Assembly (NCBI GenBank): GCA_007376265.1 | Contig: VMFW01000005.1 | Location: 198-64,197, forward strand | Direction: 5' to 3' | Length of the DNA: 64,000 nucleotides | DNA from: Parcubacteria group bacterium Gr01-1014_20 | Lineage (GTDB): Bacteria > Patescibacteriota > Minisyncoccia > UBA6257 > 2-01-FULL-56-20 | Part shown: positions 1 through 64,000 of the stretch, one piece after another | Position numbering within the stretch: the stretch's first letter is position 1 | Layout: each line of letters begins with the position of its first letter | Position numbers and translations under genes: made by a program | The notes under the pieces: generated by a model | Seen by the model: the letters and a program-made list of their open reading frames with translations, nothing else | What the model was told of the DNA's origin: nothing | The model's database searches: none

Positions 1-649
1 GTCGTCAAAGCTTTTTATGAGCCATTCTTTAAGGGGTGGGAGAGTGGCCACGTAGGTGTCGAAAAGGGCGTCTAGAGTTTTTTCGTATTCATCGAGCAAG
101 CCCAGTTTTTCTAAGTCAGGCTTGGGGGTGTAGTAGAGATAGTGGTTGCCAACCTTGTTGCCAAAATTAACGTAGCGGGTGGATTTTTCGATGGGCTCCA
201 AGCCAATGCGACGGTCTTCTAAGAATTTCATGGCGACCTGAGAGATGCCCCAGAAGACCACGTGGGTGCCGGTCATCTGGGCGATTGAATCATCACCGTA
301 CTGTGAGAGCCACTTGGCGTAAAAAGATTGGGCACGCTGGTTATTCAAAATGTTTTTGAAACCGTGGCCTCGGAAAAACTTAACGGTCTCTTCGAGTTCG
401 GAGGCGAGGATTTTGTCCTCACCGTCAACGATTGGGTAGATGTATTCATCAAGGAGAACTCGAAGGAGTGAGTTTTTGGCGCGAGAAGCGCGAGAACAGA
501 GGGCACCCACTATTTCAGGAGGAAGGTTAGAGATGGCGGAAATTAAGCCCTTGGGGTTTGAGACAAAGGGTTCTAGATAATGGAGGTCACGTTCGGAGAA
601 ATCTTCGGCTGGGAATTGGGGTGCGTATTTTTCGAGTTCGGGAGTCATA
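1..649 (-). CDS. thyX: FAD-dependent thymidylate synthase ThyX-like (N-terminal part; C-terminus lies beyond window start)
   Basis: Manual minus-strand translation from ATG at 649-647 gives MTPELEKYAPQFP...THVVFWGISQVAMKFLEDRRIGLEPIEKSTRYV. The H-x-V-F ... R-x-R-x(8)-S-x-RY block resembles the ThyX signature region. Absent from the ORF track because it runs off the window edge. Confidence 0.5.
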
Positions 650-668
650 CCAATAAGTCTAAACTCAT

Positions 669-697
669 TTGACAAAATGACGAAAACAAAACAAAAT
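669..697 (+). promoter_or_regulatory. sigma70-like promoter (TTGACA-17 bp-CAAAAT) for the 736 gene; first copy of a duplicated ~55 bp promoter block
   Basis: TTGACA at 669-674, 17-bp spacer, -10-like hexamer at 692-697. Almost identical block at 1176-1204. Confidence 0.5.
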
Positions 698-735
698 ATG
701 GACAGTTTTTTAATCAATCAACCTGGAGGTGGGTC

Positions 736-1050
736 GTGGCAGAGCAAGGAAACTTGGAAGATCTAGTCAGAAAAGCGGTCCAAGAAAAACGTCCGTGCAA
801 AATAAAAGTGCGGAGCAATGCCGAGGCGGAAAGAGGTCGAGGATTGGTTCAAAGTTTTTCAAGCCCCGGCGCAGATTACTCGGGAATAATCTTTGAGATT
901 GCGGACATTGGGGTGGATGTAGCCGCTAGCGTGGCGACTGATCCAGACCTACTTGACGGCGTGCTTGAGGTTGGAGGAAACATCCTCGAGGGCGCGGCCG
1001 AGATTGGCGGAGCTATGCTTGAGTGGATTGGCGATGCGGCTTCAAGTTGA
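736..1050 (+). CDS. hypothetical small Gly/Ala-rich protein (GTG start)
   Basis: ORF of 104 aa. GTG start preceded by GGAGGT RBS 6 nt upstream, has its own promoter, and is followed by a clear terminator. Confidence 0.45.
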   Translation: MAEQGNLEDLVRKAVQEKRPCKIKVRSNAEAERGRGLVQSFSSPGADYSGIIFEIADIGVDVAASVATDPDLLDGVLEVGGNILEGAAEIGGAMLEWIGDAASS

Positions 1051-1090
1051 TTGAATGAATCATTGAGCGTAGTTTAAAATCTAAACGAAG

Positions 1091-1121
1091 GGCCGCTACG
1101 AAAGTAGCGGCTTTTTTATTT
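1091..1121 (+). terminator. rho-independent terminator
   Basis: GCCGCTAC-gaaa-GTAGCGGC hairpin followed by a TTTTTTATTTT run. Confidence 0.7.
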
Positions 1122-1175
1122 TGTAACTTTTTTTGGATAGGGACGTACGACTTAGGGTAGAAACAAAAAAGCTAT

Positions 1176-1204
1176 TTGACAAAATGATGAAAAGAAAATA
1201 GAAT
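1176..1204 (+). promoter_or_regulatory. sigma70-like promoter (TTGACA-17 bp-TAGAAT) for the rlpA-like gene; second copy of the duplicated promoter block
   Basis: TTGACA at 1176-1181, 17-bp spacer, TAGAAT at 1199-1204. The flanking sequence tttgacaaaatgaYgaaaa...atatggRcagttttttRaat is shared with 668-715. Confidence 0.55.
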
Positions 1205-1328
1205 ATGGGCAGTTTTTTGAATTTATAGATGCAGTCGTGGGACGTGTTCGCTGGTGAACGTGTTCTCACTTTAGGATTGATCGGTCCGCGATTTTTGTCT
1301 TACGGCGGGCTCTGGAAGGGAGAAGACA

Positions 1329-1808
1329 ATGAAGGAAATCATGGTATTGCTTTTGGGACTCACAATCACATTTTTTGCGAAAGATGTTAGTCCCAAGGGT
1401 GAAGACGATACCGAGTTTCAAGTTCAAAACACTCACACCGAGAGAAAGGTGACGGAGGTTTTAAACACCGGAATATCTGAAGCCGAGGTAATGGTGGCCT
1501 CTTGGTACGGTAAACCGTTTCATGGCCGACTTACGGCGAACGGTGAGAAGTACGACATGTATGGGATCTCAGCGGCTCATAAGTCTTTGCCATTAGGAGC
1601 TAAACTGAGAGTCACCAACCTAGCCAACGGATACTCCATCGACACGCTCCCGGTCAATGATCGGGGACCCTACATTGACGGCCGAGATCTTGATTTGTCC
1701 TTTCGGGCTGCGTCAGAGCTCGGATTTGTCTACGATGGACTAGCGAAACTTTTGGTTGAGATTATCTATCTTCCGCCTACTCCCAAAAAACGAAGCCCCG
1801 CAACTTAA
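1329..1808 (+). CDS. RlpA-like double-psi beta-barrel (DPBB) lipoprotein / septal ring lytic transglycosylase family
   Basis: N-terminal hydrophobic signal, then ASWYG..FHGRLTANGE.YD...AAHKSLPLG..L.VTNL.NG.S....VNDRGPY...R.LDLS..AA..LG, typical of the RlpA DPBB domain. GGAGAAG RBS. Confidence 0.65.
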   Translation: MKEIMVLLLGLTITFFAKDVSPKGEDDTEFQVQNTHTERKVTEVLNTGISEAEVMVASWYGKPFHGRLTANGEKYDMYGISAAHKSLPLGAKLRVTNLANGYSIDTLPVNDRGPYIDGRDLDLSFRAASELGFVYDGLAKLLVEIIYLPPTPKKRSPAT

Positions 1809-1828
1809 GCGGGGCTTTTTATTTTTTT
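1794..1828. terminator. bidirectional rho-independent terminator shared by convergent genes
   Basis: AGCCCCGC-aactta-GCGGGGCT hairpin with a T-run downstream and an A-run upstream. The stop codons of both convergent ORFs lie in or next to it. Confidence 0.7.
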
Positions 1829-2319
1829 AACCTTTTGGTTTTGGCGGGGCTAGTTCTTCGAGGACCGCAGTTGGGGTCGAGAATCTCGATCAGGTAATAA
1901 CGGCCGTTGTCTTTGAAGAATGAGAGGAGCCAATCTCGATTGCCTGACACCTCACACGTTATGTAAGATGAATCGATGTACCAGCGTAAGTTTCTGGTTT
2001 GGAGTTTGTGCTTTAAGTCAGCGATCTTGTCTGGATGACAGAGGATGCTCATGCCATGGTTAATCTGGACGATCAAGCCGGGCTTGTCGACATAGAAAGC
2101 GAGCATCCCACCATTCATACCCAGCCTTATCATGCCGGTGTCGAGCAGGAACTCGCCAAACTTTTTTTCATCCCAGTTTTCGAGAACGAAAAGCATGGAA
2201 TCGATGACGGCTTTGGCTTCGGTGGAGTCAGGAATGTTTTTCGGATTTTCTTTGGCCACAGCCTTGGCGGAGATTGCAAGCAGAACAAGAATCGTGGCAA
2301 AACACGTTACTTTTTTCAC
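1819..2319 (-). CDS. hypothetical secreted protein (N-terminal signal peptide)
   Basis: ORF of 166 aa. MKKVTCFATILVLLAISAKA signal-like N-terminus. No recognisable domain. Confidence 0.45.
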   Translation of the reverse strand: MKKVTCFATILVLLAISAKAVAKENPKNIPDSTEAKAVIDSMLFVLENWDEKKFGEFLLDTGMIRLGMNGGMLAFYVDKPGLIVQINHGMSILCHPDKIADLKHKLQTRNLRWYIDSSYITCEVSGNRDWLLSFFKDNGRYYLIEILDPNCGPRRTSPAKTKRLKK

Positions 2320-2461
2320 ATCGCCTCCTTTTAAAGGGTCTGGGATAAGTCTAGGGCGTTTTGAGCTTTAGAGTCAAGAACTCGTAGTTTTCAGAGAGTA
2401 TCGAAAGTGATTTACAGAAAGCGAAAGGGCAGTAATACCCGAAGAAGGGCAGGTCACGGTT

Positions 2462-2920
2462 TTGAATACGGATTCTCTGAAGAGTAACGGCGAGGTAGAG
2501 ATTGTCTGCGGATTGAGGGTGCTCGAAGAAGAACCCCCAAGACTACAAAACCTCGATTCGCTGTTCTCCTCTACCAAAGAAGATCGAGAGGCTTTCCGCC
2601 GATTTCTAGACGAGGCCATAGTGCTCGAGAGTTGGGCCTGCTTCGGATCACCAGATGCCTACAGCAAGGAAAATCAGGCTAAGGCGGTAATCACTTATTG
2701 CTATCACGGTGAGCCTTCTTTTGAGATTATAAGGCGACTCAAGGCGGCGACCGCCAAGCGGAATGTTCTTTACATGACCGAAAGAGTTGGCGAAGATGAA
2801 CGGGAGCAGTATGTGATTCGTGAGACTGGTCGGGGTTGCAAGCACTCTCTCTATTACTCGCTTGACATGTCGACCAGAGAACTTGGAGAAGCCCTAGATC
2901 AGTTACGAAAAAAGCAATAA
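2462..2920 (+). CDS. hypothetical protein
   Basis: ORF of 152 aa followed by a terminator. No recognisable family. Confidence 0.35.
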   Translation: MNTDSLKSNGEVEIVCGLRVLEEEPPRLQNLDSLFSSTKEDREAFRRFLDEAIVLESWACFGSPDAYSKENQAKAVITYCYHGEPSFEIIRRLKAATAKRNVLYMTERVGEDEREQYVIRETGRGCKHSLYYSLDMSTRELGEALDQLRKKQ

Positions 2921-2923
2921 CAT

Positions 2924-2958
2924 CGACGACGAAGAAACTCACTCTTCGTCGTTTTTTA
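2924..2958 (+). terminator. rho-independent terminator
   Basis: CGACGACGAAGA-aactcac-TCTTCGTCG hairpin followed by TTTTTTATT. Confidence 0.65.
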
Positions 2959-2962
2959 TTGG

Positions 2963-2997
2963 AAAAAAATCCCCCGCTCGCAATTGCGAACGGGGGA
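2963..2997 (-). terminator. rho-independent terminator for the 3004..3426 gene
   Basis: Near-perfect 28-bp palindrome TCCCCCG...CGGGGGA preceded on the plus strand by AAAAAAA. This reads as a U-run after the hairpin on the minus transcript. Confidence 0.6.
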
Positions 2998-3003
2998 TAG
3001 GAA

Positions 3004-3426
3004 TTATTCGGACAAATCTGGAATAATACCGAGGAGCATGAGAAGACCATGAACGACTGAATCTCGAACAGGCATTACGGCCAAGAAACGAGGACCTTCT
3101 CGAAGCACATAGTCTGCGTGTTCGCTCGAGACCTGGTCGTTATAACCTAGGTGGAATTCCCTTTCGTAGATTCTCCCAGGATGAGGATTCGTGCAAGCCC
3201 GGAGTATAAAACTGTCCATCGGAAACTGATGAACGCCAGTTTTTAATTCGGGTGGTCGGCCACCTGCAGCGAGTGTGAACGAAAGAGCGACAGCTCCTGT
3301 TTCGGACGACATGAAAAGCTCTCGTCTGACGGCATTATGAACCCGGAAGTAATGCCTTGTTGTCCGAGTCCCGATGGTTCGTTCGAGACTGCAGAAAAGC
3401 GGGTGACTGGAACTAACGGTAGCCAT
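3004..3426 (-). CDS. hypothetical protein
   Basis: ORF of 140 aa with its own consensus promoter and terminator. No confident family assignment. Confidence 0.4.
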   Translation of the reverse strand: MATVSSSHPLFCSLERTIGTRTTRHYFRVHNAVRRELFMSSETGAVALSFTLAAGGRPPELKTGVHQFPMDSFILRACTNPHPGRIYEREFHLGYNDQVSSEHADYVLREGPRFLAVMPVRDSVVHGLLMLLGIIPDLSE

Positions 3427-3496
3427 GATACTCCTCCTTGTGGTTCACGGCCGTTAACTTGGAAATGAGGCTTTTTGGCCTCGTTGACTATCGACC

Positions 3497-3525
3497 ATTA
3501 TATGCTAATTATCTATTTTTGTCAA
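3497..3525 (-). promoter_or_regulatory. consensus sigma70 promoter TTGACA-17 bp-TATAAT (minus strand) for the 3004..3426 gene
   Basis: Minus-strand reading TTGACAaaaatagataattagcaTATAAT has perfect -35 and -10 hexamers with 17-bp spacing. Confidence 0.6.
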
Positions 3526-3537
3526 ATAAGTTGCCGG

Positions 3538-3572
3538 CTAAAAATCCCGCATATAAGCGGGATTCTTATTTT
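3538..3572 (-). terminator. groESL terminator
   Basis: AATCCCGC-atataa-GCGGGATT hairpin flanked by A/T runs on both strands, ~60 nt after the groEL stop. Confidence 0.6.
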
Positions 3573-3602
3573 AATGTATCCGCTCGCCGTACTGGCTCAG
3601 GA

Positions 3603-3633
3603 TAACATTTATAAAAGCTAGCTTTTATAAATG

Positions 3634-3636
<3 letters not shown>
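3603..3636. repeat. 34-bp perfect AT-rich palindrome overlapping the groEL stop codon
   Basis: TAACATTTATAAAAGC-TA-GCTTTTATAAATGTTA is its own reverse complement and includes the stop codon at 3634-3636. Confidence 0.8.
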
Positions 3637-5587
<1,951 letters not shown>

Positions 5588-5601
5588 TGATTTTTATTAA
5601 A

Positions 5602-5628
5602 TTAGCACTCCCGACCAAGGAGTGCTAA
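5602..5628. promoter_or_regulatory. CIRCE (HrcA operator) inverted repeat
   Basis: TTAGCACTC-N9-GAGTGCTAA matches the CIRCE consensus perfectly, 14 nt upstream of the groES start. Confidence 0.9.
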
Positions 5629-5630
5629 TC

Positions 5631-5659
5631 AGTTTAGTTGGCTAACCGAACCTTGTCAA
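5631..5659 (-). promoter_or_regulatory. sigma70-like promoter (TTGACA-17 bp-TAAACT) of groESL, abutting CIRCE
   Basis: Minus-strand reading TTGACAaggttcggttagccaacTAAACT lies immediately upstream of CIRCE. Confidence 0.55.
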
Positions 5660-5748
5660 GGCGGGTTTATTTTGACTTGTTTAACTCGTCGTAGACCCCC
5701 ACGACTTAAGGATTTAAGTGTGGGGGCAAGTATTTAAAACTTGAAGGT

Positions 5749-6672
5749 TTAGTTTTTCGTCCGGTTTAGTTCTTCATAAATATTGAGGACTGCCTTCACC
5801 GCATCACCAGCCGAGATGTTGTTCTGCTTGTAGAGGACGTCGGTGGCATCCCCTGCCGCCCAGATACCCGGCACGGAGGTTTTTTGATTTTTGGGATCGG
5901 TCGTAATCTCTCCAAATTTATTTAGCTCGACAAAACCTTTTACAAACTCGGTGTTGGGAGTGATGCCAATTTCGACAAATATGCCTTCGACGGCAAGTTC
6001 CTTGGTTTCGTTATTTTTTCGATCGAGATACTTAACGCCCGTAACATTTTCCTTGCCCAAAATTTCCAAGGTCTGGGCCATGGTGATGATTTCGACTTTC
6101 GGGTTGGTTTTAATTTTTTCCTGGGTGACAGGATCAGCTTTGAGGCTATCAGAGAATTCTAAAACGTAAATTTTTGGAGCATAGGGCAAGAGATCAATGA
6201 CTGCCTCAAGGCCAGCATTGCCGCCGCCTACAACGGCGACGGTCTTTCCGCCAAAAAGAGGCGCGTCACAGATTGAACAGTAAGCCACACCCTTTCCTTC
6301 ATGTTCATTTTCACCCGGGATACCCAAGCGTCGCCGGCGGGAACCCGAGGTGACCAAAATATACTTAGTTTCGAGCGCTTTGCCGTTTTTGGTTGAAACT
6401 TTGAAGCCCGTAGGGGTTTTCCCCACTTCCATGACTAAATCGCCATCGAAGATCTCTATCTCTGCCTGAGCCCTGAGGTGAGATTCAAGGTTTTGGCCAA
6501 GATCAAAGCCCGAGATGGACTTGGTGCCAATCCAGTTTTGAACATCAGCGGAAACCAAAGACTGGCCACCAAAAGTCTCAGTGATTAAAGCGGTTTTAAT
6601 CTTTTTCCTTGCGGCATAGACACCGGCGGCCACACCGCCCGGTCCACCGCCAATAATTAAAAGCTCGTACAT
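5749..6672 (-). CDS. trxB: thioredoxin-disulfide reductase
   Basis: 307 aa. GGGPGG FAD motif, redox-active CSICDAPLF, second GGGNAG NADPH motif. Confidence 0.85.
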   Translation of the reverse strand: MYELLIIGGGPGGVAAGVYAARKKIKTALITETFGGQSLVSADVQNWIGTKSISGFDLGQNLESHLRAQAEIEIFDGDLVMEVGKTPTGFKVSTKNGKALETKYILVTSGSRRRRLGIPGENEHEGKGVAYCSICDAPLFGGKTVAVVGGGNAGLEAVIDLLPYAPKIYVLEFSDSLKADPVTQEKIKTNPKVEIITMAQTLEILGKENVTGVKYLDRKNNETKELAVEGIFVEIGITPNTEFVKGFVELNKFGEITTDPKNQKTSVPGIWAAGDATDVLYKQNNISAGDAVKAVLNIYEELNRTKN

Positions 6673-6690
6673 GGGGTTATGAATAATGAA

Positions 6691-6873
6691 TTAGGAATTA
6701 GGAGGGGTAGTGGATTTTTCTTTGCCGAAGACGGCCCAGAGGTTGATTAAGAAAATGATCGTGCCAACGATAACGTTGCTCCACTTCATGATCGAGATGC
6801 TCGAAAAACCTAAAACCCACGGCGAGATGACAAGCCAAAAACCCAAGAAAAGTTGAACTCTTTTTTGACTCAT
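6691..6873 (-). CDS. small membrane protein (two predicted TM helices; SPW-repeat-like)
   Basis: 60-aa hydrophobic ORF just upstream of trxB. Confidence 0.35.
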   Translation of the reverse strand: MSQKRVQLFLGFWLVISPWVLGFSSISIMKWSNVIVGTIIFLINLWAVFGKEKSTTPPNS

Positions 6874-6905
6874 TCAAGTATTATAGGGCAAAAAAATTCG
6901 GCGTC

Positions 6906-6946
6906 AAAAAAATACTCCCCGACTATGGGTCAGGGGGTATTTTTTC
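6906..6946. terminator. imperfect hairpin flanked by A-run and T-run (bidirectional terminator-like)
   Basis: AAAAAAATACTCCCCGACtatgGGTCAGGGGGTATTTTTT. Confidence 0.45.
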
Positions 6947-6948
6947 TC

Positions 6949-7116
6949 TTAACGTCTGGCTTGTTTTTGATTTTTCCAGCAATCTAGGCAAAGAAGACGG
7001 TTGAGGCGATTGGGGTCTGGTTCAAATGGGAGCTGCGTGATTTTATTACCGCAATTTGAGCATTTCCAATCTCCTTGATACTTTTTTTTCTCTTCGGGGT
7101 TGTTTTGGTAATCCAT
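6949..7116 (-). CDS. small zinc-ribbon protein (CxxC-x19-CxxC), 55 aa, not in the supplied ORF track
   Basis: Manual minus-strand translation gives MDYQNNPEEKKKYQGDWKCSNCGNKITQLPFEPDPNRLNRLLCLDCWKNQKQARR. ATG at 7116, TAA at 6949-6951, followed by a terminator-like hairpin. Confidence 0.4.
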   Translation of the reverse strand: MDYQNNPEEKKKYQGDWKCSNCGNKITQLPFEPDPNRLNRLLCLDCWKNQKQARR

Positions 7117-7142
7117 TGTTATTTTAAAATTTCGCCCTTTTA

Positions 7143-7847
7143 TTATTTAAGCAGTTCGTCGATAACGCCTTTCAGGGATGGCCCAGCGGCGCTTTCAAAC
7201 TCAACAAAACCGTTGCCAACTTGCTCGCCGTTTATGAAAATGGCTGGAGTGCCTCTAACGCCGGCTGATCTCCCCTCGGCGGTATCGGTTTCAACTTGTT
7301 TGGCGTATTTATCCGCATCAAGACAACTAGTGAAGGAGGCGAGATTTAGCTTCAAGTCGGTGGCGATTTTTAGGAAAAGATCGCGGTTGAGGTTGCCGTT
7401 TTTCTCGGCTCCGTCTTTGTGTTCTGCTCGATAGAGCTCGTCGTGGTAAACCCAAAACTTGCTTTGGTCCTTAGCGCACTCGGCCGCTTCGGCGGCGGCA
7501 AAAGATTCTGGACCTATGAAAGCAAAATTCCGGTAAACCATCTTAACTTTTCCAGACTCGATGTACCCCTTTCTTAGTTTATCCTCAACTTCCGTGAAAA
7601 ACTTACCGCACCAAGGGCATTGATAGTCACCGTACTCGATAAGAGTAACGGGGGCCTTGGTGTCGCCCAATATGACGTCACGACTCGACACTTCAACCTT
7701 GCTTTTTACATCGCCAGCTAATGGAACCTGATTGCTGGTGTTTGCGGAATTTTTACTCCCGACCATGTAGATAATGGATCCGGAGATGAGGAGGGCGGCG
7801 ACCAAGATGCTTCCGGGGAGAAAAAAATCTTTTTTGTTGTTGTCCAT
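7143..7847 (-). CDS. DsbA-family thiol:disulfide oxidoreductase (thioredoxin fold, N-terminal membrane anchor)
   Basis: 234 aa. N-terminal TM helix, CPWC active site (YQCPWCGKF). Confidence 0.75.
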   Translation of the reverse strand: MDNNKKDFFLPGSILVAALLISGSIIYMVGSKNSANTSNQVPLAGDVKSKVEVSSRDVILGDTKAPVTLIEYGDYQCPWCGKFFTEVEDKLRKGYIESGKVKMVYRNFAFIGPESFAAAEAAECAKDQSKFWVYHDELYRAEHKDGAEKNGNLNRDLFLKIATDLKLNLASFTSCLDADKYAKQVETDTAEGRSAGVRGTPAIFINGEQVGNGFVEFESAAGPSLKGVIDELLK

Positions 7848-7917
7848 AGATTTGTGAATTTTATATTAGGCAACCCCAGGCTGTCAACAAAGGGGTTCGC
7901 AGGCTATACTTAGAGCT

Positions 7918-8508
7918 ATGATAGCGGCGACCATCGCGTGGCTCTTGGCTTATAGATATTGGGTGATCTTACCAGTGACGGTTTTTGAGGGACCGATCGC
8001 AATGGTGGTGTGTGGGTTTCTTTTGAAGTTGGGCTATTTTAGTTTGGTGCCGGTTTACTTTGTTTTGCTTCTTGGTGATTTGGTCGGTGATTTTTTTTGG
8101 TATGGGGTGGGTTACTATGGCGCGAGGCCGATTGTTCACCGATACGGCCATTTTATAAGCCTGAACGATAAAATGCTTGAAAAAATCGAGGACGTTTTTA
8201 AGAAAAATCAGAACAAAATACTTTTTATTTCGAAGATAACCATGGGCCTAGGATTTGCTCTCGTAACCTTAATTACCGCCGGAGCGATTCGGGTGCCACT
8301 TAAGAAATACGCGGCTATTAACATTGTGGGCGGGTTTATCTGGACAGCGTTTTTGCTTAGCCTGGGGTATTGGTTTGGAAATATTTACTTACAAATCGAC
8401 CAGACATTCCAGGTGATATTCTTGGTTGCAATAGCGAGTATTTTATTACTGGCTATTTTCGGGTTTAGAAAATACATCCGACAAAGGGTAATTGAGGACA
8501 AAATATGA
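7918..8508 (+). CDS. DedA/SNARE-associated family membrane protein
   Basis: 196 aa polytopic protein with a VTVFEGPIAMVVCGFL...GDFFWYGVGY pattern typical of DedA/TVP38. Confidence 0.7.
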   Translation: MIAATIAWLLAYRYWVILPVTVFEGPIAMVVCGFLLKLGYFSLVPVYFVLLLGDLVGDFFWYGVGYYGARPIVHRYGHFISLNDKMLEKIEDVFKKNQNKILFISKITMGLGFALVTLITAGAIRVPLKKYAAINIVGGFIWTAFLLSLGYWFGNIYLQIDQTFQVIFLVAIASILLLAIFGFRKYIRQRVIEDKI

Positions 8509-9224
8509 TCTCGATAATTATTCCAACTTTAAACGAAGAGGGGGTCATCAGTAGAACGATCCGAAAACTTAAGGAGGGACTTGGGGCAGTTCCACACGAA
8601 ATTATTGTCTCGGATGGCGGGAGTAAGGACAAAACAGCTCGAATTGCCGAGGGTCTGGGGGTGAAAGTTTTTGTCGACCCAAAACCGGGGACTATCGCCA
8701 AAGGAAGAAACGAGGGAGCAAAGAGAGCGGCGGGCGCGTACCTGGTTTTTCTCGATGCAGATGTTTTCATTCCAGATCCGGAGGGATTTTTCAAAAGATT
8801 GATTGGGGTTTTTGAATCAAAGTCGGAGGTGGTAGCCGCGACGGTTGGGATAAGAGTCCTTCGGGAGCTGGAAACCCGGATGGACAGACTAGTCTTCTCC
8901 TCGCTTAACCTTTTCCATTTAATTTCTAACAACATTTTTAATTTTGGGAGGGCGGCGGGGGAATTTCAGATGATTCGGTCTCGTGTCTTTAAAGAACTAG
9001 GGGGCTACCGAGAAGATTTAGCGGCAAGCGAAGACTATGATTTATTTTCTCGCTTATCGAAGGTGGGGAGAGTTCTATTCGTTCGAGGCCTTACGGTTTA
9101 TCATACTGGCAGACGGGCACATAAAATCGGTTGGCCAAGATTGCTCCTCGAATGGTCACGCAACGCTTTTATGGTTACCTTTTTCAAGCGGTCGCATAGC
9201 AAAAAATGGGAAGTAGTCCGTTAA
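8505..9224 (+). CDS. glycosyltransferase family 2
   Basis: ISIIIPTLNEE...DGGSKD...LDADV motifs. Overlaps dedA by 4 nt (ATGA). Confidence 0.8.
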   Translation: MISIIIPTLNEEGVISRTIRKLKEGLGAVPHEIIVSDGGSKDKTARIAEGLGVKVFVDPKPGTIAKGRNEGAKRAAGAYLVFLDADVFIPDPEGFFKRLIGVFESKSEVVAATVGIRVLRELETRMDRLVFSSLNLFHLISNNIFNFGRAAGEFQMIRSRVFKELGGYREDLAASEDYDLFSRLSKVGRVLFVRGLTVYHTGRRAHKIGWPRLLLEWSRNAFMVTFFKRSHSKKWEVVR

Positions 9225-9955
9225 ACATGGGGGTTTCGATAGTCATTCCGGCTTTAAACGAAAAAAGGCAGCTGCCGGTTTTGCTCAACTCGATATTTTC
9301 ATGTCGAGACTTAGAGATAGAAGTGATTGTGGTGGATGGCAAATCCGAGGATGGAACACTTATGATGGTCGATGAGATGAGAGGAAGGGCACCGAAGAAT
9401 GTAACAGTTAAAAGTTTGATTAGTGATAAACGGAATGTTTCCTATCAAAGAAACATGGGGGCAGAGGCGGCAAAGAGCGAGGTAATTATTTTTCTGGATG
9501 CGGATACGGCCGTTTACCCGGATGCCCTTAAGCGTCTCGTTCAACTCTTTGTGATTGGGGGGTATTCAGCAGCCTCCTCTAGATTCGAACCCCTAGAAAA
9601 AGACTGGAGAGCGACGGTTTATTACCTGATTTTGTACCTGTTTCATAAGATTATGGAGAGAATAAGCCCATATGCGGTTGGCTCTTGCATAATCACCCGA
9701 AAAGAAACTATAAATAGGTGCGGTGGATTTGACCCGACTATAAGGATAAACGAGGATGCTAACTTCGTTTCAAGGGCTAGAAAATGCGGGGGTTTCAAAA
9801 TATTCAATATTCCGGTTAAAGTTTCAAGTAGAAGGTTTAAGCAGCACGGATACTTCCGGATGGGCATGCAGTACATCTGGATTTTCCTTAAAAGAACTTT
9901 GTTTGGTGAAATCAGGGACGACAAAATTAAGTACGAATTTGGAAAATATGAATGA
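9206..9955 (+). CDS. glycosyltransferase family 2
   Basis: VSIVIPALNEK...VDGKSEDGT...LDADT motifs. Confidence 0.8.
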   Translation: MGSSPLNMGVSIVIPALNEKRQLPVLLNSIFSCRDLEIEVIVVDGKSEDGTLMMVDEMRGRAPKNVTVKSLISDKRNVSYQRNMGAEAAKSEVIIFLDADTAVYPDALKRLVQLFVIGGYSAASSRFEPLEKDWRATVYYLILYLFHKIMERISPYAVGSCIITRKETINRCGGFDPTIRINEDANFVSRARKCGGFKIFNIPVKVSSRRFKQHGYFRMGMQYIWIFLKRTLFGEIRDDKIKYEFGKYE

Positions 9956-10478
9956 AACTAAAGCAACTCTCTTTGCAACAGTAATGACTCTAATTTACAC
10001 CCTGCTGGGCTTGGTGAGTATTTTTTACATGGTAGATGATTGGCTTGTTTCTTTGCCGATTGTGGTTTTCTATTTTTTGATTTTGGTTAGTACTCATCTC
10101 TCGGTCAGTTTTTTCTTAAGTATTATTCCGGAACACAGTTATATCCAAAAAGTAATCAACGGAGCGCTCCTGGTGATTTATTTTATTTTAGCTTTTAACC
10201 TAAACCACCCGCTCAATTTTATGATCGTAACAGCGCTACTTTTTTCAGTTTCAACGATAAAATACTTGCTGATGGTAGAGGAAAATCCTCATAAAAAACT
10301 GCTCTGGCGAAAAGTGAGTGTTCAAACGCTCGGAACAATCGCGTGCATACTAACAATACTCGGGATACTAAGCGGCTACGCCTTGATTTCAACTTCTTTG
10401 TGGCTGTTTTGTTTTATTATCGCCAACATCTACATTATTTCCATAAAACCGCTTTATAGAATCTCGAATGAGGATTAA
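9948..10478 (+). CDS. polytopic membrane protein of unknown function
   Basis: Track ORF 9756..10478 trimmed to internal ATG at 9948 (MNETKATLF...), which overlaps the upstream stop as ATGAATGA. About five hydrophobic helices. Confidence 0.45.
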   Translation: MNETKATLFATVMTLIYTLLGLVSIFYMVDDWLVSLPIVVFYFLILVSTHLSVSFFLSIIPEHSYIQKVINGALLVIYFILAFNLNHPLNFMIVTALLFSVSTIKYLLMVEENPHKKLLWRKVSVQTLGTIACILTILGILSGYALISTSLWLFCFIIANIYIISIKPLYRISNED

Positions 10479-11802
10479 TTCTAAAAACTTGTTTCTGCTT
10501 TTGGTTGACGTAGTCGCATTTTACGCGGCGCTTTTTTTGTCGCTCCTCGTTCGAACTGGACAAAGCTTTTCTTTGGACCAATACGGCCCCCACTTTAAGC
10601 CTTTTTCGCTCCTGCTCTTTGTTTGGCTTTTAATTTTTTACATTGTCGGACTTTACGACTTGAGGAATTTTTCTAAGCGGATCGCCTACCTCAAGATTTT
10701 CTTCATGGGGGTATTGGTCGCGCTGGCCGTGAGTCCAATTTTTTTCTATCTATATCCATCACTTAACATCGCTCCAAAGAGTATCTTGATACTGCTTTCG
10801 ATTTTTTTCGGCCTCATTAGCTATTACCTGCGTGAACTTATCGATAGGTACTATTTGGGATCAAAGGCGATCCTCAAGGTGTCGATTATCGGAAAGGGTG
10901 GAGATGTTACGGAGCTGATTAATTATTTAAGAGAGAATCCACAGATGGGATATAAGGTGGATTTATGGATTAGTGACTATATTAACGAGGATATCCCAGA
11001 CTTGATTCGGAAACGCGAAGTAGATGTGGTGGTGGTTCCCTCGAAACTCAGAAACGATAAGCGGCTGGTTTCAGAAATTTATCGTGAACTTTTGAAGGGG
11101 GTGGATGTGGTGAGTTTTTCGGAGTTTTACGAAACCGTCTTCGGAAAAGTTTCGATGGATGAACTTGAAGAGAATTGGTTTCTTGAAAAAATCAAGCCGA
11201 GGGATGGCTTCTATCTTTTTACAAAAAGGCTGGGAGACATCTTCTTGGCTTTGTTTATATTTTTAGTCACGCTTATTTTCTGGCCAATCACTGCTTTGAT
11301 TATTAAGTTAAGCTCGAAGGGATCGGTTTTCTTTATGAACAAGAGGGTTGGCCTCCGGGAGAAAAACTTCATGGTTTACAAGTTTCGAACCATGAGTGAC
11401 GGGAGTGATAAATTTGAGAAGATTGGTGAAAATTTCGGGGTCCAAAAAAATGATGGGCGCGTTTTTGGCTTCGGGAAGATTCTCCGGAAACTTCGAATCG
11501 ATGAGTGGCCACAAGTGATTAATATTTTAAAAGGCGAACTTTCTTTTGTCGGTCCGCGAGCGGACTTTATCGATTTTTACTACTTTCTAAAGGAGAAGAT
11601 CCCCCACTATCAGATCCGGACAATTCTTTTGCCGGGCTTAACTGGCTGGGCCCAGGTGCATGACAAGTTTGGCAGTTCGGTGGAAGACACCCGCGAGAGG
11701 TTGGCATACGACATCTACTACATCAAGAACCGATCTTTCGTGCTCGATTTTGTGATTGGTCTCAAAACCCTGAAGACGATTTTTACGTTTTCGGGGATGT
11801 AG
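10468..11802 (+). CDS. polyprenyl-phosphate sugar-1-phosphate transferase (bacterial sugar transferase, WbaP/PglC-like; initiating enzyme)
   Basis: 444 aa. N-terminal TM helices and a C-terminal bacterial sugar transferase domain (FKFRTM...DELPQ-like WPQVINILKGELSFVGPR). Confidence 0.8.
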   Translation: MRINSKNLFLLLVDVVAFYAALFLSLLVRTGQSFSLDQYGPHFKPFSLLLFVWLLIFYIVGLYDLRNFSKRIAYLKIFFMGVLVALAVSPIFFYLYPSLNIAPKSILILLSIFFGLISYYLRELIDRYYLGSKAILKVSIIGKGGDVTELINYLRENPQMGYKVDLWISDYINEDIPDLIRKREVDVVVVPSKLRNDKRLVSEIYRELLKGVDVVSFSEFYETVFGKVSMDELEENWFLEKIKPRDGFYLFTKRLGDIFLALFIFLVTLIFWPITALIIKLSSKGSVFFMNKRVGLREKNFMVYKFRTMSDGSDKFEKIGENFGVQKNDGRVFGFGKILRKLRIDEWPQVINILKGELSFVGPRADFIDFYYFLKEKIPHYQIRTILLPGLTGWAQVHDKFGSSVEDTRERLAYDIYYIKNRSFVLDFVIGLKTLKTIFTFSGM

Positions 11803-11829
11803 GAAAGAGTGTGTCCTGGGGGATATATT

Positions 11830-12825
11830 TTAGCTGGCGAATTTGCCTTTGGTGGCTAGAAGCGCATCGGTTGAATTGTATTTATAGGCAAAACCAAATT
11901 TGGTGATTTTAGTGCCATCGACGATGATGGGGTACGAGTAAGAGTTAATAACGCCGGGCGGAGTGGGGATTTTTCCCAAACTTAAATGCCAAGTGAGAAA
12001 GAAAAATATTTGGGCGAACTGGTGGGGAATTTTAAGAGTTTTCTTTCTTAGAATCTTCGCGATCTCTCTGAAAGTAAAAAAGCCTTTCGAGGCGAGATTC
12101 AACGGAATAATCTTTGGTTCTGTTTGGTGCGTAAGCCAGAAGTTGACGGCAGAGACGACATCATCTTCGTGAACGTACTGGCGGGCGGATTTTTCGCTGG
12201 TGATAGGGAGGAAGGGAAGGAGGCCCTTCATGAAACTCAAGAGGCCGGTTTTTTTGACCACGTTCTGAAGAAACGGGCCTGAAACCGAACCAACTCTTAA
12301 ACAAATGACTTCGGTTTTCGGATGATGTTTCTCAAAGATTTCAGATAGTTTCTTTTCGATGATTTTTTTGTCTCGGCCGTAGGCGATAATGGTTTCTTGG
12401 GCTTCGCTCTCTTCGGTAAAAGGATTGTTTAATTCATTTTTGGCATGGGCGCCGTAGACAGCAACGGTGCTAAAGTGAATGAGTTTCTTAACTTCGCTTT
12501 TGAGGGCAAAGTCGAAAACGTTTTCGGCGCCTTGAAAGTTGGAGTGCTCTTGGTACTCGCGATCTTTTTTAAAATAAGGAGTGCGGATAAAATAGGCGGC
12601 ATGAACTACAACGTCGACAGGTAGGAATACCTCGAGTTCTTTTTCGAGGTCGGTATCGGCTAGGTTCTTTTGGATAAAATGAACCTTGGGGTGGTCGGCT
12701 TTCCATAGAAAGCGGGGTTGACTCACGTCCAACGCAATGATTTTTTCAACATTTTTGTCTTCAAGCCACGAGGAAACTAGCTGACTGCCAATGTAGCCAC
12801 TAGCACCGGTTAAAAGGATTTTCAT
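11830..12825 (-). CDS. NAD-dependent epimerase/dehydratase (extended SDR)
   Basis: MKILLTGASGYIGS Rossmann motif. 331 aa. Confidence 0.7.
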   Translation of the reverse strand: MKILLTGASGYIGSQLVSSWLEDKNVEKIIALDVSQPRFLWKADHPKVHFIQKNLADTDLEKELEVFLPVDVVVHAAYFIRTPYFKKDREYQEHSNFQGAENVFDFALKSEVKKLIHFSTVAVYGAHAKNELNNPFTEESEAQETIIAYGRDKKIIEKKLSEIFEKHHPKTEVICLRVGSVSGPFLQNVVKKTGLLSFMKGLLPFLPITSEKSARQYVHEDDVVSAVNFWLTHQTEPKIIPLNLASKGFFTFREIAKILRKKTLKIPHQFAQIFFFLTWHLSLGKIPTPPGVINSYSYPIIVDGTKITKFGFAYKYNSTDALLATKGKFAS

Positions 12826-12851
12826 TTATTTAGTTCTAGTTTTGATGTCGG

Positions 12852-13553
12852 TTACCATTCTTTGATGGCTTTTTCCCAGCGTTCTAAATTACCACAATCA
12901 TACCACCGTCCATTTTCGAATTTGTAGCCGATTAACTTTCCGGCAATAGCGAGTTTGGGAAAAACGTCTTTTTCGATCATTAGGAAATCTTGGGTGAGAT
13001 CGGCGTAATCGAAAACCGAGGGTTCAAGGATGTAAAGCCCCGAATTTATAAACTCCGAAGGTGGGTTTTCTGGCTTTTCTAAAAATTCAGTAATCTTATG
13101 GCTGTTCATGACGGGAACTCCGTATTCTTCTGGATTCTGAACCTTTACGAGAGCAATAGTGGCGACGGGTTTTTCGCTCTCATGAAAACTTTTGAGCGCA
13201 GTGAGATCAAAATCTTTGAGTTCATCACCATTTGAAAGAATAAACTTCTCGTTACCCAACCAATCGCGAAGATTTTTTAACCACCCAAAAGTGCCGCTTG
13301 GTTTTTCCTCGAAGAATATGCTAATCTTGGCATTAGTTAAATCTGGAGTCCAGATTTTTTCCCACCTCGAAAAATCCAGTTCGTGACTACGACTAACCAA
13401 CACACCGATATCGTCCACGCCGTGGCGAGAAAGAAGATCGATGAGGTGATTCAGAATTGGTTTTTTCTTGACGGTAAGCAGGGGTTTGGGAATCTCGTAG
13501 GTAATCGGACGAAGGCGCGTCCCCAGGCCTCCAGCTAGAATGATGGCTTTCAT
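12852..13553 (-). CDS. sugar-phosphate nucleotidyltransferase
   Basis: MKAIILAGGLGTRLRPITYEIPKPLL G-loop. 233 aa. Confidence 0.8.
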   Translation of the reverse strand: MKAIILAGGLGTRLRPITYEIPKPLLTVKKKPILNHLIDLLSRHGVDDIGVLVSRSHELDFSRWEKIWTPDLTNAKISIFFEEKPSGTFGWLKNLRDWLGNEKFILSNGDELKDFDLTALKSFHESEKPVATIALVKVQNPEEYGVPVMNSHKITEFLEKPENPPSEFINSGLYILEPSVFDYADLTQDFLMIEKDVFPKLAIAGKLIGYKFENGRWYDCGNLERWEKAIKEW

Positions 13554-13580
13554 GTTGTGGTGAGCCTCATTATAAAATAA

Positions 13581-15059
13581 ATGATCAGAAAAATAAAGAC
13601 CTTCCTCTTTACTAACCAGACCAACCGGCAGACCATCGCCAAGAACACATTTTGGCTGGGAATAAGCAACATTGGTGGTCGTTTGATCAAAGCGATCATC
13701 ATTGTGTACGCTGCGAGGGTCCTGGGAGCCGCCGAGTGGGGAGTTTTCTCTTACGCTGTGACTTTGACAGCTTTTCTTACAGTTTTCACGGATTTCGGTA
13801 TCAATTCAATATTAGTAAGAGAATCATCCAGGATAGAAAGCGCCGAGGAGAGATCTAGACTTTTATCAACGTCGTTTTTGATTAAGTGTCTAATGCTCGC
13901 ATTCGGAGTGATCTTGATTATTTTTGTGGCACCCTTGATGACAAGCATTGAAGGAGTTAAGGAAATACTACCGATTGTGGCTTTTATTTTGATCTTTGAC
14001 ACGCTCCGGGAGTTCGGTTTTGCCCTAAACAAAGTCTTCGAGCGGATGGAACGGGAGGCCGGGCTTTTTATATTGACGAATGTAGCAATCGTGGTTTTTG
14101 GTTTTGTTTTTCTCGCAATCAGTCCGACCATTAAAGCTTTTGCCTATTCGTACGCCATAGGAACCGGACTAGGGATGTTGGCCACAGCCTGGATGCTCAA
14201 GAAGAGCATTGGTAAGATTTTTTCTGATTTTAACAAAAAATTCGTAAAACCCATTTTTTTGACGGCTTGGCCATTTGCAATATCGGGGGTCTTAGGAATC
14301 TTGATGATTAACACGGACATTTTAATAATTGGAAATTTGCTTTCAGCTGAAGACGTGGGATTATACTCGGCGGCGGACAGGATTATTCAGATCTTGTACG
14401 TTCTGCCAAGCATGGTGGTTGGTGGTATTTTGCCAACTTTTTCAAGACTGGCAGTTACAAACGGTAATAAAATGCGATTGACGATGGAAAACGTGATCGC
14501 ACTATTGCTACTCGTAGCGGTCCCAATATCAGTTGGAGGGTTTCTTTTCGGAGAAGAAATTATTGCTCTTCTTTTCGGTAATAGTTATATGGGGGCCGCT
14601 TCTTCTTTTCAAATTTTGGCGTTGACTTTGATGTTTAATTTTCCAGCGGTTATTTTGAGCAGCGCTATCTTTGCCTACAATCGTCAGAAGGCTTTGATCG
14701 TTAACGCGGCGGTGGCGGGTGGGGCGAATGTGGCACTGGACTTGATTTTGATCCCGACCATGGGAATCTTTGGTTCAGCAATCGCAACTTTCTCGGCTCA
14801 GATTTTCAGCAATATTTACTTGTGGAGCAAGATGAAGGGTATTAACTACTTTAAGGTTTGGCCTTATTTAAAAAAGGTGGTAATTGCGACGGCAGTAATG
14901 ACGGTTTTTATACTGGTAATGAAGTGGCTGCATGTGGGGATAGGTTTTGGAATTCCTACGGCCGTCTTGATTTACTTCGGCACACTATTGTTCTTGAAAG
15001 AAAAATTAATTTACGACCTTAAGTCGGTGTGGCATTCAACCTTCAAACCAGTAGTTTAG
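13581..15059 (+). CDS. wzx: Wzx-type oligosaccharide flippase (polysaccharide biosynthesis protein, MOP superfamily)
   Basis: 492 aa with ~12-14 TM helices. N-terminus QTIAKNTFWLGISNIGGRLIKAIIIVYAARVLG is typical of PST/Wzx. Confidence 0.75.
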   Translation: MIRKIKTFLFTNQTNRQTIAKNTFWLGISNIGGRLIKAIIIVYAARVLGAAEWGVFSYAVTLTAFLTVFTDFGINSILVRESSRIESAEERSRLLSTSFLIKCLMLAFGVILIIFVAPLMTSIEGVKEILPIVAFILIFDTLREFGFALNKVFERMEREAGLFILTNVAIVVFGFVFLAISPTIKAFAYSYAIGTGLGMLATAWMLKKSIGKIFSDFNKKFVKPIFLTAWPFAISGVLGILMINTDILIIGNLLSAEDVGLYSAADRIIQILYVLPSMVVGGILPTFSRLAVTNGNKMRLTMENVIALLLLVAVPISVGGFLFGEEIIALLFGNSYMGAASSFQILALTLMFNFPAVILSSAIFAYNRQKALIVNAAVAGGANVALDLILIPTMGIFGSAIATFSAQIFSNIYLWSKMKGINYFKVWPYLKKVVIATAVMTVFILVMKWLHVGIGFGIPTAVLIYFGTLLFLKEKLIYDLKSVWHSTFKPVV

Positions 15060-15883
15060 GAAGAAAAAACCACTTTTTTGATCCTAGAGAGAACCGGATT
15101 GAGTGTTTTTTTGATGGCGTCTGGAAGTTGTGTGTAGAGATAGTAAGAACAAACGAAGAGGAGGGCTTTGGGGTAGCGGGGGTATAGTTTTCGATAACGA
15201 TCAACAATCCTTATCGCTGAGGAAGCAGCTTCTTTTTGCCTACTAAATGACATGCCCCCTTCCCACATTTGATATTTAGTAAAGTATTCCTGAAAGTTAT
15301 AGAGCTTGCCCTTTAATCCTATTTTTAACCAAAACTCCCAATCAGCAAACTGAAGCATAGACTCATCGTATAGGCCTATTTTTTTGGCTAGCGCGAAACG
15401 GAATACGGAGGTGGCATTTACAATCGGATTGGCCACAAGGGCATTTTTTTTAATGTCCTCATCTTTTTCAGGCTTGAAACTTTTTATTTTTTCTTCTCCG
15501 TTTTTATCAGCAACAACGAATCCCCCGCCACAGCCAACATAATCTTTATTTTCGTCGAGAAATCGAACCTGTTTCGCTAGTTTTTGGGGATCAATCCAAT
15601 AATCATCATCGTCTAAAATGGCGATATACTCACCCGTGGCTTCCTTCAGGCCGAAGTTGGAAATTTTGGCGATGCGACCAAAATGGGGGCCTTTGAGGTA
15701 CTTAATCCGACTGTCTTTCTCTGCTAGGCCTAGGACTACTTTTTCGGTTTCATCAGTGGAGCCGTCGTCGGCAACGATTAACTCCCAATCTTTGAACGTT
15801 TGGGTTAAGACACTTTCTATCGCCCGACTAACAAACTGGACTCGATTGTGAGTGGCAATCAAAACAGTAACTTTGGGTTGCAT
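15056..15883 (-). CDS. glycosyltransferase family 2
   Basis: VTVLIATHNRVQFVSRAIESVLTQTF...ADDGSTD...DDDD motifs. Confidence 0.8.
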   Translation of the reverse strand: MQPKVTVLIATHNRVQFVSRAIESVLTQTFKDWELIVADDGSTDETEKVVLGLAEKDSRIKYLKGPHFGRIAKISNFGLKEATGEYIAILDDDDYWIDPQKLAKQVRFLDENKDYVGCGGGFVVADKNGEEKIKSFKPEKDEDIKKNALVANPIVNATSVFRFALAKKIGLYDESMLQFADWEFWLKIGLKGKLYNFQEYFTKYQMWEGGMSFSRQKEAASSAIRIVDRYRKLYPRYPKALLFVCSYYLYTQLPDAIKKTLNPVLSRIKKVVFSS

Positions 15884-15912
15884 GGACTACAGAATAACAG
15901 AAAAAAAATTGT

Positions 15913-15941
15913 TTGACAAAACAGAAGGAAATTATTAATAT
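15913..15941 (+). promoter_or_regulatory. sigma70-like promoter TTGACA-17 bp-TAATAT
   Basis: TTGACA at 15913-15918, TAATAT at 15936-15941. AAGGAGG RBS then GTG start at 15978. Confidence 0.55.
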
Positions 15942-15977
15942 TCAGCCGCACATTAAAAACTAAATAAGGAGGTTTGA

Positions 15978-16727
15978 GTGATCACGCTTTTAGCGATTAT
16001 GGGGCGCGGTATTCAGAAAACTGAGGGCGCCGGTGGTTTTTTCGGTTGGTCGTTAACCGAAGACCTGGAGGTGATGGAAGAAGATGGAGCTCACGCTGTT
16101 TATCGAAAACCAGTCGATGATGAAAATGTAAATTGTATGATTGGCGGCGGTCAGCTCAATATTTTGGCGGGAGCGGAGTTAATCTTGACTTACAGACCAA
16201 GGGTGGTCGTTTGCGCTTACGGACCTAGGTCCCAGTACTTGCGAGAAGTGGATGGGCGGAGCGAGAGCGAAGTAATGTCTAACGCCCTTCTGCAAATCCT
16301 TCCGATGTCTGGCCACTGCCCGCCGTTTTTGATGTCGCGCTGGGGCAGTGACAACGACCTGCCTGGACCATCAAACACGAAAACAGAGGTTGGCTACATT
16401 CTTGATTTAGCTTTGAACCAAAGCAATCGACGGGTAGGAATTGTAACGGTGGGCGTGCATTTGCCGAGAGTGATTCTCTTTGCGAAAGAACACCTGGAGA
16501 GCGAGCGTTTTAAGGATCAAAACCTTGAAATCAATTTCTTTTCGAGCGAACAGGTGCTAATGGAATCTAGCCCTGCGGTTTTCGCCCCAAGAGTGACGGC
16601 CCTTCACAGCTCAAGAGCTTACCGGAGAAATGCTGAACGAGAAGCTCGCGGGATAGAGGCTATTCTCTCTGGCACTTACGGTCAGGGATACGAGGCCTGG
16701 AGACCATTTAATGGAAAGAAGGGATAG
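15978..16727 (+). CDS. DUF218/YdcF/ElyC-like protein
   Basis: 249 aa. SESEVMSNALLQ...GPSNTKTEVGYILDL...VGIVTVGVHLPRVILFAKE resembles the DUF218 core (SEA..M...S.NT.EN...VTS..HM.R). GTG start with AAGGAGG RBS. Confidence 0.45.
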   Translation: MITLLAIMGRGIQKTEGAGGFFGWSLTEDLEVMEEDGAHAVYRKPVDDENVNCMIGGGQLNILAGAELILTYRPRVVVCAYGPRSQYLREVDGRSESEVMSNALLQILPMSGHCPPFLMSRWGSDNDLPGPSNTKTEVGYILDLALNQSNRRVGIVTVGVHLPRVILFAKEHLESERFKDQNLEINFFSSEQVLMESSPAVFAPRVTALHSSRAYRRNAEREARGIEAILSGTYGQGYEAWRPFNGKKG

Positions 16728-16730
16728 CGG

Positions 16731-17006
16731 ATGCTTGCCACCACATTTGGGTATGTAGCGGCGGTTACGGGAACATTTCTCATGCTACCCCAAGTCATCA
16801 AATCCTGGAGGACGAAAAGAGTGGAAGACTTGGCGATAGGCACGGTGATTCTCTACTTTGTAAACTGCTTGCTTTGGCTCATCTATGGAATTTTGATCAC
16901 CGCAACGCCTGTGATTGTGGCCAATGGCATTGGGCTTTTGGTCAGCATTTTCCAGGTAGCCATCAAGGTGAGGTATGGAAAACAAGGAGGGTTGAGTGCC
17001 AATTAG
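16731..17006 (+). CDS. SemiSWEET / PQ-loop sugar transporter (MtN3 family), 3-TM unit
   Basis: 91 aa. LPQVIKSWRTK PQ-loop motif with three predicted TM helices. Confidence 0.65.
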   Translation: MLATTFGYVAAVTGTFLMLPQVIKSWRTKRVEDLAIGTVILYFVNCLLWLIYGILITATPVIVANGIGLLVSIFQVAIKVRYGKQGGLSAN

Positions 17007-17733
17007 AGGCATCGCGCTTGACGCAGAGGGGGTGATGTTCGACTTTGAACGAGACGGGCACCACCTGGCGCATCGGAAGGTAGCCGCAGATCTAGGAGTG
17101 ACGCTGTCTGATATTGAAGCGCTTGAGGCTATCCCCAATTTAGTGGGAGGGCCCGGTAAACTCATTGCCAAACAGATTCACAATCTTGTAACCGAGAGAT
17201 TGGGGAGTTGCAGTTTGACACCCGAAGAAATCGAGGCTAAGAGCCGAAAATACTTCAAAGAGCTTTTCCTCAAAATGGCTTCGGGAGAGGTGAAGATTGA
17301 ACCTCGCCCGGGACTTCATGGAGCGATCTGTTTTTTCCGGAGCATAAATATTCCGGTTGTTGTTGGATCTTCGACCTGGCCCGAAGAATTCTGGATTTAC
17401 TGGTTTCGGACAGGACTGAAAGGCGCGTTCCCTAGCCTACAAGTAGTCCTGGCTAGCGAGGAAAATGGTATTCGGCATAAACCGGAACCAGATATCTTCC
17501 TCCGTACCGCCGAACTCATGGGTATCGGTCCGAAAGAACAGTTGATTTTCGAGGATTCACAGCGCGGAGTAGTGGCCGGAGTAGCCGCTGGATCAACGGT
17601 CATCGGAATGACAACCTATGATCATCCTCGAGAAATCATCCGTCTCTACGAAGCTGGAGCTAAACGAGTCTTCTCGGACTGGCGAGAAGTAAACTTACGC
17701 TCTTTGATCGACAACCTGAACTCGAGAAAGTAA
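16996..17733 (+). CDS. HAD-superfamily hydrolase (subfamily IA, beta-phosphoglucomutase/phosphatase-like)
   Basis: IALDAEGVMFDFE (DxD-like motif I region) and later ...FEDSQRGVVAGVAAG. GTG start with AGGAGGG RBS. Confidence 0.6.
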   Translation: MPIRGIALDAEGVMFDFERDGHHLAHRKVAADLGVTLSDIEALEAIPNLVGGPGKLIAKQIHNLVTERLGSCSLTPEEIEAKSRKYFKELFLKMASGEVKIEPRPGLHGAICFFRSINIPVVVGSSTWPEEFWIYWFRTGLKGAFPSLQVVLASEENGIRHKPEPDIFLRTAELMGIGPKEQLIFEDSQRGVVAGVAAGSTVIGMTTYDHPREIIRLYEAGAKRVFSDWREVNLRSLIDNLNSRK

Positions 17734-17770
17734 AAAACAACCGCTTCGATAATTATCGAAGCGGTTTTTC
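17732..17770. terminator. bidirectional rho-independent terminator
   Basis: AACCGCTTCGAT-aatt-ATCGAAGCGGTT hairpin flanked by an A-run and a T-run. It lies between the convergent HAD gene and the gmhB-fusion gene. Confidence 0.7.
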
Positions 17771-17777
17771 TATTTCT

Positions 17778-17981
17778 AGCTTTTGAGATATTCTTCAACC
17801 TCTCGGTATTTTTCCATGGTGTCGATACCCCTTGAATACTCACCACACTCGTAGCCGTAGAAGTTTTTGCCTTGGTCAATAACGGCGGGAAGAAGTTGTT
17901 TGCCAAGTTCGTAGGGTTGATTTTTTGGGATGTACGACAAAATTTCTTTTTTCAAAATGAAGACGCCTCGCAGGCGGTGGG
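17778..17981 (-). pseudogene. out-of-frame C-terminal part of a sugar nucleotidyltransferase domain, continuing the gmhB-fusion ORF after a frameshift
   Basis: Translation in an alternative frame gives ...FILKKEILSYIPKNQPYELGKQLLPAVIDQGKNFYGYECGEYSRGIDTMEKYREVEEYLKS*. This is a typical NTP-transferase C-terminus and ends exactly at the terminator. Confidence 0.5.
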
Positions 17982-18857
17982 CTAGTCGTCGGTGAGCTTG
18001 GTGCGTTGCATGCCAATGGGATCTTCCTTAGTCCAAAAGTTTTCAGCCATAGTGGTGTAGTCAATGAGGCTGACCATGTCACCATAGATAAGATAGAAGA
18101 GGTCGCCAATCTTACCCTCGAAGCTCTTCGCCCCTCCTGCAGTTCCCAAAATTTCTGCTTCCAAGTTGTAGTTGATCTTCACACCCCATTTGGAGCCATC
18201 GCCAAAGTAGTTCTGAATAACTTCTGGCAAATGGTGGAGGTTGATGAAGAACTCGCTCACTCCGTGACGCTTAAACTGATCAATGTTCCACTCGAGGAGA
18301 GGCTCTTTAACCGTAAAATTTGGCTTTATATGCTTAAAGTTTTCGTCGAGGGCGTGTCCTGGACCGGTTTTTACTAAAACGGTCTTAAGACCGGCACGCT
18401 TACCAGCAACCACATCGATCATGGCGTCCCCCACCATAAAGCTTTTCTTAGGATCAATGTTGAATTTTTTGAGAGCTTTCAGGATCATTCCGGGGGCTGG
18501 TTTGCGACAATTACATTTGATGCGATACTTTTTGACGTCGGCGTTTGGATGGTGCGGACAGAAATAAGCCGCGTCAATGCGGGCGCCAGATTGCCTTAGT
18601 TTTTCTTTCAGGTTATCGTGAATGACTTCTACTTCTTTGGGCGTAGCGAGGCCTCTTGCGATAACGGGCTGGTTAGAAACCAAAAAAACTAAAAAACCAT
18701 TGTCGTTCATGGTTTTAATCGCCTGGCTCGCGCGAGGGAGAAGTTTTAACTCTGCTGAGCTCCGCATGAGCTCAAAATGTTTTATGACTGTGCCATCACG
18801 ATCCAGAAAGAAAGCTTTTTGCTTTTTTAACTTGTTTGAGTTTGAACGGATTCCCAT
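17982..18857 (-). CDS. gmhB: D,D-heptose 1,7-bisphosphate phosphatase (GmhB, HAD-IIIA) fused to an N-terminally truncated sugar nucleotidyltransferase domain
   Basis: N-terminal ~175 aa FFLDRDGTVI...CNCRKPAPGM...MVGDAMIDVVAGKRAG is GmhB-like. The remainder, EPLLEWNIDQFKRHGVSEFF...EILGTAGG...LIYGDM, matches the middle of NTP transferases but lacks the GxGxRL loop. The reading frame breaks at 17982. Confidence 0.65.
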   Translation of the reverse strand: MGIRSNSNKLKKQKAFFLDRDGTVIKHFELMRSSAELKLLPRASQAIKTMNDNGFLVFLVSNQPVIARGLATPKEVEVIHDNLKEKLRQSGARIDAAYFCPHHPNADVKKYRIKCNCRKPAPGMILKALKKFNIDPKKSFMVGDAMIDVVAGKRAGLKTVLVKTGPGHALDENFKHIKPNFTVKEPLLEWNIDQFKRHGVSEFFINLHHLPEVIQNYFGDGSKWGVKINYNLEAEILGTAGGAKSFEGKIGDLFYLIYGDMVSLIDYTTMAENFWTKEDPIGMQRTKLTDD

Positions 18858-19441
18858 TTGCCAGGTTTAGTTTTGAAGTTAGGATGAGAGACGATGAGGT
18901 GCCAAATTACCGCCTGGAAGGCTTCGGTGTGAGGGGTAACGTTGTCAGGGTTCACGTTCGGAACAATGACACAGGCGTCGGCTACCTGGGCGGTGTAACC
19001 GCCATCACGACCAACGACGCCGATAACTTTCGCGCCGACTGATTTGGCAAGTTTGAGAGATTCGACAATGTTGGCACTAATGTTTTTCTCGGCGTTACCA
19101 CCACCGACAGAAAAAACCATAATGGCATCTTTTTTATTCAAAGCACTCCCCAAGAGCCAGTTGGCAAAAACAGTGTGCCAACCATCGTCATTGGTTCGAG
19201 TGGTGAGCTCTGAAACGTTATCAACGGGGGTGTAAGCTTCAATGCCGCCGAGATTTCTAAAGTCGTTTACGGCGTGGCTCGCGTGGCCGGCGCCACCGCC
19301 GACGCCAATAATAAAGAGACGGCCCTTCTCGTCTCGAACATTTTTTAGAAGGCCGATCATATTGCTCACTGATTCTTGGTCAACCTTGTCAGCAATCTCT
19401 TTAACTTCAGCTAGATAGGTTTTGATGTAATCTTTATACAT
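18827..19441 (-). CDS. gmhA: SIS-domain sedoheptulose-7-phosphate isomerase (GmhA/DiaA family)
   Basis: 204 aa. RLFIIGVGGGAGHASHAVNDF...VFSVGGGN SIS motifs. Confidence 0.7.
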   Translation of the reverse strand: MYKDYIKTYLAEVKEIADKVDQESVSNMIGLLKNVRDEKGRLFIIGVGGGAGHASHAVNDFRNLGGIEAYTPVDNVSELTTRTNDDGWHTVFANWLLGSALNKKDAIMVFSVGGGNAEKNISANIVESLKLAKSVGAKVIGVVGRDGGYTAQVADACVIVPNVNPDNVTPHTEAFQAVIWHLIVSHPNFKTKPGKWESVQTQTS

Positions 19442-19468
19442 GAGGGGATGATTTTTGGGTGGTAGGTT

Positions 19469-20197
19469 TTAGGACTCGTAGAGGGTGTAGCCGACTTTTT
19501 GGCCATCCTCGTAAAACATCTTAACGGTTTCGATCGAGAGCGTGTGGTGGTCATAGCCCACCATAGCTAGTTTTTTCAAGATGTCATGAGTAACGGTAAT
19601 GATATGGGCGCCAATTTCTTCGGCCTGATAGATATTGTAGAGTTCGCGGGTGGAAGCCCAGAGGAGCTCAAACTTCGGATATTTTGAAATCATTTCTTTG
19701 GCTTGGCGCATAATCGGCATGGGGTCGACGCCGGTATCGGCAATGCGGCCGGCAAAGACGGAGATAATAGCTGGGTTTTCCGGATTTAATGAGTTCACAA
19801 CCGTCTCAACTTGAGGAACGGTGAGGATGGCGGTCACGTTAAGCTTCACGCCGTTTCCCGAGAGTTTTTTTATAAGTCCGGCCGAAGACTCGCCCTTAGT
19901 ATTGGCGACCGGGATCTTTACGTAAACATTCGGAGCCCAGGCGGCGATGATTCTCGCCTGACGTTCCATCTCGTTGAATTCATCTGAGAAAACTTCAAAG
20001 GAGATGGGCTTGTCTTTAATGAAGGAGAGGATGTCTTTGGCAAATAAGGCATAGTCGGTAACACCGGCTTTGCGCATGAGCGTGGGATTGGTGGTTAGAC
20101 CCTTAATAAATGACTCCTTGGCTAGGGCGATCATGCCATCGCGCTCGGCGCCATCGGCAAAGATCTTTACCTTTAATTCTTCTACCTTTTTAGGCAT
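19469..20197 (-). CDS. transaldolase / fructose-6-phosphate aldolase family (short TalC/Fsa type)
   Basis: 242 aa. VKIFADGAE...GLTTNPTL motifs. Confidence 0.75.
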   Translation of the reverse strand: MPKKVEELKVKIFADGAERDGMIALAKESFIKGLTTNPTLMRKAGVTDYALFAKDILSFIKDKPISFEVFSDEFNEMERQARIIAAWAPNVYVKIPVANTKGESSAGLIKKLSGNGVKLNVTAILTVPQVETVVNSLNPENPAIISVFAGRIADTGVDPMPIMRQAKEMISKYPKFELLWASTRELYNIYQAEEIGAHIITVTHDILKKLAMVGYDHHTLSIETVKMFYEDGQKVGYTLYES

Positions 20198-20236
20198 CTT
20201 TTGATGCTACGACGAAAGGGGCTCTCTTGTAAAGAG

Positions 20237-21244
20237 TTAGAGTCTGATACTCTTCTTACTTTTTGACGAGACGTAGATGGCCTCAACAATCTGGTTGGCC
20301 CTTAACCCATCTTTGGAAGTGCCTACTATTTTTGCTTTTTTGTTTAATGCTTTCAAGAAATTTCCCCACTCTTCTTCCCAGCTTGTGTCTCTTCCGAACT
20401 CAAAAGTTTTCATACCTGGAACACCAAACTCTGGCTTTCTCTTGCCGAACATAAGCGTTTCTTTGCCGTAACTGCCACCTTTGCCATCAATCGTTAAAAA
20501 ACCTTTGTCACCGAAAATCTCAAAGGAGAACAGGTTTTTCCATTGTGTGGCGCTAACATGAAGGCTAGCCGTGACGGCTTTATTTTTCAAAATCATGAAA
20601 GCGTTGTCTTCGACCTTGGCTTTCCAAAACTTTGTTTCAACAGCCCCAAAAACTTCGTTGAACTCTCCGGCGAAGAAACGACAGAGATCGATGAGGTGAA
20701 CACCCTGGTCAAGCAGCTCGCCACCGCCCGACATGTCTTTACTAAAACGCCACTCATGCTCCATACCCTTTCTGCCGCCCTGGCCATACCTCCCCCTAAT
20801 AAACATGATTTTGCCAATACCCCCTCGATCAAAAATTTCTTTGGCTTTAATGATGGCGGCGTGAAAACGGTGGTTGAAACCTACTTTAACCAAGCGTTTG
20901 TATTTCAAGGCAGCGGCGATAATTTTTTTCGCTTCGGCGACATTCCGGCCGAAAGGCTTTTCGCAAAGAAGATGCTTGCCATTCTGCAAAGCTTCGATGG
21001 CGATCGGGGCTAAAAACTTATTGGGGACGGAAATAATAACCACGTCGACATCCTTCCGTTTGGCTAGCGATCGCCAATCTTTTTCGACTTGAGCTTGGTG
21101 TTTCTGGGCTAGAGCTTCGGCTTTTTTTATATCGATGTCGGTTACGGCGACAAGCCGACTACCTCGGGTAGCACTAATAGCCTCGGCTCGGCGGTAGCCC
21201 ATGAGACCGGAACCGACAATGCCGACCTTAATTATTTTTCCCAT
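20237..21244 (-). CDS. Gfo/Idh/MocA-family NAD(P)-dependent oxidoreductase
   Basis: MGKIIKVGIVGSGLMGYRRAEA...EKP Rossmann N-terminus. 335 aa. Confidence 0.75.
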   Translation of the reverse strand: MGKIIKVGIVGSGLMGYRRAEAISATRGSRLVAVTDIDIKKAEALAQKHQAQVEKDWRSLAKRKDVDVVIISVPNKFLAPIAIEALQNGKHLLCEKPFGRNVAEAKKIIAAALKYKRLVKVGFNHRFHAAIIKAKEIFDRGGIGKIMFIRGRYGQGGRKGMEHEWRFSKDMSGGGELLDQGVHLIDLCRFFAGEFNEVFGAVETKFWKAKVEDNAFMILKNKAVTASLHVSATQWKNLFSFEIFGDKGFLTIDGKGGSYGKETLMFGKRKPEFGVPGMKTFEFGRDTSWEEEWGNFLKALNKKAKIVGTSKDGLRANQIVEAIYVSSKSKKSIRL

Positions 21245-22068
21245 TTGATTCTTCTTAGGGTAAAGGCATCACTTCGACTGATTTTTTCTACCTCCTCTTT
21301 GGTCCAATCATCGTATTTGTCCCAAACAGCACTCAAGAATTTTCCCGTAAGGCCGTCGGAGCCAGATGAGGCCAAAAAGAGGCACAGGTCTGCGGCTTTT
21401 TCCGGGGAGACTCCGCCGTCTTTCTTTTGTTTAAGTAGTTCTTCATATTTTTCTTTTCCCAGTTTGCTCTCGCCAGCCGATAGGGCATCCTCTAAGAATT
21501 TGGTGTTGACCGGGCCGGGAGCAATGCAGTTTATATCAACATTATAGCCTTTAACTTCGGCGGCAAGGGTCTCGGTTAGTCGAACAATTGCCCCCTTCGA
21601 AGAGTTGTAGGCACTAAAATTAGGAAGGGGGCCGTCACCGCCACCGGAAAAGTTGATAATCTTACCGGATTTTCTTTCGATCATTTTCGATAAAACTGCT
21701 TGAATCATTTGAAAAGTTCCAAACACGTTGATTTCGTAAGTTTGCTTCCAATGTTTAATGTCAACTTCAGCCGAAGGGCCGATGGGGCCATAAATGCCGG
21801 CCGAATTAACCAAAATGTCGACGGGCTTAAAAGTTTTTTCGGTTTTTGAAACCAAGGCCAGACAGTCTTCGATTTTGGAAACATCGGCTACCTGGCAGGC
21901 GACTTCAGGAGAAATTGTTTTTAATTCTTTGAAGGCCCTCACGAGTTCATCTTCTCGCCGAGCCGAAATCATGACACGGGCGCCTTCTCTTAAGTAGGCC
22001 TCGGCTATCTTAAAACCGATGCCGCCACTACCGCCCGTAATTATGGCTACCTTACTTTTTAGCTTCAT
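21232..22068 (-). CDS. short-chain dehydrogenase/reductase (SDR)
   Basis: KVAIITGGSGGIG...NSAG...YNSSK catalytic pattern. Confidence 0.75.
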   Translation of the reverse strand: MKLKSKVAIITGGSGGIGFKIAEAYLREGARVMISARREDELVRAFKELKTISPEVACQVADVSKIEDCLALVSKTEKTFKPVDILVNSAGIYGPIGPSAEVDIKHWKQTYEINVFGTFQMIQAVLSKMIERKSGKIINFSGGGDGPLPNFSAYNSSKGAIVRLTETLAAEVKGYNVDINCIAPGPVNTKFLEDALSAGESKLGKEKYEELLKQKKDGGVSPEKAADLCLFLASSGSDGLTGKFLSAVWDKYDDWTKEEVEKISRSDAFTLRRIKWEK

Positions 22069-22071
22069 AAT

Positions 22072-23382
22072 TTAATTTCGACCAGTACCTAAGTAGATAA
22101 AGCCGACTTTTTTGATTTCATCTTCTTTATCCCAAAAGAAATTGTTCGTGTCAAAGAAGAGGGCTCCGGGTTTTGCTAGAGTCGAGAGTTTTGATAAATC
22201 TAGGTTTTTAAAACTTGGCCACGGCGTTATAAAGATTAAGGCGTCAGCCCCCTCGACGGTTTTATATGGGTCCATGGAAAAGTCGAACTGGCCGTAGGTT
22301 GAAACCTCGGATATGTCCGCCTCCGGATCGTGAAGCTTCAGAATGGCGCCTAGTTCTTTTAACTCTTTGGCAACTTCCATAGAGCGAGAACGGCGAAGGG
22401 TTTTGGTGCCAACCTTGTAGGTGAGACCAAAGATACCGACCGTTTTGTCCGTTATTGAATTCAGGCAACTTTTTATTTTAGAGATAGCTAAATCTTTTCT
22501 GGATTCGTTCTTAGAGAAAACGTTTTTGATTATAGGTAGATCTAGGTCTCCTTCGCTCGCTAGACTCATCAGGATCTTTAGATCTCGCCCGAGAGTGGCG
22601 CCAGAAAATCCTAAACCAGCATCTAAGAAGGCTTTGGGTCCAATGCGAGGTTCGGAACGAAGGGCGCGACTAACAGAGAGGACATCCGCTCCGGTTTTCT
22701 CGCAGGCGTCGGCAATGTCATTTATAAAACTTACCGAAGTAGCCAGGAAGCTGTTTATGGCGTGCTTCGACATTTCGGCTGATGCCGGAGACATTTCCAA
22801 GAACTCGGCTTTCAAGCCAGAGAAGATATCTTTGAGTTTTTGAGAGGCGCTCATACTATCGGTGCCGATAATTATCCGAGTGGGATTAAAAAAACATTTC
22901 ACGGCTTCTCCGAGCCGAAGGTTTTCGGGGGTGTAGGCGTAGTCGAAGTTTAAATCGGGACGTTTTGTTTTTATGAATTCACACATTTTCTTAGAGGTTC
23001 CGATGGGGATTTGGCTCGTCATAACAATGAGAGTCGCTTCGCTGATAAAAGGGAGGGATTTTTCCAGGTTTTGCCAAATGGGACTTAGGTCAACCTCATC
23101 CGCGTCGTTGACTGGGGTGTCAAAAGTAAACCACAGAACATTGCAATTTTTTATTTCTTCAAAATTGGTAGAAAAACTCAACCGGCCAGCCGAAAAGTTT
23201 TTTTGGATCAGCTCCTGAAGTTCTGGTTCTGGCAGCGGGGGGAGGGCTTTTTTAAAATTATCGATTAGGGCGTTGTCTTCAGAAATTCCGACTACCATGT
23301 GCCCTAAATCGGCTAGACCGGCAGAGTAAATTTCACCAAGATGCCAAAGCCCAAGAATGGCAATTTTATATGGGGATGCCAT
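22072..23382 (-). CDS. nucleotide-sugar 6-dehydrogenase (UDP-glucose/GDP-mannose dehydrogenase family)
   Basis: 436 aa. N-terminal IAILGLWHLGEIYSAGLADLGH Rossmann with central and C-terminal UDPG_MGDP_dh-like regions. Confidence 0.7.
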   Translation of the reverse strand: MASPYKIAILGLWHLGEIYSAGLADLGHMVVGISEDNALIDNFKKALPPLPEPELQELIQKNFSAGRLSFSTNFEEIKNCNVLWFTFDTPVNDADEVDLSPIWQNLEKSLPFISEATLIVMTSQIPIGTSKKMCEFIKTKRPDLNFDYAYTPENLRLGEAVKCFFNPTRIIIGTDSMSASQKLKDIFSGLKAEFLEMSPASAEMSKHAINSFLATSVSFINDIADACEKTGADVLSVSRALRSEPRIGPKAFLDAGLGFSGATLGRDLKILMSLASEGDLDLPIIKNVFSKNESRKDLAISKIKSCLNSITDKTVGIFGLTYKVGTKTLRRSRSMEVAKELKELGAILKLHDPEADISEVSTYGQFDFSMDPYKTVEGADALIFITPWPSFKNLDLSKLSTLAKPGALFFDTNNFFWDKEDEIKKVGFIYLGTGRN

Positions 23383-23394
23383 TGAGTCGTATAC

Positions 23395-24381
23395 TTAAAA
23401 ATCAACGAGAACCTTAGAGCCCTCAAAGTCGAAGCGATAGCTCATTTCTCTCAAGCCCAACCCTCTCATGGCTTCCCGGAACTTCTTTTTGTTGTCTTCG
23501 ATGTAGAAAGTGAAGAAGCCTCCTCCGCCAGCACCAGAAATTTTGCCACCTAAAGCGCCATTTTGCTTGGCGTTCTCGTAGATTTTATCGAATTTTTCGT
23601 TGGTTATGCCGCCGGCGAGCTTTTTCTTGTGAGCCCAGTGAGCATCGAAGAGTCGGCCAACTTCGGTAATATTGCCGGATTCTACGGCTTCAAGGATTTC
23701 GTACCCTAACTCCTTGATATAGTGCATGCTCTCAGTAACATCTTTGTTGTCTACCCTCAGGGCGCTTGAGGTACTAGTTAAAATCGGGTCGGCGCTTCTC
23801 GTGTCTCCAGTGAAAAAAATCAGAAGATTATTATTCAGATCGTCGGCTACCTCTTGTGAGACGTTAGCTTTTCTAACTTTTACTTTACCGTCTTTTTCAA
23901 TTTCGAGAACCGTCAATCCTCCGAAAGCGGCCATATAGCCGTCTTGTTTACCGATGGGTCTTTTTAAGACTTCGGCTTCCACCCGAAAGTCTTCTTCGGC
24001 TAAATCTCCCAGAGAGACATAGTCCCTTTTTAAAACGTGGAGGGCGTGCAAGAGACCCACGGTGTAACAGCTGGAGGAACCGAGGCCAGTGCCGGCTGAA
24101 ATATCGGCGATAGAGCTAATCTCAATCCCCTTCTCGACACCCATCATTCTTAAAACCTCGCGGGCGATTTCGTGCTGAATTTCGTCCAAGCGCTCGACGG
24201 TTTCGGCTTTGGAATACTTTAAGCGGATGAGGTCGTCGACAACCGGCCGATTCACATCAACAAACATATATTTGTTAATGCCAGCCGAAAATATAAAACC
24301 GCCATATTTCTCGTAGTAGGACGGCAGATCGGTGCCGCCACCGCCCAAGGTAACCCTGAATGGGGTGCGAGTGACAATCAT
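23395..24381 (-). CDS. GHMP-family sugar kinase, HddA-like (D-glycero-D-manno-heptose 7-phosphate kinase family)
   Basis: MIVTRTPFRVTLGGGGTDLP...GTGLGSSS GHMP motifs. Paralog of 44333..45328. Confidence 0.65.
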   Translation of the reverse strand: MIVTRTPFRVTLGGGGTDLPSYYEKYGGFIFSAGINKYMFVDVNRPVVDDLIRLKYSKAETVERLDEIQHEIAREVLRMMGVEKGIEISSIADISAGTGLGSSSCYTVGLLHALHVLKRDYVSLGDLAEEDFRVEAEVLKRPIGKQDGYMAAFGGLTVLEIEKDGKVKVRKANVSQEVADDLNNNLLIFFTGDTRSADPILTSTSSALRVDNKDVTESMHYIKELGYEILEAVESGNITEVGRLFDAHWAHKKKLAGGITNEKFDKIYENAKQNGALGGKISGAGGGGFFTFYIEDNKKKFREAMRGLGLREMSYRFDFEGSKVLVDF

Positions 24382-24413
24382 GCCTCCATGTTATCCCAAA
24401 CAAACTAAATTGT

Positions 24414-25349
24414 CTATTTCAGGCGGCCAAGTTCTTTTTCTTTGCTTAGAAAGTCTACCAGCGCCTGGATTCCCTCTTCGATGCCGGTTTTTGGAGACCA
24501 TCCGATTTTTCTGGCTTCGCTTATGTCAGCTAGAGTAATTTGGGCTTCACCCGAGAGGTTAGGTTTAAAAACCGGATCAACACTAGAGGCTAGTAATTTT
24601 TTTATGACGTTATAAATTTCGAGGATGGAGTTGTTGGTGCCACTCCCAAGATTAAAAACCTTGCCGTCGGTTCTGGGGTCGGTAATACAAAGCAACATAA
24701 AATCGTTGAAGTCTTCGATATACAGGAAGTCTCGCCGCTTGGAACCGTCGCCGTAGATTATGGGTTGTTCGCCTTTGAGGAGTTTAATGATGAAGGCTGG
24801 CATGGATGGAGGAATGGTGCGCCGATAGTCTTGCTTAGAACCGTAGACACTAAAGGGTCGGATGCCGGTTGAAACAACGCCGTGAAACTCGGCGTACTTT
24901 CTTGCAAACAGATTGCCGCAAACCTTACTAACGGCATAAAAACTGTCGGGGGCGACGTTGGCTTCTGGGGTCGGAAAGATATCAATGCCTTCATAAACAG
25001 CGGAAGACTCGGCATTGACAACTTTGCTCACTTTAGCTCGGCGAGCGGCTTCGAATACGTTCGCGGTTCCCACGACGTTGATATCGGCAGTTTCAACTGG
25101 ATCTTCTTGGCAGTCCTCAATGCAGTTTTTGGCCGCTAAGTGAAAAACGGCGTCAACCCCGTGGAATAGAGGGTATATATCTTTGGATCGGATATCGAGT
25201 TTGTGAAAATCGACCCCCTTAGGAATCTGCTCGAAGACACCATAGGACAAGTTATCGATGCCTAAAACTTCGTAGCCGCTACCCAATAACCGATCGGCAA
25301 GGTTCGAACCAATGAACCCGGCGACTCCGGTTACGAGAACCTTTTTCAT
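24414..25349 (-). CDS. NAD-dependent epimerase/dehydratase (UDP-glucose 4-epimerase-like)
   Basis: MKKVLVTGVAGFIGSNL...YAVSK. Confidence 0.7.
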   Translation of the reverse strand: MKKVLVTGVAGFIGSNLADRLLGSGYEVLGIDNLSYGVFEQIPKGVDFHKLDIRSKDIYPLFHGVDAVFHLAAKNCIEDCQEDPVETADINVVGTANVFEAARRAKVSKVVNAESSAVYEGIDIFPTPEANVAPDSFYAVSKVCGNLFARKYAEFHGVVSTGIRPFSVYGSKQDYRRTIPPSMPAFIIKLLKGEQPIIYGDGSKRRDFLYIEDFNDFMLLCITDPRTDGKVFNLGSGTNNSILEIYNVIKKLLASSVDPVFKPNLSGEAQITLADISEARKIGWSPKTGIEEGIQALVDFLSKEKELGRLK

Positions 25350-25395
25350 AAAGTATAGGGTAGCATGGCAAAAACTAGGTGTCTAACACACCGTC

Positions 25396-26265
25396 CTACA
25401 AGCGATCATACTTACTCTTTCGGTAGGATAGAAAAAGGGGCATAAGAACCCAGGAAAAGGGCGGGGTCTTTAGGAAGATCCCCAAGATTTTCATTCGGCG
25501 CCAATGAGCTCTAAGCACTTCGATAGTTTTTGAATACTTCTCGCGATCGGTTTTGGAAAACCAAGATTCAACAATATCCAACATTTTCGGAAATTGCTCG
25601 GCGGTGCGAATCAGGTAGTCACTTCGGTAGGAGTCGTTAGTCGTGTGAAGCCGGAGTAGACCAACAACTTTGTCGAGGTAGTAAAATTGGGCACCGTGAT
25701 AGGCAAGATTAATCCAAACATAGTGTTCATCGCAGGCGTACCAGCCCTCTTCGAAAGCGCCGAACTTATCAAAAAACTCTTTTCTCACCAAAACAGTTAG
25801 AACATTAATGAAATTTTGAGGGAGAACTTGCTCGAAAATGTTGCCAGAAAATCGGGGTTGATCGTTTTTGTAAAGAGTAGCGGTGTCGCTCCCGTAAAAA
25901 TAGTGAATCTTAGCGTAGGAAACACCACATTCGGGATGAGCTTCCATGAAGGCAACTTGGTCTTCGATTTTATTTTTTAGAAAAATATTGTCGGCGTCCA
26001 AGAAAGCGACGTACTTACCGGCGGCCTGCCGGATGCCAGCGTTTCTGGCTGAAGCCATTTTCTGATTGGTCTGGAAGATGTATCGGATGCGACGATCTTT
26101 TTCGGCATAGCTTTTTGCGATGTGGGCGGTTGCGTCAGTCGATCCATCATCAACGATAATTAGTTCCCAATTCGAATAAGTTTGGGCGATGACGCTTTCG
26201 ATCGTCTCCCGCAGAAAACCGGCAGCGTTGTAGGCGGGAATAACGATGGAAACCAGAGGTTTCAT
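25396..26265 (-). CDS. glycosyltransferase family 2
   Basis: Track ORF 25396..26397 trimmed to internal start MKPLVSIVIPAYN (26265). The longer form would overlap the upstream gene by ~130 nt. IVDDGSTD...DADN motifs. Confidence 0.7.
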   Translation of the reverse strand: MKPLVSIVIPAYNAAGFLRETIESVIAQTYSNWELIIVDDGSTDATAHIAKSYAEKDRRIRYIFQTNQKMASARNAGIRQAAGKYVAFLDADNIFLKNKIEDQVAFMEAHPECGVSYAKIHYFYGSDTATLYKNDQPRFSGNIFEQVLPQNFINVLTVLVRKEFFDKFGAFEEGWYACDEHYVWINLAYHGAQFYYLDKVVGLLRLHTTNDSYRSDYLIRTAEQFPKMLDIVESWFSKTDREKYSKTIEVLRAHWRRMKILGIFLKTPPFSWVLMPLFLSYRKSKYDRL

Positions 26266-26266
26266 C

Positions 26267-26974
26267 TTATATTTTCTTGTCTTTGATGTCGGACAGCCAG
26301 GCCTCAAGTATTTTAACTTCGCTACCCACCATGGATTTTTCCAGGATTTTCTTGATGATGTCGGGATAGTCGCTCTCGCCTCTAGACTTTTTCGCATAAC
26401 AGACGATATTGGGGAGAAAATTAAACCCGAATTTACTTAAGTTTTTTAGGGCGCCTTCGGCTTTTGAAAGGCCGATCGATTTGGCGAGCGGGATTTTGCT
26501 CTCTAGGTTGTTAGAGAATTTTTCAAACTTGAAGTCATCAAACCCGATTTTACTCAGCACATAGCGATACTTGGTTTCAGACCAAAAATCTTTGTGGTAG
26601 GCCCAAGAAGCTTCGTGGGAGCCAAAAATGTGCCGACCGAGAACAAATTGATCATCCAGAGACGCCTTCACAAATTTCTTGGCAGACTCTTCAAAATCCG
26701 GAGTTTCGACAACTAGAAGTCCCCCAATTTTTAGCCAGCGATGCCATCTCGCAATCAGGAGCAAGGCTTCTTGTCTCGAAAAATGCTCAAGGAGATGGTG
26801 CGACCTAATTTCATCAACAGTATTGGTTTCGTAATCAAGGTCACGGACGTCGGCATAGAGATCGGCTCTGACCTCCTGGGCGGTGTGTTCGCTCGGGGGT
26901 AGGTCTATATTGATATAGCCGGGCAAGTATTTTTCCTGGCAGCCGAGGTGAAGTTTAATTTTTTTTTCTTCCAT
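26267..26974 (-). CDS. class I SAM-dependent methyltransferase
   Basis: 235 aa. LHLGCQEKYLPGYINID...HLLEH pattern (Methyltransf_11/23-like). Confidence 0.55.
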   Translation of the reverse strand: MEEKKIKLHLGCQEKYLPGYINIDLPPSEHTAQEVRADLYADVRDLDYETNTVDEIRSHHLLEHFSRQEALLLIARWHRWLKIGGLLVVETPDFEESAKKFVKASLDDQFVLGRHIFGSHEASWAYHKDFWSETKYRYVLSKIGFDDFKFEKFSNNLESKIPLAKSIGLSKAEGALKNLSKFGFNFLPNIVCYAKKSRGESDYPDIIKKILEKSMVGSEVKILEAWLSDIKDKKI

Positions 26975-26976
26975 GA

Positions 26977-28023
26977 CTACAGTTGTAACCCGAGATGTTT
27001 AAATAGCGACTGAAACCTTTTTTCATAGGTGTGCTCGGAGAGAGTGCGTTTATAACCGGCCTCAGCTATTTTTTCTCTCTCGCTCGCGTGAGTTAGATAA
27101 TATCTTATTTTTTCCTCGAGGTCACCAAGGGACCGGTAAAAGACCATTTCCTCGTTTTCCTCATAGTAACTACCAATATCTTCCGAATAACCGGAGATGG
27201 TAAAGGCCCGACAACCGGCTAGTTCGAAGGGGCGGGCATGGGTGTGGGGGATTGGGTAGTGAAGGTAGGCTCGGAGATTATCGACAATATGAAAGTCTGG
27301 TTTTATGGTGTCGACTGATTTTCTGAAAAGAATTCTACCCAAAACATTTCGATCCGCAAGGCTTCCGCGCGCATTAATGTTCAAATTGATTTTGCTACGA
27401 CTAAAGACTTGGAGCATTTCTTCTTGAGAAACCTTGCCGCCAGGCCATCCGAAACCGAAAGCTTTAACGCTGATGCCGTGGCAAGCTAGGTGTTCGACGA
27501 CCCGACCGCGGCCAGATTTATATTGACCCACAAAACCAACCTCGATGTCTTTTTCAGTTTGGACGGGTTTATAAAGTTTGACGTTACAGGCCCACTGGGA
27601 AAGAAGGACGTTCTTATATCCCGCTTGCCGATACCAGTCTACGGCCTTCGAGTAAGTGGTAACAACTAAATCAAAATAGGGCGCCCAGTTTTTGGAGTAG
27701 TTCCAAAAGCGCCAGTAGTCGTCAGCGAACCAAGCAACCGTTCTTGTTCGACCCCCAGTTTTAATCTTTTCTAAAACCGCCTTGTCTAGCTCGTCGGTGT
27801 ACATAAAGGCGAAAAGCAAGTCGGGTTTTTCTTTATCTACGAGCTCAAGCAACCTTTTGTTGAACTTGTCTAAACCAATTTCCGGAATAACATCAAAGGG
27901 GTATTCAATGACTTCTACCCCCGGCAAGGTCTTTAGGGTGAGGTAAAAATTCGTGTACTCAAAGCTCGGCCTTCTAGTTGAACCGTAGGCGTCGTAGTGA
28001 ATGCCAGTATAGACAATTTTCAT
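26977..28023 (-). CDS. CgeB-like glycosyltransferase (DUF3880 + GT1-like C-terminal domain)
   Basis: 348 aa. VGFVGQYKSGRGRVVEHL...SKINLNIN pattern resembles the spore-maturation CgeB family. Confidence 0.45.
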   Translation of the reverse strand: MKIVYTGIHYDAYGSTRRPSFEYTNFYLTLKTLPGVEVIEYPFDVIPEIGLDKFNKRLLELVDKEKPDLLFAFMYTDELDKAVLEKIKTGGRTRTVAWFADDYWRFWNYSKNWAPYFDLVVTTYSKAVDWYRQAGYKNVLLSQWACNVKLYKPVQTEKDIEVGFVGQYKSGRGRVVEHLACHGISVKAFGFGWPGGKVSQEEMLQVFSRSKINLNINARGSLADRNVLGRILFRKSVDTIKPDFHIVDNLRAYLHYPIPHTHARPFELAGCRAFTISGYSEDIGSYYEENEEMVFYRSLGDLEEKIRYYLTHASEREKIAEAGYKRTLSEHTYEKRFQSLFKHLGLQL

Positions 28024-28024
28024 A

Positions 28025-29122
28025 TTAGAAATATGATTCGAAAATACTTACGAGTCGTTCAGTATGTTTTTCCTTGCTAAACTTTTCTTGGTAATCCTCG
28101 GAATTCAGGAACTTCACTATATTTTCTGTGTAATTCATGTAGGTGTTTTCGTCCATGTTCTTTAGATGATAATCCAACTCCTTAAGATTCTTGAACTTCC
28201 TAAAATCTATAAAACAACTACTCGGAACATAGCTGGCTATGTCTGGCGCCCCAAAGTAGATGGGTACTGAACCGGCAAACAGTGCATCTATGATTTTTTC
28301 GGTTATGTATCCGCCGTAAGTACAATTTTCGAAAGACAGATTAAACTTGTAGTTTTGTAGGGTCTTGAATTTGTTTGTCACCTCCCCTCGATAGCTTACT
28401 TTTATATTCTTGCCGTATTTACCAAAAGTATACCGAACTGGTTTTTGCCAGTCGTGACCATAAAGATCAAACTTTGGATCGTGGGAAAAATACTCAATAA
28501 GCTTGAGTCTTTCCTTGTAGAGCTCAACATTGGTAAAAGTGGGAAGGGGGTGAATCGGGTTCATAATGTACGAATAGAGCCTCTTTAGTTTGTGGATTCT
28601 CTTATTGGCACTAATCAGGCTCAAGTATTTGGGTCGGGCAAAATTTCCCGGCACTATGTCCTCTCTTGTGTAAGATTGAGGGCAAACAAAGGGGTGAAAT
28701 TTGGTTTTGGGAGAAACGGAGTTTGCCGCACCTCCAGCCATGAAGGTATGGTCAAAGTAGGCAGTTTCTTTTTTTAAATTATAAAAGAAGCGGACTGGGT
28801 AAATAGGGCCTTCGATTACCATTAAGACTGCTGGATGAAGACCGGTGTTAATTAGAAGTTCGGTGTCATCCGAAATACAATCATCACGGACAAGAATGGC
28901 TTTGGGCAGTTCACTTCTAAACCTTAGATAAATGTCGGGGGTTAAGAGCTGAATGCCTTTTTTCAAACACTCCTCGTAAAGATAGGGGGTGATCCCGGTG
29001 TGTTCGCCATTCGAGGGACTTTTCTCAAATAGCAGATTCTTTACCCCGAAAGGGTTAGTGCGATAACCAGCGTTATAAACCACTATTTTTTTGTCTTTTA
29101 TTTGCTCGAGAGAAATCTCCAT
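28025..29122 (-). CDS. GT10-family alpha-1,3/4-fucosyltransferase-like glycosyltransferase
   Basis: 365 aa. KFNLSFENCTYGGYITEKIIDALFAGSVPIYFGAPD matches the conserved FENS..GY[VI]TEK motif of GT10 fucosyltransferases. Confidence 0.6.
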   Translation of the reverse strand: MEISLEQIKDKKIVVYNAGYRTNPFGVKNLLFEKSPSNGEHTGITPYLYEECLKKGIQLLTPDIYLRFRSELPKAILVRDDCISDDTELLINTGLHPAVLMVIEGPIYPVRFFYNLKKETAYFDHTFMAGGAANSVSPKTKFHPFVCPQSYTREDIVPGNFARPKYLSLISANKRIHKLKRLYSYIMNPIHPLPTFTNVELYKERLKLIEYFSHDPKFDLYGHDWQKPVRYTFGKYGKNIKVSYRGEVTNKFKTLQNYKFNLSFENCTYGGYITEKIIDALFAGSVPIYFGAPDIASYVPSSCFIDFRKFKNLKELDYHLKNMDENTYMNYTENIVKFLNSEDYQEKFSKEKHTERLVSIFESYF

Positions 29123-29123
29123 A

Positions 29124-30152
29124 TTAAAAATTCATTTTAGAAACAGGATTTTTGTTACGGTCGACAAAGATGATATCGTGGTGGTTTTGGCTAATTTTCT
29201 CTTTGAAATCTAAAATTTTCTTTAAGTATTTTTCGTTCTCAACGTAGAGTTCTTCAGCTTTTCTTTCGCCAGAACTACCGGGGTGCATCCTTCCAAAAGT
29301 GGCTTTGGTGGGTAAGTAGTAGGAAAGATAACCTCGGGTGTTAAAGTTGAAATTAAAATCGGTTAGATGGTTGATCATCCTACTTCCCAGGGGGTATCTG
29401 GGGGCACACTCCAAATAGACGTTTTTGCTCGTACAGGCGCCCTGATCATTAAAGGTCGTGCCAGTTTGGAGCCAATAACTAAACCATTTTTCTTTCCTAG
29501 GGACTTCTCCTTTCGGAAAACTTCTTTTGGTAAAAAATTTGACCCTAAGCTTGGCTGTGGGAGAGAGCATTTTTTTAAAAAGTATTTTTTTCCTCTCGAG
29601 ACTGCCGAAGGCCAAGTCCTTAATTATCATAAATATCTTCTCGACAATATGCTTTAGTGTGTCGAGCGCGGTTTCATGGCCTACGAGGTGAGAATAAGAA
29701 ACGTGTGACTCTTGAAGCAACTGCCCCCCCTCCGACATGCCCCGACTTGATCCCCAGACCAGGGAAATGCTTTTATCGCTGTCGAAAACCTGGATACACT
29801 TCGAGAGCCACTCTCGATCAAGGAATCCATCTTGACCCCCAACGATACAAACATATTCTCCCCTGGCTCGATCAATACCTTTATCGGTGGCGTGCCAAGG
29901 CCCTTCATCTGGTTCGGAACAAACGAGAATGCGTGGGTTATTTTTACTGTATTCGTTCACGATGGTGAGGGTTTGATCGGTAGATGCTCCGTCCATAATA
30001 AGAAGTTCCCAGTTTTCATAGGTTTGACTCAGAACGGTTTCGATGGTTTCAGCAATGTATTTTTCGACATTAAAAACGGGGCAGATAATAGAGACGAGGG
30101 GAAGCGGGGGGTTGCCGTTTTTAGTGTTGGCTTTATTCCTATTGCCAGGCAT
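29124..30152 (-). CDS. glycosyltransferase family 2
   Basis: LVSIICPVFNVEKYIAETIETVLSQTY...MDGASTD. Confidence 0.75.
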   Translation of the reverse strand: MPGNRNKANTKNGNPPLPLVSIICPVFNVEKYIAETIETVLSQTYENWELLIMDGASTDQTLTIVNEYSKNNPRILVCSEPDEGPWHATDKGIDRARGEYVCIVGGQDGFLDREWLSKCIQVFDSDKSISLVWGSSRGMSEGGQLLQESHVSYSHLVGHETALDTLKHIVEKIFMIIKDLAFGSLERKKILFKKMLSPTAKLRVKFFTKRSFPKGEVPRKEKWFSYWLQTGTTFNDQGACTSKNVYLECAPRYPLGSRMINHLTDFNFNFNTRGYLSYYLPTKATFGRMHPGSSGERKAEELYVENEKYLKKILDFKEKISQNHHDIIFVDRNKNPVSKMNF

Positions 30153-30915
30153 AGAGGGTAAGAGTGGAAGCGTTGTAATCGACGTTGTAACCTAGATTCT
30201 TGAGAAACAACTTGAACTCATCGATTGTCATTCTATTTAGATTGTAGTGCCACTCAATAGTCATGGTTCTAATTTTCTTGAAGATATCCCTAGGGGCGGT
30301 GGTTAAAATTTCTTCCTCGGCTCCCTCGCAATCAATTTTCATGAAATCACAAGACTCGATTCGGTTGGATGAAAAAATATCTTCCAGGGTGACGGTTGAA
30401 ACCTCAACTGAAGAGAGTTCTGCTTCGTTACCGTAGCGTTTAAACGAACCTCCGCCAGAGTCACCGGGTCTAAAAAATAATGTCTGTTTTCCCCCTTTTT
30501 GACCTACGGCCGCCTGGAAGGGTTGGATGCGTTTTTCAAGTTTGTTGAGAGCGATGTTGGTTTTTAGCATTTCGAAGTTTCTAGGAAATGGCTCGAAGCT
30601 GAGAACTTTCACGTTCTTAGAGGCCTCCGCGGCTTTGACAGAAAAAACACCAATGTTGGCTCCGATATCGATGACGATTGAATTTTCTTTGATACGGGTT
30701 AATAGGCGATCATAAACCCCGACTCGCCAAATCTCATCGATCACGCGCATTTCGGTAGTATTCGCGTTGATGCAGTAGTTAATGCCGTTTTTCAGTCGCA
30801 AAATGATCTTGCCAACCCCGGAGAGTCCGAGACGATTTTTTAGGTACGCAAACGGGTTTCTATAGAACGATAAAGTAAAAAAAAATTCTTTGGTTAGGCG
30901 AACGATTTTTTCCAT
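30139..30915 (-). CDS. FkbM-family SAM-dependent methyltransferase
   Basis: 258 aa. IVIDIGANIGVFS...MKIDCEGAE motifs characteristic of FkbM. Confidence 0.65.
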   Translation of the reverse strand: MEKIVRLTKEFFFTLSFYRNPFAYLKNRLGLSGVGKIILRLKNGINYCINANTTEMRVIDEIWRVGVYDRLLTRIKENSIVIDIGANIGVFSVKAAEASKNVKVLSFEPFPRNFEMLKTNIALNKLEKRIQPFQAAVGQKGGKQTLFFRPGDSGGGSFKRYGNEAELSSVEVSTVTLEDIFSSNRIESCDFMKIDCEGAEEEILTTAPRDIFKKIRTMTIEWHYNLNRMTIDEFKLFLKNLGYNVDYNASTLTLYAWQ

Positions 30916-31376
30916 TCTTCACGGTTTTGATTTAGACAACGACAGGTTAGCGAGGAAGATAGCGTAGTTTTTAAGATTAAACTTCTCCCTGACAAGATTT
31001 TGGCCCTCCGACGAAACACATCTTCAAAGCCGTAGTCACTACCGACGACGGTAAGCACCGAGGTATTAACCGAGAGGACGATGGCGGGTAAAGAATTTCT
31101 TTCCTTGTTATAACGATAAATCCATTCAGCTACAAAGTGTTGATTATCAGCCGCTGAACCGCCGTTTCCACAAGTAAGAAGGCGGTGATTATTTTTAATA
31201 GCGTCTACAAGAAGGGTGGCTCCATGTTTGATGTCTCTTTTGATGTCTCTCAATATTTCGCTTACTATCATTTCCAAAACTTCCTTGTGTCGAAGGAAAA
31301 CTTTATCAACAATTCCCCCGAAGGTCCGTTCTTCGTCTATACGTTCTCGATAGAACACAAGCGAAGTATAGACCAT
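30894..31376 (-). pseudogene. truncated/frameshifted paralog of gmhA (SIS sedoheptulose-7-P isomerase)
   Basis: The first ~125 aa (LLTCGNGGSAADNQHFVAEWIYRYNKER...GSDYGFEDVF) align with GmhA at 34010..34591. The frame then reads nonsense. Similarity continues briefly in another frame (GQNLVREKFNLKNYAIFLAN) and stops. The C-terminal ~60 aa are missing. Confidence 0.5.
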
Positions 31377-31405
31377 TCAAAATAAACGGTCAAACTCGTG
31401 GTACA

Positions 31406-32773
31406 ATGGGTACGGTGCAAACTAAATTTTATATCACGCAAGAGCGAATTGCACAGGTCGCGGAGGTCATGTTTCTTGCCGCAATAATGTTTCTCATCGT
31501 ACGCAAGAATGACTATCCGTGGGCCCTCAAGCGTAGTAGCGATATTTTATTCCTACTCTCCGCGATTCTTACTGCCCTCCACCTTACCTTCGCCGTTAGA
31601 TGGTCGTCTTTTTTGCAAACGCATCGAAAGGTGATTGTTGGGTTCTCTCTTATTTTCTCTGGTCTTATACTAGCCTCCATAGTAAGCTACGTCCTTGATG
31701 GTGTACGAATTGATACTGAAGGAATTTTAATGTTTGGTCGATTCTTTGAAGTCGGCGTGGTCGTACTACTTGTAGGGTTTTTTGCCACTCGCAACCCTCA
31801 TTTTTTCAGGAAAGTCGCGATTACGCAGCTTTCTACACTGGTATACTTATGCGCCCTTTTTTCCCAACGCAATCCAAATGTCACAATGGGTCGCTTTGTG
31901 CTCTTCGAAAATCGATCCGATAACGTTTCTTACTATCTCATCGTCAGCCTGAGCCTGATGGTCGTACTTTTTCTCGAGAGGGTAAAACCGTTCAGGAAAT
32001 CTTTTTTTCTTTTTTACCTAGTGGCCATAGGGTTCTCGTCTATTCTACTGTGGACTTTTGTCCGGGCGAGCTGGGTTGGGTTCTCTGCGGCGGCGTTTTT
32101 CACACTTCTTATGTGGATACTTAAAACCAAAGCAGAGAAAGCGAAACGCGTCTTTATTGGTATAGTCCTTATAATTTTGTTGGCTCCTTTGGGATTCCTT
32201 GTTGCGCCACGGATGGTAAGAAACGGGGTAATTGGAAAGTTTTTCCCAGCCATTCAACGTCAGATCCAGGAAGAAGTTGGATTCGAGAAAGCTACGACAC
32301 TGGTTGTTGCTAAAACAGTCCTCGTAGATAAGCCTTCTTTCTCATTCTACGATCCTTTGCGTGTTTTTTTGTGGAAAGAGTATGCCAAAAAAATGATTGA
32401 GAGGCCGATAGGTTTTGGCATACACTTCACCACCTTTACTCGCGCAACATCTCAGTCAACGGTCCAGTGGAAGTTGATAAGTAGTCTTGGGCCACATAAC
32501 ACCATTCTTGAAATCCTAGTCCTCGGCGGATTTTTAGCTCTCTATGGTTTTCTTTATTTGTTTTACCTTGGATTCAAGAACTTACTGCAAGCATTTAAGG
32601 CCGGGAGTGATACTCGATGGTGCCTCTATGTTCTTGCTTCCATCTCTGGGCTAGCTGTTGCCTCATTTTTTGATCACATGATTACATTCCGTATTATGTG
32701 GGTGATGGTTGGCCTCGGAATTTACGCGAAGCATATACCGATAGTTTCTCCCTCGCCGTCAATCACTAGCTGA
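31406..32773 (+). CDS. O-antigen ligase/polymerase-like membrane protein (Wzy_C domain family)
   Basis: 455 aa with ~10-12 TM helices and a central large loop. It is the only plus-strand gene inside the long minus-strand block. Confidence 0.55.
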   Translation: MGTVQTKFYITQERIAQVAEVMFLAAIMFLIVRKNDYPWALKRSSDILFLLSAILTALHLTFAVRWSSFLQTHRKVIVGFSLIFSGLILASIVSYVLDGVRIDTEGILMFGRFFEVGVVVLLVGFFATRNPHFFRKVAITQLSTLVYLCALFSQRNPNVTMGRFVLFENRSDNVSYYLIVSLSLMVVLFLERVKPFRKSFFLFYLVAIGFSSILLWTFVRASWVGFSAAAFFTLLMWILKTKAEKAKRVFIGIVLIILLAPLGFLVAPRMVRNGVIGKFFPAIQRQIQEEVGFEKATTLVVAKTVLVDKPSFSFYDPLRVFLWKEYAKKMIERPIGFGIHFTTFTRATSQSTVQWKLISSLGPHNTILEILVLGGFLALYGFLYLFYLGFKNLLQAFKAGSDTRWCLYVLASISGLAVASFFDHMITFRIMWVMVGLGIYAKHIPIVSPSPSITS

Positions 32774-32798
32774 AAAAAGTTTTTCGCGTCCCAAGACG

Positions 32799-34013
32799 CT
32801 AATTGGGTTTCGAGCTAGTCATGAGTTGCTCCAGAATGGCAAGGTAATGATCGAGGCTCATTTCACGATAGACGAATTGTTGGCCCGATGTCGCAATCTG
32901 GGCATACCGCTCTGGGTTCTCAATCAAGAATTCTATCTTTTCGGCAATCTGGTCTGGCCGCTCGGGCTCCACTAAAAGAGTTTGCATACCATCTTCCAAA
33001 ACGGCGGCAACCGCAGTGCCACGCGCGACAATGGTTGGTATACCAGCAGCCATCGCCTCAAAAGCTGCGAGACTCCAAATTGTAATGTTGCTTGGATGCA
33101 CAAAGACATGGCTCTTCTTCACTAAATCGACATATTCGTTGTCGGAAACACCAGAAAATTTAACGTTAATAGCCTCGGCCACACCCGAATTTTTCAAAAC
33201 TGCTTCGAATTTTTCACGGTACGATCGATTTCTGTAAAAATCTTTAGCCACGATAACACTAGACGCGTCGTATCCTCGATGCCGCAAAAGCGCAATTGCC
33301 CCAACAATATCTTCAAAACGCCGGCTTGGGCTTAATGCCCCAACCCCTAAGACAATGACGGGTTGAGTCGGGTGAATACCAGAACGACAACGTTGCGAAA
33401 ATTTTGACACATCAACGGGATTCCGAACAATCGTGGTCGGACGCCGCAATACACGCGCAAGACGTTCTGAAATTTTGTCATACACCAAGATTTGATCAAT
33501 ATATCTGGCATAACGTTTAGCAACTATTAATTCATACCACGCCGCACAACGCGACAAGATGTCGAAAAACAAGTTGGACTTTTTATAGTGAAAAAAAGGC
33601 GGATTGTTCATTATCCATATTGCCCGAACATGGGGGTATCTCATCTTGTAGCTAGAACCGACCTTATAAGAGTAGTCATTTTCGCAAATCACCGCATCAT
33701 AATCGGGTTCAAGCGCGGAGAGCATCTGTGCGACAACCCGATTGTCTGCCTTATTTTTCTCTAACCGAGAAAGTATTTTCCCAAACAAGATTTGATGTTT
33801 GGCTTGGACCCTGATTCGAGTGTAAGCGTTAGGCGCAATAACATTAATAGTCAATCCACGATTGAGGTTCGGGAAACATCTTTCGGGATTAAATGCGGCA
33901 GTGAAGATGCGCACGGTGTGACCCCTCTCGATCAATCCGCGCGACAACGAAAACACCATACGGGTATCACCGCTCTCGGTAGTTAAGGTAAGGTGCAAAA
34001 AAGCAATCTTCAT
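32799..34013 (-). CDS. glycosyltransferase family 4 (GT-B, retaining)
   Basis: 404 aa. C-terminal EAMAAGIPTIV...E-x7-E region. Paralog of 34674..35888. Confidence 0.7.
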   Translation of the reverse strand: MKIAFLHLTLTTESGDTRMVFSLSRGLIERGHTVRIFTAAFNPERCFPNLNRGLTINVIAPNAYTRIRVQAKHQILFGKILSRLEKNKADNRVVAQMLSALEPDYDAVICENDYSYKVGSSYKMRYPHVRAIWIMNNPPFFHYKKSNLFFDILSRCAAWYELIVAKRYARYIDQILVYDKISERLARVLRRPTTIVRNPVDVSKFSQRCRSGIHPTQPVIVLGVGALSPSRRFEDIVGAIALLRHRGYDASSVIVAKDFYRNRSYREKFEAVLKNSGVAEAINVKFSGVSDNEYVDLVKKSHVFVHPSNITIWSLAAFEAMAAGIPTIVARGTAVAAVLEDGMQTLLVEPERPDQIAEKIEFLIENPERYAQIATSGQQFVYREMSLDHYLAILEQLMTSSKPN

Positions 34014-34591
34014 AGAGCAGTATCAACACACTCACACCAAGTGTGATAAATGAGCTCGTGCATCTCCTGGATACGCGCCGTCTCTATTGAGGGAATAGCA
34101 ATACATAAATCCACGGCGGGGTTCCCCTTGAGGGTAGCACCCTTCTCTCCGGTTAGAACAATAACTTTGAGGGTTTTTTCTTTAGCAACCCGAATAGCTT
34201 TCAGGATATTTGGTGATTGGCCGCTCGTTGTTATAGCAATGAGAACGTCCCCTTTTTCACCCAAGGCATTGATTTGGCGACCAAATATATTTTCAAAACC
34301 ATAATCGTTCCCGATAGCGGTTAGGGCAGAGGTATCGGTAGTCAGGGCTATCGCTTTTAATGGCTTCCGTTCTTTCTTGTAACGACAAATCCATTCAGCC
34401 GCGAGGTGTTGGCTATCAGCAGATGACCCCCCGTTGCCGCAAATAAAAAGACTGTTGTTTGTTTTGGTGACAGAAATTAGGATTTCTGCTCCGCGGGATA
34501 TCTCTTCTCTGAGCGTTTCAAAAGTCTCACTAACCGTCTCGGCGTGACGCGAGAAAGCAGTTTTAATGATGTCTTTGGTAAATAAACTCAT
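34010..34591 (-). CDS. gmhA: sedoheptulose-7-phosphate isomerase GmhA (SIS domain)
   Basis: 193 aa. FICGNGGSSADSQHLAAE...IAITTSGQSPNIL, full-length phosphoheptose isomerase pattern. Confidence 0.8.
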   Translation of the reverse strand: MSLFTKDIIKTAFSRHAETVSETFETLREEISRGAEILISVTKTNNSLFICGNGGSSADSQHLAAEWICRYKKERKPLKAIALTTDTSALTAIGNDYGFENIFGRQINALGEKGDVLIAITTSGQSPNILKAIRVAKEKTLKVIVLTGEKGATLKGNPAVDLCIAIPSIETARIQEMHELIYHTWCECVDTAL

Positions 34592-34673
34592 ACTCGGCTT
34601 ACGCTACCTAATACTAGAGAAAAACTGGCTTGAGGGGAAGACCGTTAATATCGATTACAGGAGACGGCGATAT

Positions 34674-35888
34674 TTAGACGAATAGGGCTAGCGTCTCTCT
34701 GGCGTATCTATCCCATGACATTTCTTTTCGAGTAAGTTCCTGTCCGGCTGAAGCAATGGCGTGGTACTTATCGGGATGATCGACTAAGAACTTAATTTTT
34801 TTGGCAATTTCCTTGGGTGCGCGCGGTTTAACAAAAAGAGCATTTTCTCCATCACGCAAAACTTCAGTAGCAGTTGCCGTCTCACAAACCACAAGTGGTA
34901 GTCCAGCAGCCATGCCTTCAAAATTAACAAGACCCCAGCCGTGATTACCCGGAGGAGGAACGTAAACAGCCTGAACAAAAACATCACTCTCTCGATAGGC
35001 TCGTCGCAACTCCTCATCGGAGACGCCGCTAAATTTAAAATCAACATAGGGTTGGAGGTTTTTGCTCTCAACTAACTTCACCAGGTCATTTCGACATTTA
35101 TCTTCTTGCCAAATGTTATTGGCAATAACGAGCAAGGAGGCGTCGTAGCCCCAGCCCCTTAAGATACTTACGGCTAAAACTACGTCGTCGTATCTTCGAT
35201 AGGGATTAAGGGCGCCAAGAGCAAAGATTCTTACTTGTAGATTTTGGGATTTCTCGGGTGAGATTTTTTTGGCGGGAGAATAGAACTTATCAAAATCGAC
35301 GCCGGCTCTCACAACAGACACATCTTTGAATCCTCTGTCTTCACTCCATCTTTTGTTAAAAAAATCTAAAACCGCCACTCGATCTATGGCTCGAAAATAG
35401 CGGGAGCTTGAAAGCTCTTTGAAAAACTGGAAGGCTAACCCCAAGATATTTACGAGGGGGTTACCTCTTTTCAGGAACATAAATGGTGGAGCGTTTTCAG
35501 TCCAAACGATTTTAGTTTTCGGATTAATCTTCTTGTAGAAATAACCGGTCCGATAAGCAAAGTCGTGAATATTCACAACATCGAAGTCGCGGTCCATAAA
35601 GCCTGCTATCTGCTTTGAAATGTCGACGAAGTCTTTTTCCTGTCGGACCTTCCTGGAAATCCAATCAAAGAAATTCTTGGGCTGGCCTGACCAAATTATT
35701 GGACGATTGGGAGCGATGATCCTGATGTCGAGGTTATGAGTTATCTCTTTGTAGTACGCCGCATTAAAGTCTGGAGCGTATATAATAACCTTGTGGCCAA
35801 GCTTCTCGAGGGAGCGGGCTAGACCAAAAATGAGCCTAGGCCCACCAGCAACAAACGACAGGGTGAAGCAGACAATACCAACTTTCAT
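34674..35888 (-). CDS. glycosyltransferase family 4
   Basis: 404 aa. FEGMAAGLPLVV GT4 C-terminal motif. Confidence 0.7.
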   Translation of the reverse strand: MKVGIVCFTLSFVAGGPRLIFGLARSLEKLGHKVIIYAPDFNAAYYKEITHNLDIRIIAPNRPIIWSGQPKNFFDWISRKVRQEKDFVDISKQIAGFMDRDFDVVNIHDFAYRTGYFYKKINPKTKIVWTENAPPFMFLKRGNPLVNILGLAFQFFKELSSSRYFRAIDRVAVLDFFNKRWSEDRGFKDVSVVRAGVDFDKFYSPAKKISPEKSQNLQVRIFALGALNPYRRYDDVVLAVSILRGWGYDASLLVIANNIWQEDKCRNDLVKLVESKNLQPYVDFKFSGVSDEELRRAYRESDVFVQAVYVPPPGNHGWGLVNFEGMAAGLPLVVCETATATEVLRDGENALFVKPRAPKEIAKKIKFLVDHPDKYHAIASAGQELTRKEMSWDRYARETLALFV

Positions 35889-35896
35889 TTGAAAAT

Positions 35897-37162
35897 CTAA
35901 ATTATGTGGGGGGCGGGAATAGGGATGATGAAATGCCCGCCTTTTTTTATAAACTCTTCCTCTTGATTAAGGATCCCTGCGGCATAATTCCACACTAGCA
36001 GGAGATAATAATCAGGAGGACCATCTTCTTGAATTTTCTCGATCGGGAAAACCGGGATGTGCGTGCCGGGGGTAAATTTACCGTGCTTGAAGTAGGTTTT
36101 ATCGATTATGTAATCAAGATATTGGGTGCTAATGCCGCAAAAGTTCAGAAGAGTGTTGCCCTTTGCTGGAGCGCCGTAACCAACAATTTTTTTGCCTTGC
36201 TTTTTTAGATCGTCAAGAATTTTAATTAACTCTTCCTTTACGTGCTGTGCTCGTGATGAGAGACTCTTGTATGGCTCTCGTGTGTCGAGTTTCAGGCCAA
36301 GTTCGGATTGGATCATCTCTTGCACGGTGGGTTTTACGAAGTGGGGTCCGTCAGCATGCTCGGCAAAAACACGAAGCGAGCCCCCTTGTGTATTTACCTC
36401 TTCGACATCGAATATCTTCATGCCTTCGGACTCAATAAGTTTTTTGAGTGGACGTAAGGCGTAGAAAGAGTGGTGCTCGTGGTAAACATTGTCAAATTGA
36501 TTGTTTGTGAGTAGTTTTACAAAGTATTGCACTTCAAAAATAAAGACTCCATGGGGATCAAGAATTAGTTTTACGCCTCTTACAAAATCGTGGACGTCAT
36601 CCACATGCGCAAGGACGTTGTTGGCAAGAACAAGACTCGCCTTCCCGTTTTCTTCTTCGATTTTCTTTGCGGTGATTTCAGTAAAAAAATCGGTGATCAT
36701 GGGGATCCCAGCGGCAGAAGCAACGGGTGTAACGTTTTTTGCTGGATCGATGCCTAAAACCTTGGCCCCGAATTCTTTGAGGGGGCGGAGAAGCACGCCA
36801 TCATTTGCAGCAATATCAATAGTAAGTTTTTTAGCAAGTTCGGGGAAGCGTTCTATGATAGAGTGGGCGTACCTCCTAAAATGTGCCACTGCCTGGGGAG
36901 ATCCTGAGGTATAAAAGGCGTAGTTGTCTCCGAATAACAGCTCGGGATCAACTATATTTACCAGCATTACGAGTCCACAATCTTCGCAAACCTCAACATC
37001 GAGTGGATACTTGGCTTCAGGTTTATCTAGGTTTTCTTTTTCCACAAAGGCATCCGCGAGGGGAGTGTCTCCTAAACTCAAGAACTGAAAAAGTCGTGAG
37101 CCCCCACATATGCGACACGTTGTTCTCCTTTTTGCCGACCCGGATGTCTTATTGTTACTCAT
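35897..37162 (-). CDS. SAM-dependent C-methyltransferase with N-terminal zinc ribbon (TylCIII/NDP-hexose C-methyltransferase-like)
   Basis: 421 aa. CRICGGSRL...CEDCG zinc ribbon, a methyltransferase core (IDIAANDGVLL) and the C-methyltransferase C-terminal domain. Confidence 0.6.
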   Translation of the reverse strand: MSNNKTSGSAKRRTTCRICGGSRLFQFLSLGDTPLADAFVEKENLDKPEAKYPLDVEVCEDCGLVMLVNIVDPELLFGDNYAFYTSGSPQAVAHFRRYAHSIIERFPELAKKLTIDIAANDGVLLRPLKEFGAKVLGIDPAKNVTPVASAAGIPMITDFFTEITAKKIEEENGKASLVLANNVLAHVDDVHDFVRGVKLILDPHGVFIFEVQYFVKLLTNNQFDNVYHEHHSFYALRPLKKLIESEGMKIFDVEEVNTQGGSLRVFAEHADGPHFVKPTVQEMIQSELGLKLDTREPYKSLSSRAQHVKEELIKILDDLKKQGKKIVGYGAPAKGNTLLNFCGISTQYLDYIIDKTYFKHGKFTPGTHIPVFPIEKIQEDGPPDYYLLLVWNYAAGILNQEEEFIKKGGHFIIPIPAPHII

Positions 37163-37201
37163 TTTGAATACTAAATAGGATAGGTCATTCTAGAACACGA
37201 A

Positions 37202-38149
37202 TCAAGTAGTTTTATCTCTTCGCGTATCATTCTCATGCCACTCGATCGTCTTTTTAAGCCCCTCCCCGAGAGACACCTTGGGTTTGAAACCAAACTTTTC
37301 TTTAGCTCGATGCGTGTCCATAATTCGGTACATTTGACCATTTGGCTTAGATGTGTCCCATCTTATTTCGCCTTCAAAACCAACGAGTTTCGAGATTAAA
37401 TTGACAAGCTCCTTAATTGAAATCCCTACACCGGTGCCAAGGTTGACAGGTTCGGAATCATCATAGTTTTCGGCGGCTGTTAAAATTCCTTCTACCGCAT
37501 CATCAACATAGAGAAAATCGCGCACCGGCTCTCCAGTCCCCCACACCTCTATGGACGAACGGCCCGAGCGCTTTGCTTCTACTACCCTGTGGATTAAAGA
37601 TGGCATCAAATAACCGCTTTCCACCCTTTCTCGCGGACCGTAGGTATTTGTCGGCATAAGATGAATAATATCCATACCGTACTGACGTCGGTATGCCTGC
37701 CCTTGGACGAGAAGCATTTTCTTAGCAAGACCGTAAGAAATATTTATAAATGACTGGGGGCCCATCCAGAGGTCTTCTTCTTTTAGTGGCGTGGGGGCGT
37801 TCTCTGGGTAGGCGGCCGCACTTCCAATCGTGATGATTTTTTTTACTTTCGCTTGTCTTGCGGCCTCGATAAGTTGAACACCCATAATCAGGTTGTCGTA
37901 GAAAAGCTCGCCGGGGATTTTCAGGCGACGCAAAAGATCTCCAGTAACTGCGGCCAAATCAAAGATAATCTCTTGTCCCTGTACCGCGCGAACACAGCCC
38001 TCCCATTTGCGCAAATCGAACTCCTTTGAGGTCGAGACAAAGATATTTTTTTCGGGGACGCCGCGCTTCTTGAGTCCCTCCACCACGTGCGAACCCAAGA
38101 AACCAGATCCTCCAGTAACTAATATTTTTTTATCTTTAAGGGAAAGCAA
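37202..38149 (-). CDS. GDP-L-fucose synthase-like 3,5-epimerase/4-reductase (Fcl/DmhB family)
   Basis: KILVTGGSGFLGSHV...YGLAKK...YGP pattern. Paralog of 48104..49048. Confidence 0.7.
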   Translation of the reverse strand: MLSLKDKKILVTGGSGFLGSHVVEGLKKRGVPEKNIFVSTSKEFDLRKWEGCVRAVQGQEIIFDLAAVTGDLLRRLKIPGELFYDNLIMGVQLIEAARQAKVKKIITIGSAAAYPENAPTPLKEEDLWMGPQSFINISYGLAKKMLLVQGQAYRRQYGMDIIHLMPTNTYGPRERVESGYLMPSLIHRVVEAKRSGRSSIEVWGTGEPVRDFLYVDDAVEGILTAAENYDDSEPVNLGTGVGISIKELVNLISKLVGFEGEIRWDTSKPNGQMYRIMDTHRAKEKFGFKPKVSLGEGLKKTIEWHENDTRRDKTT

Positions 38150-38155
38150 GGTGAA

Positions 38156-38857
38156 TTACGTGTATTTATTGGTTTTAAATTCTTCTGGACGGCCATCGAG
38201 GACTAATTCTGTCTCGTTGCTCCCAATGTAAAATTCGTAAATTTTTTGCGCGACTTCATCTGGATCCATGCCATATGTAAACTCCTCTCTGGTTTTGACT
38301 CTGGTTAAGTAAACCCCTTTGACCCGAATGTTTTTTTTTCTTGCTTCGAGGGCTAGGGAGTTGGTGAAACCTCGAAGACCCCATTTGGTTGTGCCGTAAA
38401 GAATGTTAGTTTCTTTGAACTCGAGGCCGACGATAGAATTCATATTTATGATGGTCCCTCCACCCATCCTCGTAAAACTTTTGTAGATTCTTCTTGAAAG
38501 TTTTATCAAGGAAACCAAGTTGGTTGTGAGAATCTTGTCGATTTTTGTGTCGTCTATATCCTCGAATGGAACTCCGTAAGCGCTTAAGATGTCAGCGGCG
38601 TTATTGACCAGGACGCTTGATCCACCCCCCCTCAACGCCTCTAGCTCTAAGAGATTGATGGTTTTTGACAGCATGAGGTCGCCGAGAACCTGGGAGCAGG
38701 CTACTCCCAGCGCCTTAATCCTCTCTGAAACTTTTTCTAATTTGTCTTTGTTCCTCCCATGAATGACTAGGTCGTAACCGTTCGTCGCAAAAGCAATGGC
38801 CAAAGACTCACCCAAGCCCGTACTGGATCCGGTAATAATTGCTTTTTTTCGAATCAT
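38156..38857 (-). CDS. short-chain dehydrogenase/reductase
   Basis: KAIITGSSTGLGESLA...NNAA...YGTTK. Confidence 0.7.
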   Translation of the reverse strand: MIRKKAIITGSSTGLGESLAIAFATNGYDLVIHGRNKDKLEKVSERIKALGVACSQVLGDLMLSKTINLLELEALRGGGSSVLVNNAADILSAYGVPFEDIDDTKIDKILTTNLVSLIKLSRRIYKSFTRMGGGTIINMNSIVGLEFKETNILYGTTKWGLRGFTNSLALEARKKNIRVKGVYLTRVKTREEFTYGMDPDEVAQKIYEFYIGSNETELVLDGRPEEFKTNKYT

Positions 38858-38859
38858 GA

Positions 38860-39828
38860 TTATTTGGCTTTGGGTTTAACAAAGAACTCGTTATGGTTGT
38901 AAATTCTTTCTATCTCCTTTAATTCGGTTGAGGTTAGTGGGGTTAAACTGCTTGCCTTAAGATTCTCTACTACATCACTCTGACTAATCATACCCGGGAT
39001 TACGGCTGATACAACTTTATATGCGAGGCAAAACTGTAGCGCCAGTTGAGCCAAGTTTCTGTCCTTACCTTTATTTATGTGAGCAAAAAGTTCTGGGGCT
39101 CTTGCCCACGTCGCTATTTGCTCAACCGGCCAGCTGGAGCGATGATCTCGAGGGTCGAATTTAGCACCGGAATACTTGCCCGTCAAAAACCCAAAACAAA
39201 GGGGTGTTCTAGCCACAACTCCAATGTTTTTCTCGAGGGCGATTTCCATAAAACCGTTTTCAACTATCCTTTGATCAATCATGTTGAAATTAACCTGGAC
39301 GGATTCGAATCCAAGTTCATTCACGGCAATTAGGGAGTCGGCCGGCTTTCTTACTGAAACTCCGAATGCCAAGATTTTACCCTCTTTTTTCAAAGACTTC
39401 AGGGTTTCAATGATATTTTTTTCTTCCCTAACCACTTCAATAACCGGACTGTGAAGCTGATACAAGTCAATGTATTCGGTTTTTAGCCTCCTCAGGCTTT
39501 CCTCTAGTGAGTGGCGGATGTTTTGACTTGAGAAGTTTTGGGGTTCGTTATGGTCCGAAAATCCAACTTTTGTCGCGATTACTATATCTTTTCTTACGTC
39601 CTTAAACGTTTCTCCAATAAGTTCTTCACTGTGTCCGTATCCATAAACCCCCGCCGTATCGTAAAGAGTGATACCGTTGTCGTAGGCCAGCCGGAGTGCT
39701 TTTTTAGATTCGGCGTCATCGACTGGGCCATAGGAGGTTGCTCCCTTTGTTACTCCCCCAATCCCCCACGCCCCGAAACCAATCTCTGAAACCCTAAGAC
39801 CAGAACTTCCAAGATTCCTATATTTCAT
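38860..39828 (-). CDS. aldo/keto reductase
   Basis: MKYRNLGSSGLRVSEIGFGAWGIGG AKR N-terminus. 322 aa. Confidence 0.75.
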   Translation of the reverse strand: MKYRNLGSSGLRVSEIGFGAWGIGGVTKGATSYGPVDDAESKKALRLAYDNGITLYDTAGVYGYGHSEELIGETFKDVRKDIVIATKVGFSDHNEPQNFSSQNIRHSLEESLRRLKTEYIDLYQLHSPVIEVVREEKNIIETLKSLKKEGKILAFGVSVRKPADSLIAVNELGFESVQVNFNMIDQRIVENGFMEIALEKNIGVVARTPLCFGFLTGKYSGAKFDPRDHRSSWPVEQIATWARAPELFAHINKGKDRNLAQLALQFCLAYKVVSAVIPGMISQSDVVENLKASSLTPLTSTELKEIERIYNHNEFFVKPKAK

Positions 39829-39831
39829 ATG

Positions 39832-40791
39832 TTAAACTCCCACCGGAGACCAAACAACAACTGAATAACCGTCGACAAATAAGCTTCCGATGTAGGTTCG
39901 TTGCGCTTGGTGAATTTTAATTCGGCCTCCTAGTTCTAGCCTTCTAAGAAAGTGCAGAAAACCATTCAGATAGTTTCTTTTTTTAAAATACTCAATGGAT
40001 AAGTAGTCCAAAAAGTTTGTTTCATCTAATAGTTCCGTGATGGGTTCAATATGGATGCAAATTTTTGGTTTATTCGAAAGTAGGTAGGTGATAAACTTTT
40101 CAAAGTTTTGTCCGGCTTGTTCAAGCGCGGCCACAGTATAAACAGCACTACCCGGCTCAAGACGAAAACTGTTGTCTGGGTTAAAAAAATCAAAGAGGTG
40201 TCCGGTTATGTTTTTTTCTAAGCCGGCCTCCTTTAGTAAGGATATGATTTTTTCTGCGGTGCTAGTCCAATCACATCCGTGGAGGCTGGCGGTTTTGTTT
40301 ATTTGTCTAGTCCTGAGCAGGTTGTGGCTGGTGCCGCAACCAAACTCGTAGATAGAAGGAACGTCTTTTAGGTATTTCTCAAACAACCAGTACTCTATTA
40401 CCGCAAGCATGTTGTATTCGAAATCTACAGAAAGCGGCTTAATAAGATCCTGCTTCCACCTAACAGCACCGTACTTACCGAAGTAGCGTGGGATCAGCGC
40501 GCTAACGACTTTGCTTTTCTCAAGAGTCGACAGGTTTTCGTGCCACCCCATTTCCCACTGACTTAACCTATGCTCCCCCGCGGGAATCACATTGTAATCG
40601 TTGATCGTTTTAACAATCTTTAACAACCAGGAGTCTCTTTCGGCCCGGCTAAAACTGCTATAAAGAAAGGGGTGGTTTTCTATCCACCCCGAGAGTTGGG
40701 GGGATATTTTTTCTCCTAGGACATTCTCGAAGTCGACTGGTAGTAGGGCAATTTTCTCTTTTTGGGTGAGGTTCGCTGAGTTATCGCTCAT
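39832..40791 (-). CDS. class I SAM-dependent methyltransferase (candidate sugar O-methyltransferase)
   Basis: 319 aa. IYEFGCGTSHN motif-I-like glycine loop. Confidence 0.45.
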   Translation of the reverse strand: MSDNSANLTQKEKIALLPVDFENVLGEKISPQLSGWIENHPFLYSSFSRAERDSWLLKIVKTINDYNVIPAGEHRLSQWEMGWHENLSTLEKSKVVSALIPRYFGKYGAVRWKQDLIKPLSVDFEYNMLAVIEYWLFEKYLKDVPSIYEFGCGTSHNLLRTRQINKTASLHGCDWTSTAEKIISLLKEAGLEKNITGHLFDFFNPDNSFRLEPGSAVYTVAALEQAGQNFEKFITYLLSNKPKICIHIEPITELLDETNFLDYLSIEYFKKRNYLNGFLHFLRRLELGGRIKIHQAQRTYIGSLFVDGYSVVVWSPVGV

Positions 40792-40801
40792 GAAAAAGTA
40801 A

Positions 40802-41863
40802 TTAACTGTTAGTTGATTTTTCTCTGGCCAGATTCCACTCGATTGTTCTTTTTAAACCCTCTCGTAAAGCCACCTGGGGCTTGAAGCCGAATTCATTTTC
40901 CATCTTTTTCATGCTCAAGCAAACTCTAGAGGGGGCACCAATAACACTTGGGTCTTTTCCTGGTCCCGATACTACCATAGTTCCCATAAGCTCTCCGATT
41001 AGTAGGGCTAGCTCTTTGATGGTTACCTCCTCTTCTTGTGAGCCTACATTATATATCGCGTCTTTGGAAAATAGCAAAATGTTTAAGAGTTGCCTTAGGA
41101 CATCTGACATATAACAGAAACTCCTTAGATCCCTTCCGTCGTCGACCATGTTGATGACTTTTTCTAGATGGGCTTTTTTCATAAACTGACTAATGACTCG
41201 TTCGTCATCAAAGCTTAAGCCTGGTCCATAAGACAGTGCAGGACGGGCGATTCGAATATTAAGACCGTATTTTTGCATATAGCTTAAGCATAAGACTTCA
41301 GAGAGTCGTTTTGACTCAATGTAGCAAGCACGGTTGTTGGTAATTGAACTTGAGCCTTCATACGTTTCTGGGGTAGGAAAGCTTTCGGGAGTCGGTGAGC
41401 CGTAAATTTCGCTACTGCTTAGGTAAAGAATTCTGGCGTGAGGGCTGGTTTTGACAGCGCTTTCTAAGATGCTCTTTATGCCGATGTAGTTTACATCAAT
41501 GGTTCGAACGGGATTTTCCAAGAATGCGGCTGGGGCCGCATAGCCAGCGGCGTGGACAATAAAGTCGTATTTTTCATTGTAAACGTTGGGTTCTGATAGA
41601 TCTTTATTGGTAATCAGGAAATTGTTTGCATTCAGAAGAGCATATATCCTAGAGTTTTCTGTGATCTCGCTTTTAGTGACTAGGTGAACCTTGGTTTTGT
41701 AGTTAAGTTCTTCATTTAGGTAACTAAAAAAATAGGCGAGATAAGACCCAATAAGACCATTAGCTCCAGTGAGTAGGACGCTTTTGTTTCTTAGACCCAG
41801 AGAGTTAGTGCAGTCGGATATTTTTTTGACGTCCTCTAGTACTATTTTATCGATTAATTTCAT
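40802..41863 (-). CDS. NAD-dependent epimerase/dehydratase
   Basis: VLLTGANGLIGSYLAYF Rossmann motif. 353 aa. Confidence 0.65.
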   Translation of the reverse strand: MKLIDKIVLEDVKKISDCTNSLGLRNKSVLLTGANGLIGSYLAYFFSYLNEELNYKTKVHLVTKSEITENSRIYALLNANNFLITNKDLSEPNVYNEKYDFIVHAAGYAAPAAFLENPVRTIDVNYIGIKSILESAVKTSPHARILYLSSSEIYGSPTPESFPTPETYEGSSSITNNRACYIESKRLSEVLCLSYMQKYGLNIRIARPALSYGPGLSFDDERVISQFMKKAHLEKVINMVDDGRDLRSFCYMSDVLRQLLNILLFSKDAIYNVGSQEEEVTIKELALLIGELMGTMVVSGPGKDPSVIGAPSRVCLSMKKMENEFGFKPQVALREGLKRTIEWNLAREKSTNS

Positions 41864-42752
41864 GAATGGCTTTCACTATACCTTCTTTGGTCAAACCATT
41901 AGCTTGACAGTGCTCCTCGTAAGAGCCGTAGTTGAGCAAAAATTTGTCCTCAATCCCCAATCTAGTATGTCGGAATGGGACCTTACTGCAAATTCTGGAG
42001 ATTTCATCTCCGATACCGCCAATAACGGAGTGTTCCTCTACGGTGACAAGTTTCTTGGTTTTTCCGAGACTTTTTATTAAAGTTCCGACAGAGTCCTCAG
42101 AGATCGGTTTGATGGTAGTTAAGTAGATTAGGTCACATTCGATTCCTTTTTCTTTCAGTTCGCTGACGGCGTTATTGGCATTCTCAAGTTGTGGCCCAGC
42201 AACAACTAAGGTAACGTCTTTGCCATTTATAATAGTTTCGACTTCGCCAAACTTGGGGTTGGTTTTTAAGCCGTGAGACTTGGCGGGGAGACGAAAGTAG
42301 GTAGGATGTCCGTTCGAGTAGGTTTCCCTAAATAGGGTGTCTAACTCGTGGGGAGCGGCGGGATATACGATCTGCATATTAGGTAAGGATCGCAATATGG
42401 CAATATCGTCGTATGAATGATGGGTGCATCCCAGTGATGCGTAGTCAAAGGCACTCCCGACGCTAACTATGTTTACCCCCACATCTTGATAACAAAGGTC
42501 GTCTTTTACCTGCTCGAAACATCTTTCGGTTACAAAGGGGGTGATGCTATGAACAACCGGAAAGAGGCCGCCCAGAGCTAGTCCGGAAGCCATACTCATC
42601 ATTGACTGCTCCGCCACGCCCATATTATAAAAACGGGTTCTGTGACTTTCCTCAAAATCTTTGAGTAGGAAGTGGCTAATATCGCCGATTAGAACAACCA
42701 GTTTGTCGTCTTTTCCTAATTCAAGTAGGGTTTTGGCAAATTGTTTTCTCAT
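41847..42752 (-). CDS. transketolase, C-terminal subunit (split two-gene transketolase)
   Basis: 301 aa. Pyrimidine-binding and C-terminal domains. Overlaps the N-terminal subunit gene by 4 nt. Confidence 0.75.
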   Translation of the reverse strand: MRKQFAKTLLELGKDDKLVVLIGDISHFLLKDFEESHRTRFYNMGVAEQSMMSMASGLALGGLFPVVHSITPFVTERCFEQVKDDLCYQDVGVNIVSVGSAFDYASLGCTHHSYDDIAILRSLPNMQIVYPAAPHELDTLFRETYSNGHPTYFRLPAKSHGLKTNPKFGEVETIINGKDVTLVVAGPQLENANNAVSELKEKGIECDLIYLTTIKPISEDSVGTLIKSLGKTKKLVTVEEHSVIGGIGDEISRICSKVPFRHTRLGIEDKFLLNYGSYEEHCQANGLTKEGIVKAIHEINR

Positions 42753-43510
42753 TTGAGTACTTCTTTTTTAAACATCTCCAGCTCCAGCTCTGTTGGTGCT
42801 TTGTGGTGCCAAGTAAAGAAGTTACTTTCCATCTCTCTAATACCCTTACCTTTCGTGGTGTTTGCTATGACACAAAGTGGTTTTGGGTGGTTGATATTGT
42901 TTTTATTGAAGAGTACTTCGGCTATTTCGCTGAGATCGTGGCCGTTTATTTCTCGGACTTCCCACCCGAAAGAAAGAAATTTGTCTTTCAGGTTTATTGA
43001 TGTCATTGCCCGGGTTTGAGATTTATTATTGTCAATAATAGCTACTAGGTTTAGGAGTTTGAGTTGTTCGGCATACATGGCTGTTTCCCAGATCGTTCCC
43101 TCGTTGGTTTCGCCGTCGCCGATGATGCAAAAGACTCTTCCCGGTTCGTTTTTTATTTTTTTTGAGAGAGCATAGCCGGCGGCGATTGGGAAGCCGTGAC
43201 CCAAAGACCCTGATGAGTTTAGTATGCCAATCTCGGGATTCTTGTGGGGGTGACCTCCCAAAACAGAGTCGTACTTACAAAAGGTGTCTAGCTCACTTTT
43301 AGTAATGTAGCCAAAATGAGCCAAAACGGCGTATAGAGCGGCGCTGGCGTGACCCTTGCTTAAAAAGAACTGATCGTTTTTTGTTTTATTTAGATGTATT
43401 GAGTAAAGGAGCTCCACAACCGAGAGGGCGCTTGGTATGTGTCCTTCTCCGGCCCGAGAAACCATCTCCAAAATGTTGAGCCTAATACCTTTTAGGTCTT
43501 CTTGGGGCAT
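42749..43510 (-). CDS. transketolase, N-terminal (TPP-binding) subunit
   Basis: 253 aa. LSKGHASAALYAVL...GSLGHGFPIAAGYAL...GDGETNEG TPP-binding motifs. Confidence 0.75.
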   Translation of the reverse strand: MPQEDLKGIRLNILEMVSRAGEGHIPSALSVVELLYSIHLNKTKNDQFFLSKGHASAALYAVLAHFGYITKSELDTFCKYDSVLGGHPHKNPEIGILNSSGSLGHGFPIAAGYALSKKIKNEPGRVFCIIGDGETNEGTIWETAMYAEQLKLLNLVAIIDNNKSQTRAMTSINLKDKFLSFGWEVREINGHDLSEIAEVLFNKNNINHPKPLCVIANTTKGKGIREMESNFFTWHHKAPTELELEMFKKEVLK

Positions 43511-43602
43511 TGTTTGAAAAAATTATACTCGAGATCTCTGGGGTTGGGTAGTCAAACGAGCCGGAATGGATGTGTTTTCATTGATGCCCGTTTATCCTGT
43601 TT

Positions 43603-44355
43603 TTAGGCCTGCTTGCTGAAAAATTTTTGGGCTTTTTCATATCGTTCCGGAGTGCCGATGTCAACCAGCTCTGCTTCGGAGATAAAAGCAAGGCACTTCT
43701 GTCCTAGGATTTTGGGGAAGAGGTCGTACTCAATAGAAAATGCTACTTGGGGGGGTAGAAGACTCAGTATTGTCTTGTTCATGAAATACATACCCGCATT
43801 TACGAAGCCGCCATCGCCTCCAACAACTTTCTCATTAAAACTCAGAATTTGCCCTAGTGGGTTCGTTCTTACAACTCCGTAATCTAATGACTTCCGAGGA
43901 GCGGTAACCGCAATCGAGAGCGTCCCTTCTTTTTCAGTATGAAAAAGATAGAACTTCGGCAAATCCACATCACAGAAGGAGTCACCGTTCATGACTAAGA
44001 AATTTTCACTCCCAACCATTTCGCCAGCCTTCTTCAGCGCACCACCAGTACCAAGGGGGGTTTCTTCTTCTGAGAAAACGAAGTTGTTTGCGCGAGGGTG
44101 ATTTTTGAAATGTTTTACAATTTTCTCTTTCATGTAACCAGTGCTCAAAATAATCCTATTAAAGCCGTGAGCGAAGAGACGATCGACCAGGATATCTATG
44201 AAAACCCGACCTCCTACTTCCGCAAGAACTTTGGGACGATCAGACACAACAGTCCTTAATCTTTTCCCTTCGCCCCCACATAAAATAACCGCATCTATGT
44301 TTTTGAAGGGGTTGGGGATGCTTTCTGTTTTTTTACTCGATATCTGATGGACCAT
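43603..44355 (-). CDS. sugar-1-phosphate nucleotidyltransferase, HddC-like (D-glycero-alpha-D-manno-heptose-1-P guanylyltransferase family)
   Basis: AVILCGGEGKRLRTVVSDRPKVLAEV G-loop. 250 aa. Overlaps the GHMP kinase gene by 23 nt. Confidence 0.65.
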   Translation of the reverse strand: MVHQISSKKTESIPNPFKNIDAVILCGGEGKRLRTVVSDRPKVLAEVGGRVFIDILVDRLFAHGFNRIILSTGYMKEKIVKHFKNHPRANNFVFSEEETPLGTGGALKKAGEMVGSENFLVMNGDSFCDVDLPKFYLFHTEKEGTLSIAVTAPRKSLDYGVVRTNPLGQILSFNEKVVGGDGGFVNAGMYFMNKTILSLLPPQVAFSIEYDLFPKILGQKCLAFISEAELVDIGTPERYEKAQKFFSKQA

Positions 44356-45328
44356 AGTAAATTACTTGACTGCCAATATTTTCGAATTTAACGGGGACGC
44401 AGAGCAAATTCTTTAGCTTTTCCTTAACGGCTGATTGAAACTCTGGCCTTACATAGAAGAGCATAAAACCACCCCCCCCTGCTCCGAGCAACTTCCCTCC
44501 CAGAGCTCCGGCTTGGCGGCCGGCTTCGTAAATTTCATCGATGTGTTTATTGGTAACCTGGGAAGTGAGCTGTCTTTTTATTTTCCAATTTTCGTGCAAG
44601 AGGCGGCCAAAATCGTCAAAGTTGTTTTCGCTTTCGATAATCGAGACGGCTTGATTAACCATGTCTTTCATTGTTTGTAATTCTTTGCTTTTTTCTGGTG
44701 TTCGGCGAATTTGTTCTGCTGCAATGTCGGACGCGTTTCTGGTGAGGCCCGTAAAAAACAAGAGCAGGCAGCTTTCAAGGGACTTGAGCTTTTCTAACTT
44801 CATGGTAACTGGAAAAACTGAAATGCGCTGTGGGCCGCCAAATTCGATCTTGTTGAAACCACCAAAGGCGGTTGCAACCTGATCTTGAGATCCAACATTT
44901 TCCTTGAGGATATCCTGCTCGACGTTGATTGCGTCAAAGGCTAGTTGCCTTTTTGTGACAAGACGACCCTGTAGGGCGTGTAGGGCGTGGATAAGACCGA
45001 CAGTGAATGCTGAACTAGAACCAAGCCCGGAACGAGCGGGCAAATCAGCATCGTGGTGAATTTCTACCCCCTTTTTGACATTTAAAAATTTTAGAGTTTC
45101 CCTTGCTGTTGGGTGTTGAATCTCATCTAGGTGTTTCACTGCTTCTATCCTTGACCAGACTAATCGGTGTTTGTGATCGAAAAACGGCGGGAGATACCTG
45201 CAGGTTATATAGCAGTAATTATTTATAGACGCAGAAAGAACGGCGCCGCCATTATCTTCGTACCAAGCTGGGTAATCGGTGCCCCCTCCAAAGAAAGAGA
45301 TCCTAAATGGTGTACGCGTGATGATCAT
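44333..45328 (-). CDS. GHMP-family kinase, HddA-like (heptose 7-phosphate kinase family)
   Basis: MIITRTPFRISFFGGGTDYP...SGLGSSSA. Paralog of 23395..24381. Confidence 0.65.
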   Translation of the reverse strand: MIITRTPFRISFFGGGTDYPAWYEDNGGAVLSASINNYCYITCRYLPPFFDHKHRLVWSRIEAVKHLDEIQHPTARETLKFLNVKKGVEIHHDADLPARSGLGSSSAFTVGLIHALHALQGRLVTKRQLAFDAINVEQDILKENVGSQDQVATAFGGFNKIEFGGPQRISVFPVTMKLEKLKSLESCLLLFFTGLTRNASDIAAEQIRRTPEKSKELQTMKDMVNQAVSIIESENNFDDFGRLLHENWKIKRQLTSQVTNKHIDEIYEAGRQAGALGGKLLGAGGGGFMLFYVRPEFQSAVKEKLKNLLCVPVKFENIGSQVIYYGPSDIE

Positions 45329-46272
45329 TAAACATTAGAAAACTGATGTCGCCGGACGACTTTATATCCTCGAATAAGCTCGGCGATGCCCTCGTCCAGT
45401 GAGATTTGGGTTTTGAAACCCGTTTTTTCAATCTTGGAATTGTTCACGATGTAATTACGTTTGTCGGGGTCTTTGCCGATTTTAGACTCAATAAAAACAA
45501 AACTTGGTATTTGTTTTTTTATCTCTTCGCAAAGTTCTAATTTGCTCAGATTGGCGTCAGAAAGACCGACGTTGTAGGTTTCGTTTTTCATGGTTTCGAA
45601 ATTTTCCATGGTGTGCATAAAGGCGTTGGCCACATCTCGAACGTGTATATAGTTGCGTTTAAAGTGTGGCTCGAACAAAACCACAGCTCCATCGTTAACT
45701 GCCCGATAAACAAAGTCATTCACTAGAAGATCAAGTCGCATTCGGGGACTAATTCCAAAAACGGTAGCCAGCCTGAGAGTGATTGTGTTTCCAGCCTCAA
45801 GCAGCTCTTTTTCGGCCTGCACTTTGAGTTTGCCATACAAAGAGACGGGATCGAGGGCGCTAGTTTCATCGCAGAAGGCAACTCCTTCGGCCATTCGGCC
45901 GTAACCGCTGTTGGTGTTTGGGAAAATTATTTTCTGTTCTTTTTCTCGAAGGCGCGCAATGGCTTGAATTGCTTCTAAGTTGGTTGTGCGAGCTCCGATA
46001 GGATCTTTATCGCAGCTCGGGGCGCCAACAACGCAGGCAAGGGGGATGATAAAATCCTTGTCTTTGAGGTTTTGTTTTATTAGCTCTTCGTCGCGCGCAT
46101 CCCCACGCACGATAGTGAGGGTTTTAAAGTTACAGACATCAAGGAGGGGGGTTTGATTGTAAATAAAACTATCGATGACGGTAACTTCATGACCTCTACG
46201 CAAAAGCTCTGGAACCAGTATGGATCCAATGTAGCCAGCTCCACCTGTGATAAGAATTTTCCTGGGCGACAT
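45328..46272 (-). CDS. NAD-dependent epimerase/dehydratase
   Basis: KILITGGAGYIGSILV. 314 aa. Confidence 0.65.
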   Translation of the reverse strand: MSPRKILITGGAGYIGSILVPELLRRGHEVTVIDSFIYNQTPLLDVCNFKTLTIVRGDARDEELIKQNLKDKDFIIPLACVVGAPSCDKDPIGARTTNLEAIQAIARLREKEQKIIFPNTNSGYGRMAEGVAFCDETSALDPVSLYGKLKVQAEKELLEAGNTITLRLATVFGISPRMRLDLLVNDFVYRAVNDGAVVLFEPHFKRNYIHVRDVANAFMHTMENFETMKNETYNVGLSDANLSKLELCEEIKKQIPSFVFIESKIGKDPDKRNYIVNNSKIEKTGFKTQISLDEGIAELIRGYKVVRRHQFSNV

Positions 46273-46277
46273 GGTAT

Positions 46278-46796
46278 TTACAAATACTTACCCTGCTCAT
46301 CCCGTTGCGAAACGATCGGATTCTTTACTGGCCACCAGATATTCAGCTTGGGATCGTTCCACTTGTAGGTAAACTGCTTCTCTGGGTTGTAGTAGGTTGA
46401 TTGTTTATAGTGAAAAATCGAAAGGTCGCTTAAAACCAAGTGAGCATTACCGTGTTTTGGGGGCACCAGGACCTGAAGGTGGTTTTCTGATGATAGGAGG
46501 AATGATTGCCACTGCCCAAAGGTTGGAGACGTTCCATCGCAGTTTACGACGACAAAGTAAAAACGCCCGTAAAGGCAGGATATTAGTTTCCAAGTTTCGG
46601 TATCACCGTGAATACCCCTAAGGACATGCTTACTCGAGACAGAAATGTCATCTTGAACAAAGTCGACATTAATACCGGTCTCAGCGTACAGGTTTTTACT
46701 GTAGGTTTGGACGTAATGACCCCGAAAGTCTTCGAAGACTTCCGGCTTAATTGTTATGACTCCCTCGAGTTTAGTTTTAGAAATCTCCATTCTCAT
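46278..46796 (-). CDS. RmlC-like cupin sugar-nucleotide 3,5-epimerase
   Basis: 172 aa. KLEGVITIKPEVFEDFRGHY...RGIHGD pattern of dTDP-4-dehydrorhamnose 3,5-epimerase-like enzymes. Confidence 0.65.
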   Translation of the reverse strand: MRMEISKTKLEGVITIKPEVFEDFRGHYVQTYSKNLYAETGINVDFVQDDISVSSKHVLRGIHGDTETWKLISCLYGRFYFVVVNCDGTSPTFGQWQSFLLSSENHLQVLVPPKHGNAHLVLSDLSIFHYKQSTYYNPEKQFTYKWNDPKLNIWWPVKNPIVSQRDEQGKYL

Positions 46797-46959
46797 GTAA
46801 TGAGTCCTTAATACTACGGGTTATTTATAGACCAATTACCTGTCTCTTTCAAGCCTTTTCGGCGGACTTGGTCAAGATGTGGAATTTTTCAATCTAGGAG
46901 AGACAGTCTTCCACCACAAGGAGGTGGCTGTTTAATAACGGCACGTAGCGTTGGGGTTT

Positions 46960-47511
46960 CTACTTTTCGTTGTAGTAATCTCCGTATTCTACGAGTAGAG
47001 TGGACTTTCCGTCCGGACGATTGATGGCTTTTTCATATTCCGGGAAGATTTGCTCTGGAGTGTCTAACCTCACAACTTCTATATTTTTTACGAGCAAACG
47101 CATGGCTTCGGTGAAGTCACCGCTATGTTGAACCCCGGGAAAAAGTGGTCTCTCTGATCCAATGGCAGTTTTAATGATAACTTTTGGCCAAACTTTTCCA
47201 TTAGTAATAACCGGGATTTTATCGAGGTGGTTAACCAACTGATTTAATGCCAGAAGGAGGAAATTGAATCGTGGGTAAATGCTGATCGGTATATAACCCG
47301 CTAATGCTAAACCGATCGACATGCCCATTTGGGTTTCTTCAAAAACCGGGAGTTCAATTCTTTTCTCGAGAGGTACGTTTTCAATGGTCTTAAAGATACT
47401 GTTTCCTGGAAAAGCTACGCTCTGCCCAATAAATAAGGTGCTGGGATTTTCTGCCAAATACAACATGGCTCTTGTAAGTTCTGATTTGTATCTTAGTTGT
47501 TCCATGCTCAA
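46960..47511 (-). CDS. short TPP-enzyme E1 beta-like / transketolase pyrimidine-binding-domain protein
   Basis: 183 aa. Resembles only the N-terminal (Pyr) domain of 2-oxoacid dehydrogenase E1 beta/transketolase (FIGQSVAFPG...ETQMGMSIGLALAGYIP). Confidence 0.5.
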   Translation of the reverse strand: MSMEQLRYKSELTRAMLYLAENPSTLFIGQSVAFPGNSIFKTIENVPLEKRIELPVFEETQMGMSIGLALAGYIPISIYPRFNFLLLALNQLVNHLDKIPVITNGKVWPKVIIKTAIGSERPLFPGVQHSGDFTEAMRLLVKNIEVVRLDTPEQIFPEYEKAINRPDGKSTLLVEYGDYYNEK

Positions 47512-47523
47512 TAAATTAAAGGC

Positions 47524-48111
47524 TTATCCGAAAGTAACCCACTTGCCACTGCCATAATGGGGATATTTATTCTTTTTATGTTCATACTTTGTAACTTTAT
47601 TTGCGGATTTCTCTTCTCCCCATGCTTTTTTAGTTGGAGTATTAGTTGAAATCCCGTTGTCCTCAATTACGAAAGAGATGGGGAGATTGTTTCGCTCTGC
47701 ATAGTTTACCGCTTCATGGAAAATGCCACCCTCGGCGGCCATATCTCCAACAAACACCCAGACGTGCTCAGTTAATTTTTTTTGCTTTATGGCGAAAGCC
47801 ACTCCGAGCGCAATCGGTGTGTTCCCACCGACAATCCCAGAGGAGTAGAAACGATGTTCGGGGTTACAAACGGTAATACTATTGCCTCGGATGATTTCTT
47901 CACGCAACCAGATTGGACTAACACCGTGCAAGAGAGCATGATAATGACTGCGATGGGTAGAAAAAACCCAATCGTTAGGTTTAATATCCCTGAATATTTC
48001 TATAAGTTGGTCCTCGTTACCATCGGAAAGATGGATGGGGGCTTTAATTTTACCGGTCTCAAACAGAGATGCGATATCTTCTTCGAACTTTATTAGCTCT
48101 TCTTTAGTCAT
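47524..48111 (-). CDS. short TPP-binding E1 alpha-like protein
   Basis: Track ORF 47524..48234 trimmed to internal start MTKEEL (48111). The longer form would overlap the upstream fcl-like gene by 130 nt and begins with low-complexity sequence. HRSHYHAL...GGNTPIALGVAFA...GDMAAEGG TPP-binding pattern. Confidence 0.5.
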   Translation of the reverse strand: MTKEELIKFEEDIASLFETGKIKAPIHLSDGNEDQLIEIFRDIKPNDWVFSTHRSHYHALLHGVSPIWLREEIIRGNSITVCNPEHRFYSSGIVGGNTPIALGVAFAIKQKKLTEHVWVFVGDMAAEGGIFHEAVNYAERNNLPISFVIEDNGISTNTPTKKAWGEEKSANKVTKYEHKKNKYPHYGSGKWVTFG

Positions 48112-49048
48112 AGGCAATAGTTTGCTCGAACCAGTCAATTGTATTCTTGAGTCCAGTTTCAAACGAGGTGCAGGATTTAAACCCGAATTCTCTTTCGGCC
48201 CGGGTGGCGTCGAGCATCCTTCGGGGCTGGCCATCGGGCTTAGACTTGTCCCACCTTACTTCCCCTTGGTAATTCATTATTCTACAAATTAACGCGACAA
48301 GATCTCGAATTGACGTTTCGGTGCCCGACCCCAAGTTAACTGGATCGGGTTTATCGTATTTTTCGCTTGCCAAAATAATCCCCTCGGCTGATTCCTCGAC
48401 GTACAAAAATTCTCGCGTAGGAGTCCCCGTCCCCCAAACTTCAATATAGTCCTTGCCTTGTTTTTTAGCAACGGCCACTTTCCTGATAAGGGCGGGGATG
48501 ACGTGAGAGCTCCTCTCTTCGAAATTGTCGCCTGGGCCATACATATTGACTGGGAAAAGCGTTATGGCATTGAAGTCATACTGTTGCCTATAGGCCTGGG
48601 CTTGAACAAGGAGCATTTTCTTAGCTAGTCCATATGGGGCGTTAGTTTCCTCCGGGTACCCATTCCATAGGTTTTCCTCCTTGAAAGGAACGGGGGTAAA
48701 TTTCGGGTAGGCACAGATAGTGGCAACTCCAACGAATTTCTTAACTCCAGCTTGTCTTGCGGCTTCCATTATTTGTGTCCCCATGATTAAGTTGTCGTAG
48801 AAAAGCTCGCCTGGCTTTTCCCGGTTGAGACCGATGCCTCCAGCCCTGGCAGCGAGATGGATCACAACGTCAATCCCGTTAGTAGCTGCTTTGCAATTTT
48901 CCATCATCCGTAAGTCGCAATCGGAAAAGCGAGGTGCTGTTATGTTTTCAAGCGGAACTTTTCTTTTTTCAACAAGGTTTTTTATTAACCTGGCACCAAG
49001 AAAGCCATGGCCGCCGGTGACTAATATTCTTGCTTTTTTCAGGTCCAT
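48104..49048 (-). CDS. GDP-L-fucose synthase-like 3,5-epimerase/4-reductase (second Fcl/DmhB-family copy)
   Basis: ARILVTGGHGFLGARL...YGLAKK. 314 aa. About 50 percent identical by eye to 37202..38149. Confidence 0.7.
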   Translation of the reverse strand: MDLKKARILVTGGHGFLGARLIKNLVEKRKVPLENITAPRFSDCDLRMMENCKAATNGIDVVIHLAARAGGIGLNREKPGELFYDNLIMGTQIMEAARQAGVKKFVGVATICAYPKFTPVPFKEENLWNGYPEETNAPYGLAKKMLLVQAQAYRQQYDFNAITLFPVNMYGPGDNFEERSSHVIPALIRKVAVAKKQGKDYIEVWGTGTPTREFLYVEESAEGIILASEKYDKPDPVNLGSGTETSIRDLVALICRIMNYQGEVRWDKSKPDGQPRRMLDATRAEREFGFKSCTSFETGLKNTIDWFEQTIAYD

Positions 49049-49122
49049 ATTGGAAATTTATACCACAGGGGGAACCCGGAGCAAAGAAAGAAGCTGGAAA
49101 GTAGGCTCGACTTTTCTCATAT

Positions 49123-49584
49123 TCACCTAAAACCGCTTATCTTTAGAAAGGTTCTTAGGTAGGGGTCAGAGTTCGCTTTGATCTTACGAAACCATTTGAA
49201 ATCAGAGCTCTGGTCATCTAAGGTTATTTTTACTTTTCGCTTAACCTCGACTTCAAAAACTATCGCAACGACATGCGAAGCAAAACCTTTGAAGTAGCTC
49301 GCTTTGGGATTATAGAAGTGATCGTGAACACCGAGGAATTTCCAATTTTTTCCCGAAACTCCGACTTCTTCTTTTAGTTTTCGCTTTGCAGTTTCAACTA
49401 GGCGTTCCCCTTTTAAAACTCGGCCGCCTGGAAAATACCAAGCGTTGGCTTCGGGATTATTTTTCCTCTTGACAAGCAAGAATTCCTGGTTGTTTTTCAC
49501 AACTAAGTCAACAGTGACGATCGGTAAAACTTGGTGAATCTTTCGATAAAGAGCCGGAGGGATTAATTTCGTAACAGGCTTCAT
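49123..49584 (-). CDS. NUDIX hydrolase (GDP-mannose mannosyl hydrolase Gmm/NudD-like)
   Basis: GGRVLKGERLVETAKRKLKEEVGV NUDIX box. Sits in the classical position between gmd and fcl. Confidence 0.65.
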   Translation of the reverse strand: MKPVTKLIPPALYRKIHQVLPIVTVDLVVKNNQEFLLVKRKNNPEANAWYFPGGRVLKGERLVETAKRKLKEEVGVSGKNWKFLGVHDHFYNPKASYFKGFASHVVAIVFEVEVKRKVKITLDDQSSDFKWFRKIKANSDPYLRTFLKISGFR

Positions 49585-49599
49585 GGCTCTTCGATAGAC

Positions 49600-50592
49600 T
49601 TAGGAAGTTCGGGCTTCTTTCATATCGGCGTCAACCATAACCTTAACGAGGTCGGCAAATTTTGTTTTGGCTTCCCACCCGAGTTTATCTTTGGCTTTCC
49701 TAGAATCAGCCGCAAGGTTGTCAACTTCCGTCGGCCGATAGTAACGCGAATCGAAATCGACGTAATCTTTCCAGTTCAATCCCGCGTGAGCAAAAGCGGC
49801 CTCTAGAAACTCCTTGACCGAATGAGACTCACCAGTGCCGATCACGAAATCTTCCGGTTTTTCTTGCTGGAGCATAAGCCACATGGCTTCAACGTACTCG
49901 GGGGCGTAACCCCAATCGCGTTTGGCTTCTAAGTTTCCTAGATATAACTTTTTATCTAATCCGGCTTTAATTCTAGCAATGCCACGAGTTATTTTGCGGG
50001 TGACAAACGTCTCTCCTCGACGGGGACTTTCGTGATTAAAAAGGATCCCATTTACCGCAAACAGGTTGTAGGCTTCGCGGTAGTTGACTACTGTGTTGTA
50101 GGCAAAAACTTTGGCAATGGCGTAGGGGCTCCGAGGGTAGAACGGAGTGGTTTCGCTTTGGGGTGGCGGAGTAGCTCCAAACATTTCGGAACTCGATGCC
50201 TGATAGAACCTTACCTTCTTGCTGACGTGCTCTTGATAATCTTTGATCGCTTCGAGCATTCTTAGCGTCCCTAAAGCCGTGATGTTGGCGGTATACTCGG
50301 GGATATCAAAAGAAACCCTGACGTGGGATTGGGCTCCGAGGTTATACACCTCGTCTGGTTGAATTTTGTAAAGAAGCTTCCGGATCGTGTTAGCGTCGGC
50401 GAGATCGCCGTGGTGCAAAATTAGCCGTTTGGAGACTTCGTGGGGATCTTGATAGATGTGGTTGATTCGACCCGTGTTGAAGGTGGAGGCACGTCGAATG
50501 ACGCCATGGACTTCATACCCCTTTGAAAGAAGTAGCTCAGCTAGATAGGAACCGTCCTGGCCAGTTATTCCCGTAATAAGGGCTTTAAGCAT
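49600..50592 (-). CDS. gmd: GDP-mannose 4,6-dehydratase family (Gmd/DmhA)
   Basis: [34 protein letters not shown]...YAIAKVFA. 330 aa. Confidence 0.85.
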
Positions 50593-50658
50593 TGTATTCT
50601 TATAATACTTTAGGGGGGAGTCGTCAATCGGGGAGCTGGGGGTGAGTCGGCTGTTTTT

Positions 50659-51294
50659 TCACCTTGCTTTCGTTTTGGTTTTGTCGGCTTGACTCAAAAA
50701 CTCTTGCAGGAGAGTTTTCGTTCTGTCATCAGCCGGCCATTGACTCAAGATTTTCTCTGCGACTTTTACTGTTTCAGGAACATTCCCTTCTAACCGAAAA
50801 ACATCAAAGGCGCCGTAAAGAGACTGGGGTCGGCTGGGCCCAGATTCAAGCGCTTTCAGAAAATATTTTTTGGCCGAGTTGAAGTAGGCGGGGTCTTGGG
50901 TTTTGAGGTAGGCAAGCTCGTTGATTGAACCCAGAACGTAAAGATTCTGGCTGAAGCTCATCCCGCGATTACGGCGAATAATCGGATCGTAGTATTTCTC
51001 GGCAAAGGTTATTAGTTTTTTGATTATTTGAGGGTCGTTATTTTGTTGAGTGATACTCAAGATAGCGCTGCCAAGCTGGCGGACTAGCTCTTCTTGCCCG
51101 ATGGGGGATGGGGCATCTAAAATCGTCGAAAAGTTTTTTTCAAAATCCGCTATTGAGGCTGTCGCGCCAAGTGACCGCATGGTCAATATAAAACCGCTCG
51201 ATTTTTTGAACGGCAAATAGGAGCCAAGATAGGCTATTAGCGCCATAGCAATAACCAAGAAAACCGAAATAACTCTTTTAAGAATGGGGTTCAT
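50659..51294 (-). CDS. hypothetical membrane-anchored protein (alpha-helical, TPR-like)
   Basis: 211 aa. N-terminal TM anchor. Overlaps the downstream ligase-like gene by 17 nt. Confidence 0.4.
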   Translation of the reverse strand: MNPILKRVISVFLVIAMALIAYLGSYLPFKKSSGFILTMRSLGATASIADFEKNFSTILDAPSPIGQEELVRQLGSAILSITQQNNDPQIIKKLITFAEKYYDPIIRRNRGMSFSQNLYVLGSINELAYLKTQDPAYFNSAKKYFLKALESGPSRPQSLYGAFDVFRLEGNVPETVKVAEKILSQWPADDRTKTLLQEFLSQADKTKTKAR

Positions 51295-52885
51295 GTTTCG
51301 AATTAAACTGGTGAGAGGCGAAAGCTAGAAAGAGAAACAGGTTGATGTAGACTGGTAAAACATCGAACAGGGCAAGCGCCTGGACTAAATAAGCAATTGG
51401 AAGAGTTATGAATAAACCCCTTAAAACAACATTGCTATAGGGCTTTCCATCGGAATGGGTGACTTCTCCGGAGTCAAACCGTTTGTGCCAATGTTTAAAA
51501 AGTTGCCAGTAGAAAACAATAAAGACTACCATGTAGCTTAAAAGACCAAGGATCCCGGTCTCGGTAAGATAGTCAAAAAAAACACTGTGAGCTCGGTCAA
51601 ACCACGTTTCTGAAACCTTCCCTGGCTTGTAGTGCCGTGAGTCAAAGTGGCGATCGAAAACTGTGCTGAAGTTTTCTTGGCCCCACCCTAAAATCGGCCG
51701 CTCCTTGAAGCCTTTCCAGGCTGACCCCCAGGTCCAAAGACGGGTTTGAACTGAATCGGCTTTTAAGCCTTGGTCAAAAAGCTCAAGCACTCTGCCGCCG
51801 GGCAGACTACTCACAAGCGGCGTTTGACGATAATAATATAGGCCAGCTATCGCTAAAACAAAGACGCTCAGCGCAGCCAGAGTCCATCTTTTCCAGTTTC
51901 TTGGGAGAAAAAAGACTAAATAGAAAAGGAGAACTAGGGTGCTGACGAACAATCCCAGGATAGCGCCACGGGTTTGGCTTAAAGTCAGGAAAAAGGTAAA
52001 ACACCAAATAAGAAAACCATAAAAGAGGGAGAGTGGTTCTCGTTTGCGAAATCCATAAACTAGGGAACCACAAAAGATTAGGAGGCCTAAAATCAACAGA
52101 GTTACAGGTACCGCTGAAGAAGTGGCGGAGAGTGTGGTTGTTATAAAAAAATAGGAAGAAATCATTGAAAAAGCTAAGAAAACCCCAGTAGCAGAAACGA
52201 GCGCTTTTGCTTTTGGGTTGCGATTGAACCATAGATAGGTGGCGTAGAAAAGGGAGAACATCAGATAAGGAGCGACGTAGGATGGATTACCTAGGGTTCC
52301 TTGAAATCTCGCAATAGTTAACCTTCCCCAAACGCTGGGTGGGACTTCCGCTCCATATGGACCAATGAGGCGACTAATCCAACACGTCTGGTCTAAATCG
52401 AAAGACGAACAACCTAATTGCGCAAAAACACCGTACAAAATAAGGAGAGCGGCAGCGGCGAGAGAAAGTCGGAGCGCCCACTTCCAGTCTTTCCACTCTC
52501 TGAAGAGAACTGTAAGCAAGACAAAAAAAATGTAATAGTGCAACAGTTGAAAACCACCTTCGCCCCTTTCAAAATTCGACCAGAAAGCGCCGAGGGGATC
52601 AAAAGCAAAGAGCGAGGCGAGTAATCCGATGAAGGCAAAAATTGAAACGGCCAAAAAAATAGGTTGCCTGGAAACTTTTTTCAACCTTTCCCAGATTTGG
52701 TTTGATTTATCAAAAAACCCCCAAAAAAGGATGAGGGAGGCAAGGGCGAATTCGACGGCTAACCTGAAAAAGTAATATTTGCCTCCGATAAAAGGAAAGA
52801 AGGTTGAGGGCAACACAATGACAACGCTAAACAGGGCGGCGTACAGAAAAATTTTAGAAATTTTTACCAAGATGTTTGGATTCAT
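51278..52885 (-). CDS. O-antigen ligase/polymerase-like polytopic membrane protein
   Basis: 535 aa with 12+ TM helices and a large periplasmic loop. Ends the glycan locus. Confidence 0.5.
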   Translation of the reverse strand: MNPNILVKISKIFLYAALFSVVIVLPSTFFPFIGGKYYFFRLAVEFALASLILFWGFFDKSNQIWERLKKVSRQPIFLAVSIFAFIGLLASLFAFDPLGAFWSNFERGEGGFQLLHYYIFFVLLTVLFREWKDWKWALRLSLAAAALLILYGVFAQLGCSSFDLDQTCWISRLIGPYGAEVPPSVWGRLTIARFQGTLGNPSYVAPYLMFSLFYATYLWFNRNPKAKALVSATGVFLAFSMISSYFFITTTLSATSSAVPVTLLILGLLIFCGSLVYGFRKREPLSLFYGFLIWCFTFFLTLSQTRGAILGLFVSTLVLLFYLVFFLPRNWKRWTLAALSVFVLAIAGLYYYRQTPLVSSLPGGRVLELFDQGLKADSVQTRLWTWGSAWKGFKERPILGWGQENFSTVFDRHFDSRHYKPGKVSETWFDRAHSVFFDYLTETGILGLLSYMVVFIVFYWQLFKHWHKRFDSGEVTHSDGKPYSNVVLRGLFITLPIAYLVQALALFDVLPVYINLFLFLAFASHQFNSKHEPHS

Positions 52886-52888
52886 AGA

Positions 52889-54409
52889 CTAACGGGCGTA
52901 TTCAACAGCTCGGACTTCTCTAATGACGTTAACTTTAATCTCGCCAGGATATTTTAACTCGGATTGGATGCGGTTGGCAATCTGGCGGGCTAACTCAAGG
53001 GCCTTGAAGTCGTCCACCTTCTCTGGAACAACAAAGACTCGAAGTTCTCTCCCAGCAGAAATGGCGTAAGCGTTTTTTACGCCTTCAAATTCAGTGGCCA
53101 TTTTTTCCAAGTCAGAAAGTCGTTTGATGTAGTTTTCGAGATTGTCACGCCTGGCACCAGGACGAGCGGCGGATAAAATATCCGCGGCTGTGACAACGTA
53201 GGCTTCGGATGAGGCGTAAGGGTAGTCCTCGTGGTGAGATTGCATGGCTTCGATGACGGCTTCGCTCACGTTGTATTTCTTCAGGATTTTTCGGCCCAAC
53301 TCTACGTGAGTTCCTTCAACCTCGTGATCGATGGCTTTACCGATGTCATGAAGCAACGCTCCTTTCTTAGCCACTTCGGTATTTAAGCCCAACTCGGCAG
53401 CAATCATGGAGGCGATGTGAGCCATTTCAATTGAATGCATTAAAACGTTCTGACCGTAACTAGTTCGGAAATGTAGACGGCCAAGAAGTTGAATGATCTC
53501 TTTTGGGAGGTCGTAGATACCAACTTCCATTGAGGCGGCTTCGCCGATTTCCACGATGCGCTTGTTGAGTTCCTGTTTGGCTTCTTCGACTTTCTCTTCA
53601 ATTTTGGCCGGTTGAATTCGCCCATCCTTGATGAGTTTTTCGAGCGCCAAACGGGCTACCTCTCGGCGGAACGGATCAAATGAGGAAATAACGATGCTGT
53701 CGGGGGTTTCGTCGATTACAAACTCGACCCCAGTCGCTCGCTCGAGGGTTCTAATATTTCTCCCCTCTCGCCCAATAATTTTTCCCTTAATTTCTTCGTC
53801 GTTCAGATGAAAAATAGTGGTGGTGAACTCAGCCACTTGAGATCGGGCGAACCTCTGGAGGGCGATGGTAATAACCTCGCTGGCCTTCTTCTCAATCTGT
53901 TCGTGCCTTTCCTTGTCGATTTTCTGGAGGGTGGCGGCCAGGTCCTGGCTACTCGACTCTTTTACTTCTCGAAGCAGTTCCTCGCGAGCTTGTTCCCGGG
54001 ACAAACCGCTTAGCTTCTCAAGCTGACCCTTGGTTTGTTCTTTGATTTTTTGGACTTCCTCCTCTTTACTTTTTAATTCTTCACTTTTAGCCTTTAAGCT
54101 GCTTTCTTCTTCTCCCATAGAAAGCAGTTTTTTGTCTAGAATTTCCTCCCGCCTTAGGAGGCGGGTCTCGAGGCCGCTCAGTTGGGTCTTTTGATCTCGT
54201 TCCTCTTTTCTGATTTCGGCCAAAAGACTGGCGGCTTTATTCTCCGCTTCAAGGACTAACTTTTTTGACTTTTCTTCGGCGGTTACGAGCTTATCTTTTA
54301 TCTTCTGCTCGATTGAGTTCGATTGTCGCGAAGCCCAGAAGTGTCGAACGAGATAACCACCCACCAAACCTAAGACCACCGCAATGATTGAGGTTGTTGA
54401 TATTTCCAT
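52889..54409 (-). CDS. rny: ribonuclease Y
   Basis: 506 aa. N-terminal TM anchor, coiled coil, KH domain and HD domain (LLHDIGKAIDHE). Confidence 0.85.
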   Translation of the reverse strand: MEISTTSIIAVVLGLVGGYLVRHFWASRQSNSIEQKIKDKLVTAEEKSKKLVLEAENKAASLLAEIRKEERDQKTQLSGLETRLLRREEILDKKLLSMGEEESSLKAKSEELKSKEEEVQKIKEQTKGQLEKLSGLSREQAREELLREVKESSSQDLAATLQKIDKERHEQIEKKASEVITIALQRFARSQVAEFTTTIFHLNDEEIKGKIIGREGRNIRTLERATGVEFVIDETPDSIVISSFDPFRREVARLALEKLIKDGRIQPAKIEEKVEEAKQELNKRIVEIGEAASMEVGIYDLPKEIIQLLGRLHFRTSYGQNVLMHSIEMAHIASMIAAELGLNTEVAKKGALLHDIGKAIDHEVEGTHVELGRKILKKYNVSEAVIEAMQSHHEDYPYASSEAYVVTAADILSAARPGARRDNLENYIKRLSDLEKMATEFEGVKNAYAISAGRELRVFVVPEKVDDFKALELARQIANRIQSELKYPGEIKVNVIREVRAVEYAR

Positions 54410-54803
54410 AGTGATTTTTTCCTAAATTCTTCATAAGATCTTGAATTCTTTAGGTTCAAAAATTATTGACTTTTTGCTGAGCCACTTTAAGTTTGGACGG
54501 AGCGATTTCAGTAGAGAGTTGTTTCGAAAAAATTCCTAACTAAAAAGAATTTTTGGTAATTGCAGAATGGTGAGAATTTGGCTCCACGAGCCTAACTTAA
54601 CAGTCGCTTAGTTTGATGTTTATAGACCTTAATTCTAAGACATACGGCCAGGGTTAGTCAAGATTGAAAGAATCCTTTAAAATGGACGGGGGTGGGGGAA
54701 GGAAGATTGTCTTCCCCAGAGTGGTTTTAGCTAAGACATCAAAAAACGGTGATTCCATAGACGAACGTCGAAGCGACACTGTTTGAATTTAATTCGATCT
54801 AAT

Positions 54804-56336
54804 ATGCGCCAAACTCTTCTACTTATTATTCTCGATGGTTGGGGCTTGGGTCAAAAAAACGAATCAAACCCGGTTCACGTGGTCAATCCGCAAAGTTTTC
54901 GCTGGCTCGAAGAGAATTTTCCGGTAACGAGCCTGCAGGCTTCTGGAATCGGGGTGGGTCTCCCTTGGGGAGAAGTGGGAAATAGCGAAGTTGGTCACCT
55001 AACAATCGGCGCCGGCAAGGTTGTTTATCAATACTTTCCTAGAATTACCCTCTCTATCAAGGATGGATCTTTTTTTGAAAATCAGGCGCTTAAAAAAGCT
55101 TTCCTTCACGCCAAGGAGAATAACTCTTCAGTTAATTTAGTTGGTCTTTTAACTGAAGGAACTGTGCACGCTTCGCTCGATCATCTACTCGCTCTCCTAG
55201 AAATGGGGGCACTTGAGGGGGTCGCGAATGTAAAGCTTCATCTTTTCGGAGACGGTAAAGACGGGACGCCACTTCGTCTCGAGAAAATTTTAGAGAAAAT
55301 TCCTAAGGATAAGCTCGCGACCTTGATGGGCCGATACTACGGAATGGATAGGGAAAAGAACTGGCAGCTGACTGAAAAAGCCTATGCGGCTCTCGTTGGG
55401 GAGGCGGGAGAGAGAACAGATGACCCGGTACCAACAATAAAGGCCACTTACGATGGTGGCTATAACGAGGAATTCCTGCCGCCACTTCGACTACGAGATG
55501 ATAGCGGAATTAAAGAAAACGACTCGATAATATTTTTTAATTTTAGAGAAGATAGCATTCGTCAAATTGCCGAATCATTTATTATTAAAGATTTCAAAGA
55601 CTTTCCGACAAAAAATTTTAAGAACGTGTACGTGGCAACAATGACAAAATACGAGGATCGATTCGGAGCGCCGGTTGCTTTCCCGCCCATAAATATTAGC
55701 TGGCCGCTCGGAAAAGTTTTAAGTGCTGCTGGCAAAAACCAGCTACGACTAGCCGAAAGCTACAAATACGCTCACGTCACATATTTTTTTAACGGTTACG
55801 TTGAGGAGCCTTTCGCGGAAGAGTACCGGGTTTTTATCCCTTCGATCAAGGCGCCAAAGGCGGACGAGTTCCCCGAGATGATGGCAAGGGCGATAACGGA
55901 CAGAATTATTCAGGCGATTGAGAATCAAGCCTTTGATTTTATTTTGGCAAACTACGCTAACCCCGATACCATTGCTCACACTGGTAATTACCAAGCGGCG
56001 GTTGAGGCAGTAAAAGTGATTGATGTAGAAATTGGGCGGATTCTTAAAATGGGCCTTAATAACCAAACAACTATCATTATCACCTCTGACCACGGGAATA
56101 TTGAGGAGCTCACGAACCCAATTACCGGGATCCCAGAGAGTCAACACGATGCAAGTCCGGTGCCTTTTTATCTGATTGGTCCAAAGTTTGCGAAAAGGAA
56201 GTTCCAAAATTGGCAAAACCTGGAAGGTGAGTCAGTTGGGTCTTTGGCGGACGTAGCCCCAACTGTGCTTGAACTCATGGGCATCCCTCAACCAGAAGAC
56301 ATGACGGGGACAAGCCTGATTAGGCAATTGTTGTAG
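54804..56336 (+). CDS. gpmI: 2,3-bisphosphoglycerate-independent phosphoglycerate mutase
   Basis: LLIILDGWG...SEVGHLTIGAG iPGM motifs. The track ORF starts at a TTG at 54783, but the ATG at 54804 is the more likely start. Confidence 0.85.
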   Translation: MRQTLLLIILDGWGLGQKNESNPVHVVNPQSFRWLEENFPVTSLQASGIGVGLPWGEVGNSEVGHLTIGAGKVVYQYFPRITLSIKDGSFFENQALKKAFLHAKENNSSVNLVGLLTEGTVHASLDHLLALLEMGALEGVANVKLHLFGDGKDGTPLRLEKILEKIPKDKLATLMGRYYGMDREKNWQLTEKAYAALVGEAGERTDDPVPTIKATYDGGYNEEFLPPLRLRDDSGIKENDSIIFFNFREDSIRQIAESFIIKDFKDFPTKNFKNVYVATMTKYEDRFGAPVAFPPINISWPLGKVLSAAGKNQLRLAESYKYAHVTYFFNGYVEEPFAEEYRVFIPSIKAPKADEFPEMMARAITDRIIQAIENQAFDFILANYANPDTIAHTGNYQAAVEAVKVIDVEIGRILKMGLNNQTTIIITSDHGNIEELTNPITGIPESQHDASPVPFYLIGPKFAKRKFQNWQNLEGESVGSLADVAPTVLELMGIPQPEDMTGTSLIRQLL

Positions 56337-56345
56337 AATAATAGG

Positions 56346-56702
56346 ATGGGGTGGGTCTTAAAAACAGGGGCGGTGGTTTTGGTGAATATCTTGATCTTTA
56401 TGCTCTCGACAAGAGTGGTGCCTGGTTTTGTGATGGCGGCAGGCTTTGGGGAGATGCTCGTTATCGCGCTTATATTTACGGGCCTAAATTATGTTTTGAA
56501 ACCAGTGCTCAAGCTTCTGCTTGGGCCAATCATTGTTCTCACTCTTGGGCTGGGGTTAATCTTAGTTAATATGATGGTTCTTTTTATTCTTGACAAGCTT
56601 TCAAATAACCTTACTATAGAGAATACTTTAGCCTTAGTTTATTCTTCGGTTCTCATTGGTTTCCTAAACTTTTTGCTCCATTTGGTTTTTAGAAAGAGAT
56701 GA
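56346..56702 (+). CDS. DUF360/phage-holin-4-like small membrane protein (YvlD family)
   Basis: 118 aa with four hydrophobic helices. Confidence 0.45.
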   Translation: MGWVLKTGAVVLVNILIFMLSTRVVPGFVMAAGFGEMLVIALIFTGLNYVLKPVLKLLLGPIIVLTLGLGLILVNMMVLFILDKLSNNLTIENTLALVYSSVLIGFLNFLLHLVFRKR

Positions 56703-56908
56703 TCACTTTTTTTCAAATAATCATATCAGCGGCGGTCATAACGCTTATCCTATTACAGGAGAGATCGGCTGGTTTGTCGGGCATTTTTGGCGGTGACGGA
56801 GGGGGTCTCTATCAGACTCGGCGGGGTTGGGAGAAGATGATCTTTCGGGGAACGGTGGTTCTCGTGATCGTCTTTGTGGGCTTGACAATTTTCCAGCTCG
56901 TTTACTAG
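56699..56908 (+). CDS. secG: preprotein translocase subunit SecG
   Basis: 69 aa. MITFFQIIISAAVITLILLQ...GLSGIFGG pattern. Confidence 0.75.
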   Translation: MITFFQIIISAAVITLILLQERSAGLSGIFGGDGGGLYQTRRGWEKMIFRGTVVLVIVFVGLTIFQLVY

Positions 56909-56921
56909 CGACTTTCAGGCA

Positions 56922-58583
56922 GTGAATAGATTAAGAAAAATATTTTTTGCTTTCACGCGAAAAGAAAAAACGACTTTTCTGGTCGCTTTTTTTATTTTCT
57001 CTATAAGTTCGATTGTGATCGGGGTAACGGTTTTTAAGGCATCGACAAAACCAGTGCCAGCAAGTGGCGGAGAGTATACCGAGGGAATTTTAGGACAACC
57101 GGTTTTCATTAATCCTGTAATAGCAACGAGTGAGGTGGATAAGAGTTTGGTTCGTCTTTTGTTTAGCAACCTCGAAGTGATGACTACAAAAATAGAGGGC
57201 GCCGAAGACGGAAAAACCTGGAGGATCCGCCTTAAAGAAGACATGCTTTGGTCGGATGGAGAGAAAATTACGAGTGACGATGTTATTTTTACCATAGAGA
57301 AGGTACAGGACCCAGGAGCCGGTTCGCCGATCGCCTCAGGGTGGAGGGGCGTAAGAGCTGAGCGTTTGAGCGAACTAGAGTTTCAGGTTTTCATGACTGA
57401 ACCATATGCGTTTTTCAAGACAAACTTAGAGAGTCTTTATGTTTTACCGAGACACATCTTCAAGGACGTGCCTTCACCGAATTGGAAGATTTCCGACTAC
57501 AATCTGAAACCAATCGGGAGCGGTCCTTTTAGGTTTGTTGGTTTTAACAAGCGAGAGGATGGCTTTATTCAAAGCTATCACCTCACAGTCAATGAAAAGT
57601 ACGTGGCGGAGAAAGCTCTAATTCAGGATTTCTTCATTAGGTTTTTTACCGATCCAGAGGAAATGGTCGGAGAATTTAATAAGGGCCAAATTGACGGGGT
57701 GGCCAGTCTGCCCTTTGGAATGCTTCAGCAGATAAAAAGGAGTCACGAGCTTGTGACCTATCGTTTGGCAAGTTACTATGCGGTTTTCATTAACCAGAGT
57801 CGAAATTTGGCTTTACGGGAAGCAGATGTAAGGAGGGCGCTCGATTTGGCTACCCCAAAACAAAGAATGGTGAGTGAAATTTTTGGGGATCGCGCCAAAA
57901 CAGAAGGTGGCCCAATTCCTCCGGGAATAAACTTCTACAGTTCGGTAGTTCAGGGAGAAGAAAATCCGGATTTAGCTATAAAGATTCTTGAGGGGGCGGG
58001 TTGGAAAATCAACTTGGATGAAGCTTCTGTGCCGGGCGCTCGAGTTAGAGAGAAGGTTATTAGCAAGGCGCGAGTCAAGCTCGAAGTGAACATGATTGTT
58101 CCTCAAATTCCATTTTTAATGCAGACCGCCCAGATTATTCAGGAGGGCTGGGAAGGGGTAGGAGTAAAAGTAAACCCGATTATCGTTTCGCCGGAAGAGG
58201 TAGTGGGGAATGTGATTAAAAACCGAGACTATGAGATGATTGTGTTTGGAAATGTTTTGAACTCTAACTCTGACCTTTTCCCATTTTGGCACTCTTCCCA
58301 AAGATTCTCACCAGGCTTGAATTTGGCACTCTATAATAGTAAGAAGGCAGATGGGCTAATGGAGGCGATAAGGTCTAACGAGGGGGGACGGGAGGAAAAT
58401 TTTCAGAAACTCCAGGAGATAATTTCGACTGAATATCCGGCGGTGTTTCTCTACTCTCCAGACTACCTTTATATATCAAATCGGAATTTAAAGGGCGCTG
58501 AAACAAGTTTTATTGCTGACCCAGCCGACCGGCTAAAGAACGTGAGTGGGTGGCACCTCAAAACAGCTCGGGTGCTCAAGTAA
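56922..58583 (+). CDS. ABC transporter substrate-binding protein, family 5 (oligopeptide/nickel type)
   Basis: 553 aa with an N-terminal TM/signal anchor. SBP_bac_5-like length and pattern. Confidence 0.65.
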   Translation: MNRLRKIFFAFTRKEKTTFLVAFFIFSISSIVIGVTVFKASTKPVPASGGEYTEGILGQPVFINPVIATSEVDKSLVRLLFSNLEVMTTKIEGAEDGKTWRIRLKEDMLWSDGEKITSDDVIFTIEKVQDPGAGSPIASGWRGVRAERLSELEFQVFMTEPYAFFKTNLESLYVLPRHIFKDVPSPNWKISDYNLKPIGSGPFRFVGFNKREDGFIQSYHLTVNEKYVAEKALIQDFFIRFFTDPEEMVGEFNKGQIDGVASLPFGMLQQIKRSHELVTYRLASYYAVFINQSRNLALREADVRRALDLATPKQRMVSEIFGDRAKTEGGPIPPGINFYSSVVQGEENPDLAIKILEGAGWKINLDEASVPGARVREKVISKARVKLEVNMIVPQIPFLMQTAQIIQEGWEGVGVKVNPIIVSPEEVVGNVIKNRDYEMIVFGNVLNSNSDLFPFWHSSQRFSPGLNLALYNSKKADGLMEAIRSNEGGREENFQKLQEIISTEYPAVFLYSPDYLYISNRNLKGAETSFIADPADRLKNVSGWHLKTARVLK

Positions 58584-58601
58584 CGATCGGGTAAAAAAGT
58601 T

Positions 58602-58631
58602 TTGACAAAGGTTCAAAATAAGTCATACAAT
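58602..58631 (+). promoter_or_regulatory. sigma70-like promoter TTGACA-18 bp-TACAAT
   Basis: -10 hexamer lies 14 nt before the ATG at 58646, giving a very short leader. Confidence 0.5.
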
Positions 58632-58645
58632 ACCTCCATAAATTA

Positions 58646-58987
58646 ATGTCACTCACAAAAGAAGAGATAAAAAAATACGAACAGAAACTCGAAGAAGAGA
58701 GGGAAAAGTTGCTCAGAGAAATTCAGGATCATGAGAAAGCGGTAGATCTGGGTAATGATATCGACAGCGAAGAGGAGGAGGCCGACGAGGCCGAAGAAAC
58801 CGGAAATCAGCTGGCTATTAGTCGAGCGCTTAGAGATCGGCTAAGTGAAATAGATGAGGCCTTAGAGAGCGCTCGGGGTGGTAGATACGGCCTCTGTAAA
58901 AATTGTGGGAAAGATATTTCCAAGGAAGTTCTGAATATTGTGCCAGAATCACGACTTTGCAAAGCTTGCAAACAAAAAGGGTTGTGA
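58646..58987 (+). CDS. DksA/TraR-family C4 zinc-finger protein
   Basis: Coiled-coil N-terminus with an acidic tip, then CKNCGKDIS...CKAC four-Cys finger. Confidence 0.7.
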   Translation: MSLTKEEIKKYEQKLEEEREKLLREIQDHEKAVDLGNDIDSEEEEADEAEETGNQLAISRALRDRLSEIDEALESARGGRYGLCKNCGKDISKEVLNIVPESRLCKACKQKGL

Positions 58988-59033
58988 GTGGAGAGCGAAA
59001 ATAGGTTAAAGAGGAAAAACTACCTCATATTTC

Positions 59034-60560
59034 ATGCTCAAGAATTTGGCTAAGGTTTATTCGGCCGAATTGGAAGGAATCACGTCCAGGCTAATCGAGG
59101 TGGAGGTCGACTTAAATGTCGGCCTTCACGCTTTTAATATTGTGGGTTTGGCGGACAAGGCGCTAAATGAGGCCAGAGAAAGAGTAAACTCGGCGCTTAA
59201 AAATTCTGGCGTAAAGCCACCGAACCGGGAAAACAGAAAAATTACGATCAATCTGGCCCCGGCCGATGTCAAAAAAACCGGCTCACAATATGATCTCGCT
59301 ATAGCCGTCGGATATCTCCTCGCAACCGGACAAATTAAAAGCTTTGAGTCGGGAAACAAAATTTTCCTGGGAGAATTGGCGCTCGACGGAAAGCTTAGGC
59401 CAATAAGCGGAGCGTTGAACGCTGCAGAGATGGCCGGTGAGGCAGGGTTTGAGTATTTGATCCTCCCGGCCGAAAACGCCAACGAAGCGGCGGTCATCAA
59501 AAACATAAAGGTGATCCCGGTCGAAACTCTGGGACAAGCAATTGAATTTTTGGAAGAAAGAAGAAACATTTCGGCCGCAACTTTTACCGCCGCCAAGAAA
59601 AAAGACGCGGACGTGCCGGACTTTTCTGAAATCAAAGGCCAGGAGAACGCGAAACGCGCGATGACAATTGCCGCAGCGGGAGCCCACAATCTCTTCATGA
59701 TCGGCCCCCCGGGGGTGGGGAAAAGCTTATTGGCGCAGGCGTTGGTTGGAATCCTGCCAGATTTGACACTCGAAGAATCGATTGAGATCACGAAGATCTA
59801 CAGCGCGACGGGCTTAAACCACGAGGGCCTGGTTCATAAACGTCCGTTTCGATCCCCCCACCAAACAGCTTCCCTTGTGGCGGTGGTTGGCGGAGGAACT
59901 AATCCCCGCCCGGGAGAAATTAGTTTGGCTCACCGGGGAATTTTATTCCTAGACGAAGTGCCCGAGTTCCAAAAAAATGTTCTAGAATCGCTGAGGCAGC
60001 CGCTCGAGTCGGGATTAGTTAATGTCGCCCGAATTAGGGGAACGCTCCAATTCCCGGCAAAATTTTCGCTCGTGGCCGCGATGAATCCCTGTCCCTGCGG
60101 ATTTTATGGGGACGACGAAAAAGAATGCCGTTGTTCGGCTTACGAAGTGATTAGGTACCAAAAGAAAATTTCCGGACCACTTTTGGACCGGATTGATTTG
60201 CAGATTAGAGTGCCGAAGGTGAAAATATCAGAGCTTCGAAAAAATCGGATCGGAGGGGGTGAGAGCGAGGGCGTAAAGGCTTCGGTTGAGATGGCGAGAA
60301 GAGCTCAGGCAAAAAGATTCGAGGGCATGAGAATAAGAACAAATTCCGAGATGAGCGCTAAGCAAACCGAAGAGATGGTTAAACTCGAACCAGCGGCAGA
60401 GAATTTTTTAAAAACTTTGGACAAAACTCGGCTGTCGCCTCGCGGCTATTACCGCTTACTCAAAACCTCAAGAACAATTGCGGATTTAGAAGAAAAAGAA
60501 ACAGTTTCGTTGGAAAATTTAGCCGAAGCTTTTAGCTATCGCCTTCGAGAAGAAGTTTAA
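59034..60560 (+). CDS. yifB: YifB/ComM-family Mg-chelatase-like AAA+ ATPase
   Basis: 508 aa. Lon-like N-terminal domain, Walker A GPPGVGKS, Walker B LFLDE, C-terminal ChlI-like domain. Confidence 0.85.
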   Translation: MLKNLAKVYSAELEGITSRLIEVEVDLNVGLHAFNIVGLADKALNEARERVNSALKNSGVKPPNRENRKITINLAPADVKKTGSQYDLAIAVGYLLATGQIKSFESGNKIFLGELALDGKLRPISGALNAAEMAGEAGFEYLILPAENANEAAVIKNIKVIPVETLGQAIEFLEERRNISAATFTAAKKKDADVPDFSEIKGQENAKRAMTIAAAGAHNLFMIGPPGVGKSLLAQALVGILPDLTLEESIEITKIYSATGLNHEGLVHKRPFRSPHQTASLVAVVGGGTNPRPGEISLAHRGILFLDEVPEFQKNVLESLRQPLESGLVNVARIRGTLQFPAKFSLVAAMNPCPCGFYGDDEKECRCSAYEVIRYQKKISGPLLDRIDLQIRVPKVKISELRKNRIGGGESEGVKASVEMARRAQAKRFEGMRIRTNSEMSAKQTEEMVKLEPAAENFLKTLDKTRLSPRGYYRLLKTSRTIADLEEKETVSLENLAEAFSYRLREEV

Positions 60561-60613
60561 TGGTATTAGGAAAATTTAGAACAAACTAGGGGGCTCGCTT
60601 TCGTGGTTCGAAA

Positions 60614-61366
60614 CTATTTTACAAAAGGATTCGCTGCGCCTAGAACCTCAAAGTGGAGGTGGCAGCCAGTGACGCCGTGAACGTTGCCGGTCGATCCCAT
60701 CACGCCAATTTTTTGTCCTTGTTTTACAAAGTCCCCAACCTCGACTGAGGTTTTTTCAAGGTGGGCATAGCGAGTCTTTGCGCCGCTTGGATGTTCAACC
60801 AAGACGAAACTGCCGTAACCTCCATTCCAGCCGGTTTCACCGTCGGGATAGTTTTTGTCTGGTACGACTAAGCCTTCGGCGGAAGCAAGAACGATGGTGC
60901 CGCAGGAATTGGCAATATCGACGGCGTTATTCCCGTGAACTTTACCAAAATTGTAACCTTGGGCGGGCTTAGTAAAGTAGTCCCTAGAGCGAATCAAGTC
61001 GGGGCCGGCTGGGCTTAGGGCTTCCTCTGTCTCATCTTGATCCGGAGTGATGGTGGCACCCAGGATGCCCATATCGGTAAAATAATCTGGTTGGACAATT
61101 AAATCTGGCTTGCCAGAGGCAACTGTGGCTTCTCCATTAAGGAGGGCGAGAGAAAAGGAGGGGTTGGAGTTGTTCAAGTCAGGATTGTTTGAAACCGGGC
61201 CACCCAAAACACCCCCCTGGCCATTAGTTCTGGCGCGGAGGCCACTTAACGCCAAAAGGCCCAGGATTAGCAAAAAAACAGCCACCCCAGGTGACTTTTT
61301 GTCTTTATTTACTTGAGCTAGAATGGTACGAATACATTCAATCTTAGCAGAACCATGGAAATTCAC
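60614..61366 (-). CDS. M23-family peptidoglycan endopeptidase
   Basis: HxxxD...HLHFEV LytM motifs. N-terminal membrane anchor. Apparent GTG start. Confidence 0.75.
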   Translation of the reverse strand: MNFHGSAKIECIRTILAQVNKDKKSPGVAVFLLILGLLALSGLRARTNGQGGVLGGPVSNNPDLNNSNPSFSLALLNGEATVASGKPDLIVQPDYFTDMGILGATITPDQDETEEALSPAGPDLIRSRDYFTKPAQGYNFGKVHGNNAVDIANSCGTIVLASAEGLVVPDKNYPDGETGWNGGYGSFVLVEHPSGAKTRYAHLEKTSVEVGDFVKQGQKIGVMGSTGNVHGVTGCHLHFEVLGAANPFVK

Positions 61367-63196
61367 AAGTCGGGTATCCCCAAACTAAACCCAGATCAAG
61401 AAAGGGCGGTAAAGGCCCCTGATAAGCCGATCCTGATTGTGGCAGGCGCGGGAACGGGCAAAACGAGAACCCTAACCAGTCGGTTGACCTGGCTCATAGA
61501 ACGTGGGGTCCGACCCGGTAAAATTTGCGCTCTCACTTTTACAAACAAGGCGGCGAGAGAGATGGCGGAGAGGGTGGCAAACAACGAAACGCAAAACGTA
61601 AAGTATGGACGAGCTCACGACACGCGGTTTGCCGATGACGCTTTGCCGTTTATTGGGACCTTCCATTCTTTGGGGGTAAAAATTCTTCGAGAAAACGCTC
61701 ATCTTGTCGGTCGGAAGCCCAATTTTGTGATTTTCGACGCCGATGATGCGTTTAGACTGATCAAAAAAGCGATGAAGGACTTCTTGGGAGACCGCAAAGA
61801 TTTCAAACCGGCAGATGTTTACGGAAAAATTTCAGGCGTAAAGAATGGGATGACGGACAGAAAAGATCTATTGGGGATGCCCGGGGGTGACAACAAGATT
61901 TTCTCCGAGATTTACCGACACTACGAGGACAGACTTTTGAAAAACAACGCCTTCGACTTTGACGACTTGATCTTAAAGACGGTCGAGATCTTGAGAGATA
62001 ACCCCAAGGCGCTTGAGCGTTATCATGAGCGTTACTCTCACTTTCTGGTTGATGAATATCAAGACATTAATAATGTCCAGTATGAATTGGTGCGGCTTTT
62101 AGCGGGGAAAAACTCAAACTTAAGCGTAGTGGGAGATCACAACCAAACGATTTACACCTGGCGCGGGTCGAATTTGGGGGTTTTTTTAAACTTTAGTCGA
62201 GACTGGCCCGGAGGAGAGGCGTGCTTCCTTGGAGAAAACTACCGATCGACCGCCAATATACTCGCGGCCGCATCAGCTATCATCAAAAACACCCGAAAAC
62301 CCGAAGGGATTGAATCAGATCGGCTCTGGACTAAAAAAGCGGTTGGGGGGCGAGTAAAAATTGTTGAGTTTCCTCATGAATTTGCCGAGGCCAACTGGAT
62401 TGCAGGAGAAATTAGCTCTGGACTTAAGGGTCTCGGACAAAAAGGATCGTTGGTGGCTGTCCTCTACAGGACAAACGCCCAATCGAGGGCGATTGAACAA
62501 GCGCTAATAGAAAATGGGGTCCCTTATCAAATATTCGGGGGGATAAGGTTTTATGAGCGGAGGGAAATTAAGGATATACTCGCCGCATTAAGGCTCATCT
62601 CAAACCCGGGAGACGAGCTAGCGGAGGAGAGGCTTCTCAAAGCATTCCGGAAAGCCCGTTTTGCCGAGCTAAAAAGAGCCCTAAATAGACTCGAAGCCAC
62701 CTCACCGGCACCGCTCATCACGGCCTTTATCGAAGCAACGGCCTATTTTGACTATATAGATAGGAACCTAACTAACCCGGAGGACCGAAAGGAGAACATC
62801 GCCGAACTCTTATCCTTCGCCCAGGGGTTTAAGACGCTCGAGGATTTCTTGGAAAAAGTGAGCTTGCTCCAAACAACCGACCCAGTCACGAAGCACAAGA
62901 TAGCATCCGTGAACTTGATGACAATTCATCTTGCGAAGGGGCTCGAGTTTGATCGGGTTTTTGTCGCGGGAGCGAATGAGGGGGTTTTGCCTCATCATCG
63001 ATCCATGGACAATGCGGAACAGCTTGAGGAAGAAAGAAGGCTCATGTATGTGGCAATGACGCGAGCCAAGAGTGATCTATGCCTTTCCTTTTACGATTTG
63101 CCGTCGCGATTTCTTTCGGAAATCCCGAGCGATATTGTAGAGTTTAACGGCGGGAGAAGCTTTGATGATGAGGAGCGGTATATCACACTGGACTAA
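61355..63196 (+). CDS. uvrD: UvrD/PcrA-family ATP-dependent DNA helicase (short, 613 aa)
   Basis: LNPDQERAV...AGAGTGKT Walker A. DEYQD Walker B. VGDHNQTIY motif. Confidence 0.85.
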   Translation: MEIHKSGIPKLNPDQERAVKAPDKPILIVAGAGTGKTRTLTSRLTWLIERGVRPGKICALTFTNKAAREMAERVANNETQNVKYGRAHDTRFADDALPFIGTFHSLGVKILRENAHLVGRKPNFVIFDADDAFRLIKKAMKDFLGDRKDFKPADVYGKISGVKNGMTDRKDLLGMPGGDNKIFSEIYRHYEDRLLKNNAFDFDDLILKTVEILRDNPKALERYHERYSHFLVDEYQDINNVQYELVRLLAGKNSNLSVVGDHNQTIYTWRGSNLGVFLNFSRDWPGGEACFLGENYRSTANILAAASAIIKNTRKPEGIESDRLWTKKAVGGRVKIVEFPHEFAEANWIAGEISSGLKGLGQKGSLVAVLYRTNAQSRAIEQALIENGVPYQIFGGIRFYERREIKDILAALRLISNPGDELAEERLLKAFRKARFAELKRALNRLEATSPAPLITAFIEATAYFDYIDRNLTNPEDRKENIAELLSFAQGFKTLEDFLEKVSLLQTTDPVTKHKIASVNLMTIHLAKGLEFDRVFVAGANEGVLPHHRSMDNAEQLEEERRLMYVAMTRAKSDLCLSFYDLPSRFLSEIPSDIVEFNGGRSFDDEERYITLD

Positions 63197-63234
63197 AAAC
63201 TAGGGATCATGAATCACGTAACACGTAACAGAAA

Positions 63235-64000
63235 ATGAGACAAAAACTGGGACAACATTTTTTAAAGAATAAATCGGCGATTAAAAAAATTGCCGGGGCT
63301 TTAGATTTTAAACCCGGAGACACAATAATTGAAATCGGACCCGGGCACGGAGAGTTGACTCAAGAGCTGGCGATTCTAACCCACAAGATGAGATTGGTGA
63401 TGATTGAAAGAGATGAAAACTTAGTTGGCGAACTGAAAACAAAATTTTCGGAGATGGAGAATGTTGAGGTGTTGGCCGGCGACGCGCTCGAAGTTTTACC
63501 GGGGGTTATCTCTAACTTAAAATCCACAAACTATAAACTGGTCGGGAATATCCCCTACTACATCACTGGAAAACTTTTTAGGCTTTTGAGTGACGCGATA
63601 AACAAACCGTCGCTCTCGGTCTTCACAATTCAATTAGAAGTGGCGGAAAGAATGACTGCCGTGCCACCAAAGATGAATCGACTCGCGGCCATAATACAGC
63701 TGTGGGCCGAGCCGTCGATAATAATGGGGCTTTCGCGGAATGATTTCTCTCCGGCGCCGGAGGTGGATTCGGCGGTCGTAAAGTTAAAGGTTAAAGATGA
63801 AAATTTAAGAACCAACGGGGGGGATTACTATAAAATGGTTAGGATTCTGTTCCAACAGCCGAGGAAAACTGTCTTGAATAATTTAGCGGAAATCCTGCCG
63901 GATAAAGAAAAGATCACCCTTATGCTCGCGGGCTTGGGGATAGATGGTAAAAACCGGCCGCAGGACCTGGGAGTTGAAGAAATCCTTGAAATTGCTCGAA
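63235..64000 (+). CDS. rsmA: 16S rRNA (adenine1518/1519-N6)-dimethyltransferase RsmA/KsgA (C-terminus beyond window end)
   Basis: MRQKLGQHFLKNKSAIKKI...IIEIGPGHGELT...NIPYYIT motifs. Confidence 0.85.
   Translation, partial: MRQKLGQHFLKNKSAIKKIAGALDFKPGDTIIEIGPGHGELTQELAILTHKMRLVMIERDENLVGELKTKFSEMENVEVLAGDALEVLPGVISNLKSTNYKLVGNIPYYITGKLFRLLSDAINKPSLSVFTIQLEVAERMTAVPPKMNRLAAIIQLWAEPSIIMGLSRNDFSPAPEVDSAVVKLKVKDENLRTNGGDYYKMVRILFQQPRKTVLNNLAEILPDKEKITLMLAGLGIDGKNRPQDLGVEEILEIAR

Follow-up and report, generated by a model that had tools for sequence, protein, structure and literature searches.

The deposited scaffold of Parcubacteria group bacterium Gr01-1014_20 carries an open reading frame (ORF) in which a GmhB-type phosphatase runs directly into part of a sugar nucleotidyltransferase (NT). 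Comparison with other assemblies of the same region suggests that this fused form, which lacks the G-loop of the NT and is frameshifted, is very probably a local assembly error in the scaffold deposited for this metagenome-assembled genome (MAG). The feature is most likely not biological, and its value lies in data hygiene, not in biology. Here, the window denotes the whole stretch of 64,000 nucleotides that was analysed. The reference for the locus was ENA contig ERZ27284378 k139_340945 (99,747 bp; MEGAHIT-named), on which the corresponding locus is referred to as L001.

Structure of the 291-aa ORF

The apparent gmhB-NT fusion ORF occupies 17982..18857 on the minus strand and encodes 291 aa. 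Its NCBI record, TSC82462.1, belongs to a contig of 65,699 bp and is annotated as heptose bisphosphate phosphatase, with TSC82461 and TSC82463 as the adjacent records. The phosphatase portion (18304..18857, minus) comprises residues 1-184 of a 193-aa gene for a gmhB-type HAD-IIIA phosphatase, is identical to P0128 and to L001 9409-9962, and is without the last 9 codons and the stop codon. A profile search matched HAD-IIIA and GmhB models to ORF residues 12-184. The scores exceed the cut-offs of TIGR01662 (HAD-IIIA; 114.8 bits vs 44.6) and TIGR01656 (histidinol-phosphatase-domain; 134.8 bits vs 84.15), which bears out the N-terminal GmhB-type HAD-IIIA phosphatase of the original prediction. The GmhB model NF006506 is the best named match of this part, and the GmhB equivalog cut-offs are not reached (NF006506, 145.9 vs 178; TIGR00213, 117.4 vs 149.6; NF050049, 91.6 vs 250); the assignment as GmhB rests on gene context.

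The translated phosphatase contains FLDRDGT, VSNQ, CRKP and GDAMID together with a Zn loop, CPHH...CNC, which we take to be HAD catalytic motifs I-IV and the zinc-binding Cys/His loop of GmhB. The nearest solved structures are those of E. coli GmhB (2gmw and 3l8e). Like GmhB, the phosphatase in the window has the DxDGT, S/T, K and DD motifs and a Cys/His zinc loop, and it adjoins a GmhA-like isomerase and an HddA-like kinase in its cluster; unlike GmhB, the window ORF has its last 9 residues swapped for 107 residues of NT fragment.

From residue 185, the 291-aa ORF passes into a sugar-1-phosphate NT with no linker between the two. The Pfam model NTP_transferase (PF00483) matches ORF residues 182-279 at model positions 28-129 of 245 only, and since the match begins at model position 28, the region of the G-loop, GxGxR(L), is missing from the ORF. 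Both the linkerless entry into the middle of the NT fold and the skipped G-loop had been correctly recognized beforehand. This middle fragment (17983..18303, minus) corresponds to residues 37-142 of a 239-aa NT, P0037, read in the gmhB frame, and is 100% identical to L001 10107-10428. It ends in a TAG stop (17982..17984, minus) that coincides with the junction of the second gap described below. The C-terminal fragment of the NT, residues 172-239 and the stop codon, lies out of frame at 17776..17982 (minus) and is 100% identical to L001 from 10514 on. In this second frame, the sequence from 17982 down to 17779 (minus) reads AHRLRGVFILKKEILSYIP...EEYLKS, followed by the stop at 17778..17776, and its translation is identical to the C-terminus of P0037; an NT C-terminus readable in another frame, as originally described, is indeed present. 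The PF00483 domain (~230 residues) has no single continuous frame in the window: model positions 28-129 are in frame, NT residues 143-171 are gone, and residues 172-239 lie elsewhere. Judging from its sequence, the NT module of the ORF cannot be catalytic as written.

Downstream of the NT, a bidirectional intrinsic terminator (17739..17766; 12-bp stem with 6 GC pairs, 4-nt loop, T-runs on both strands) separates the convergent NT gene and HAD gene (16996..17733), and it is kept in L001 and in a second locus, L002, introduced below. The terminator begins 10 nt past the stop codon, so the C-terminus does not end exactly at a terminator at 17778, as had been proposed. An antisense ORF of 123 aa (18006..18377, plus) lies inside conserved coding sequence, and we found no support for it.

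Relative to L001, alignment and blastn place two gaps at the locus. The first, at junction 18303..18304 (minus), leaves the window without the 145 bp of L001 9963-10107, with a 1-nt positional ambiguity. The missing segment holds gmhB residues 185-193 with the stop codon, the 10-nt spacer, and NT residues 1-36 (MTNKITQAVILCAGLGTRLRPLTNTTPKPMIPLLGK), including the G-loop. Relative to gmhB, the NT occupies the +1 frame, and a loss of 145 nt (1 mod 3) brings the two into register. The apparent fusion is thus the product of a 145-bp gap that chanced to join two frames. The second gap, at junction 17983/17982, lies beyond a 322-bp island and lacks the 85 bp of L001 10429-10513, that is, 28 codons and 1 nt corresponding to NT residues 143-171 (YVDADVAELDQNMKFVKIHPKPHVEKYRN). 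The join of TA to G at this junction creates the TAG that ends the 291-aa ORF. The missing residues 143-171 contain HPKP, presumably equivalent to the (E)KP lysine motif that is conserved in RmlA-type enzymes. The frame break previously placed at 17982 is confirmed by the TAG at 17984..17982, but it is not a simple frameshift, as 85 nt are missing.

The locus in other assemblies and relatives

Besides the two gaps, the ENA contig shows 0 mismatches to window 7776..28265 and one SNP against window 25897..56272, and over the ~52 kb that surround the locus (window 7776..60011) it differs by one SNP. Its gene order is a GmhA-like SIS gene, gmhB (193 aa), a 10-nt spacer, the NT (239 aa), the terminator, and the convergent HAD gene. 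The NT of this contig, P0037, has the G-loop LCAGLGTRLRPL and matches NT models along its full length. A homology search returned it as a stand-alone protein, 99% identical to the NT part of the 291-aa ORF, together with stand-alone 193-aa phosphatases. The window runs ~4 kb beyond the end of the ENA contig, and therefore the two represent different assemblies.

A second orthologous locus, L002 from the Hainich aquifer, is ~85% identical; there, gmhB and the NT form two separate genes, each having a stop and a start codon of its own, and the sequence is collinear through both gap regions. Since L001 and L002 both have two genes, the two-gene arrangement is ancestral and coherent. In addition, a Logan contig (L003; run SRR8863434, BioProject PRJNA512237) is identical to window 50495..59827. 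The contigs end close together at 59827..60011, with L003 stopping at 59827 and the ENA contig at ~60011, and the IDBA-UD scaffold runs on to at least 64000; scaffolding may have carried it across a repeat or variable site at this place.

The comparison was widened to window 1..15292 by means of L007, again from the ENA contig, and two further gaps emerged. After window 2411 (2411/2412), the 153 bp of L007 12882-13034 are absent, which deprives a 205-aa protein of its RBS, its ATG, and its signal peptide, the last with a Cys-rich lipobox-like stretch, and leaves the 152-aa TSC82443.1. After window 1863 (1863/1864), 14 bp of the ENA contig are absent, which frameshifts the last ~16 residues of a 168-aa protein and yields the 166-aa TSC82442.1. 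All four indels are sequence absent from the window, each damages a gene, and none lies at a repeat. Microhomology at the four junctions amounts to 1, 0, 1 and 1 nt, too little to indicate slippage or recombination between repeats. Comparison of the deleted segments and their flanks with the window (blastn-short) revealed no paralogous repeats, such as might stem from the other NT genes, with nothing longer than 16 nt.

Point differences are few. Only 16 SNPs in ~60 kb distinguish the window from the ENA contig, at 410, 563 and 45931 and at 13 positions in groEL. These 13 SNPs fall within 193 nt (4438..4630) of groEL (3634..5292) and leave the GroEL protein unchanged, and the surrounding tens of kb are identical. 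The patch looks as if it came from a co-occurring strain, or like a recombination tract that was resolved differently by the assemblers.

The Logan and ENA assemblies both contain the undeleted forms (239, 193, 205 and 168 aa), whereas the damaged proteins (291, 152 and 166 aa) occur in the NCBI MAG only and in no Logan or ENA assembly. An exact 46-mer of the gmhB 3' end gave no matches in GTDB genome contigs or JGI metagenome contigs. Exact-product searches with two longest-ORF translations from the window (37202..38149 and 61355..63196) likewise returned nothing. The 120 best homologues comprised phosphatases alone (182-243 aa), NTs alone (239 aa), full fusions (418-445 aa), and a double NT (492 aa). 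None of these 120 has ~291 aa or a like architecture, a result that does not favor the suggestion that the truncated NT-like module is a conserved non-catalytic domain. The 492-aa protein, P0026 from another organism, contains two tandem full-length NT copies with a G-loop in each and is 64% identical to the NT fragment of the window.

Origin of the gaps

We infer that assembly or scaffolding, and no event in the cell, produced the gaps. In this scenario, the IDBA-UD scaffold, which was left uncurated, would have dropped 145 bp and 85 bp, one on each side of the 322-bp island. Local assembly errors fit the combination of four gene-damaging deletions, few point differences, at most 1 nt of microhomology, and occurrence in the uncurated IDBA-UD scaffold only, with the intact sequence given by two other assemblies of data from that project. 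Three observations point the other way. The SNPs show that the consensus of the window is not exactly that of the ENA and Logan assemblies; the window is free of Ns, although scaffolding inserts Ns in gaps between contigs (PMC7111523); and no repeat or paralogous k-mer able to explain a break in the graph was found at the gap sites.

MAG Gr01-1014_20 belongs to BioProject PRJNA512237, which covers Ohio groundwater with several Greene County samples, and run SRR8863434 is a source run for genomes tied to Greene County (PMC11549363). Binning was performed with MetaBAT, MaxBin and DAS Tool, and a curation step is not described (PMC6730927). The assembly method is known for its proneness to error. 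Chen et al. 2020 reported 13 local assembly errors in one 1.13-Mb CPR genome and pointed out that skipping curation spreads incorrect protein sequences into databases (PMC7111523). The defects in the window resemble those errors in that they come from IDBA-UD and a CPR host, are short, local and gene-corrupting, and are not seen in other assemblies; at a few per 100 kb, they also occur with a frequency of similar order (PMC7111523). However, the errors of Chen et al. 2020 were defined by lack of read support (PMC7111523), whereas the gaps in the window were recognized by comparison of assemblies.

An assembly origin has consequences for use of the record. TSC82462.1 would very likely be a chimera of two genes in NCBI nr, and at least two nearby records (TSC82442.1 and TSC82443.1) would be damaged likewise. 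Pathway reconstruction from the MAG would wrongly show a heptose branch without its activating enzyme, and surveys of domain architecture would count the ORF as a false new combination of GmhB and a partial NT. Where uncurated IDBA-UD MAGs show apparent pseudogenes or odd fusions, independent assemblies should be consulted before any interpretation.

Alternatively, the deletions may be real: a strain or sub-population present at Greene County in October 2014 would recently have lost the NT by two deletions or one complex event, and would have suffered other small deletions as well. In that case, the locus would represent a pseudogene of very recent origin, with the heptose branch inactive unless a paralogous NT takes over. 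Several observations are compatible with this account. The SNPs relative to the ENA contig, including the 13-SNP patch in groEL, indicate some heterogeneity in the population; the ENA and Logan contigs possibly derive from a sample other than that of the MAG; the loss could be compensated for by the NT paralogues (12852..13553 and 43603..44355); and odd short genes, such as the half-length GmhA-like gene at 30894..31376, are common to all assemblies. Nevertheless, we consider real deletions unlikely. Four gene-damaging deletions set against ~16 SNPs in 60 kb would be an implausible mutation spectrum. A single 720-bp gene amid identical sequence received two of the four, and a second hit in a dead gene has no selective explanation. 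Microhomology at the junctions does not exceed 1 nt, and neither the Logan nor the ENA assemblies contain the deleted alleles. The narrower proposal that a co-occurring strain of groundwater Parcubacteria very recently lost the NT of one of two heptose sets, and damaged a lipoprotein gene, via small deletions without microhomology seems to us more doubtful still. If true, real deletions would mean rapid variation of surface glycans by gene loss in an otherwise clonal CPR population.

It formed part of the original prediction that the locus is what remains of a decaying bifunctional GmhB-HddC enzyme, ancestrally encoded by a single ORF; this is highly improbable. Among the homologues, genuine proteins of 418-445 aa that combine HAD-IIIA with a complete NTP_transferase domain are common, and in these natural fusions from other organisms (e.g. 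P0025) the phosphatase precedes the NT, as in the window ORF. They differ from it in having a linker of ~20-30 residues and a complete NT with its G-loop in one frame, whereas the parts of the window ORF are joined by loss of sequence. Moreover, L001 and L002 have two separate genes, each with its own stop and start codon, and the spacer of 10 nt, which contradicts decay of a bifunctional gene. Of the homologues of the phosphatase part, the nearest (60-94% identity) are without exception stand-alone, with lengths of 182-216 aa, and the fusions are only 34-52% identical. The natural GmhB-NT fusions are not the ancestor of the window locus, and the window ORF does not belong to their group.

Finally, programmed frameshifting by the ribosome, or an error in sequencing one base at 17982, would explain the authentic NT C-terminus in the downstream frame, but the alignment to L001 and L002 refutes this account: residues 143-171 (85 nt) are absent and joining the frames would give an incomplete enzyme, the G-loop is absent as well, inspection of 17975-17990 revealed no homopolymer or slippery heptamer at the junction (CGACGACTAGCCCACC), and 16500..19600 contains no structured RNA with an Rfam match at E <= 0.1. 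Of the earlier suggestion of a sequencing or programmed frameshift, the notion of a sequencing-type artefact comes close to the best explanation; the programmed and homopolymer versions fail, given that slippage cannot restore 85 absent nucleotides.

The putative heptose cluster and related genes in the window

Family matches and gene order suggest that the intact gmhB (193 aa) and NT (239 aa), separate and adjacent, close a heptose-activation operon. The upstream cluster (18827..25349, minus) is identical in the ENA contig. According to Pfam and NCBIfam matches, it encodes, all on the minus strand, a GmhA-like SIS isomerase (18827..19441), a transaldolase (19469..20197), a Gfo/Idh/MocA oxidoreductase (20237..21244), an SDR (21232..22068), an NDP-sugar dehydrogenase (22072..23382), an HddA-like GHMP kinase (23395..24381), and an epimerase/dehydratase (24414..25349). 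From these family matches and their order, the transaldolase would supply sedoheptulose-7-P, which the GmhA-like isomerase would convert to heptose-7-P, and the HddA-like kinase would produce heptose-1,7-bisphosphate. GmhB would then take off the 7-phosphate, and the NT would convert heptose-1-P, its candidate substrate, and NTP to NDP-heptose. The dehydrogenase, SDR, oxidoreductase and epimerase may tailor the NDP-heptose for a surface glycan.

P0037 resembles NTs of the RmlA fold (PF00483; PDB 8x7s, 4y7t and 5xhw/6jq8) in having the full fold with the G-loop, GTAGG, YGD and the C-terminal sugar-binding part. Unlike these intact enzymes, the window copy is without residues 1-36 and 143-171. 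The nearest solved relative of P0037 is the UTP-glucose-1-phosphate uridylyltransferase 8x7s. P0037 holds the position of HddC after gmhB; unlike HddC (NF049965), it scores 80.5 bits against an equivalog cut-off of 300, and models for mannose-1-P guanylyltransferase and MurU give it higher scores. Only its position and neighbors make the NT HddC-like.

It had been stated that this heptose set has no other NT and that its function hinges on the present gene. There is indeed no other NT in the set at 17.9-25.3 kb, but the window contains two more, an NT paralogue of 233 aa (12852..13553) and an HddC-like NT paralogue of 250 aa (43603..44355, minus), for which HddC is the best NCBIfam match at 135.8 vs a cut-off of 300. 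The dependence on this gene is also weakened as a claim, since other assemblies of the organism carry it intact.

The HddC-like paralogue overlaps a second HddA-like kinase (44333..45328, minus), and a full-length GmhA (34010..34591, minus) lies ~9 kb from this kinase/NT pair. The kinase and NT (43603..45328) and the GmhA make up a second heptose-activation set; no second gmhB was noticed within the window. A half-length GmhA-like SIS protein of 160 aa (30894..31376, minus) matches the GmhA model at positions 2-84 of 154 only. The ENA contig has the same gene, so that no assembly gap is responsible for its length; the gene may be a genuine GmhA paralogue of half length, or a remnant. At 46960..48234 (minus), two short ORFs (195 and 181 aa in the ENA contig) have only weak matches, to the N-terminal domain of transketolase and to its pyrimidine-binding domain. 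A split transketolase that seems complete (42749..43510 and 41847..42752) lies ~4 kb away, and the two ORFs may represent a degenerate or shortened transketolase duplicate.

Follow-up and report, generated by a model that had tools for sequence, protein, structure and literature searches.

The transaldolase gene of Parcubacteria group bacterium Gr01-1014_20 lies in a glycan locus beside genes of heptose-pathway type, which raises the question of what a central-metabolism enzyme does there. An initial annotation of this DNA proposed that the locus makes its own sedoheptulose-7-phosphate (S7P), with the transaldolase and a split transketolase as the supplying enzymes. The window, i.e. the whole stretch of 64,000 nucleotides analysed, is a contig of this Parcubacteria (CPR) genome, and the guess that it stemmed from a small genome was right.

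The transaldolase is intact and of the short form

The product of the gene (Tal) matched TAL_FSA (Pfam PF00923) with E=4.9e-40 and 138 bits against a threshold of 27. It also passed the curated cutoff of NCBIfam TIGR02134 'transald_staph', the family of 'Staphylococcus/Coxiella-type' short transaldolases (333.4 bits against 281.95; model positions 2-235 of 236), on which the Tal of a Burkholderiaceae cassette scored 332 bits. The fold, the Schiff-base lysine and the catalytic residues are common to Tal and the solved short transaldolases 3S0C (Thermoplasma acidophilum) and 1VPX (Thermotoga maritima). In 3S0C, we take the residues with assigned roles to be Asp6, Glu60, Lys86, Thr110, Phe132, Arg135 and Arg169. 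Alignment to this structure revealed that D15, E68, K94, T122, F148, R151 and R184 of Tal are kept, with K94 as the Schiff-base lysine and, at position 148, the phenylalanine of transaldolases and not the tyrosine of fructose-6-phosphate aldolases. Family scores and catalytic residues thus confirm the assignment as a short-form transaldolase and, judged by its sequence, Tal is an intact and probably catalytically competent class-I enzyme.

Within the family, the Tals borne on cassettes such as the one described below share about 52-95% identity with the window Tal and are strictly linked to an SIS-domain isomerase (SIS) and a HAD phosphatase. The members retrieved from Lactobacillus, Treponema and Streptomyces are 45-48% identical to it and are found alone or in catabolic surroundings. 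The Staphylococcus aureus member, matched on plasmid records, is 48% identical to the Burkholderiaceae cassette Tal.

Tal is embedded in a nucleotide-sugar operon

The genes around Tal are listed in Table 1, where related loci are designated by L numbers. The window operon spans 25349 to 17779. The GmhA-like-fold isomerase and the GmhB-like reading frame, which the initial annotation had placed directly beside Tal, follow it on the same strand: the SIS gene starts 27 nt after Tal, and the HAD/GmhB-like reading frame (17982-18857) comes next. The NDP-sugar dehydrogenase scored 304 bits on TIGR03026, above the cutoff.

Homologues of the GT2 glycosyltransferase gene (48-88% identity) adjoin the cassette in L001, L005, L008, L010, L028, L048 and L065; this enzyme travels with the cassette and is a candidate transferase for the cassette sugar. 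Flippase homologues adjoin the cassette in the CPR relatives L001, L004, L008 and L010. A scan of the 64-kb window found no tRNA genes, and the composition profile of the window was unremarkable.

Table 1. Features of the window discussed in the text, with coordinates, strand and basis of assignment.
Feature	Position	Strand	Basis or remark
Wzx/MurJ-type polysaccharide flippase	13581..15059	+	Polysacc_synt and MurJ
GT2 glycosyltransferase	15056..15883	-	Glycos_transf_2 1e-30
Three CPR-conserved neighbours	15978..17733	+	tblastn homologues adjoin cassette
249-aa protein, one of the three neighbours		+	no family match
91-aa PQ-loop/SemiSWEET-like membrane protein	16731-17006	+	PQ-loop/MtN3_slv annotated in L004, L005
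HAD-IA hydrolase	16996-17733	+	HAD match
Sugar-1-phosphate nucleotidyltransferase remnant (pseudogene)	17779..18305	-	tblastn and DNA alignment to L005
GmhB-like HAD-IIIA sugar-bisphosphate phosphatase domain	18336..18857	-	HAD-IIIA domain models passed; tblastn with L004/L001 HAD proteins
SIS-domain aldose-ketose isomerase, 204 aa, divergent	18827..19441	-	SIS_2 1.8e-07; GmhA-like fold
Tal transaldolase, 242 aa, ATG start	19469..20197	-	proposed entry enzyme of cassette
Gfo/Idh/MocA oxidoreductase, tailoring	20237..21244	-	Pfam GFO_IDH_MocA N- and C-terminal domains
Classical SDR, tailoring, probably ketoreductase	21232..22068	-	adh_short 1.5e-54
NDP-sugar dehydrogenase, UDP-Glc/GDP-Man dehydrogenase family, 436 aa	22072..23382	-	all three UDPG_MGDP_dh domains
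GHMP anomeric sugar kinase, HddA/WcbL-like	23395..24381	-	GHMP_kinases_N and _C
Extended-SDR NDP-sugar epimerase/dehydratase, GalE-like	24414..25349	-	Epimerase 2.5e-54
Transketolase, C-terminal part (TktC)	41847-42752		Transket_pyr and Transketolase_C
Transketolase, N-terminal part (TktN)	42749-43510		Transketolase_N

The cassette is conserved across phyla

Synteny was counted in 26 non-redundant loci in which Tal has 3 kb or more of sequence on either side; these loci range from 33 to 69% GC and display two gene orders. Tal is accompanied by the SIS gene in 26/26 loci, by the HAD gene in 25/26, and by the GHMP kinase and the nucleotidyltransferase (NTase) in 24/26 each. Tal, divergent SIS, GmhB-like HAD, GHMP kinase and NTase thus form an almost invariant core. 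The frequent tailoring set consists of the extended-SDR epimerase (20/26), the Gfo/Idh/MocA oxidoreductase (20/26), the classical SDR (19/26) and the NDP-sugar dehydrogenase, with GT2 and flippase genes nearby; with its presence in 11/26 loci, the NDP-sugar dehydrogenase is an optional module.

Tal homologues with 56-95% identity were found in the same cassette. Five different CPR homologues of Tal (70-95% identity) were each found in the same module, and the cassette is also present on plasmid 3 of Lawsonia intracellularis (Tal WP_011527335, SIS WP_011527337) and on a 2.58-Mb replicon of Rhizobium jaguaris CCGE525. In Burkholderiaceae MAG contigs, the nine cassette genes overlap or abut by 1-17 nt and are adjoined by genes for a GT9 heptosyltransferase and WaaA. 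Fusion proteins of the types Tal-SIS, NTase-SIS and HAD-SIS were found, and at E<=1e-30 the SIS family alone comprises 351 representatives of 50% identity clusters. Searches of the literature for a cassette of transaldolase and GmhA-type isomerase in polysaccharide loci or CPR genomes returned nothing relevant.

The functional tie of Tal to the adjacent heptose-type genes, suggested from the window, is therefore borne out by synteny kept in CPR relatives and across phyla; had the flanks in relatives been unrelated to glycan genes, the tie would have been in doubt, and the locus comparison found the opposite.

The cassette nucleotidyltransferase of this MAG is broken

The 'GmhB fusion' seen next to the isomerase in the initial annotation is a deletion artefact that carries an NTase fragment. 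Compared with the intact HAD and NTase genes of the closest relative, L005, the window junction has DNA gaps of 145 nt and 85 nt. Alignment to L005 showed that the HAD domain has lost its final ~10 codons by deletion. By tblastn, the NTase is in two pieces in different frames, corresponding to residues 33-139 and 169-236 of the L004 NTase: the first ~32 codons are missing, an internal 85-nt deletion is followed by a frameshift at 17982, and the remainder runs out of frame from 17982 to 17779. A bifunctional GmhB-nucleotidyltransferase was accordingly ruled out, as it is the 145-nt deletion that joins the two genes. With two deletions breaking the cassette NTase in this MAG, either the pathway was recently inactivated, or a different NTase encoded in the locus (at 12852-13553 or 43603-44355) substitutes, or the region is mis-assembled.

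The cassette enzymes score below heptose-pathway models

The pathway to GDP-D-glycero-alpha-D-manno-heptose of S-layer, capsule and O-antigen loci (GmhA, HddA, GmhB, HddC) draws on the same superfamilies in the same order of use, but it has no transaldolase, whereas the cassette has one. All four cassette proteins fell below the heptose equivalog cutoffs. SIS reached 54.4 bits on TIGR00441 gmhA against a cutoff of 209.45, with the best of four GmhA models below 55 bits, and its Burkholderiaceae orthologue reached 52 bits against 209. The GHMP kinase scored 153.6 bits (window) and 178 bits (Burkholderiaceae) on the HddA model against 600, and the window HAD 145.9 bits on the GmhB model NF006506 against 178. 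On the HddC model, the intact L005 orthologue of the NTase scored 81.9 bits and that of Burkholderiaceae 69 bits, against 300.

In PDB searches, the closest solved relatives of SIS were GmhAs (best match 38.5 bits) and those of the GHMP kinase were the heptose kinases 3K85 and 4USK. SIS is 55-78% identical to cassette SIS proteins across phyla, and these proteins share a phylum-spanning signature in which the phosphate loop is lengthened by a 5-aa insertion. With a GmhA-like paralogue in the same locus (34010-34591) it shares 24% identity; this paralogue scores 185 bits on GmhA and is accompanied by a GHMP kinase of its own and by an NTase with HddC as top match. Elsewhere in the locus there is thus a second, more GmhA-like set of paralogues. 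By these model scores, the cassette SIS is not a GmhA equivalog.

The cassette parallels the lincosamide octose pathway

The same eight enzyme families are clustered in the GDP-octose pathway of the lincosamide producers Streptomyces lincolnensis and S. caelestis, a likeness at the level of family lists. In the core, Tal pairs by family with LmbR, SIS with LmbN, the GHMP kinase with LmbP, the HAD phosphatase with LmbK, and the NTase with the guanylyltransferase LmbO. In the tailoring set, the epimerase pairs with LmbM, the NDP-sugar dehydrogenase with LmbL/CcbL (CcbL has 436 aa, as does the window protein), and the Gfo/Idh/MocA oxidoreductase with LmbZ/CcbZ, which we take to be members of that family. 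A transaldolase beside the isomerase is what separates the lincosamide from the heptose pathways, and the cassette has the same feature; a transaldolase is not known from ordinary heptose clusters (those of LPS core, S-layer, capsule, hygromycin and septacidin).

In PMC5854111, LmbR is described as transferring a C3 unit from fructose-6-phosphate (F6P) or S7P onto ribose-5-phosphate (R5P) to give D-glycero-D-altro-octulose. PMC4351081 (Tables 2 and S1) lists, for the lmb/ccb amino-sugar genes, a transaldolase, an isomerase, a GHMP-type kinase, a phosphatase resembling heptose-bisphosphate phosphatase, a nucleotidyltransferase, an epimerase, a nucleotide-sugar dehydrogenase and an oxidoreductase, and calls LmbZ/CcbZ only 'C8 oxidoreductase' or 'putative dehydrogenase'. 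The work on LmbR/LmbN, LmbK/LmbO and LmbM/L/Z is cited here through PMC5854111, PMC4351081 and PMC12945683.

The two systems also differ. The lincosamide genes reside in an antibiotic cluster, whereas the cassette resides in cell-surface glycan loci of CPR, Proteobacteria and Desulfovibrionaceae; the cassette has an extra classical SDR but neither an LmbS-type aminotransferase nor a carrier-protein domain on its isomerase. The epimerase, NDP-sugar dehydrogenase and Gfo/Idh/MocA oxidoreductase of the lincosamide tailoring set are all in the window; the NDP-sugar dehydrogenase is missing from 15/26 cassettes. Cassette Tals have 236-242 aa and are of TIGR02134 type, whereas CcbR has 222 aa and had, according to PMC4351081, a Cellulomonas transaldolase (47%) as its best non-lincosamide match in 2015; from this length and match, the cassette Tal is probably not a close CcbR orthologue. 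No lincosamide enzymes were found in the PDB, where the NDP-sugar dehydrogenase, the Gfo/Idh/MocA oxidoreductase, SIS and the kinase as queries gave generic relatives only.

As the cassette mirrors the pathway to the eight-carbon sugar of lincomycin, it may build an octose rather than only supply S7P. Tal would move a C3 dihydroxyacetone unit from F6P (or S7P) onto R5P to form octulose-8-phosphate, which SIS would isomerise to an aldo-octose-8-phosphate. The GHMP kinase would phosphorylate its C1, the HAD phosphatase would take off the terminal phosphate, and the NTase would form an NDP-octose, to be remodelled by the epimerase and the oxidoreductases and placed into a surface glycan by the GT2 enzyme. 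Since the cassette has no aminotransferase, the predicted product is not lincosamine but an octose that is neutral and possibly deoxy.

What Tal makes: weighing the readings

The best explanation of these data as a whole, which we hold with moderate confidence, is that Tal is dedicated to the first step of a nucleotide-sugar cassette which is conserved, has spread widely by horizontal transfer and follows this octose route. The chance that Tal makes octulose-8-phosphate from R5P is about even. Against this reading, transaldolases are promiscuous, and an E4P (erythrose-4-phosphate) or R5P acceptor is not readable from sequence alone; known glycans contain octoses far less often than heptoses, and precursor-supply duplicates do occur in biosynthetic clusters. 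The lack of an LmbS-type aminotransferase, and of the NDP-sugar dehydrogenase in more than half of the cassettes, also counts against it.

A dedicated S7P supply is possible but distinctly less probable. Tal would then form S7P from F6P and E4P, SIS would convert it to a heptose-7-phosphate, possibly the gluco and not the manno epimer, and the cassette would yield a modified NDP-heptose. The shared families of the core neighbours with GmhA, HddA, GmhB and HddC and the heptose enzymes nearest to the kinase and to SIS among solved structures are in keeping with such a supply, and heptoses are common in glycans. TIGR02134 is annotated as a pentose-phosphate transaldolase, and with its distant members in catabolic or stand-alone contexts, family membership fits ordinary S7P chemistry. 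At least one complete CPR genome is devoid of any transaldolase (PMC7143001), so that a cassette copy could be needed there. However, Tal is kept in every well-flanked locus, including those of Burkholderiaceae and Rhizobium, one locus being next to LPS heptosyltransferase genes. Burkholderiaceae and Rhizobium have a full pentose phosphate pathway. The lack of any known tal in heptose clusters, the scores of SIS, GHMP kinase and NTase far under the heptose cutoffs, and the presence in the same locus of an isomerase closer to GmhA, which comes with a separate kinase and NTase, likewise speak against this supply. The proposal that the locus provides its own precursor thus holds in so far as synteny links Tal to glycan and heptose-type genes, but with a lincosamide-like gene set and an isomerase outside the GmhA equivalogs the product may not be S7P, and the transketolase has no part in it. 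Nor is it necessary to suppose that a small genome offsets an incomplete pentose phosphate pathway, because Burkholderiaceae and Rhizobium jaguaris have this cassette as well, with Tal in it.

That Tal builds another ketose phosphate (e.g. nonulose-9-phosphate from a hexose-6-phosphate, or an octulose epimer from arabinose-5-phosphate) or cleaves a higher ketose in reverse, the cassette then leading to a higher-carbon sugar other than a lincosamide-type octose, shares the context evidence of the octose route but appears improbable: transaldolases accept several aldose phosphates (PMC5854111), but such a route has no known precedent, R5P being the only documented acceptor coupled to a GmhA-like isomerase. 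Least probable is that Tal is a housekeeping pentose-phosphate enzyme without a pathway-specific role, present in the glycan locus as a resident or hitch-hiker. The equivalog score on TIGR02134, the distant family members that stand alone or in catabolic operons, and the fact that no second tal was seen within the 64-kb window would fit it. The tight, translationally coupled synteny across 33-69% GC and two gene orders and the Tal-SIS fusion proteins do not, and cassette Tals mostly cluster apart from non-cassette members, with the Lawsonia copy at the base, where its placement lacks resolution. A chance residence of Tal in the locus, largely refuted by synteny, was rejected, and genomic context argues for a pathway-specific role; the reaction of transaldolases in the pentose phosphate pathway is S7P + G3P <-> E4P + F6P.

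Taken in full, the octose reading says that a nine-gene cassette with a dedicated Tal and a non-GmhA SIS makes NDP-octose for surface glycans in Patescibacteria, Burkholderiaceae, Rhizobium and Lawsonia, a pathogen of pigs, that transaldolase-initiated C8 sugars are a widespread, unrecognised glycan building block, and that the lincomycin sugar pathway was recruited from this cassette as its relative in primary metabolism; we put this forward tentatively, at slightly less than even chances. If Tal does build octulose-8-phosphate, C8 sugars would be no curiosity of lincosamide antibiotics but a common envelope component in many uncultured and some cultured bacteria. Genes annotated 'transaldolase (pentose-phosphate shunt)', 'SIS domain-containing protein' and 'galactokinase' would gain a concrete function, the finding would indicate where the lincomycin sugar pathway came from in evolution, and a surface-glycan pathway would be flagged in Lawsonia intracellularis. 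Should S7P be the product, the cassette would be a tidy example of a glycan operon with its own S7P-forming enzyme. In metabolic reconstructions of CPR genomes, a Tal match inside the cassette should not be taken to show that the pentose phosphate pathway is complete.

The split transketolase has a module of its own

The split transketolase proposed as the second S7P-forming enzyme is indeed present, as judged by its domain matches. Cutoffs for full-length transketolases lie far above the scores of its subunits (NF004559: 200 and 132 bits against 488), but neither protein covers more than half of that model. Homologues with 58-63% identity always occurred as a triad of TktN, TktC and an extended SDR, in other glycan loci without Tal and SIS, and no homologue of TktN or TktC was found within 10 kb of Tal in the 88 related loci searched. 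A single precursor-supply unit of Tal and split transketolase was rejected, since the two never co-occur in relatives and the transketolase has its own SDR partner, with which it forms a separate conserved module.

Two-carbon branches are added to NDP-keto-sugars by E1-like pairs such as AviB1/AviB2. Like such E1-type ThDP enzymes of nucleotide-sugar branching, the proteins encoded at 41847-43510 and at 46960-48234 consist of two subunits, and their genes adjoin those of NDP-sugar 4,6-dehydratase-like SDRs in glycan loci. From this arrangement, the split transketolase looks like a nucleotide-sugar tailoring enzyme and not an S7P supplier.

A catalytically plausible transaldolase in a glycan locus

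The short transaldolase predicted in the initial annotation was confirmed: its 242-aa product (Tal) matches Pfam TAL_FSA (E = 4.9e-40) and exceeds the cutoff of the curated NCBIfam equivalog TIGR02134 'transald_staph' (333.4 vs 281.95 bits), and all defining features of this family tested by sequence were found. Aligned with the solved Thermoplasma acidophilum enzyme 3S0C, Tal retains the Schiff-base residue K94 together with D15, E68, T122, Phe148, R151 and R184. Given these conserved residues and family matches, Tal is, as judged from sequence, a catalytically plausible transaldolase. A fructose-6-phosphate aldolase was ruled out by Phe148, a transaldolase-type residue in the 3S0C alignment, and a relic by the conservation of the catalytic residues. 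A protein identical to Tal is recorded on a 99.7-kb contig of 'Parcubacteria group bacterium Gr01-1014_20', which places the window in the candidate phyla radiation (CPR).

Tal lies within a ~44-kb glycan locus (about 8505-52885) of almost entirely co-directional genes, bordered by DsbA/VTT genes on one side and by RNase Y and phosphoglycerate mutase genes on the other. It belongs to an operon of eight genes separated by gaps or overlaps of at most 39 nt (see table), and the 64-kb window contains no further gene for tal, tkt, rpe or rpi. The RNase Y and phosphoglycerate mutase genes adjoin the locus at 52889-56336, and a distant relative (context of protein P0172) has the same layout of iPGM, RNase Y, then Wzy and the rest, which suggests a highly variable glycan island at a conserved chromosomal site. 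As listed, the GT2 ORF runs into ORF 26267-26974 and begins 44 codons ahead of the conserved 'MKPLVSIVIPAYN' start; its true start is probably an internal ATG near 26265.

The SIS isomerase and GmhB-like ORFs do adjoin Tal as annotated, but the GmhB fusion proved to be a deletion product. Using intact orthologues as tblastn queries, we found the GmhB-like HAD domain of ORF 17982-18857 to be followed by nucleotidyltransferase (NTase) residues ~33-139, with residues ~169-236 in another frame at 17982-17779. In the closest related locus, L005 (Tal 95% identical), HAD (193 aa) and NTase (241 aa) are intact, separate genes. DNA alignment with L005 revealed a 145-nt deletion that takes out the stop codon of HAD, the spacer and the N-terminal end of NTase, and a second deletion of 85 nt that frameshifts the remaining NTase. 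The cassette NTase is thus a pseudogene in this assembly, and the deletions could represent true gene decay or assembly error. A bifunctional GmhB-nucleotidyltransferase was ruled out by the joining of HAD to NTase residue ~33 and by the frameshift.

Coordinates of the features discussed (window unless a locus or accession is named)
Feature	Position	Strand	Remark
Extended-SDR epimerase (EPIM)	24414-25349	-	1st in operon transcription order
GHMP kinase	23395-24381	-	2nd in operon
NDP-sugar dehydrogenase (NDPDH)	22072-23382	-	3rd in operon
Classical SDR	21232-22068	-	4th in operon
Gfo/Idh/MocA oxidoreductase (GFO)	20237-21244	-	5th in operon
Tal	19469-20197	-	6th in operon
SIS isomerase	18827-19441	-	7th in operon
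HAD/GmhB-like ORF	17982-18857	-	8th in operon
HAD joined to NTase pseudogene	17779-18857	-	
GT2 ORF	25396-26397	-	
Third SIS copy	30894-31376	-	160 aa; 46% identical to 34010-34591 protein
Near-canonical GmhA-like SIS	34010-34591	-	193 aa; TIGR00441 185 bits
TktN-TktC-SDR triad	40802-43510	-	
TktN-TktC-SDR triad	L089 7001-9688		
TktN-TktC-SDR triad	L090 7001-9733		
Short ThDP pair	46960-48234	-	236 aa and 183 aa
Three CPR neighbour genes	15978-17733	+	
Three CPR neighbour genes	L004 9945-15147		
Three CPR neighbour genes	L005 8911-11029		
Full cassette (L094)	NC_008014.1 13334-31918		Lawsonia intracellularis PHE/MN1-00 plasmid 3
Full cassette (L095)			Rhizobium jaguaris pRCCGE525c, rhizobial chromid

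Tal is a core member of a widespread cassette

All five CPR homologues of Tal examined (70-95% identity; 'Minisyncoccia', 'Paceibacterota' and 'Liptonbacteria' among them) were found in the same module. Scanning metagenome contigs with a Tal profile yielded at least 584 relatives; we retained 80 loci, searched them with the window proteins and counted neighbours in 26 non-redundant loci where Tal has at least 3 kb of sequence on both sides. SIS was near Tal in 26/26 loci, HAD in 25/26, GHMP kinase and NTase in 24/26 each, the epimerase and Gfo/Idh/MocA in 20/26 each, the classical SDR in 19/26 and the NDP-sugar dehydrogenase in 11/26. The GC content of cassette loci ranged from 33 to 69%. Genes are ordered EPIM-GHMP-(NDPDH)-SDR-GFO-TAL-SIS-HAD-NTase in CPR, while a second, commoner order is EPIM-NDPDH-SDR-GFO-GHMP-NTase-SIS-HAD-TAL. 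A profile of the type with the second order retrieved proteins named from Burkholderiaceae MAGs. On the contigs concerned, the nine cassette genes are tightly packed, with overlaps or abutments of 1-17 nt throughout; a methyltransferase-GT2 fusion, GtrA and a DUF2142 membrane protein flank them, and a GT9 heptosyltransferase and the Kdo transferase lie close by.

Cultured hosts are Lawsonia intracellularis (plasmid 3) and, on large replicons, Rhizobium jaguaris CCGE525 and Rhizobium sp. CB3060; this obligate intracellular pig pathogen and R. jaguaris offer experimentally tractable entry points. The Lawsonia genes are annotated as SIS domain-containing protein, HAD-IIIA hydrolase, transaldolase, nucleotide sugar dehydrogenase, SDR, Gfo-Idh-MocA, galactokinase and nucleotidyltransferase; RefSeq labels Tal there 'pentose-phosphate shunt' and the kinase 'galactokinase'. 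Among 351 representatives of the SIS family (50% identity clusters, E<=1e-30), natural Tal-SIS, NTase-SIS, HAD-SIS and SIS-HAD fusions occur (metagenome proteins P0452, P0380, P0394, P0374, P0378, P0372, P0388, P0389 and P0420). These putative fusions, some possibly gene-calling artefacts, are consistent with the enzymes catalysing consecutive steps of one pathway.

Tal thus stays with the SIS, HAD, GHMP and NTase genes across CPR, Burkholderiaceae, Rhizobium and Lawsonia, and chance neighbourhood was rejected on the 5/5 CPR modules and the 26/26 loci with SIS. Synteny, abutting genes and fusions together establish Tal as part of the conserved core of the cassette, translationally coupled to its neighbours. 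This synteny is solid and calls for a changed annotation of such 'pentose-phosphate' transaldolases.

Outside the cassette, CPR relatives carry beside it genes for a 91-aa PQ-loop/MtN3 (SemiSWEET-like) membrane protein, a HAD-IA hydrolase and a family-less 249-aa protein. GtrA and DUF2142 take their place in proteobacterial cassettes, and in Lawsonia a 'lysylphosphatidylglycerol synthase TM domain' protein is a neighbour.

The split transketolase belongs to a separate unit

The split transketolase of the initial annotation is present as a transketolase-like ThDP enzyme (N-terminal half, 42749-43510; pyrimidine-binding and C-terminal half, 41847-42752), the 3' end of which overlaps an extended SDR (40802-41863). 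The TktN-TktC-SDR triad recurs in three unrelated contigs (homologues 58-63% identical), surrounded by genes for Wzy, glycosyltransferases, methyltransferases or aminotransferases; neither Tal nor SIS lies nearby in any of the three. Conversely, none of 88 Tal loci searched held a TktN or TktC homologue. The proposal that the transketolase is a source of sedoheptulose-7-phosphate (S7P) coupled to Tal therefore failed. With its ~350-aa SDR and overlapping genes, the triad forms a conserved unit in glycan loci of several CPR lineages, and probably carries out a putative ThDP-dependent nucleotide-sugar modification.

A second, short two-subunit ThDP enzyme (E1_dh alpha-like and Transket_pyr beta-like) is encoded between an SDR and an RmlC-like 3,5-epimerase, and in L090 an E1 alpha/beta pair also lies downstream of TktN-TktC. 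Both pairs are best read as nucleotide-sugar tailoring enzymes with a presumed two-carbon transfer, and neither as an S7P source tied to Tal.

What the cassette may make

In lincomycin biosynthesis, LmbN reportedly isomerises an octulose as its 8-phosphate, LmbP, LmbK and LmbO are said to yield GDP-octose, and LmbM, LmbL, LmbZ and LmbS to tailor it. LmbR takes its C3 unit from either fructose-6-P or sedoheptulose-7-P and adds it to ribose-5-P; the product is D-glycero-D-altro-octulose (PMC5854111). GDP-octose is converted to GDP-lincosamide by LmbM, LmbL, CcbZ and CcbS (lmb/ccb literature). According to published assignments (PMC4351081), the sugar genes of lmb/ccb encode exactly the enzyme families of the cassette, except that the latter has no aminotransferase: transaldolase, isomerase, galactokinase-like kinase, heptose-bisphosphate-phosphatase-like phosphatase, nucleotidyltransferase, UDP-glucose-4-epimerase-like epimerase, 436-aa nucleotide-sugar dehydrogenase and oxidoreductase. 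By analogy, and with its genes likewise clustered, the cassette may correspond in function to the first half of the lincosamide sugar route, with Tal, as LmbR, adding a C3 unit to ribose-5-P to form an octulose phosphate. Because lincosamide CcbR has 222 aa and, outside its own group, matched a Cellulomonas enzyme best in 2015 (PMC4351081), Tal is probably its analogue rather than its orthologue.

Both this reading and that of the initial annotation, in which Tal supplies S7P to a heptose pathway, fit the chemistry of a transaldolase ahead of an aldose-ketose isomerase. S7P supply nevertheless appears less likely than the octose reading, and four observations speak for a product specific to this pathway. 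Tal is kept in the cassette even in Burkholderiaceae and Rhizobium, which have a complete pentose phosphate pathway and, to our knowledge, produce the ADP-heptose of their LPS with no transaldolase gene in the operon. The cassette SIS is no GmhA equivalog (54 bits in the window and 52 in Burkholderiaceae vs a cutoff of 209; best solved GmhA match, 38 bits), despite 55-78% identity across phyla. It also shares a conserved signature in which the phosphate-binding loop of GmhA is extended by a 5-residue insertion; kinase, phosphatase and NTase likewise fall under the HddA, GmhB and HddC cutoffs. The window moreover encodes an isomerase much closer to GmhA (only 24% identity with the cassette SIS), along with another GHMP kinase and an NTase that matches HddC best, so that the cassette is not the only heptose-type route of the locus. 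The third SIS matches GmhA models over its N-terminal ~115 positions only and may therefore be a truncated paralogue.

We give an octose (or other higher-sugar) entry role of Tal, drawn from the lincosamide parallel, about an even chance. Against it stand the probable lack of orthology between Tal and CcbR, the rarity of octoses in known glycans, the ordinary transaldolases in Tal's family and the fact that acceptor preference cannot be read from a transaldolase sequence. Another unusual ketose as product is improbable, and a purely housekeeping transaldolase more improbable still. A C8 product is thus proposed by analogy, under which the cassette would be a transaldolase-initiated NDP-higher-sugar pathway for primary cell-surface glycans. 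Our literature searches turned up no account of such a cassette.

TIGR02134-type relatives retrieved from outside the cassette share 45-48% identity with the window Tal; they come from a PTS operon of Lactobacillus crispatus, from Treponema saccharophilum and from a plasmid of Streptomyces. A Staphylococcus aureus match shares 48% identity with the cassette Tal of Burkholderiaceae. The Lactobacillus, Treponema and Streptomyces copies fall outside most cassette Tals in a rough tree, with Lawsonia Tal in an unsettled position at the base.

Follow-up and report, generated by a model that had tools for sequence, protein, structure and literature searches.

A GT10-family glycosyltransferase of an uncharacterised clade in a Parcubacteria surface-glycan locus with a predicted GDP-L-fucose pathway

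The window analysed here, a stretch of 64,000 nucleotides, is part of the MAG "Parcubacteria group bacterium Gr01-1014_20" (uncultured, groundwater), in which the protein under study is annotated as hypothetical. On both sides, its open reading frame (Table 1) is bounded by a stop codon, a single nucleotide, and an ATG, the two neighbors being a GT2 gene upstream and a glycosyltransferase gene downstream. The frame is confirmed as a genuine gene in a surface-glycan gene cluster. A scan for promoters and terminators across 24–36 kb gave counts within about 1 standard deviation of those in shuffled controls.

The surrounding cassette recurs in related loci, which are denoted by L numbers. The upstream GT2 gene adjoins the GT10 gene in L001, L002, L004, L005, L007, and L014, the downstream Glyco_trans_1_2 gene keeps its position in L001–L005, L007, and L014, and the FkbM/RfbT-like gene, a candidate sugar O-methyltransferase, is kept in L001, L002, L005, L007, and L014. 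The downstream end of the cassette (25396..26974) is kept in L001, L003, L004, and L005. Apart from the GT10 gene, the locus encodes six GT2, two GT4, and one GT1_2 glycosyltransferases, together with genes of the kind needed for glycan assembly (Table 1).

Table 1. Features of the locus, with positions in the window or, for the donor site, residues of the GT10 protein
Feature	Position	Strand	Remarks
GT10-family glycosyltransferase gene	28025..29122	minus	ATG start, 365 aa
C-domain GDP-sugar site, GT10 protein	R205, K251, E265, N266, Y272, E275, K276, D279		conservation in 58 homologs
GT2 glycosyltransferase	29124..30152	minus	directly upstream of GT10; PF00535 89.4 bits
FkbM/RfbT-like methyltransferase	30139..30915	minus	PF05050 81.8 bits, PF05575 35.7 bits
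Glyco_trans_1_2 (GT-B, CgeB-like)	26977..28023	minus	directly downstream of GT10; PF13524 99.1 bits
Methyltransf_11-like protein	26267-26974	minus	Pfam; downstream cassette end
GT2	25396-26397	minus	Pfam; downstream cassette end
Gmd	49600..50592	minus	TIGR01472 539.7 bits (cut-off 415)
NUDIX hydrolase, Gmm-like	49123..49584	minus	PF00293
Fcl1 (GDP-L-fucose synthase type)	48104..49048	minus	reductase triad and epimerase Cys/His dyad
Candidate GDP-heptose module	43603..46796	minus	four genes
Cupin 3,5-epimerase	46278-46796	minus	best PDB matches C. jejuni GDP-4-keto-heptose epimerases
Cj1427-like SDR	45328-46272	minus	361.9 bits to PDB 6vo6
GHMP kinase	44333-45328	minus	candidate GDP-heptose module
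NTP-transferase	43603-44355	minus	candidate GDP-heptose module
Fcl2 (Fcl-like SDR)	37202-38149	minus	Ala at 109, no His at 179
TylCIII-type NDP-hexose C-methyltransferase	35897-37162	minus	beside Fcl2
Initiating phosphoglycosyl transferase	10468-11802	plus	Pfam PF02397
Wzx-type flippase	13581-15059	plus	Pfam PF01943
Wzy_C-domain protein	31406-32773	plus	Pfam PF04932
Wzy_C-domain protein	51278-52885	minus	Pfam PF04932

The assignment of the protein to the GT10 family, made in the original prediction, is supported by its C-terminal domain, its donor motif, and its fold. Residues 205–332 match PF00852, the GT10 C-terminal domain, with 67.7 bits (E 1.3e-18); the gathering threshold is 23.9 bits, and the match is therefore far above chance. 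Helicobacter pylori FucT reaches a similar 71.4 bits, and the profile is matched by 56 of the 58 members of the clade. The motif FENCTYGGYITEK spans residues 264–276 (28333..28295 in the window). Both phmmer and a profile comparison with 2nzw align its N266, Y272, E275, and K276 with N240, Y246, E249, and K250 of the H. pylori enzyme (numbering of 2nzw verified). Within the clade, these positions hold N in 54, Y in 45, E in 50, and K in 50 of the 58 homologs, and R205 is invariant (58/58). R205 lies at profile position 21 of PF00852 and H. pylori R195 at about position 20, a bridge made via the profile and not by superposition, and both proteins carry an Arg ahead of the first C-domain helix. 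R205 would thus be the counterpart of the diphosphate-binding Arg (R195 in H. pylori, R202 in FUT9). In FUT9, the donor-site motif is represented by N246 and K256; the functional roles of these two residues, of R202, and of E137 are described in PMC12717137.

The AF2 model of the protein (pLDDT 96.1) has a GT-B fold, shared with H. pylori FucT/FutA (2NZW/2NZX/2NZY), which is the best Foldseek match. The best PDB matches (2nzx, 8d0w, 2nzw, 5zoi, and 7yro) have E values from 1.6e-9 to 1e-7 and a probability of 1.00, at TM-scores of only about 0.4–0.55 and with GT4 enzymes close behind the GT10 structures. Eukaryotic GT10 enzymes, namely human FUT9 (8D0O-8D0X), mango FUT13 (7YRO), and Arabidopsis FUT11 (9S6A), are neighbors in both sequence and fold. 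Identity to characterized GT10 enzymes is 17–19%, and the alignable sequence comprises only some 100 C-domain residues. In the case of H. pylori FucT, the alignable part covers its residues 218–321 (44% identity in hhalign across 78 columns) and shows the common motif K-x6-YKF-x3-FEN-x4-GY(V/I)TEK-x2-D-x7-P-x-Y-x-G, whereas overall identity is only 17–18%. The window protein further differs from the H. pylori enzyme, whose acceptor is the LacNAc of LPS, by an insertion of, on our reading, about 25 residues that separates the S-x-N motif (171–173) from R205 and by lacking the C-terminal heptad repeats and the amphipathic membrane tail.

The N-terminal domain (approximately residues 1–160) is a new acceptor domain within an uncharacterised GT10 clade. 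At E ≤ 0.1, neither PF17039, the eukaryotic type, nor PF18025, the type of H. pylori, is matched by any of the 58 members. These two families already differ from each other, and the N-domain family is therefore not a strict criterion for GT10 membership. The eukaryotic enzymes that carry PF17039 reside in the Golgi as disulfide-bonded type II membrane proteins. Of the alignment with the H. pylori enzyme that had been proposed earlier, the donor-site part held and the N-terminal part did not: phmmer, a profile of the 58 sequences run against the PDB, and local hhalign aligned the C-domain core only. A forced-global hhalign alignment upstream of that core had near-zero confidence and was discarded, and a search of a large protein database with H. 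pylori FucT did not yield the diversity needed for a bridging profile, all 120 matches listed being H. pylori variants 86–93% identical. E104 is the invariant Glu of the N-domain among the 58 homologs and probably the catalytic base, a role that would correspond to that of E95 in H. pylori FucT, E137 in FUT9, and E158 in AtFUT11; we infer this role, since the domain is without a match to known GT10 N-domain families. An E-(S/G)-P-like motif at the presumed catalytic Glu is common to the window protein and the eukaryotic enzymes, in which we take its counterpart to be the "ESP" motif.

The view that such enzymes are uncommon in bacteria proved overstated. Among species-representative genomes, 462 stretches encode one GT10 peptide pattern, and the 80 that were retained come from well over ten phyla. 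A phmmer search against 1.84 billion cluster representatives, eukaryotic sequences included, gave at least 10,001 matches at E ≤ 1e-3; a limit of 1e-10 left 2,484 of them, and one of 1e-30 left 119.

The genes that had been read from the sequence as a Gmd-like dehydratase and a pair of Fcl-like reductases are indeed present, 8–21 kb from the GT10 gene and on the same strand; gmd and fcl1 lie 19–21 kb away, and heptose-type and other sugar genes are closer. Judged by its scores, the window Gmd is a canonical GDP-mannose dehydratase: it passes the cut-off of its equivalog model, shares 55% identity with the E. coli enzyme, and scores 494.7 bits against A. thaliana GMD (1n7g), as opposed to only 111 bits against 7us5, the C. 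jejuni GDP-heptose 4,6-dehydratase. Fcl1 scores 199–209 bits against solved GDP-fucose synthases and 271 bits on the NCBIfam Fcl model NF047922, below its cut-off of 500. In an alignment with E. coli Fcl, its residues at positions 107, 109, 136, 140, and 179 are T, C, Y, K, and H, and so it keeps the GMER residues whose roles in reduction and epimerization (S/T107, Y136, and K140; the C109/H179 dyad) are described in PMC7949155 and PMC3539893. The NUDIX protein is 34% identical to E. coli Gmm, with 75.7 bits on the NCBIfam Gmm model, under the cut-off of 146.

This gmd-nudix-fcl trio resembles the E. coli gmd-fcl-gmm genes. As in the colanic-acid block gmd-fcl-gmm-wcaI of E. coli, dehydratase, synthase, NUDIX protein, and transferase are clustered in a Wzx/Wzy locus; the gene order differs, the transferase is of family GT10 and not GT4 or GT2, and it lies 19 kb from fcl, whereas the genes are contiguous in L006 and L008. 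A ManB/ManC-type gene or phosphomannomutase for GDP-mannose supply was not found within the window, in which two short NTP-transferases (12852-13553 and 43603-44355) give sub-threshold matches to a mannose-1-P guanylyltransferase model.

Other genes of the locus resemble those for GDP-heptose. The cupin of the candidate module scores 129 bits against the C. jejuni GDP-4-keto-heptose epimerases versus 115 bits for dTDP RmlC, and the structure matched by its SDR, 6vo6, is, judged by the name of the deposited molecule, presumably C. jejuni Cj1427, the GDP-heptose C4-dehydrogenase. Fcl2 scores 140 bits against the C. jejuni C4 reductases and, like them, lacks the Cys109/His179 epimerase dyad, because of which it looks reductase-type. 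With the Cj1427-like dehydrogenase, the cupin epimerase, and Fcl2, the locus seems, from sequence likeness, able to modify a GDP-heptose. Set against the C. jejuni capsular enzymes (Cj1427, Cj1430/MlghB/DdahB, and Cj1428/MlghC/DdahC), the window has a close 6vo6 homolog, a cupin, and a dyad-less Fcl, all of them genes of the neighborhood and not the GT10 gene itself, and it has no heptose 4,6-dehydratase.

The sole match to 7us5 in the window is the canonical Gmd, and none of three further SDRs compared with solved structures is like a heptose 4,6-dehydratase: 24414-25349 resembles a UDP-hexose/uronate 4-epimerase, 40802-41863 resembles an enzyme of the UDP-GlcA-decarboxylase type, and the one starting at 45328 is Cj1427-like. 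Every heptose-pathway match in the window falls below its curated cut-off (GmhA-like, 213 versus 276; HddC-like, 136 versus 300; two HddA-like genes, 154 versus 600; GmhB-like, 146 versus 178). These heptose-like modules include a HAD/NTP-transferase gene that is both fused and frame-shifted, as well as a truncated SIS gene. The locus also holds a transaldolase and a split transketolase.

Gmd lies within 10 kb of GT10 in only 13 of 85 related loci. In six of these, all from Patescibacteria (L006, L008, L009, L011, L012, and L013), the GT10 protein is 43–48% identical to that of the window, and a Gmd 73–83% identical to the window's is encoded 1–5 kb upstream of it. L006 and L008 have the contiguous order gmd-nudix-fcl-GT10; the Fcl encoded in L006 shares 58% identity with that of E. 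coli. Six distant homologs from other lineages likewise have Gmd within 10 kb, without cupin, GHMP, or GmhA genes; Fcl is also present in five of them (L038, L041, L053, L055, and L070), L067 having Gmd only, and in L038 the order on one strand is gmd-fcl-FnlA/C/B-like-GT2-GT10. In a neighbor-joining tree (calculated without support values), the gmd-linked GT10 proteins nest in the window protein's Patescibacteria clade, so that the idea of a separate paralog family was rejected. Paralogs within one genome do exist, L001 carrying two GT10 copies.

Taken together, GDP-L-fucose appears to be the best-supported donor, because Gmd and Fcl look canonical, GT10 is linked to gmd/fcl in relatives, and the heptose-like genes form separate modules in which no heptose 4,6-dehydratase was found. 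The reading that we favor, and regard as reasonably probable, is that the GT10 protein is an inverting α-L-fucosyltransferase using GDP-L-fucose made by the locus, for a surface glycan. In the mechanism that we infer, a soluble, cytoplasmic GT-B enzyme would bind GDP-β-L-fucose in its C-domain, with R205 and K276 contacting the diphosphate and N266, Y272, and E275 surrounding sugar and nucleotide, while the N-domain Glu (probably E104) would deprotonate the acceptor hydroxyl. Fucose would then pass, with inversion, to the undecaprenyl-phosphate-linked repeat unit under construction. Gmd and Fcl, with the Gmm-like NUDIX protein, would supply the donor from within the same 45-kb locus. The GT2, GT1_2, and methyltransferases of the cassette would build and decorate the repeat unit carrying this fucose, which Wzx would then flip and the Wzy_C-domain proteins would process further.

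GT2 and GT4 enzymes can be fucosyltransferases too, as E. coli WcaE and WcaI are, so that the GDP-fucose may be used by a transferase other than GT10. It is conceivable, if somewhat unlikely, that the GT10 protein transfers another GDP-β-L-sugar made by the locus, this being the weaker form in which the originally predicted non-fucose donor survives. The sugar could be an L-configured D-glycero-heptose, made via the Cj1427-like dehydrogenase, the cupin 3,5-epimerase, and the reductase-type Fcl2, or a 3-C-methyl-6-deoxy-L-hexose, to which the TylCIII-type C-methyltransferase and Fcl2 would convert the Gmd product; a route to GDP-L-virenose through Gmd, TylCIII, and GMER has been proposed (PMC3539893). 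In the gmd-linked relatives, the other flank of GT10 holds a cupin epimerase and/or a Cj1427-like SDR, with which GT10 directly abuts in L008–L013, and because of this the adjacency of GT10 and gmd does not separate fucose from L-heptose. A C-methyltransferase lies within 10 kb of GT10 in L002, L005, L007, L012, and L013, and its pairing with Fcl2 is kept in L002 and L005. H. pylori FucT accepts fucose that carries large modifications at C6. Against such a donor stand the established use of GDP-fucose by all characterized GT10 enzymes (PMC12717137), the homologs from other phyla that pair with gmd/fcl without heptose or C-methyl genes, the absence of a C-methyltransferase within 10 kb of GT10 in L006 and L008, and the other glycosyltransferases of the locus, which could take these sugars.

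We consider it very unlikely that the GT10 fold here serves a non-fucosyl or non-glycan role, for example in protein glycosylation as for FUT10/11 (POFUT3/4), or that the enzyme is dead. Beyond the unmatched N-domain, two points favor such a role: protein O-fucosyltransferases have recently been reported in the GT10 family (PMC11949838), and Wzy_C-domain proteins can also be O-oligosaccharyltransferases. The conservation of the donor-site residues and the invariant Glu argue against it, as does the translational coupling of the gene inside a cassette of glycosyltransferases and methyltransferases, and protein O-fucosylation would be fucosyl transfer all the same.

Least probable is the original prediction's 6-deoxy-heptose route, in which the Gmd-like enzyme dehydrates GDP-manno-heptose and GT10 moves a GDP-6-deoxy-heptose, e.g., 6-deoxy-L-galacto-heptose (the heptose homolog of fucose): the heptose-like genes and the overlap of the C. 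jejuni heptose dehydratase and H. pylori Gmd in GDP-mannose substrate range (PMC7949155) speak for it, and the canonical Gmd within its trio, the Fcl1 residues, the SDR comparisons, and the separate, sub-cut-off, and partly disrupted modules, which had been taken for heptose-specific upstream enzymes, speak against it.

An α-L-fucosyltransferase would be only a modest surprise here, the transferase and the donor pathway next to it both being typical of their families. With its new acceptor domain, the clade may offer a fucosylation tool of new acceptor specificity. It is rather unlikely that this Patescibacteria clade includes the first natural GT10 enzymes with a donor other than GDP-fucose (GDP-β-L-heptose or a C-methylated 6-deoxy-L-hexose); if it did, an episymbiotic CPR bacterium could use the resulting exotic surface glycan in the interaction with its host. 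The product of the 45-kb locus is probably a glycan that contains heptose and is both fucosylated and methylated. Since Parcubacteria/CPR bacteria presumably live on the surface of host cells, the locus offers a reasonable lead on host recognition.

The GT10 protein is encoded by an ATG-initiated ORF of 365 aa on the minus strand, exactly at the coordinates of the original prediction (28025–29122). Its ATG follows the stop codon of the preceding GT2 gene after a single base, and the same spacing occurs between its 3′ end and the next glycosyltransferase gene; because of this 1-base spacing on both sides, we regard the gene as a translationally coupled operon member. In GenBank, the protein (TSC82473.1) is annotated as “hypothetical protein.”

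The protein is a bona fide, divergent GT10-family enzyme, in agreement with the original assignment. The GT10 C-terminal domain (PF00852) covers residues 205–332 with 67.7 bits and E = 1.3e-18 (Pfam cut-off, 23.9), compared with 71.4 bits for H. pylori FucT. Approximately 80–100 residues of the C-domain align to H. pylori FucT (structure 2nzw) by each of three methods (phmmer, a profile of 58 sequences, and hhalign), and identity is 44% in the core of the hhalign alignment. The chain sequence and numbering of 2nzw were checked by PDB search, and its landmarks are E95 in YTGE, R195 in PIRNAFY, N240 in FEN, and Y246, E249, and K250 in GYVTEK. The donor-site residues are kept: within residues 264–276 (FENCTYGGYITEK), N266, Y272, E275, and K276 correspond to N240, Y246, E249, and K250 of 2nzw. 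R205 is taken to be the diphosphate-binding arginine because it is invariant (58/58 homologs) and occupies PF00852 profile position 21, close to H. pylori R195 (approximately position 20). In FUT9, E137 is the base, R202 and K256 contact the diphosphate, and N246 is also counted among the corresponding residues (PMC12717137). AlphaFold2 modeled the protein from the family alignment with very high confidence (pLDDT 96.1, pTM 0.92). When Foldseek compared this model with solved structures, H. pylori FucT, human FUT9, mango FUT13, and Arabidopsis FUT11 came out on top (E = 1.6e-9 to about 1e-6), with modest TM-scores of 0.4–0.55 and with GT4 enzymes ranking shortly after the GT10 structures.

The N-terminal (acceptor) domain matched neither PF17039 (eukaryotic GT10) nor PF18025 (H. 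pylori) in any of the 58 members, and no sequence method tried aligned it to H. pylori FucT. Across these 58 homologs, the clade has an invariant glutamate, E104, followed by a near-invariant proline, P106. In the AlphaFold2 model, E104 lies three residues past an N-domain β-strand, which is the expected place for a GT-B catalytic base, and E104 is thus a candidate for this role.

GT10-domain proteins are not rare: matching cluster representatives number at least 10,001 at E ≤ 1e-3, of which 119 reach E ≤ 1e-30, and in species-representative genomes 462 genomic stretches matched a single peptide pattern. The nearest relatives are 89% and 79% identical, and all others are at most 51% identical. 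The former is found in Hainich groundwater 0.1-µm-fraction assemblies and one more NCBI MAG assembly; the latter is known from one sequencing-run assembly only.

Most likely, the GT10 protein is an α-L-fucosyltransferase that is fed by canonical Gmd/Fcl and acts on the lipid-linked repeat unit of a Parcubacteria surface glycan. The window Gmd scores 539.7 bits against a curated equivalog cut-off of 415 and shares 55% identity with E. coli Gmd. Next come a NUDIX protein (34% identity to E. coli Gmm) and then Fcl1; alignment with E. coli Fcl shows both the reductase triad and the epimerase Cys/His dyad intact in Fcl1 (T(S)107, C109, Y136, K140, and H179; roles according to PMC7949155 and PMC3539893). 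The E. coli colanic-acid gmd-fcl-gmm block has the same gene content and also adjoins fucosyltransferases. Among the other window SDR genes compared with solved structures, no heptose dehydratase-like enzyme was found. The original prediction is confirmed as an observation and partly supported in its interpretation: it stands as regards the GT10 enzyme, whereas its placement of Gmd and Fcl in a heptose pathway is not supported for this Gmd and Fcl1.

Gene context was compared in 79 loci from species-representative genomes and six from metagenome look-ups (L-numbered loci encoding GT10 homologs), queried with the window sugar-pathway proteins. The closest homologs (43–50% identical) are all from Patescibacteria and show two layouts, one being the window cassette. 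In the second (L006, L008, L009, L011, L012, and L013), the GT10 gene lies 1–5 kb downstream of a Gmd 73–83% identical to that of the window; the order in L006 and L008 is gmd-nudix-fcl-GT10, and the Fcl of L006 shares 58% identity with E. coli Fcl and retains every catalytic residue. These gmd-linked GT10s nest within the clade of the window protein in a neighbor-joining tree. More distant homologs (30–47% identical over the matched part) have Gmd and Fcl within 10 kb, without heptose-type genes, in one Coriobacteriia, one Chitinophagales, one Ohtaekwangia, and two Parcubacteria/Paceibacterota genomes; in a sixth such locus, Gmd is present alone. Locus L038, from the Coriobacteriia genome, carries on one strand and in this order gmd-fcl, FnlA/FnlC/FnlB-like genes, a GT2 gene, and the GT10 homolog; the Fnl-like genes represent the UDP-L-FucNAc route, placing two different 6-deoxy-L-galacto sugars in a single operon. 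Overall, Gmd occurs within 10 kb of the GT10 homolog in 13 of the 85 loci, suggesting that it is the most general partner of the clade. L010, whose contig begins at the GT10 gene, is the sole locus with a cupin or Cj1427-like gene in which Gmd was not detected.

Coordinates of features in the window and in related loci
Feature	Location	Coordinates	Strand	Length
HAD phosphatase/NTP-transferase ORF	window	17782-18857	-	
Second weak SIS ORF	window	18827-19441		
Transaldolase	window	19469-20197		
GT2	window	25396-26397	-	333 aa
Methyltransferase	window	26267-26974	-	
GT10	window	28025-29122	-	365 aa
SIS-domain ORF	window	30894-31376	-	160 aa
Wzy_C protein	window	31406-32773	+	
Full-length GmhA-like gene	window	34010-34591		
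Fcl2/C-methyltransferase region	window	35897-38149	-	
Fcl2	window	37202-38149	-	
ORF, no Pfam match	window	39832-40791	-	319 aa
Split transketolase	window	41847-43510		
Cj1427-like SDR	window	45328-46272	-	
SDR + cupin pair	window	45328-46796	-	
TPP-dependent pair	window	46960-48234	-	
Fcl1	window	48104-49048	-	
Gmd	window	49600-50592	-	
ORF, no Pfam match	window	50659-51294	-	211 aa
Wzy_C protein	window	51278-52885	-	
Second GT module	L001	8703-11848		
Second GT module	L003	4182-7327		
Unannotated gene	L002	218-1177		
Unannotated gene	L006	5795-6430		
Radical SAM enzyme	L008	12144-13655	+	
gmd-to-GT10 operon	L038	3694-11161	+	

One large glycan locus occupies the window between about 8.5 and 52.9 kb, nearly all on the minus strand. 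It encodes an initiating phosphoglycosyl transferase, a Wzx flippase, two Wzy_C-domain proteins, glycosyltransferases (six GT2, two GT4, one Glyco_trans_1_2, and one GT10), several methyltransferases, and an unusually rich nucleotide-sugar gene set. The host lineage is generally thought to lack an outer membrane; the two Wzy_C (O-antigen ligase/polymerase) proteins may comprise a polymerase plus either a ligase or an O-oligosaccharyltransferase. The GT10 cassette (FkbM-methyltransferase, GT2, GT10, GT1_2, methyltransferase, GT2) is kept in L001–L005, L007, and L014. Its GT2 ORF at 25396 probably starts at an internal ATG, because its first 131 nt overlap the methyltransferase ORF before it and its L001 ortholog is called at 289 aa. 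The 89% relative has a second GT1_2-GT10(361 aa)-GT2 module (seen in L001 and L003), which the window lacks; the second GT10 is just 44% identical to the first, which points to gain or loss of GT triplets as modules between close strains. Two window ORFs have no Pfam match, and equal-length unannotated genes, compared by length and position only, occupy matching positions in L002 and L006 (in L006, between the Wzy_C protein and gmd).

The locus also looks able to modify GDP-heptose. The SDR at 45328-46272 scores 361.9 bits to PDB 6vo6, deposited as “putative sugar-nucleotide epimerase/dehydratease,” which we take to be C. jejuni Cj1427, a GDP-heptose C4-dehydrogenase, and the best solved relatives of the adjacent cupin are C. 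jejuni GDP-4-keto-heptose 3,5-epimerases. This pair, with 75–82% identity in related Patescibacteria loci, looks like Campylobacter-type heptose modification in a CPR genome. In Fcl2, as in C. jejuni C4 reductases, the epimerase dyad is lost: A replaces C109, and H179 is gone. The locus further contains GHMP-kinase/NTP-transferase pairs, a split transketolase, a transaldolase, and GmhA- and GmhB-like genes, although every heptose-specific match falls under its curated cut-off. A small TPP-dependent E1-like α/β pair lies between fcl and the cupin epimerase, and the pair also occurs in L006; together with the transketolase and transaldolase, it could supply sedoheptulose-7-P or add a two-carbon branch onto a sugar. 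The GmhB-like HAD phosphatase ORF runs on into an NTP-transferase without its first ~36 residues, with a frame change near 17990, reflecting either a pseudogene formed by fusion and frameshift or an error in the assembly; the two genes are separate and intact in L005. The 160-aa SIS-domain ORF matches just the first ~115 positions of GmhA models and looks truncated. In the Paceibacterota locus L008, a B12-binding radical SAM enzyme directly 3′ of the Cj1427-like gene possibly provides a further sugar-modifying step.

Beside Fcl2 lies its partner, a TylCIII-type NDP-hexose C-methyltransferase; an SDR and an aldo-keto reductase come next. The Fcl2/C-methyltransferase pair is kept in L002 and L005. 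Gmd, a TylCIII-type C-methyltransferase, and an Fcl-type enzyme form a proposed route to GDP-L-virenose (PMC3539893), and the region suggests synthesis of a virenose-like, C-methylated deoxy sugar.

Because of these heptose and C-methyl genes, the cupin and Cj1427-like genes that flank the GT10 gene on the side away from gmd in the gmd-linked relatives, and the high tolerance of H. pylori FucT to donor changes at fucose C6 (bioRxiv 10.1101/2022.09.01.506123), a non-fucose GDP-β-L-sugar donor is a possible, though unlikely, alternative on sequence grounds. The GDP-heptose route here would yield a 6-hydroxy L-configured heptose rather than a 6-deoxy-heptose, and the 6-deoxy-heptose of the original prediction is a very improbable donor. 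For the GT10 protein, most likely an α-L-fucosyltransferase, the main points of note are its host lineage, an N-domain outside the recognized families, and the unusual sugar chemistry nearby.
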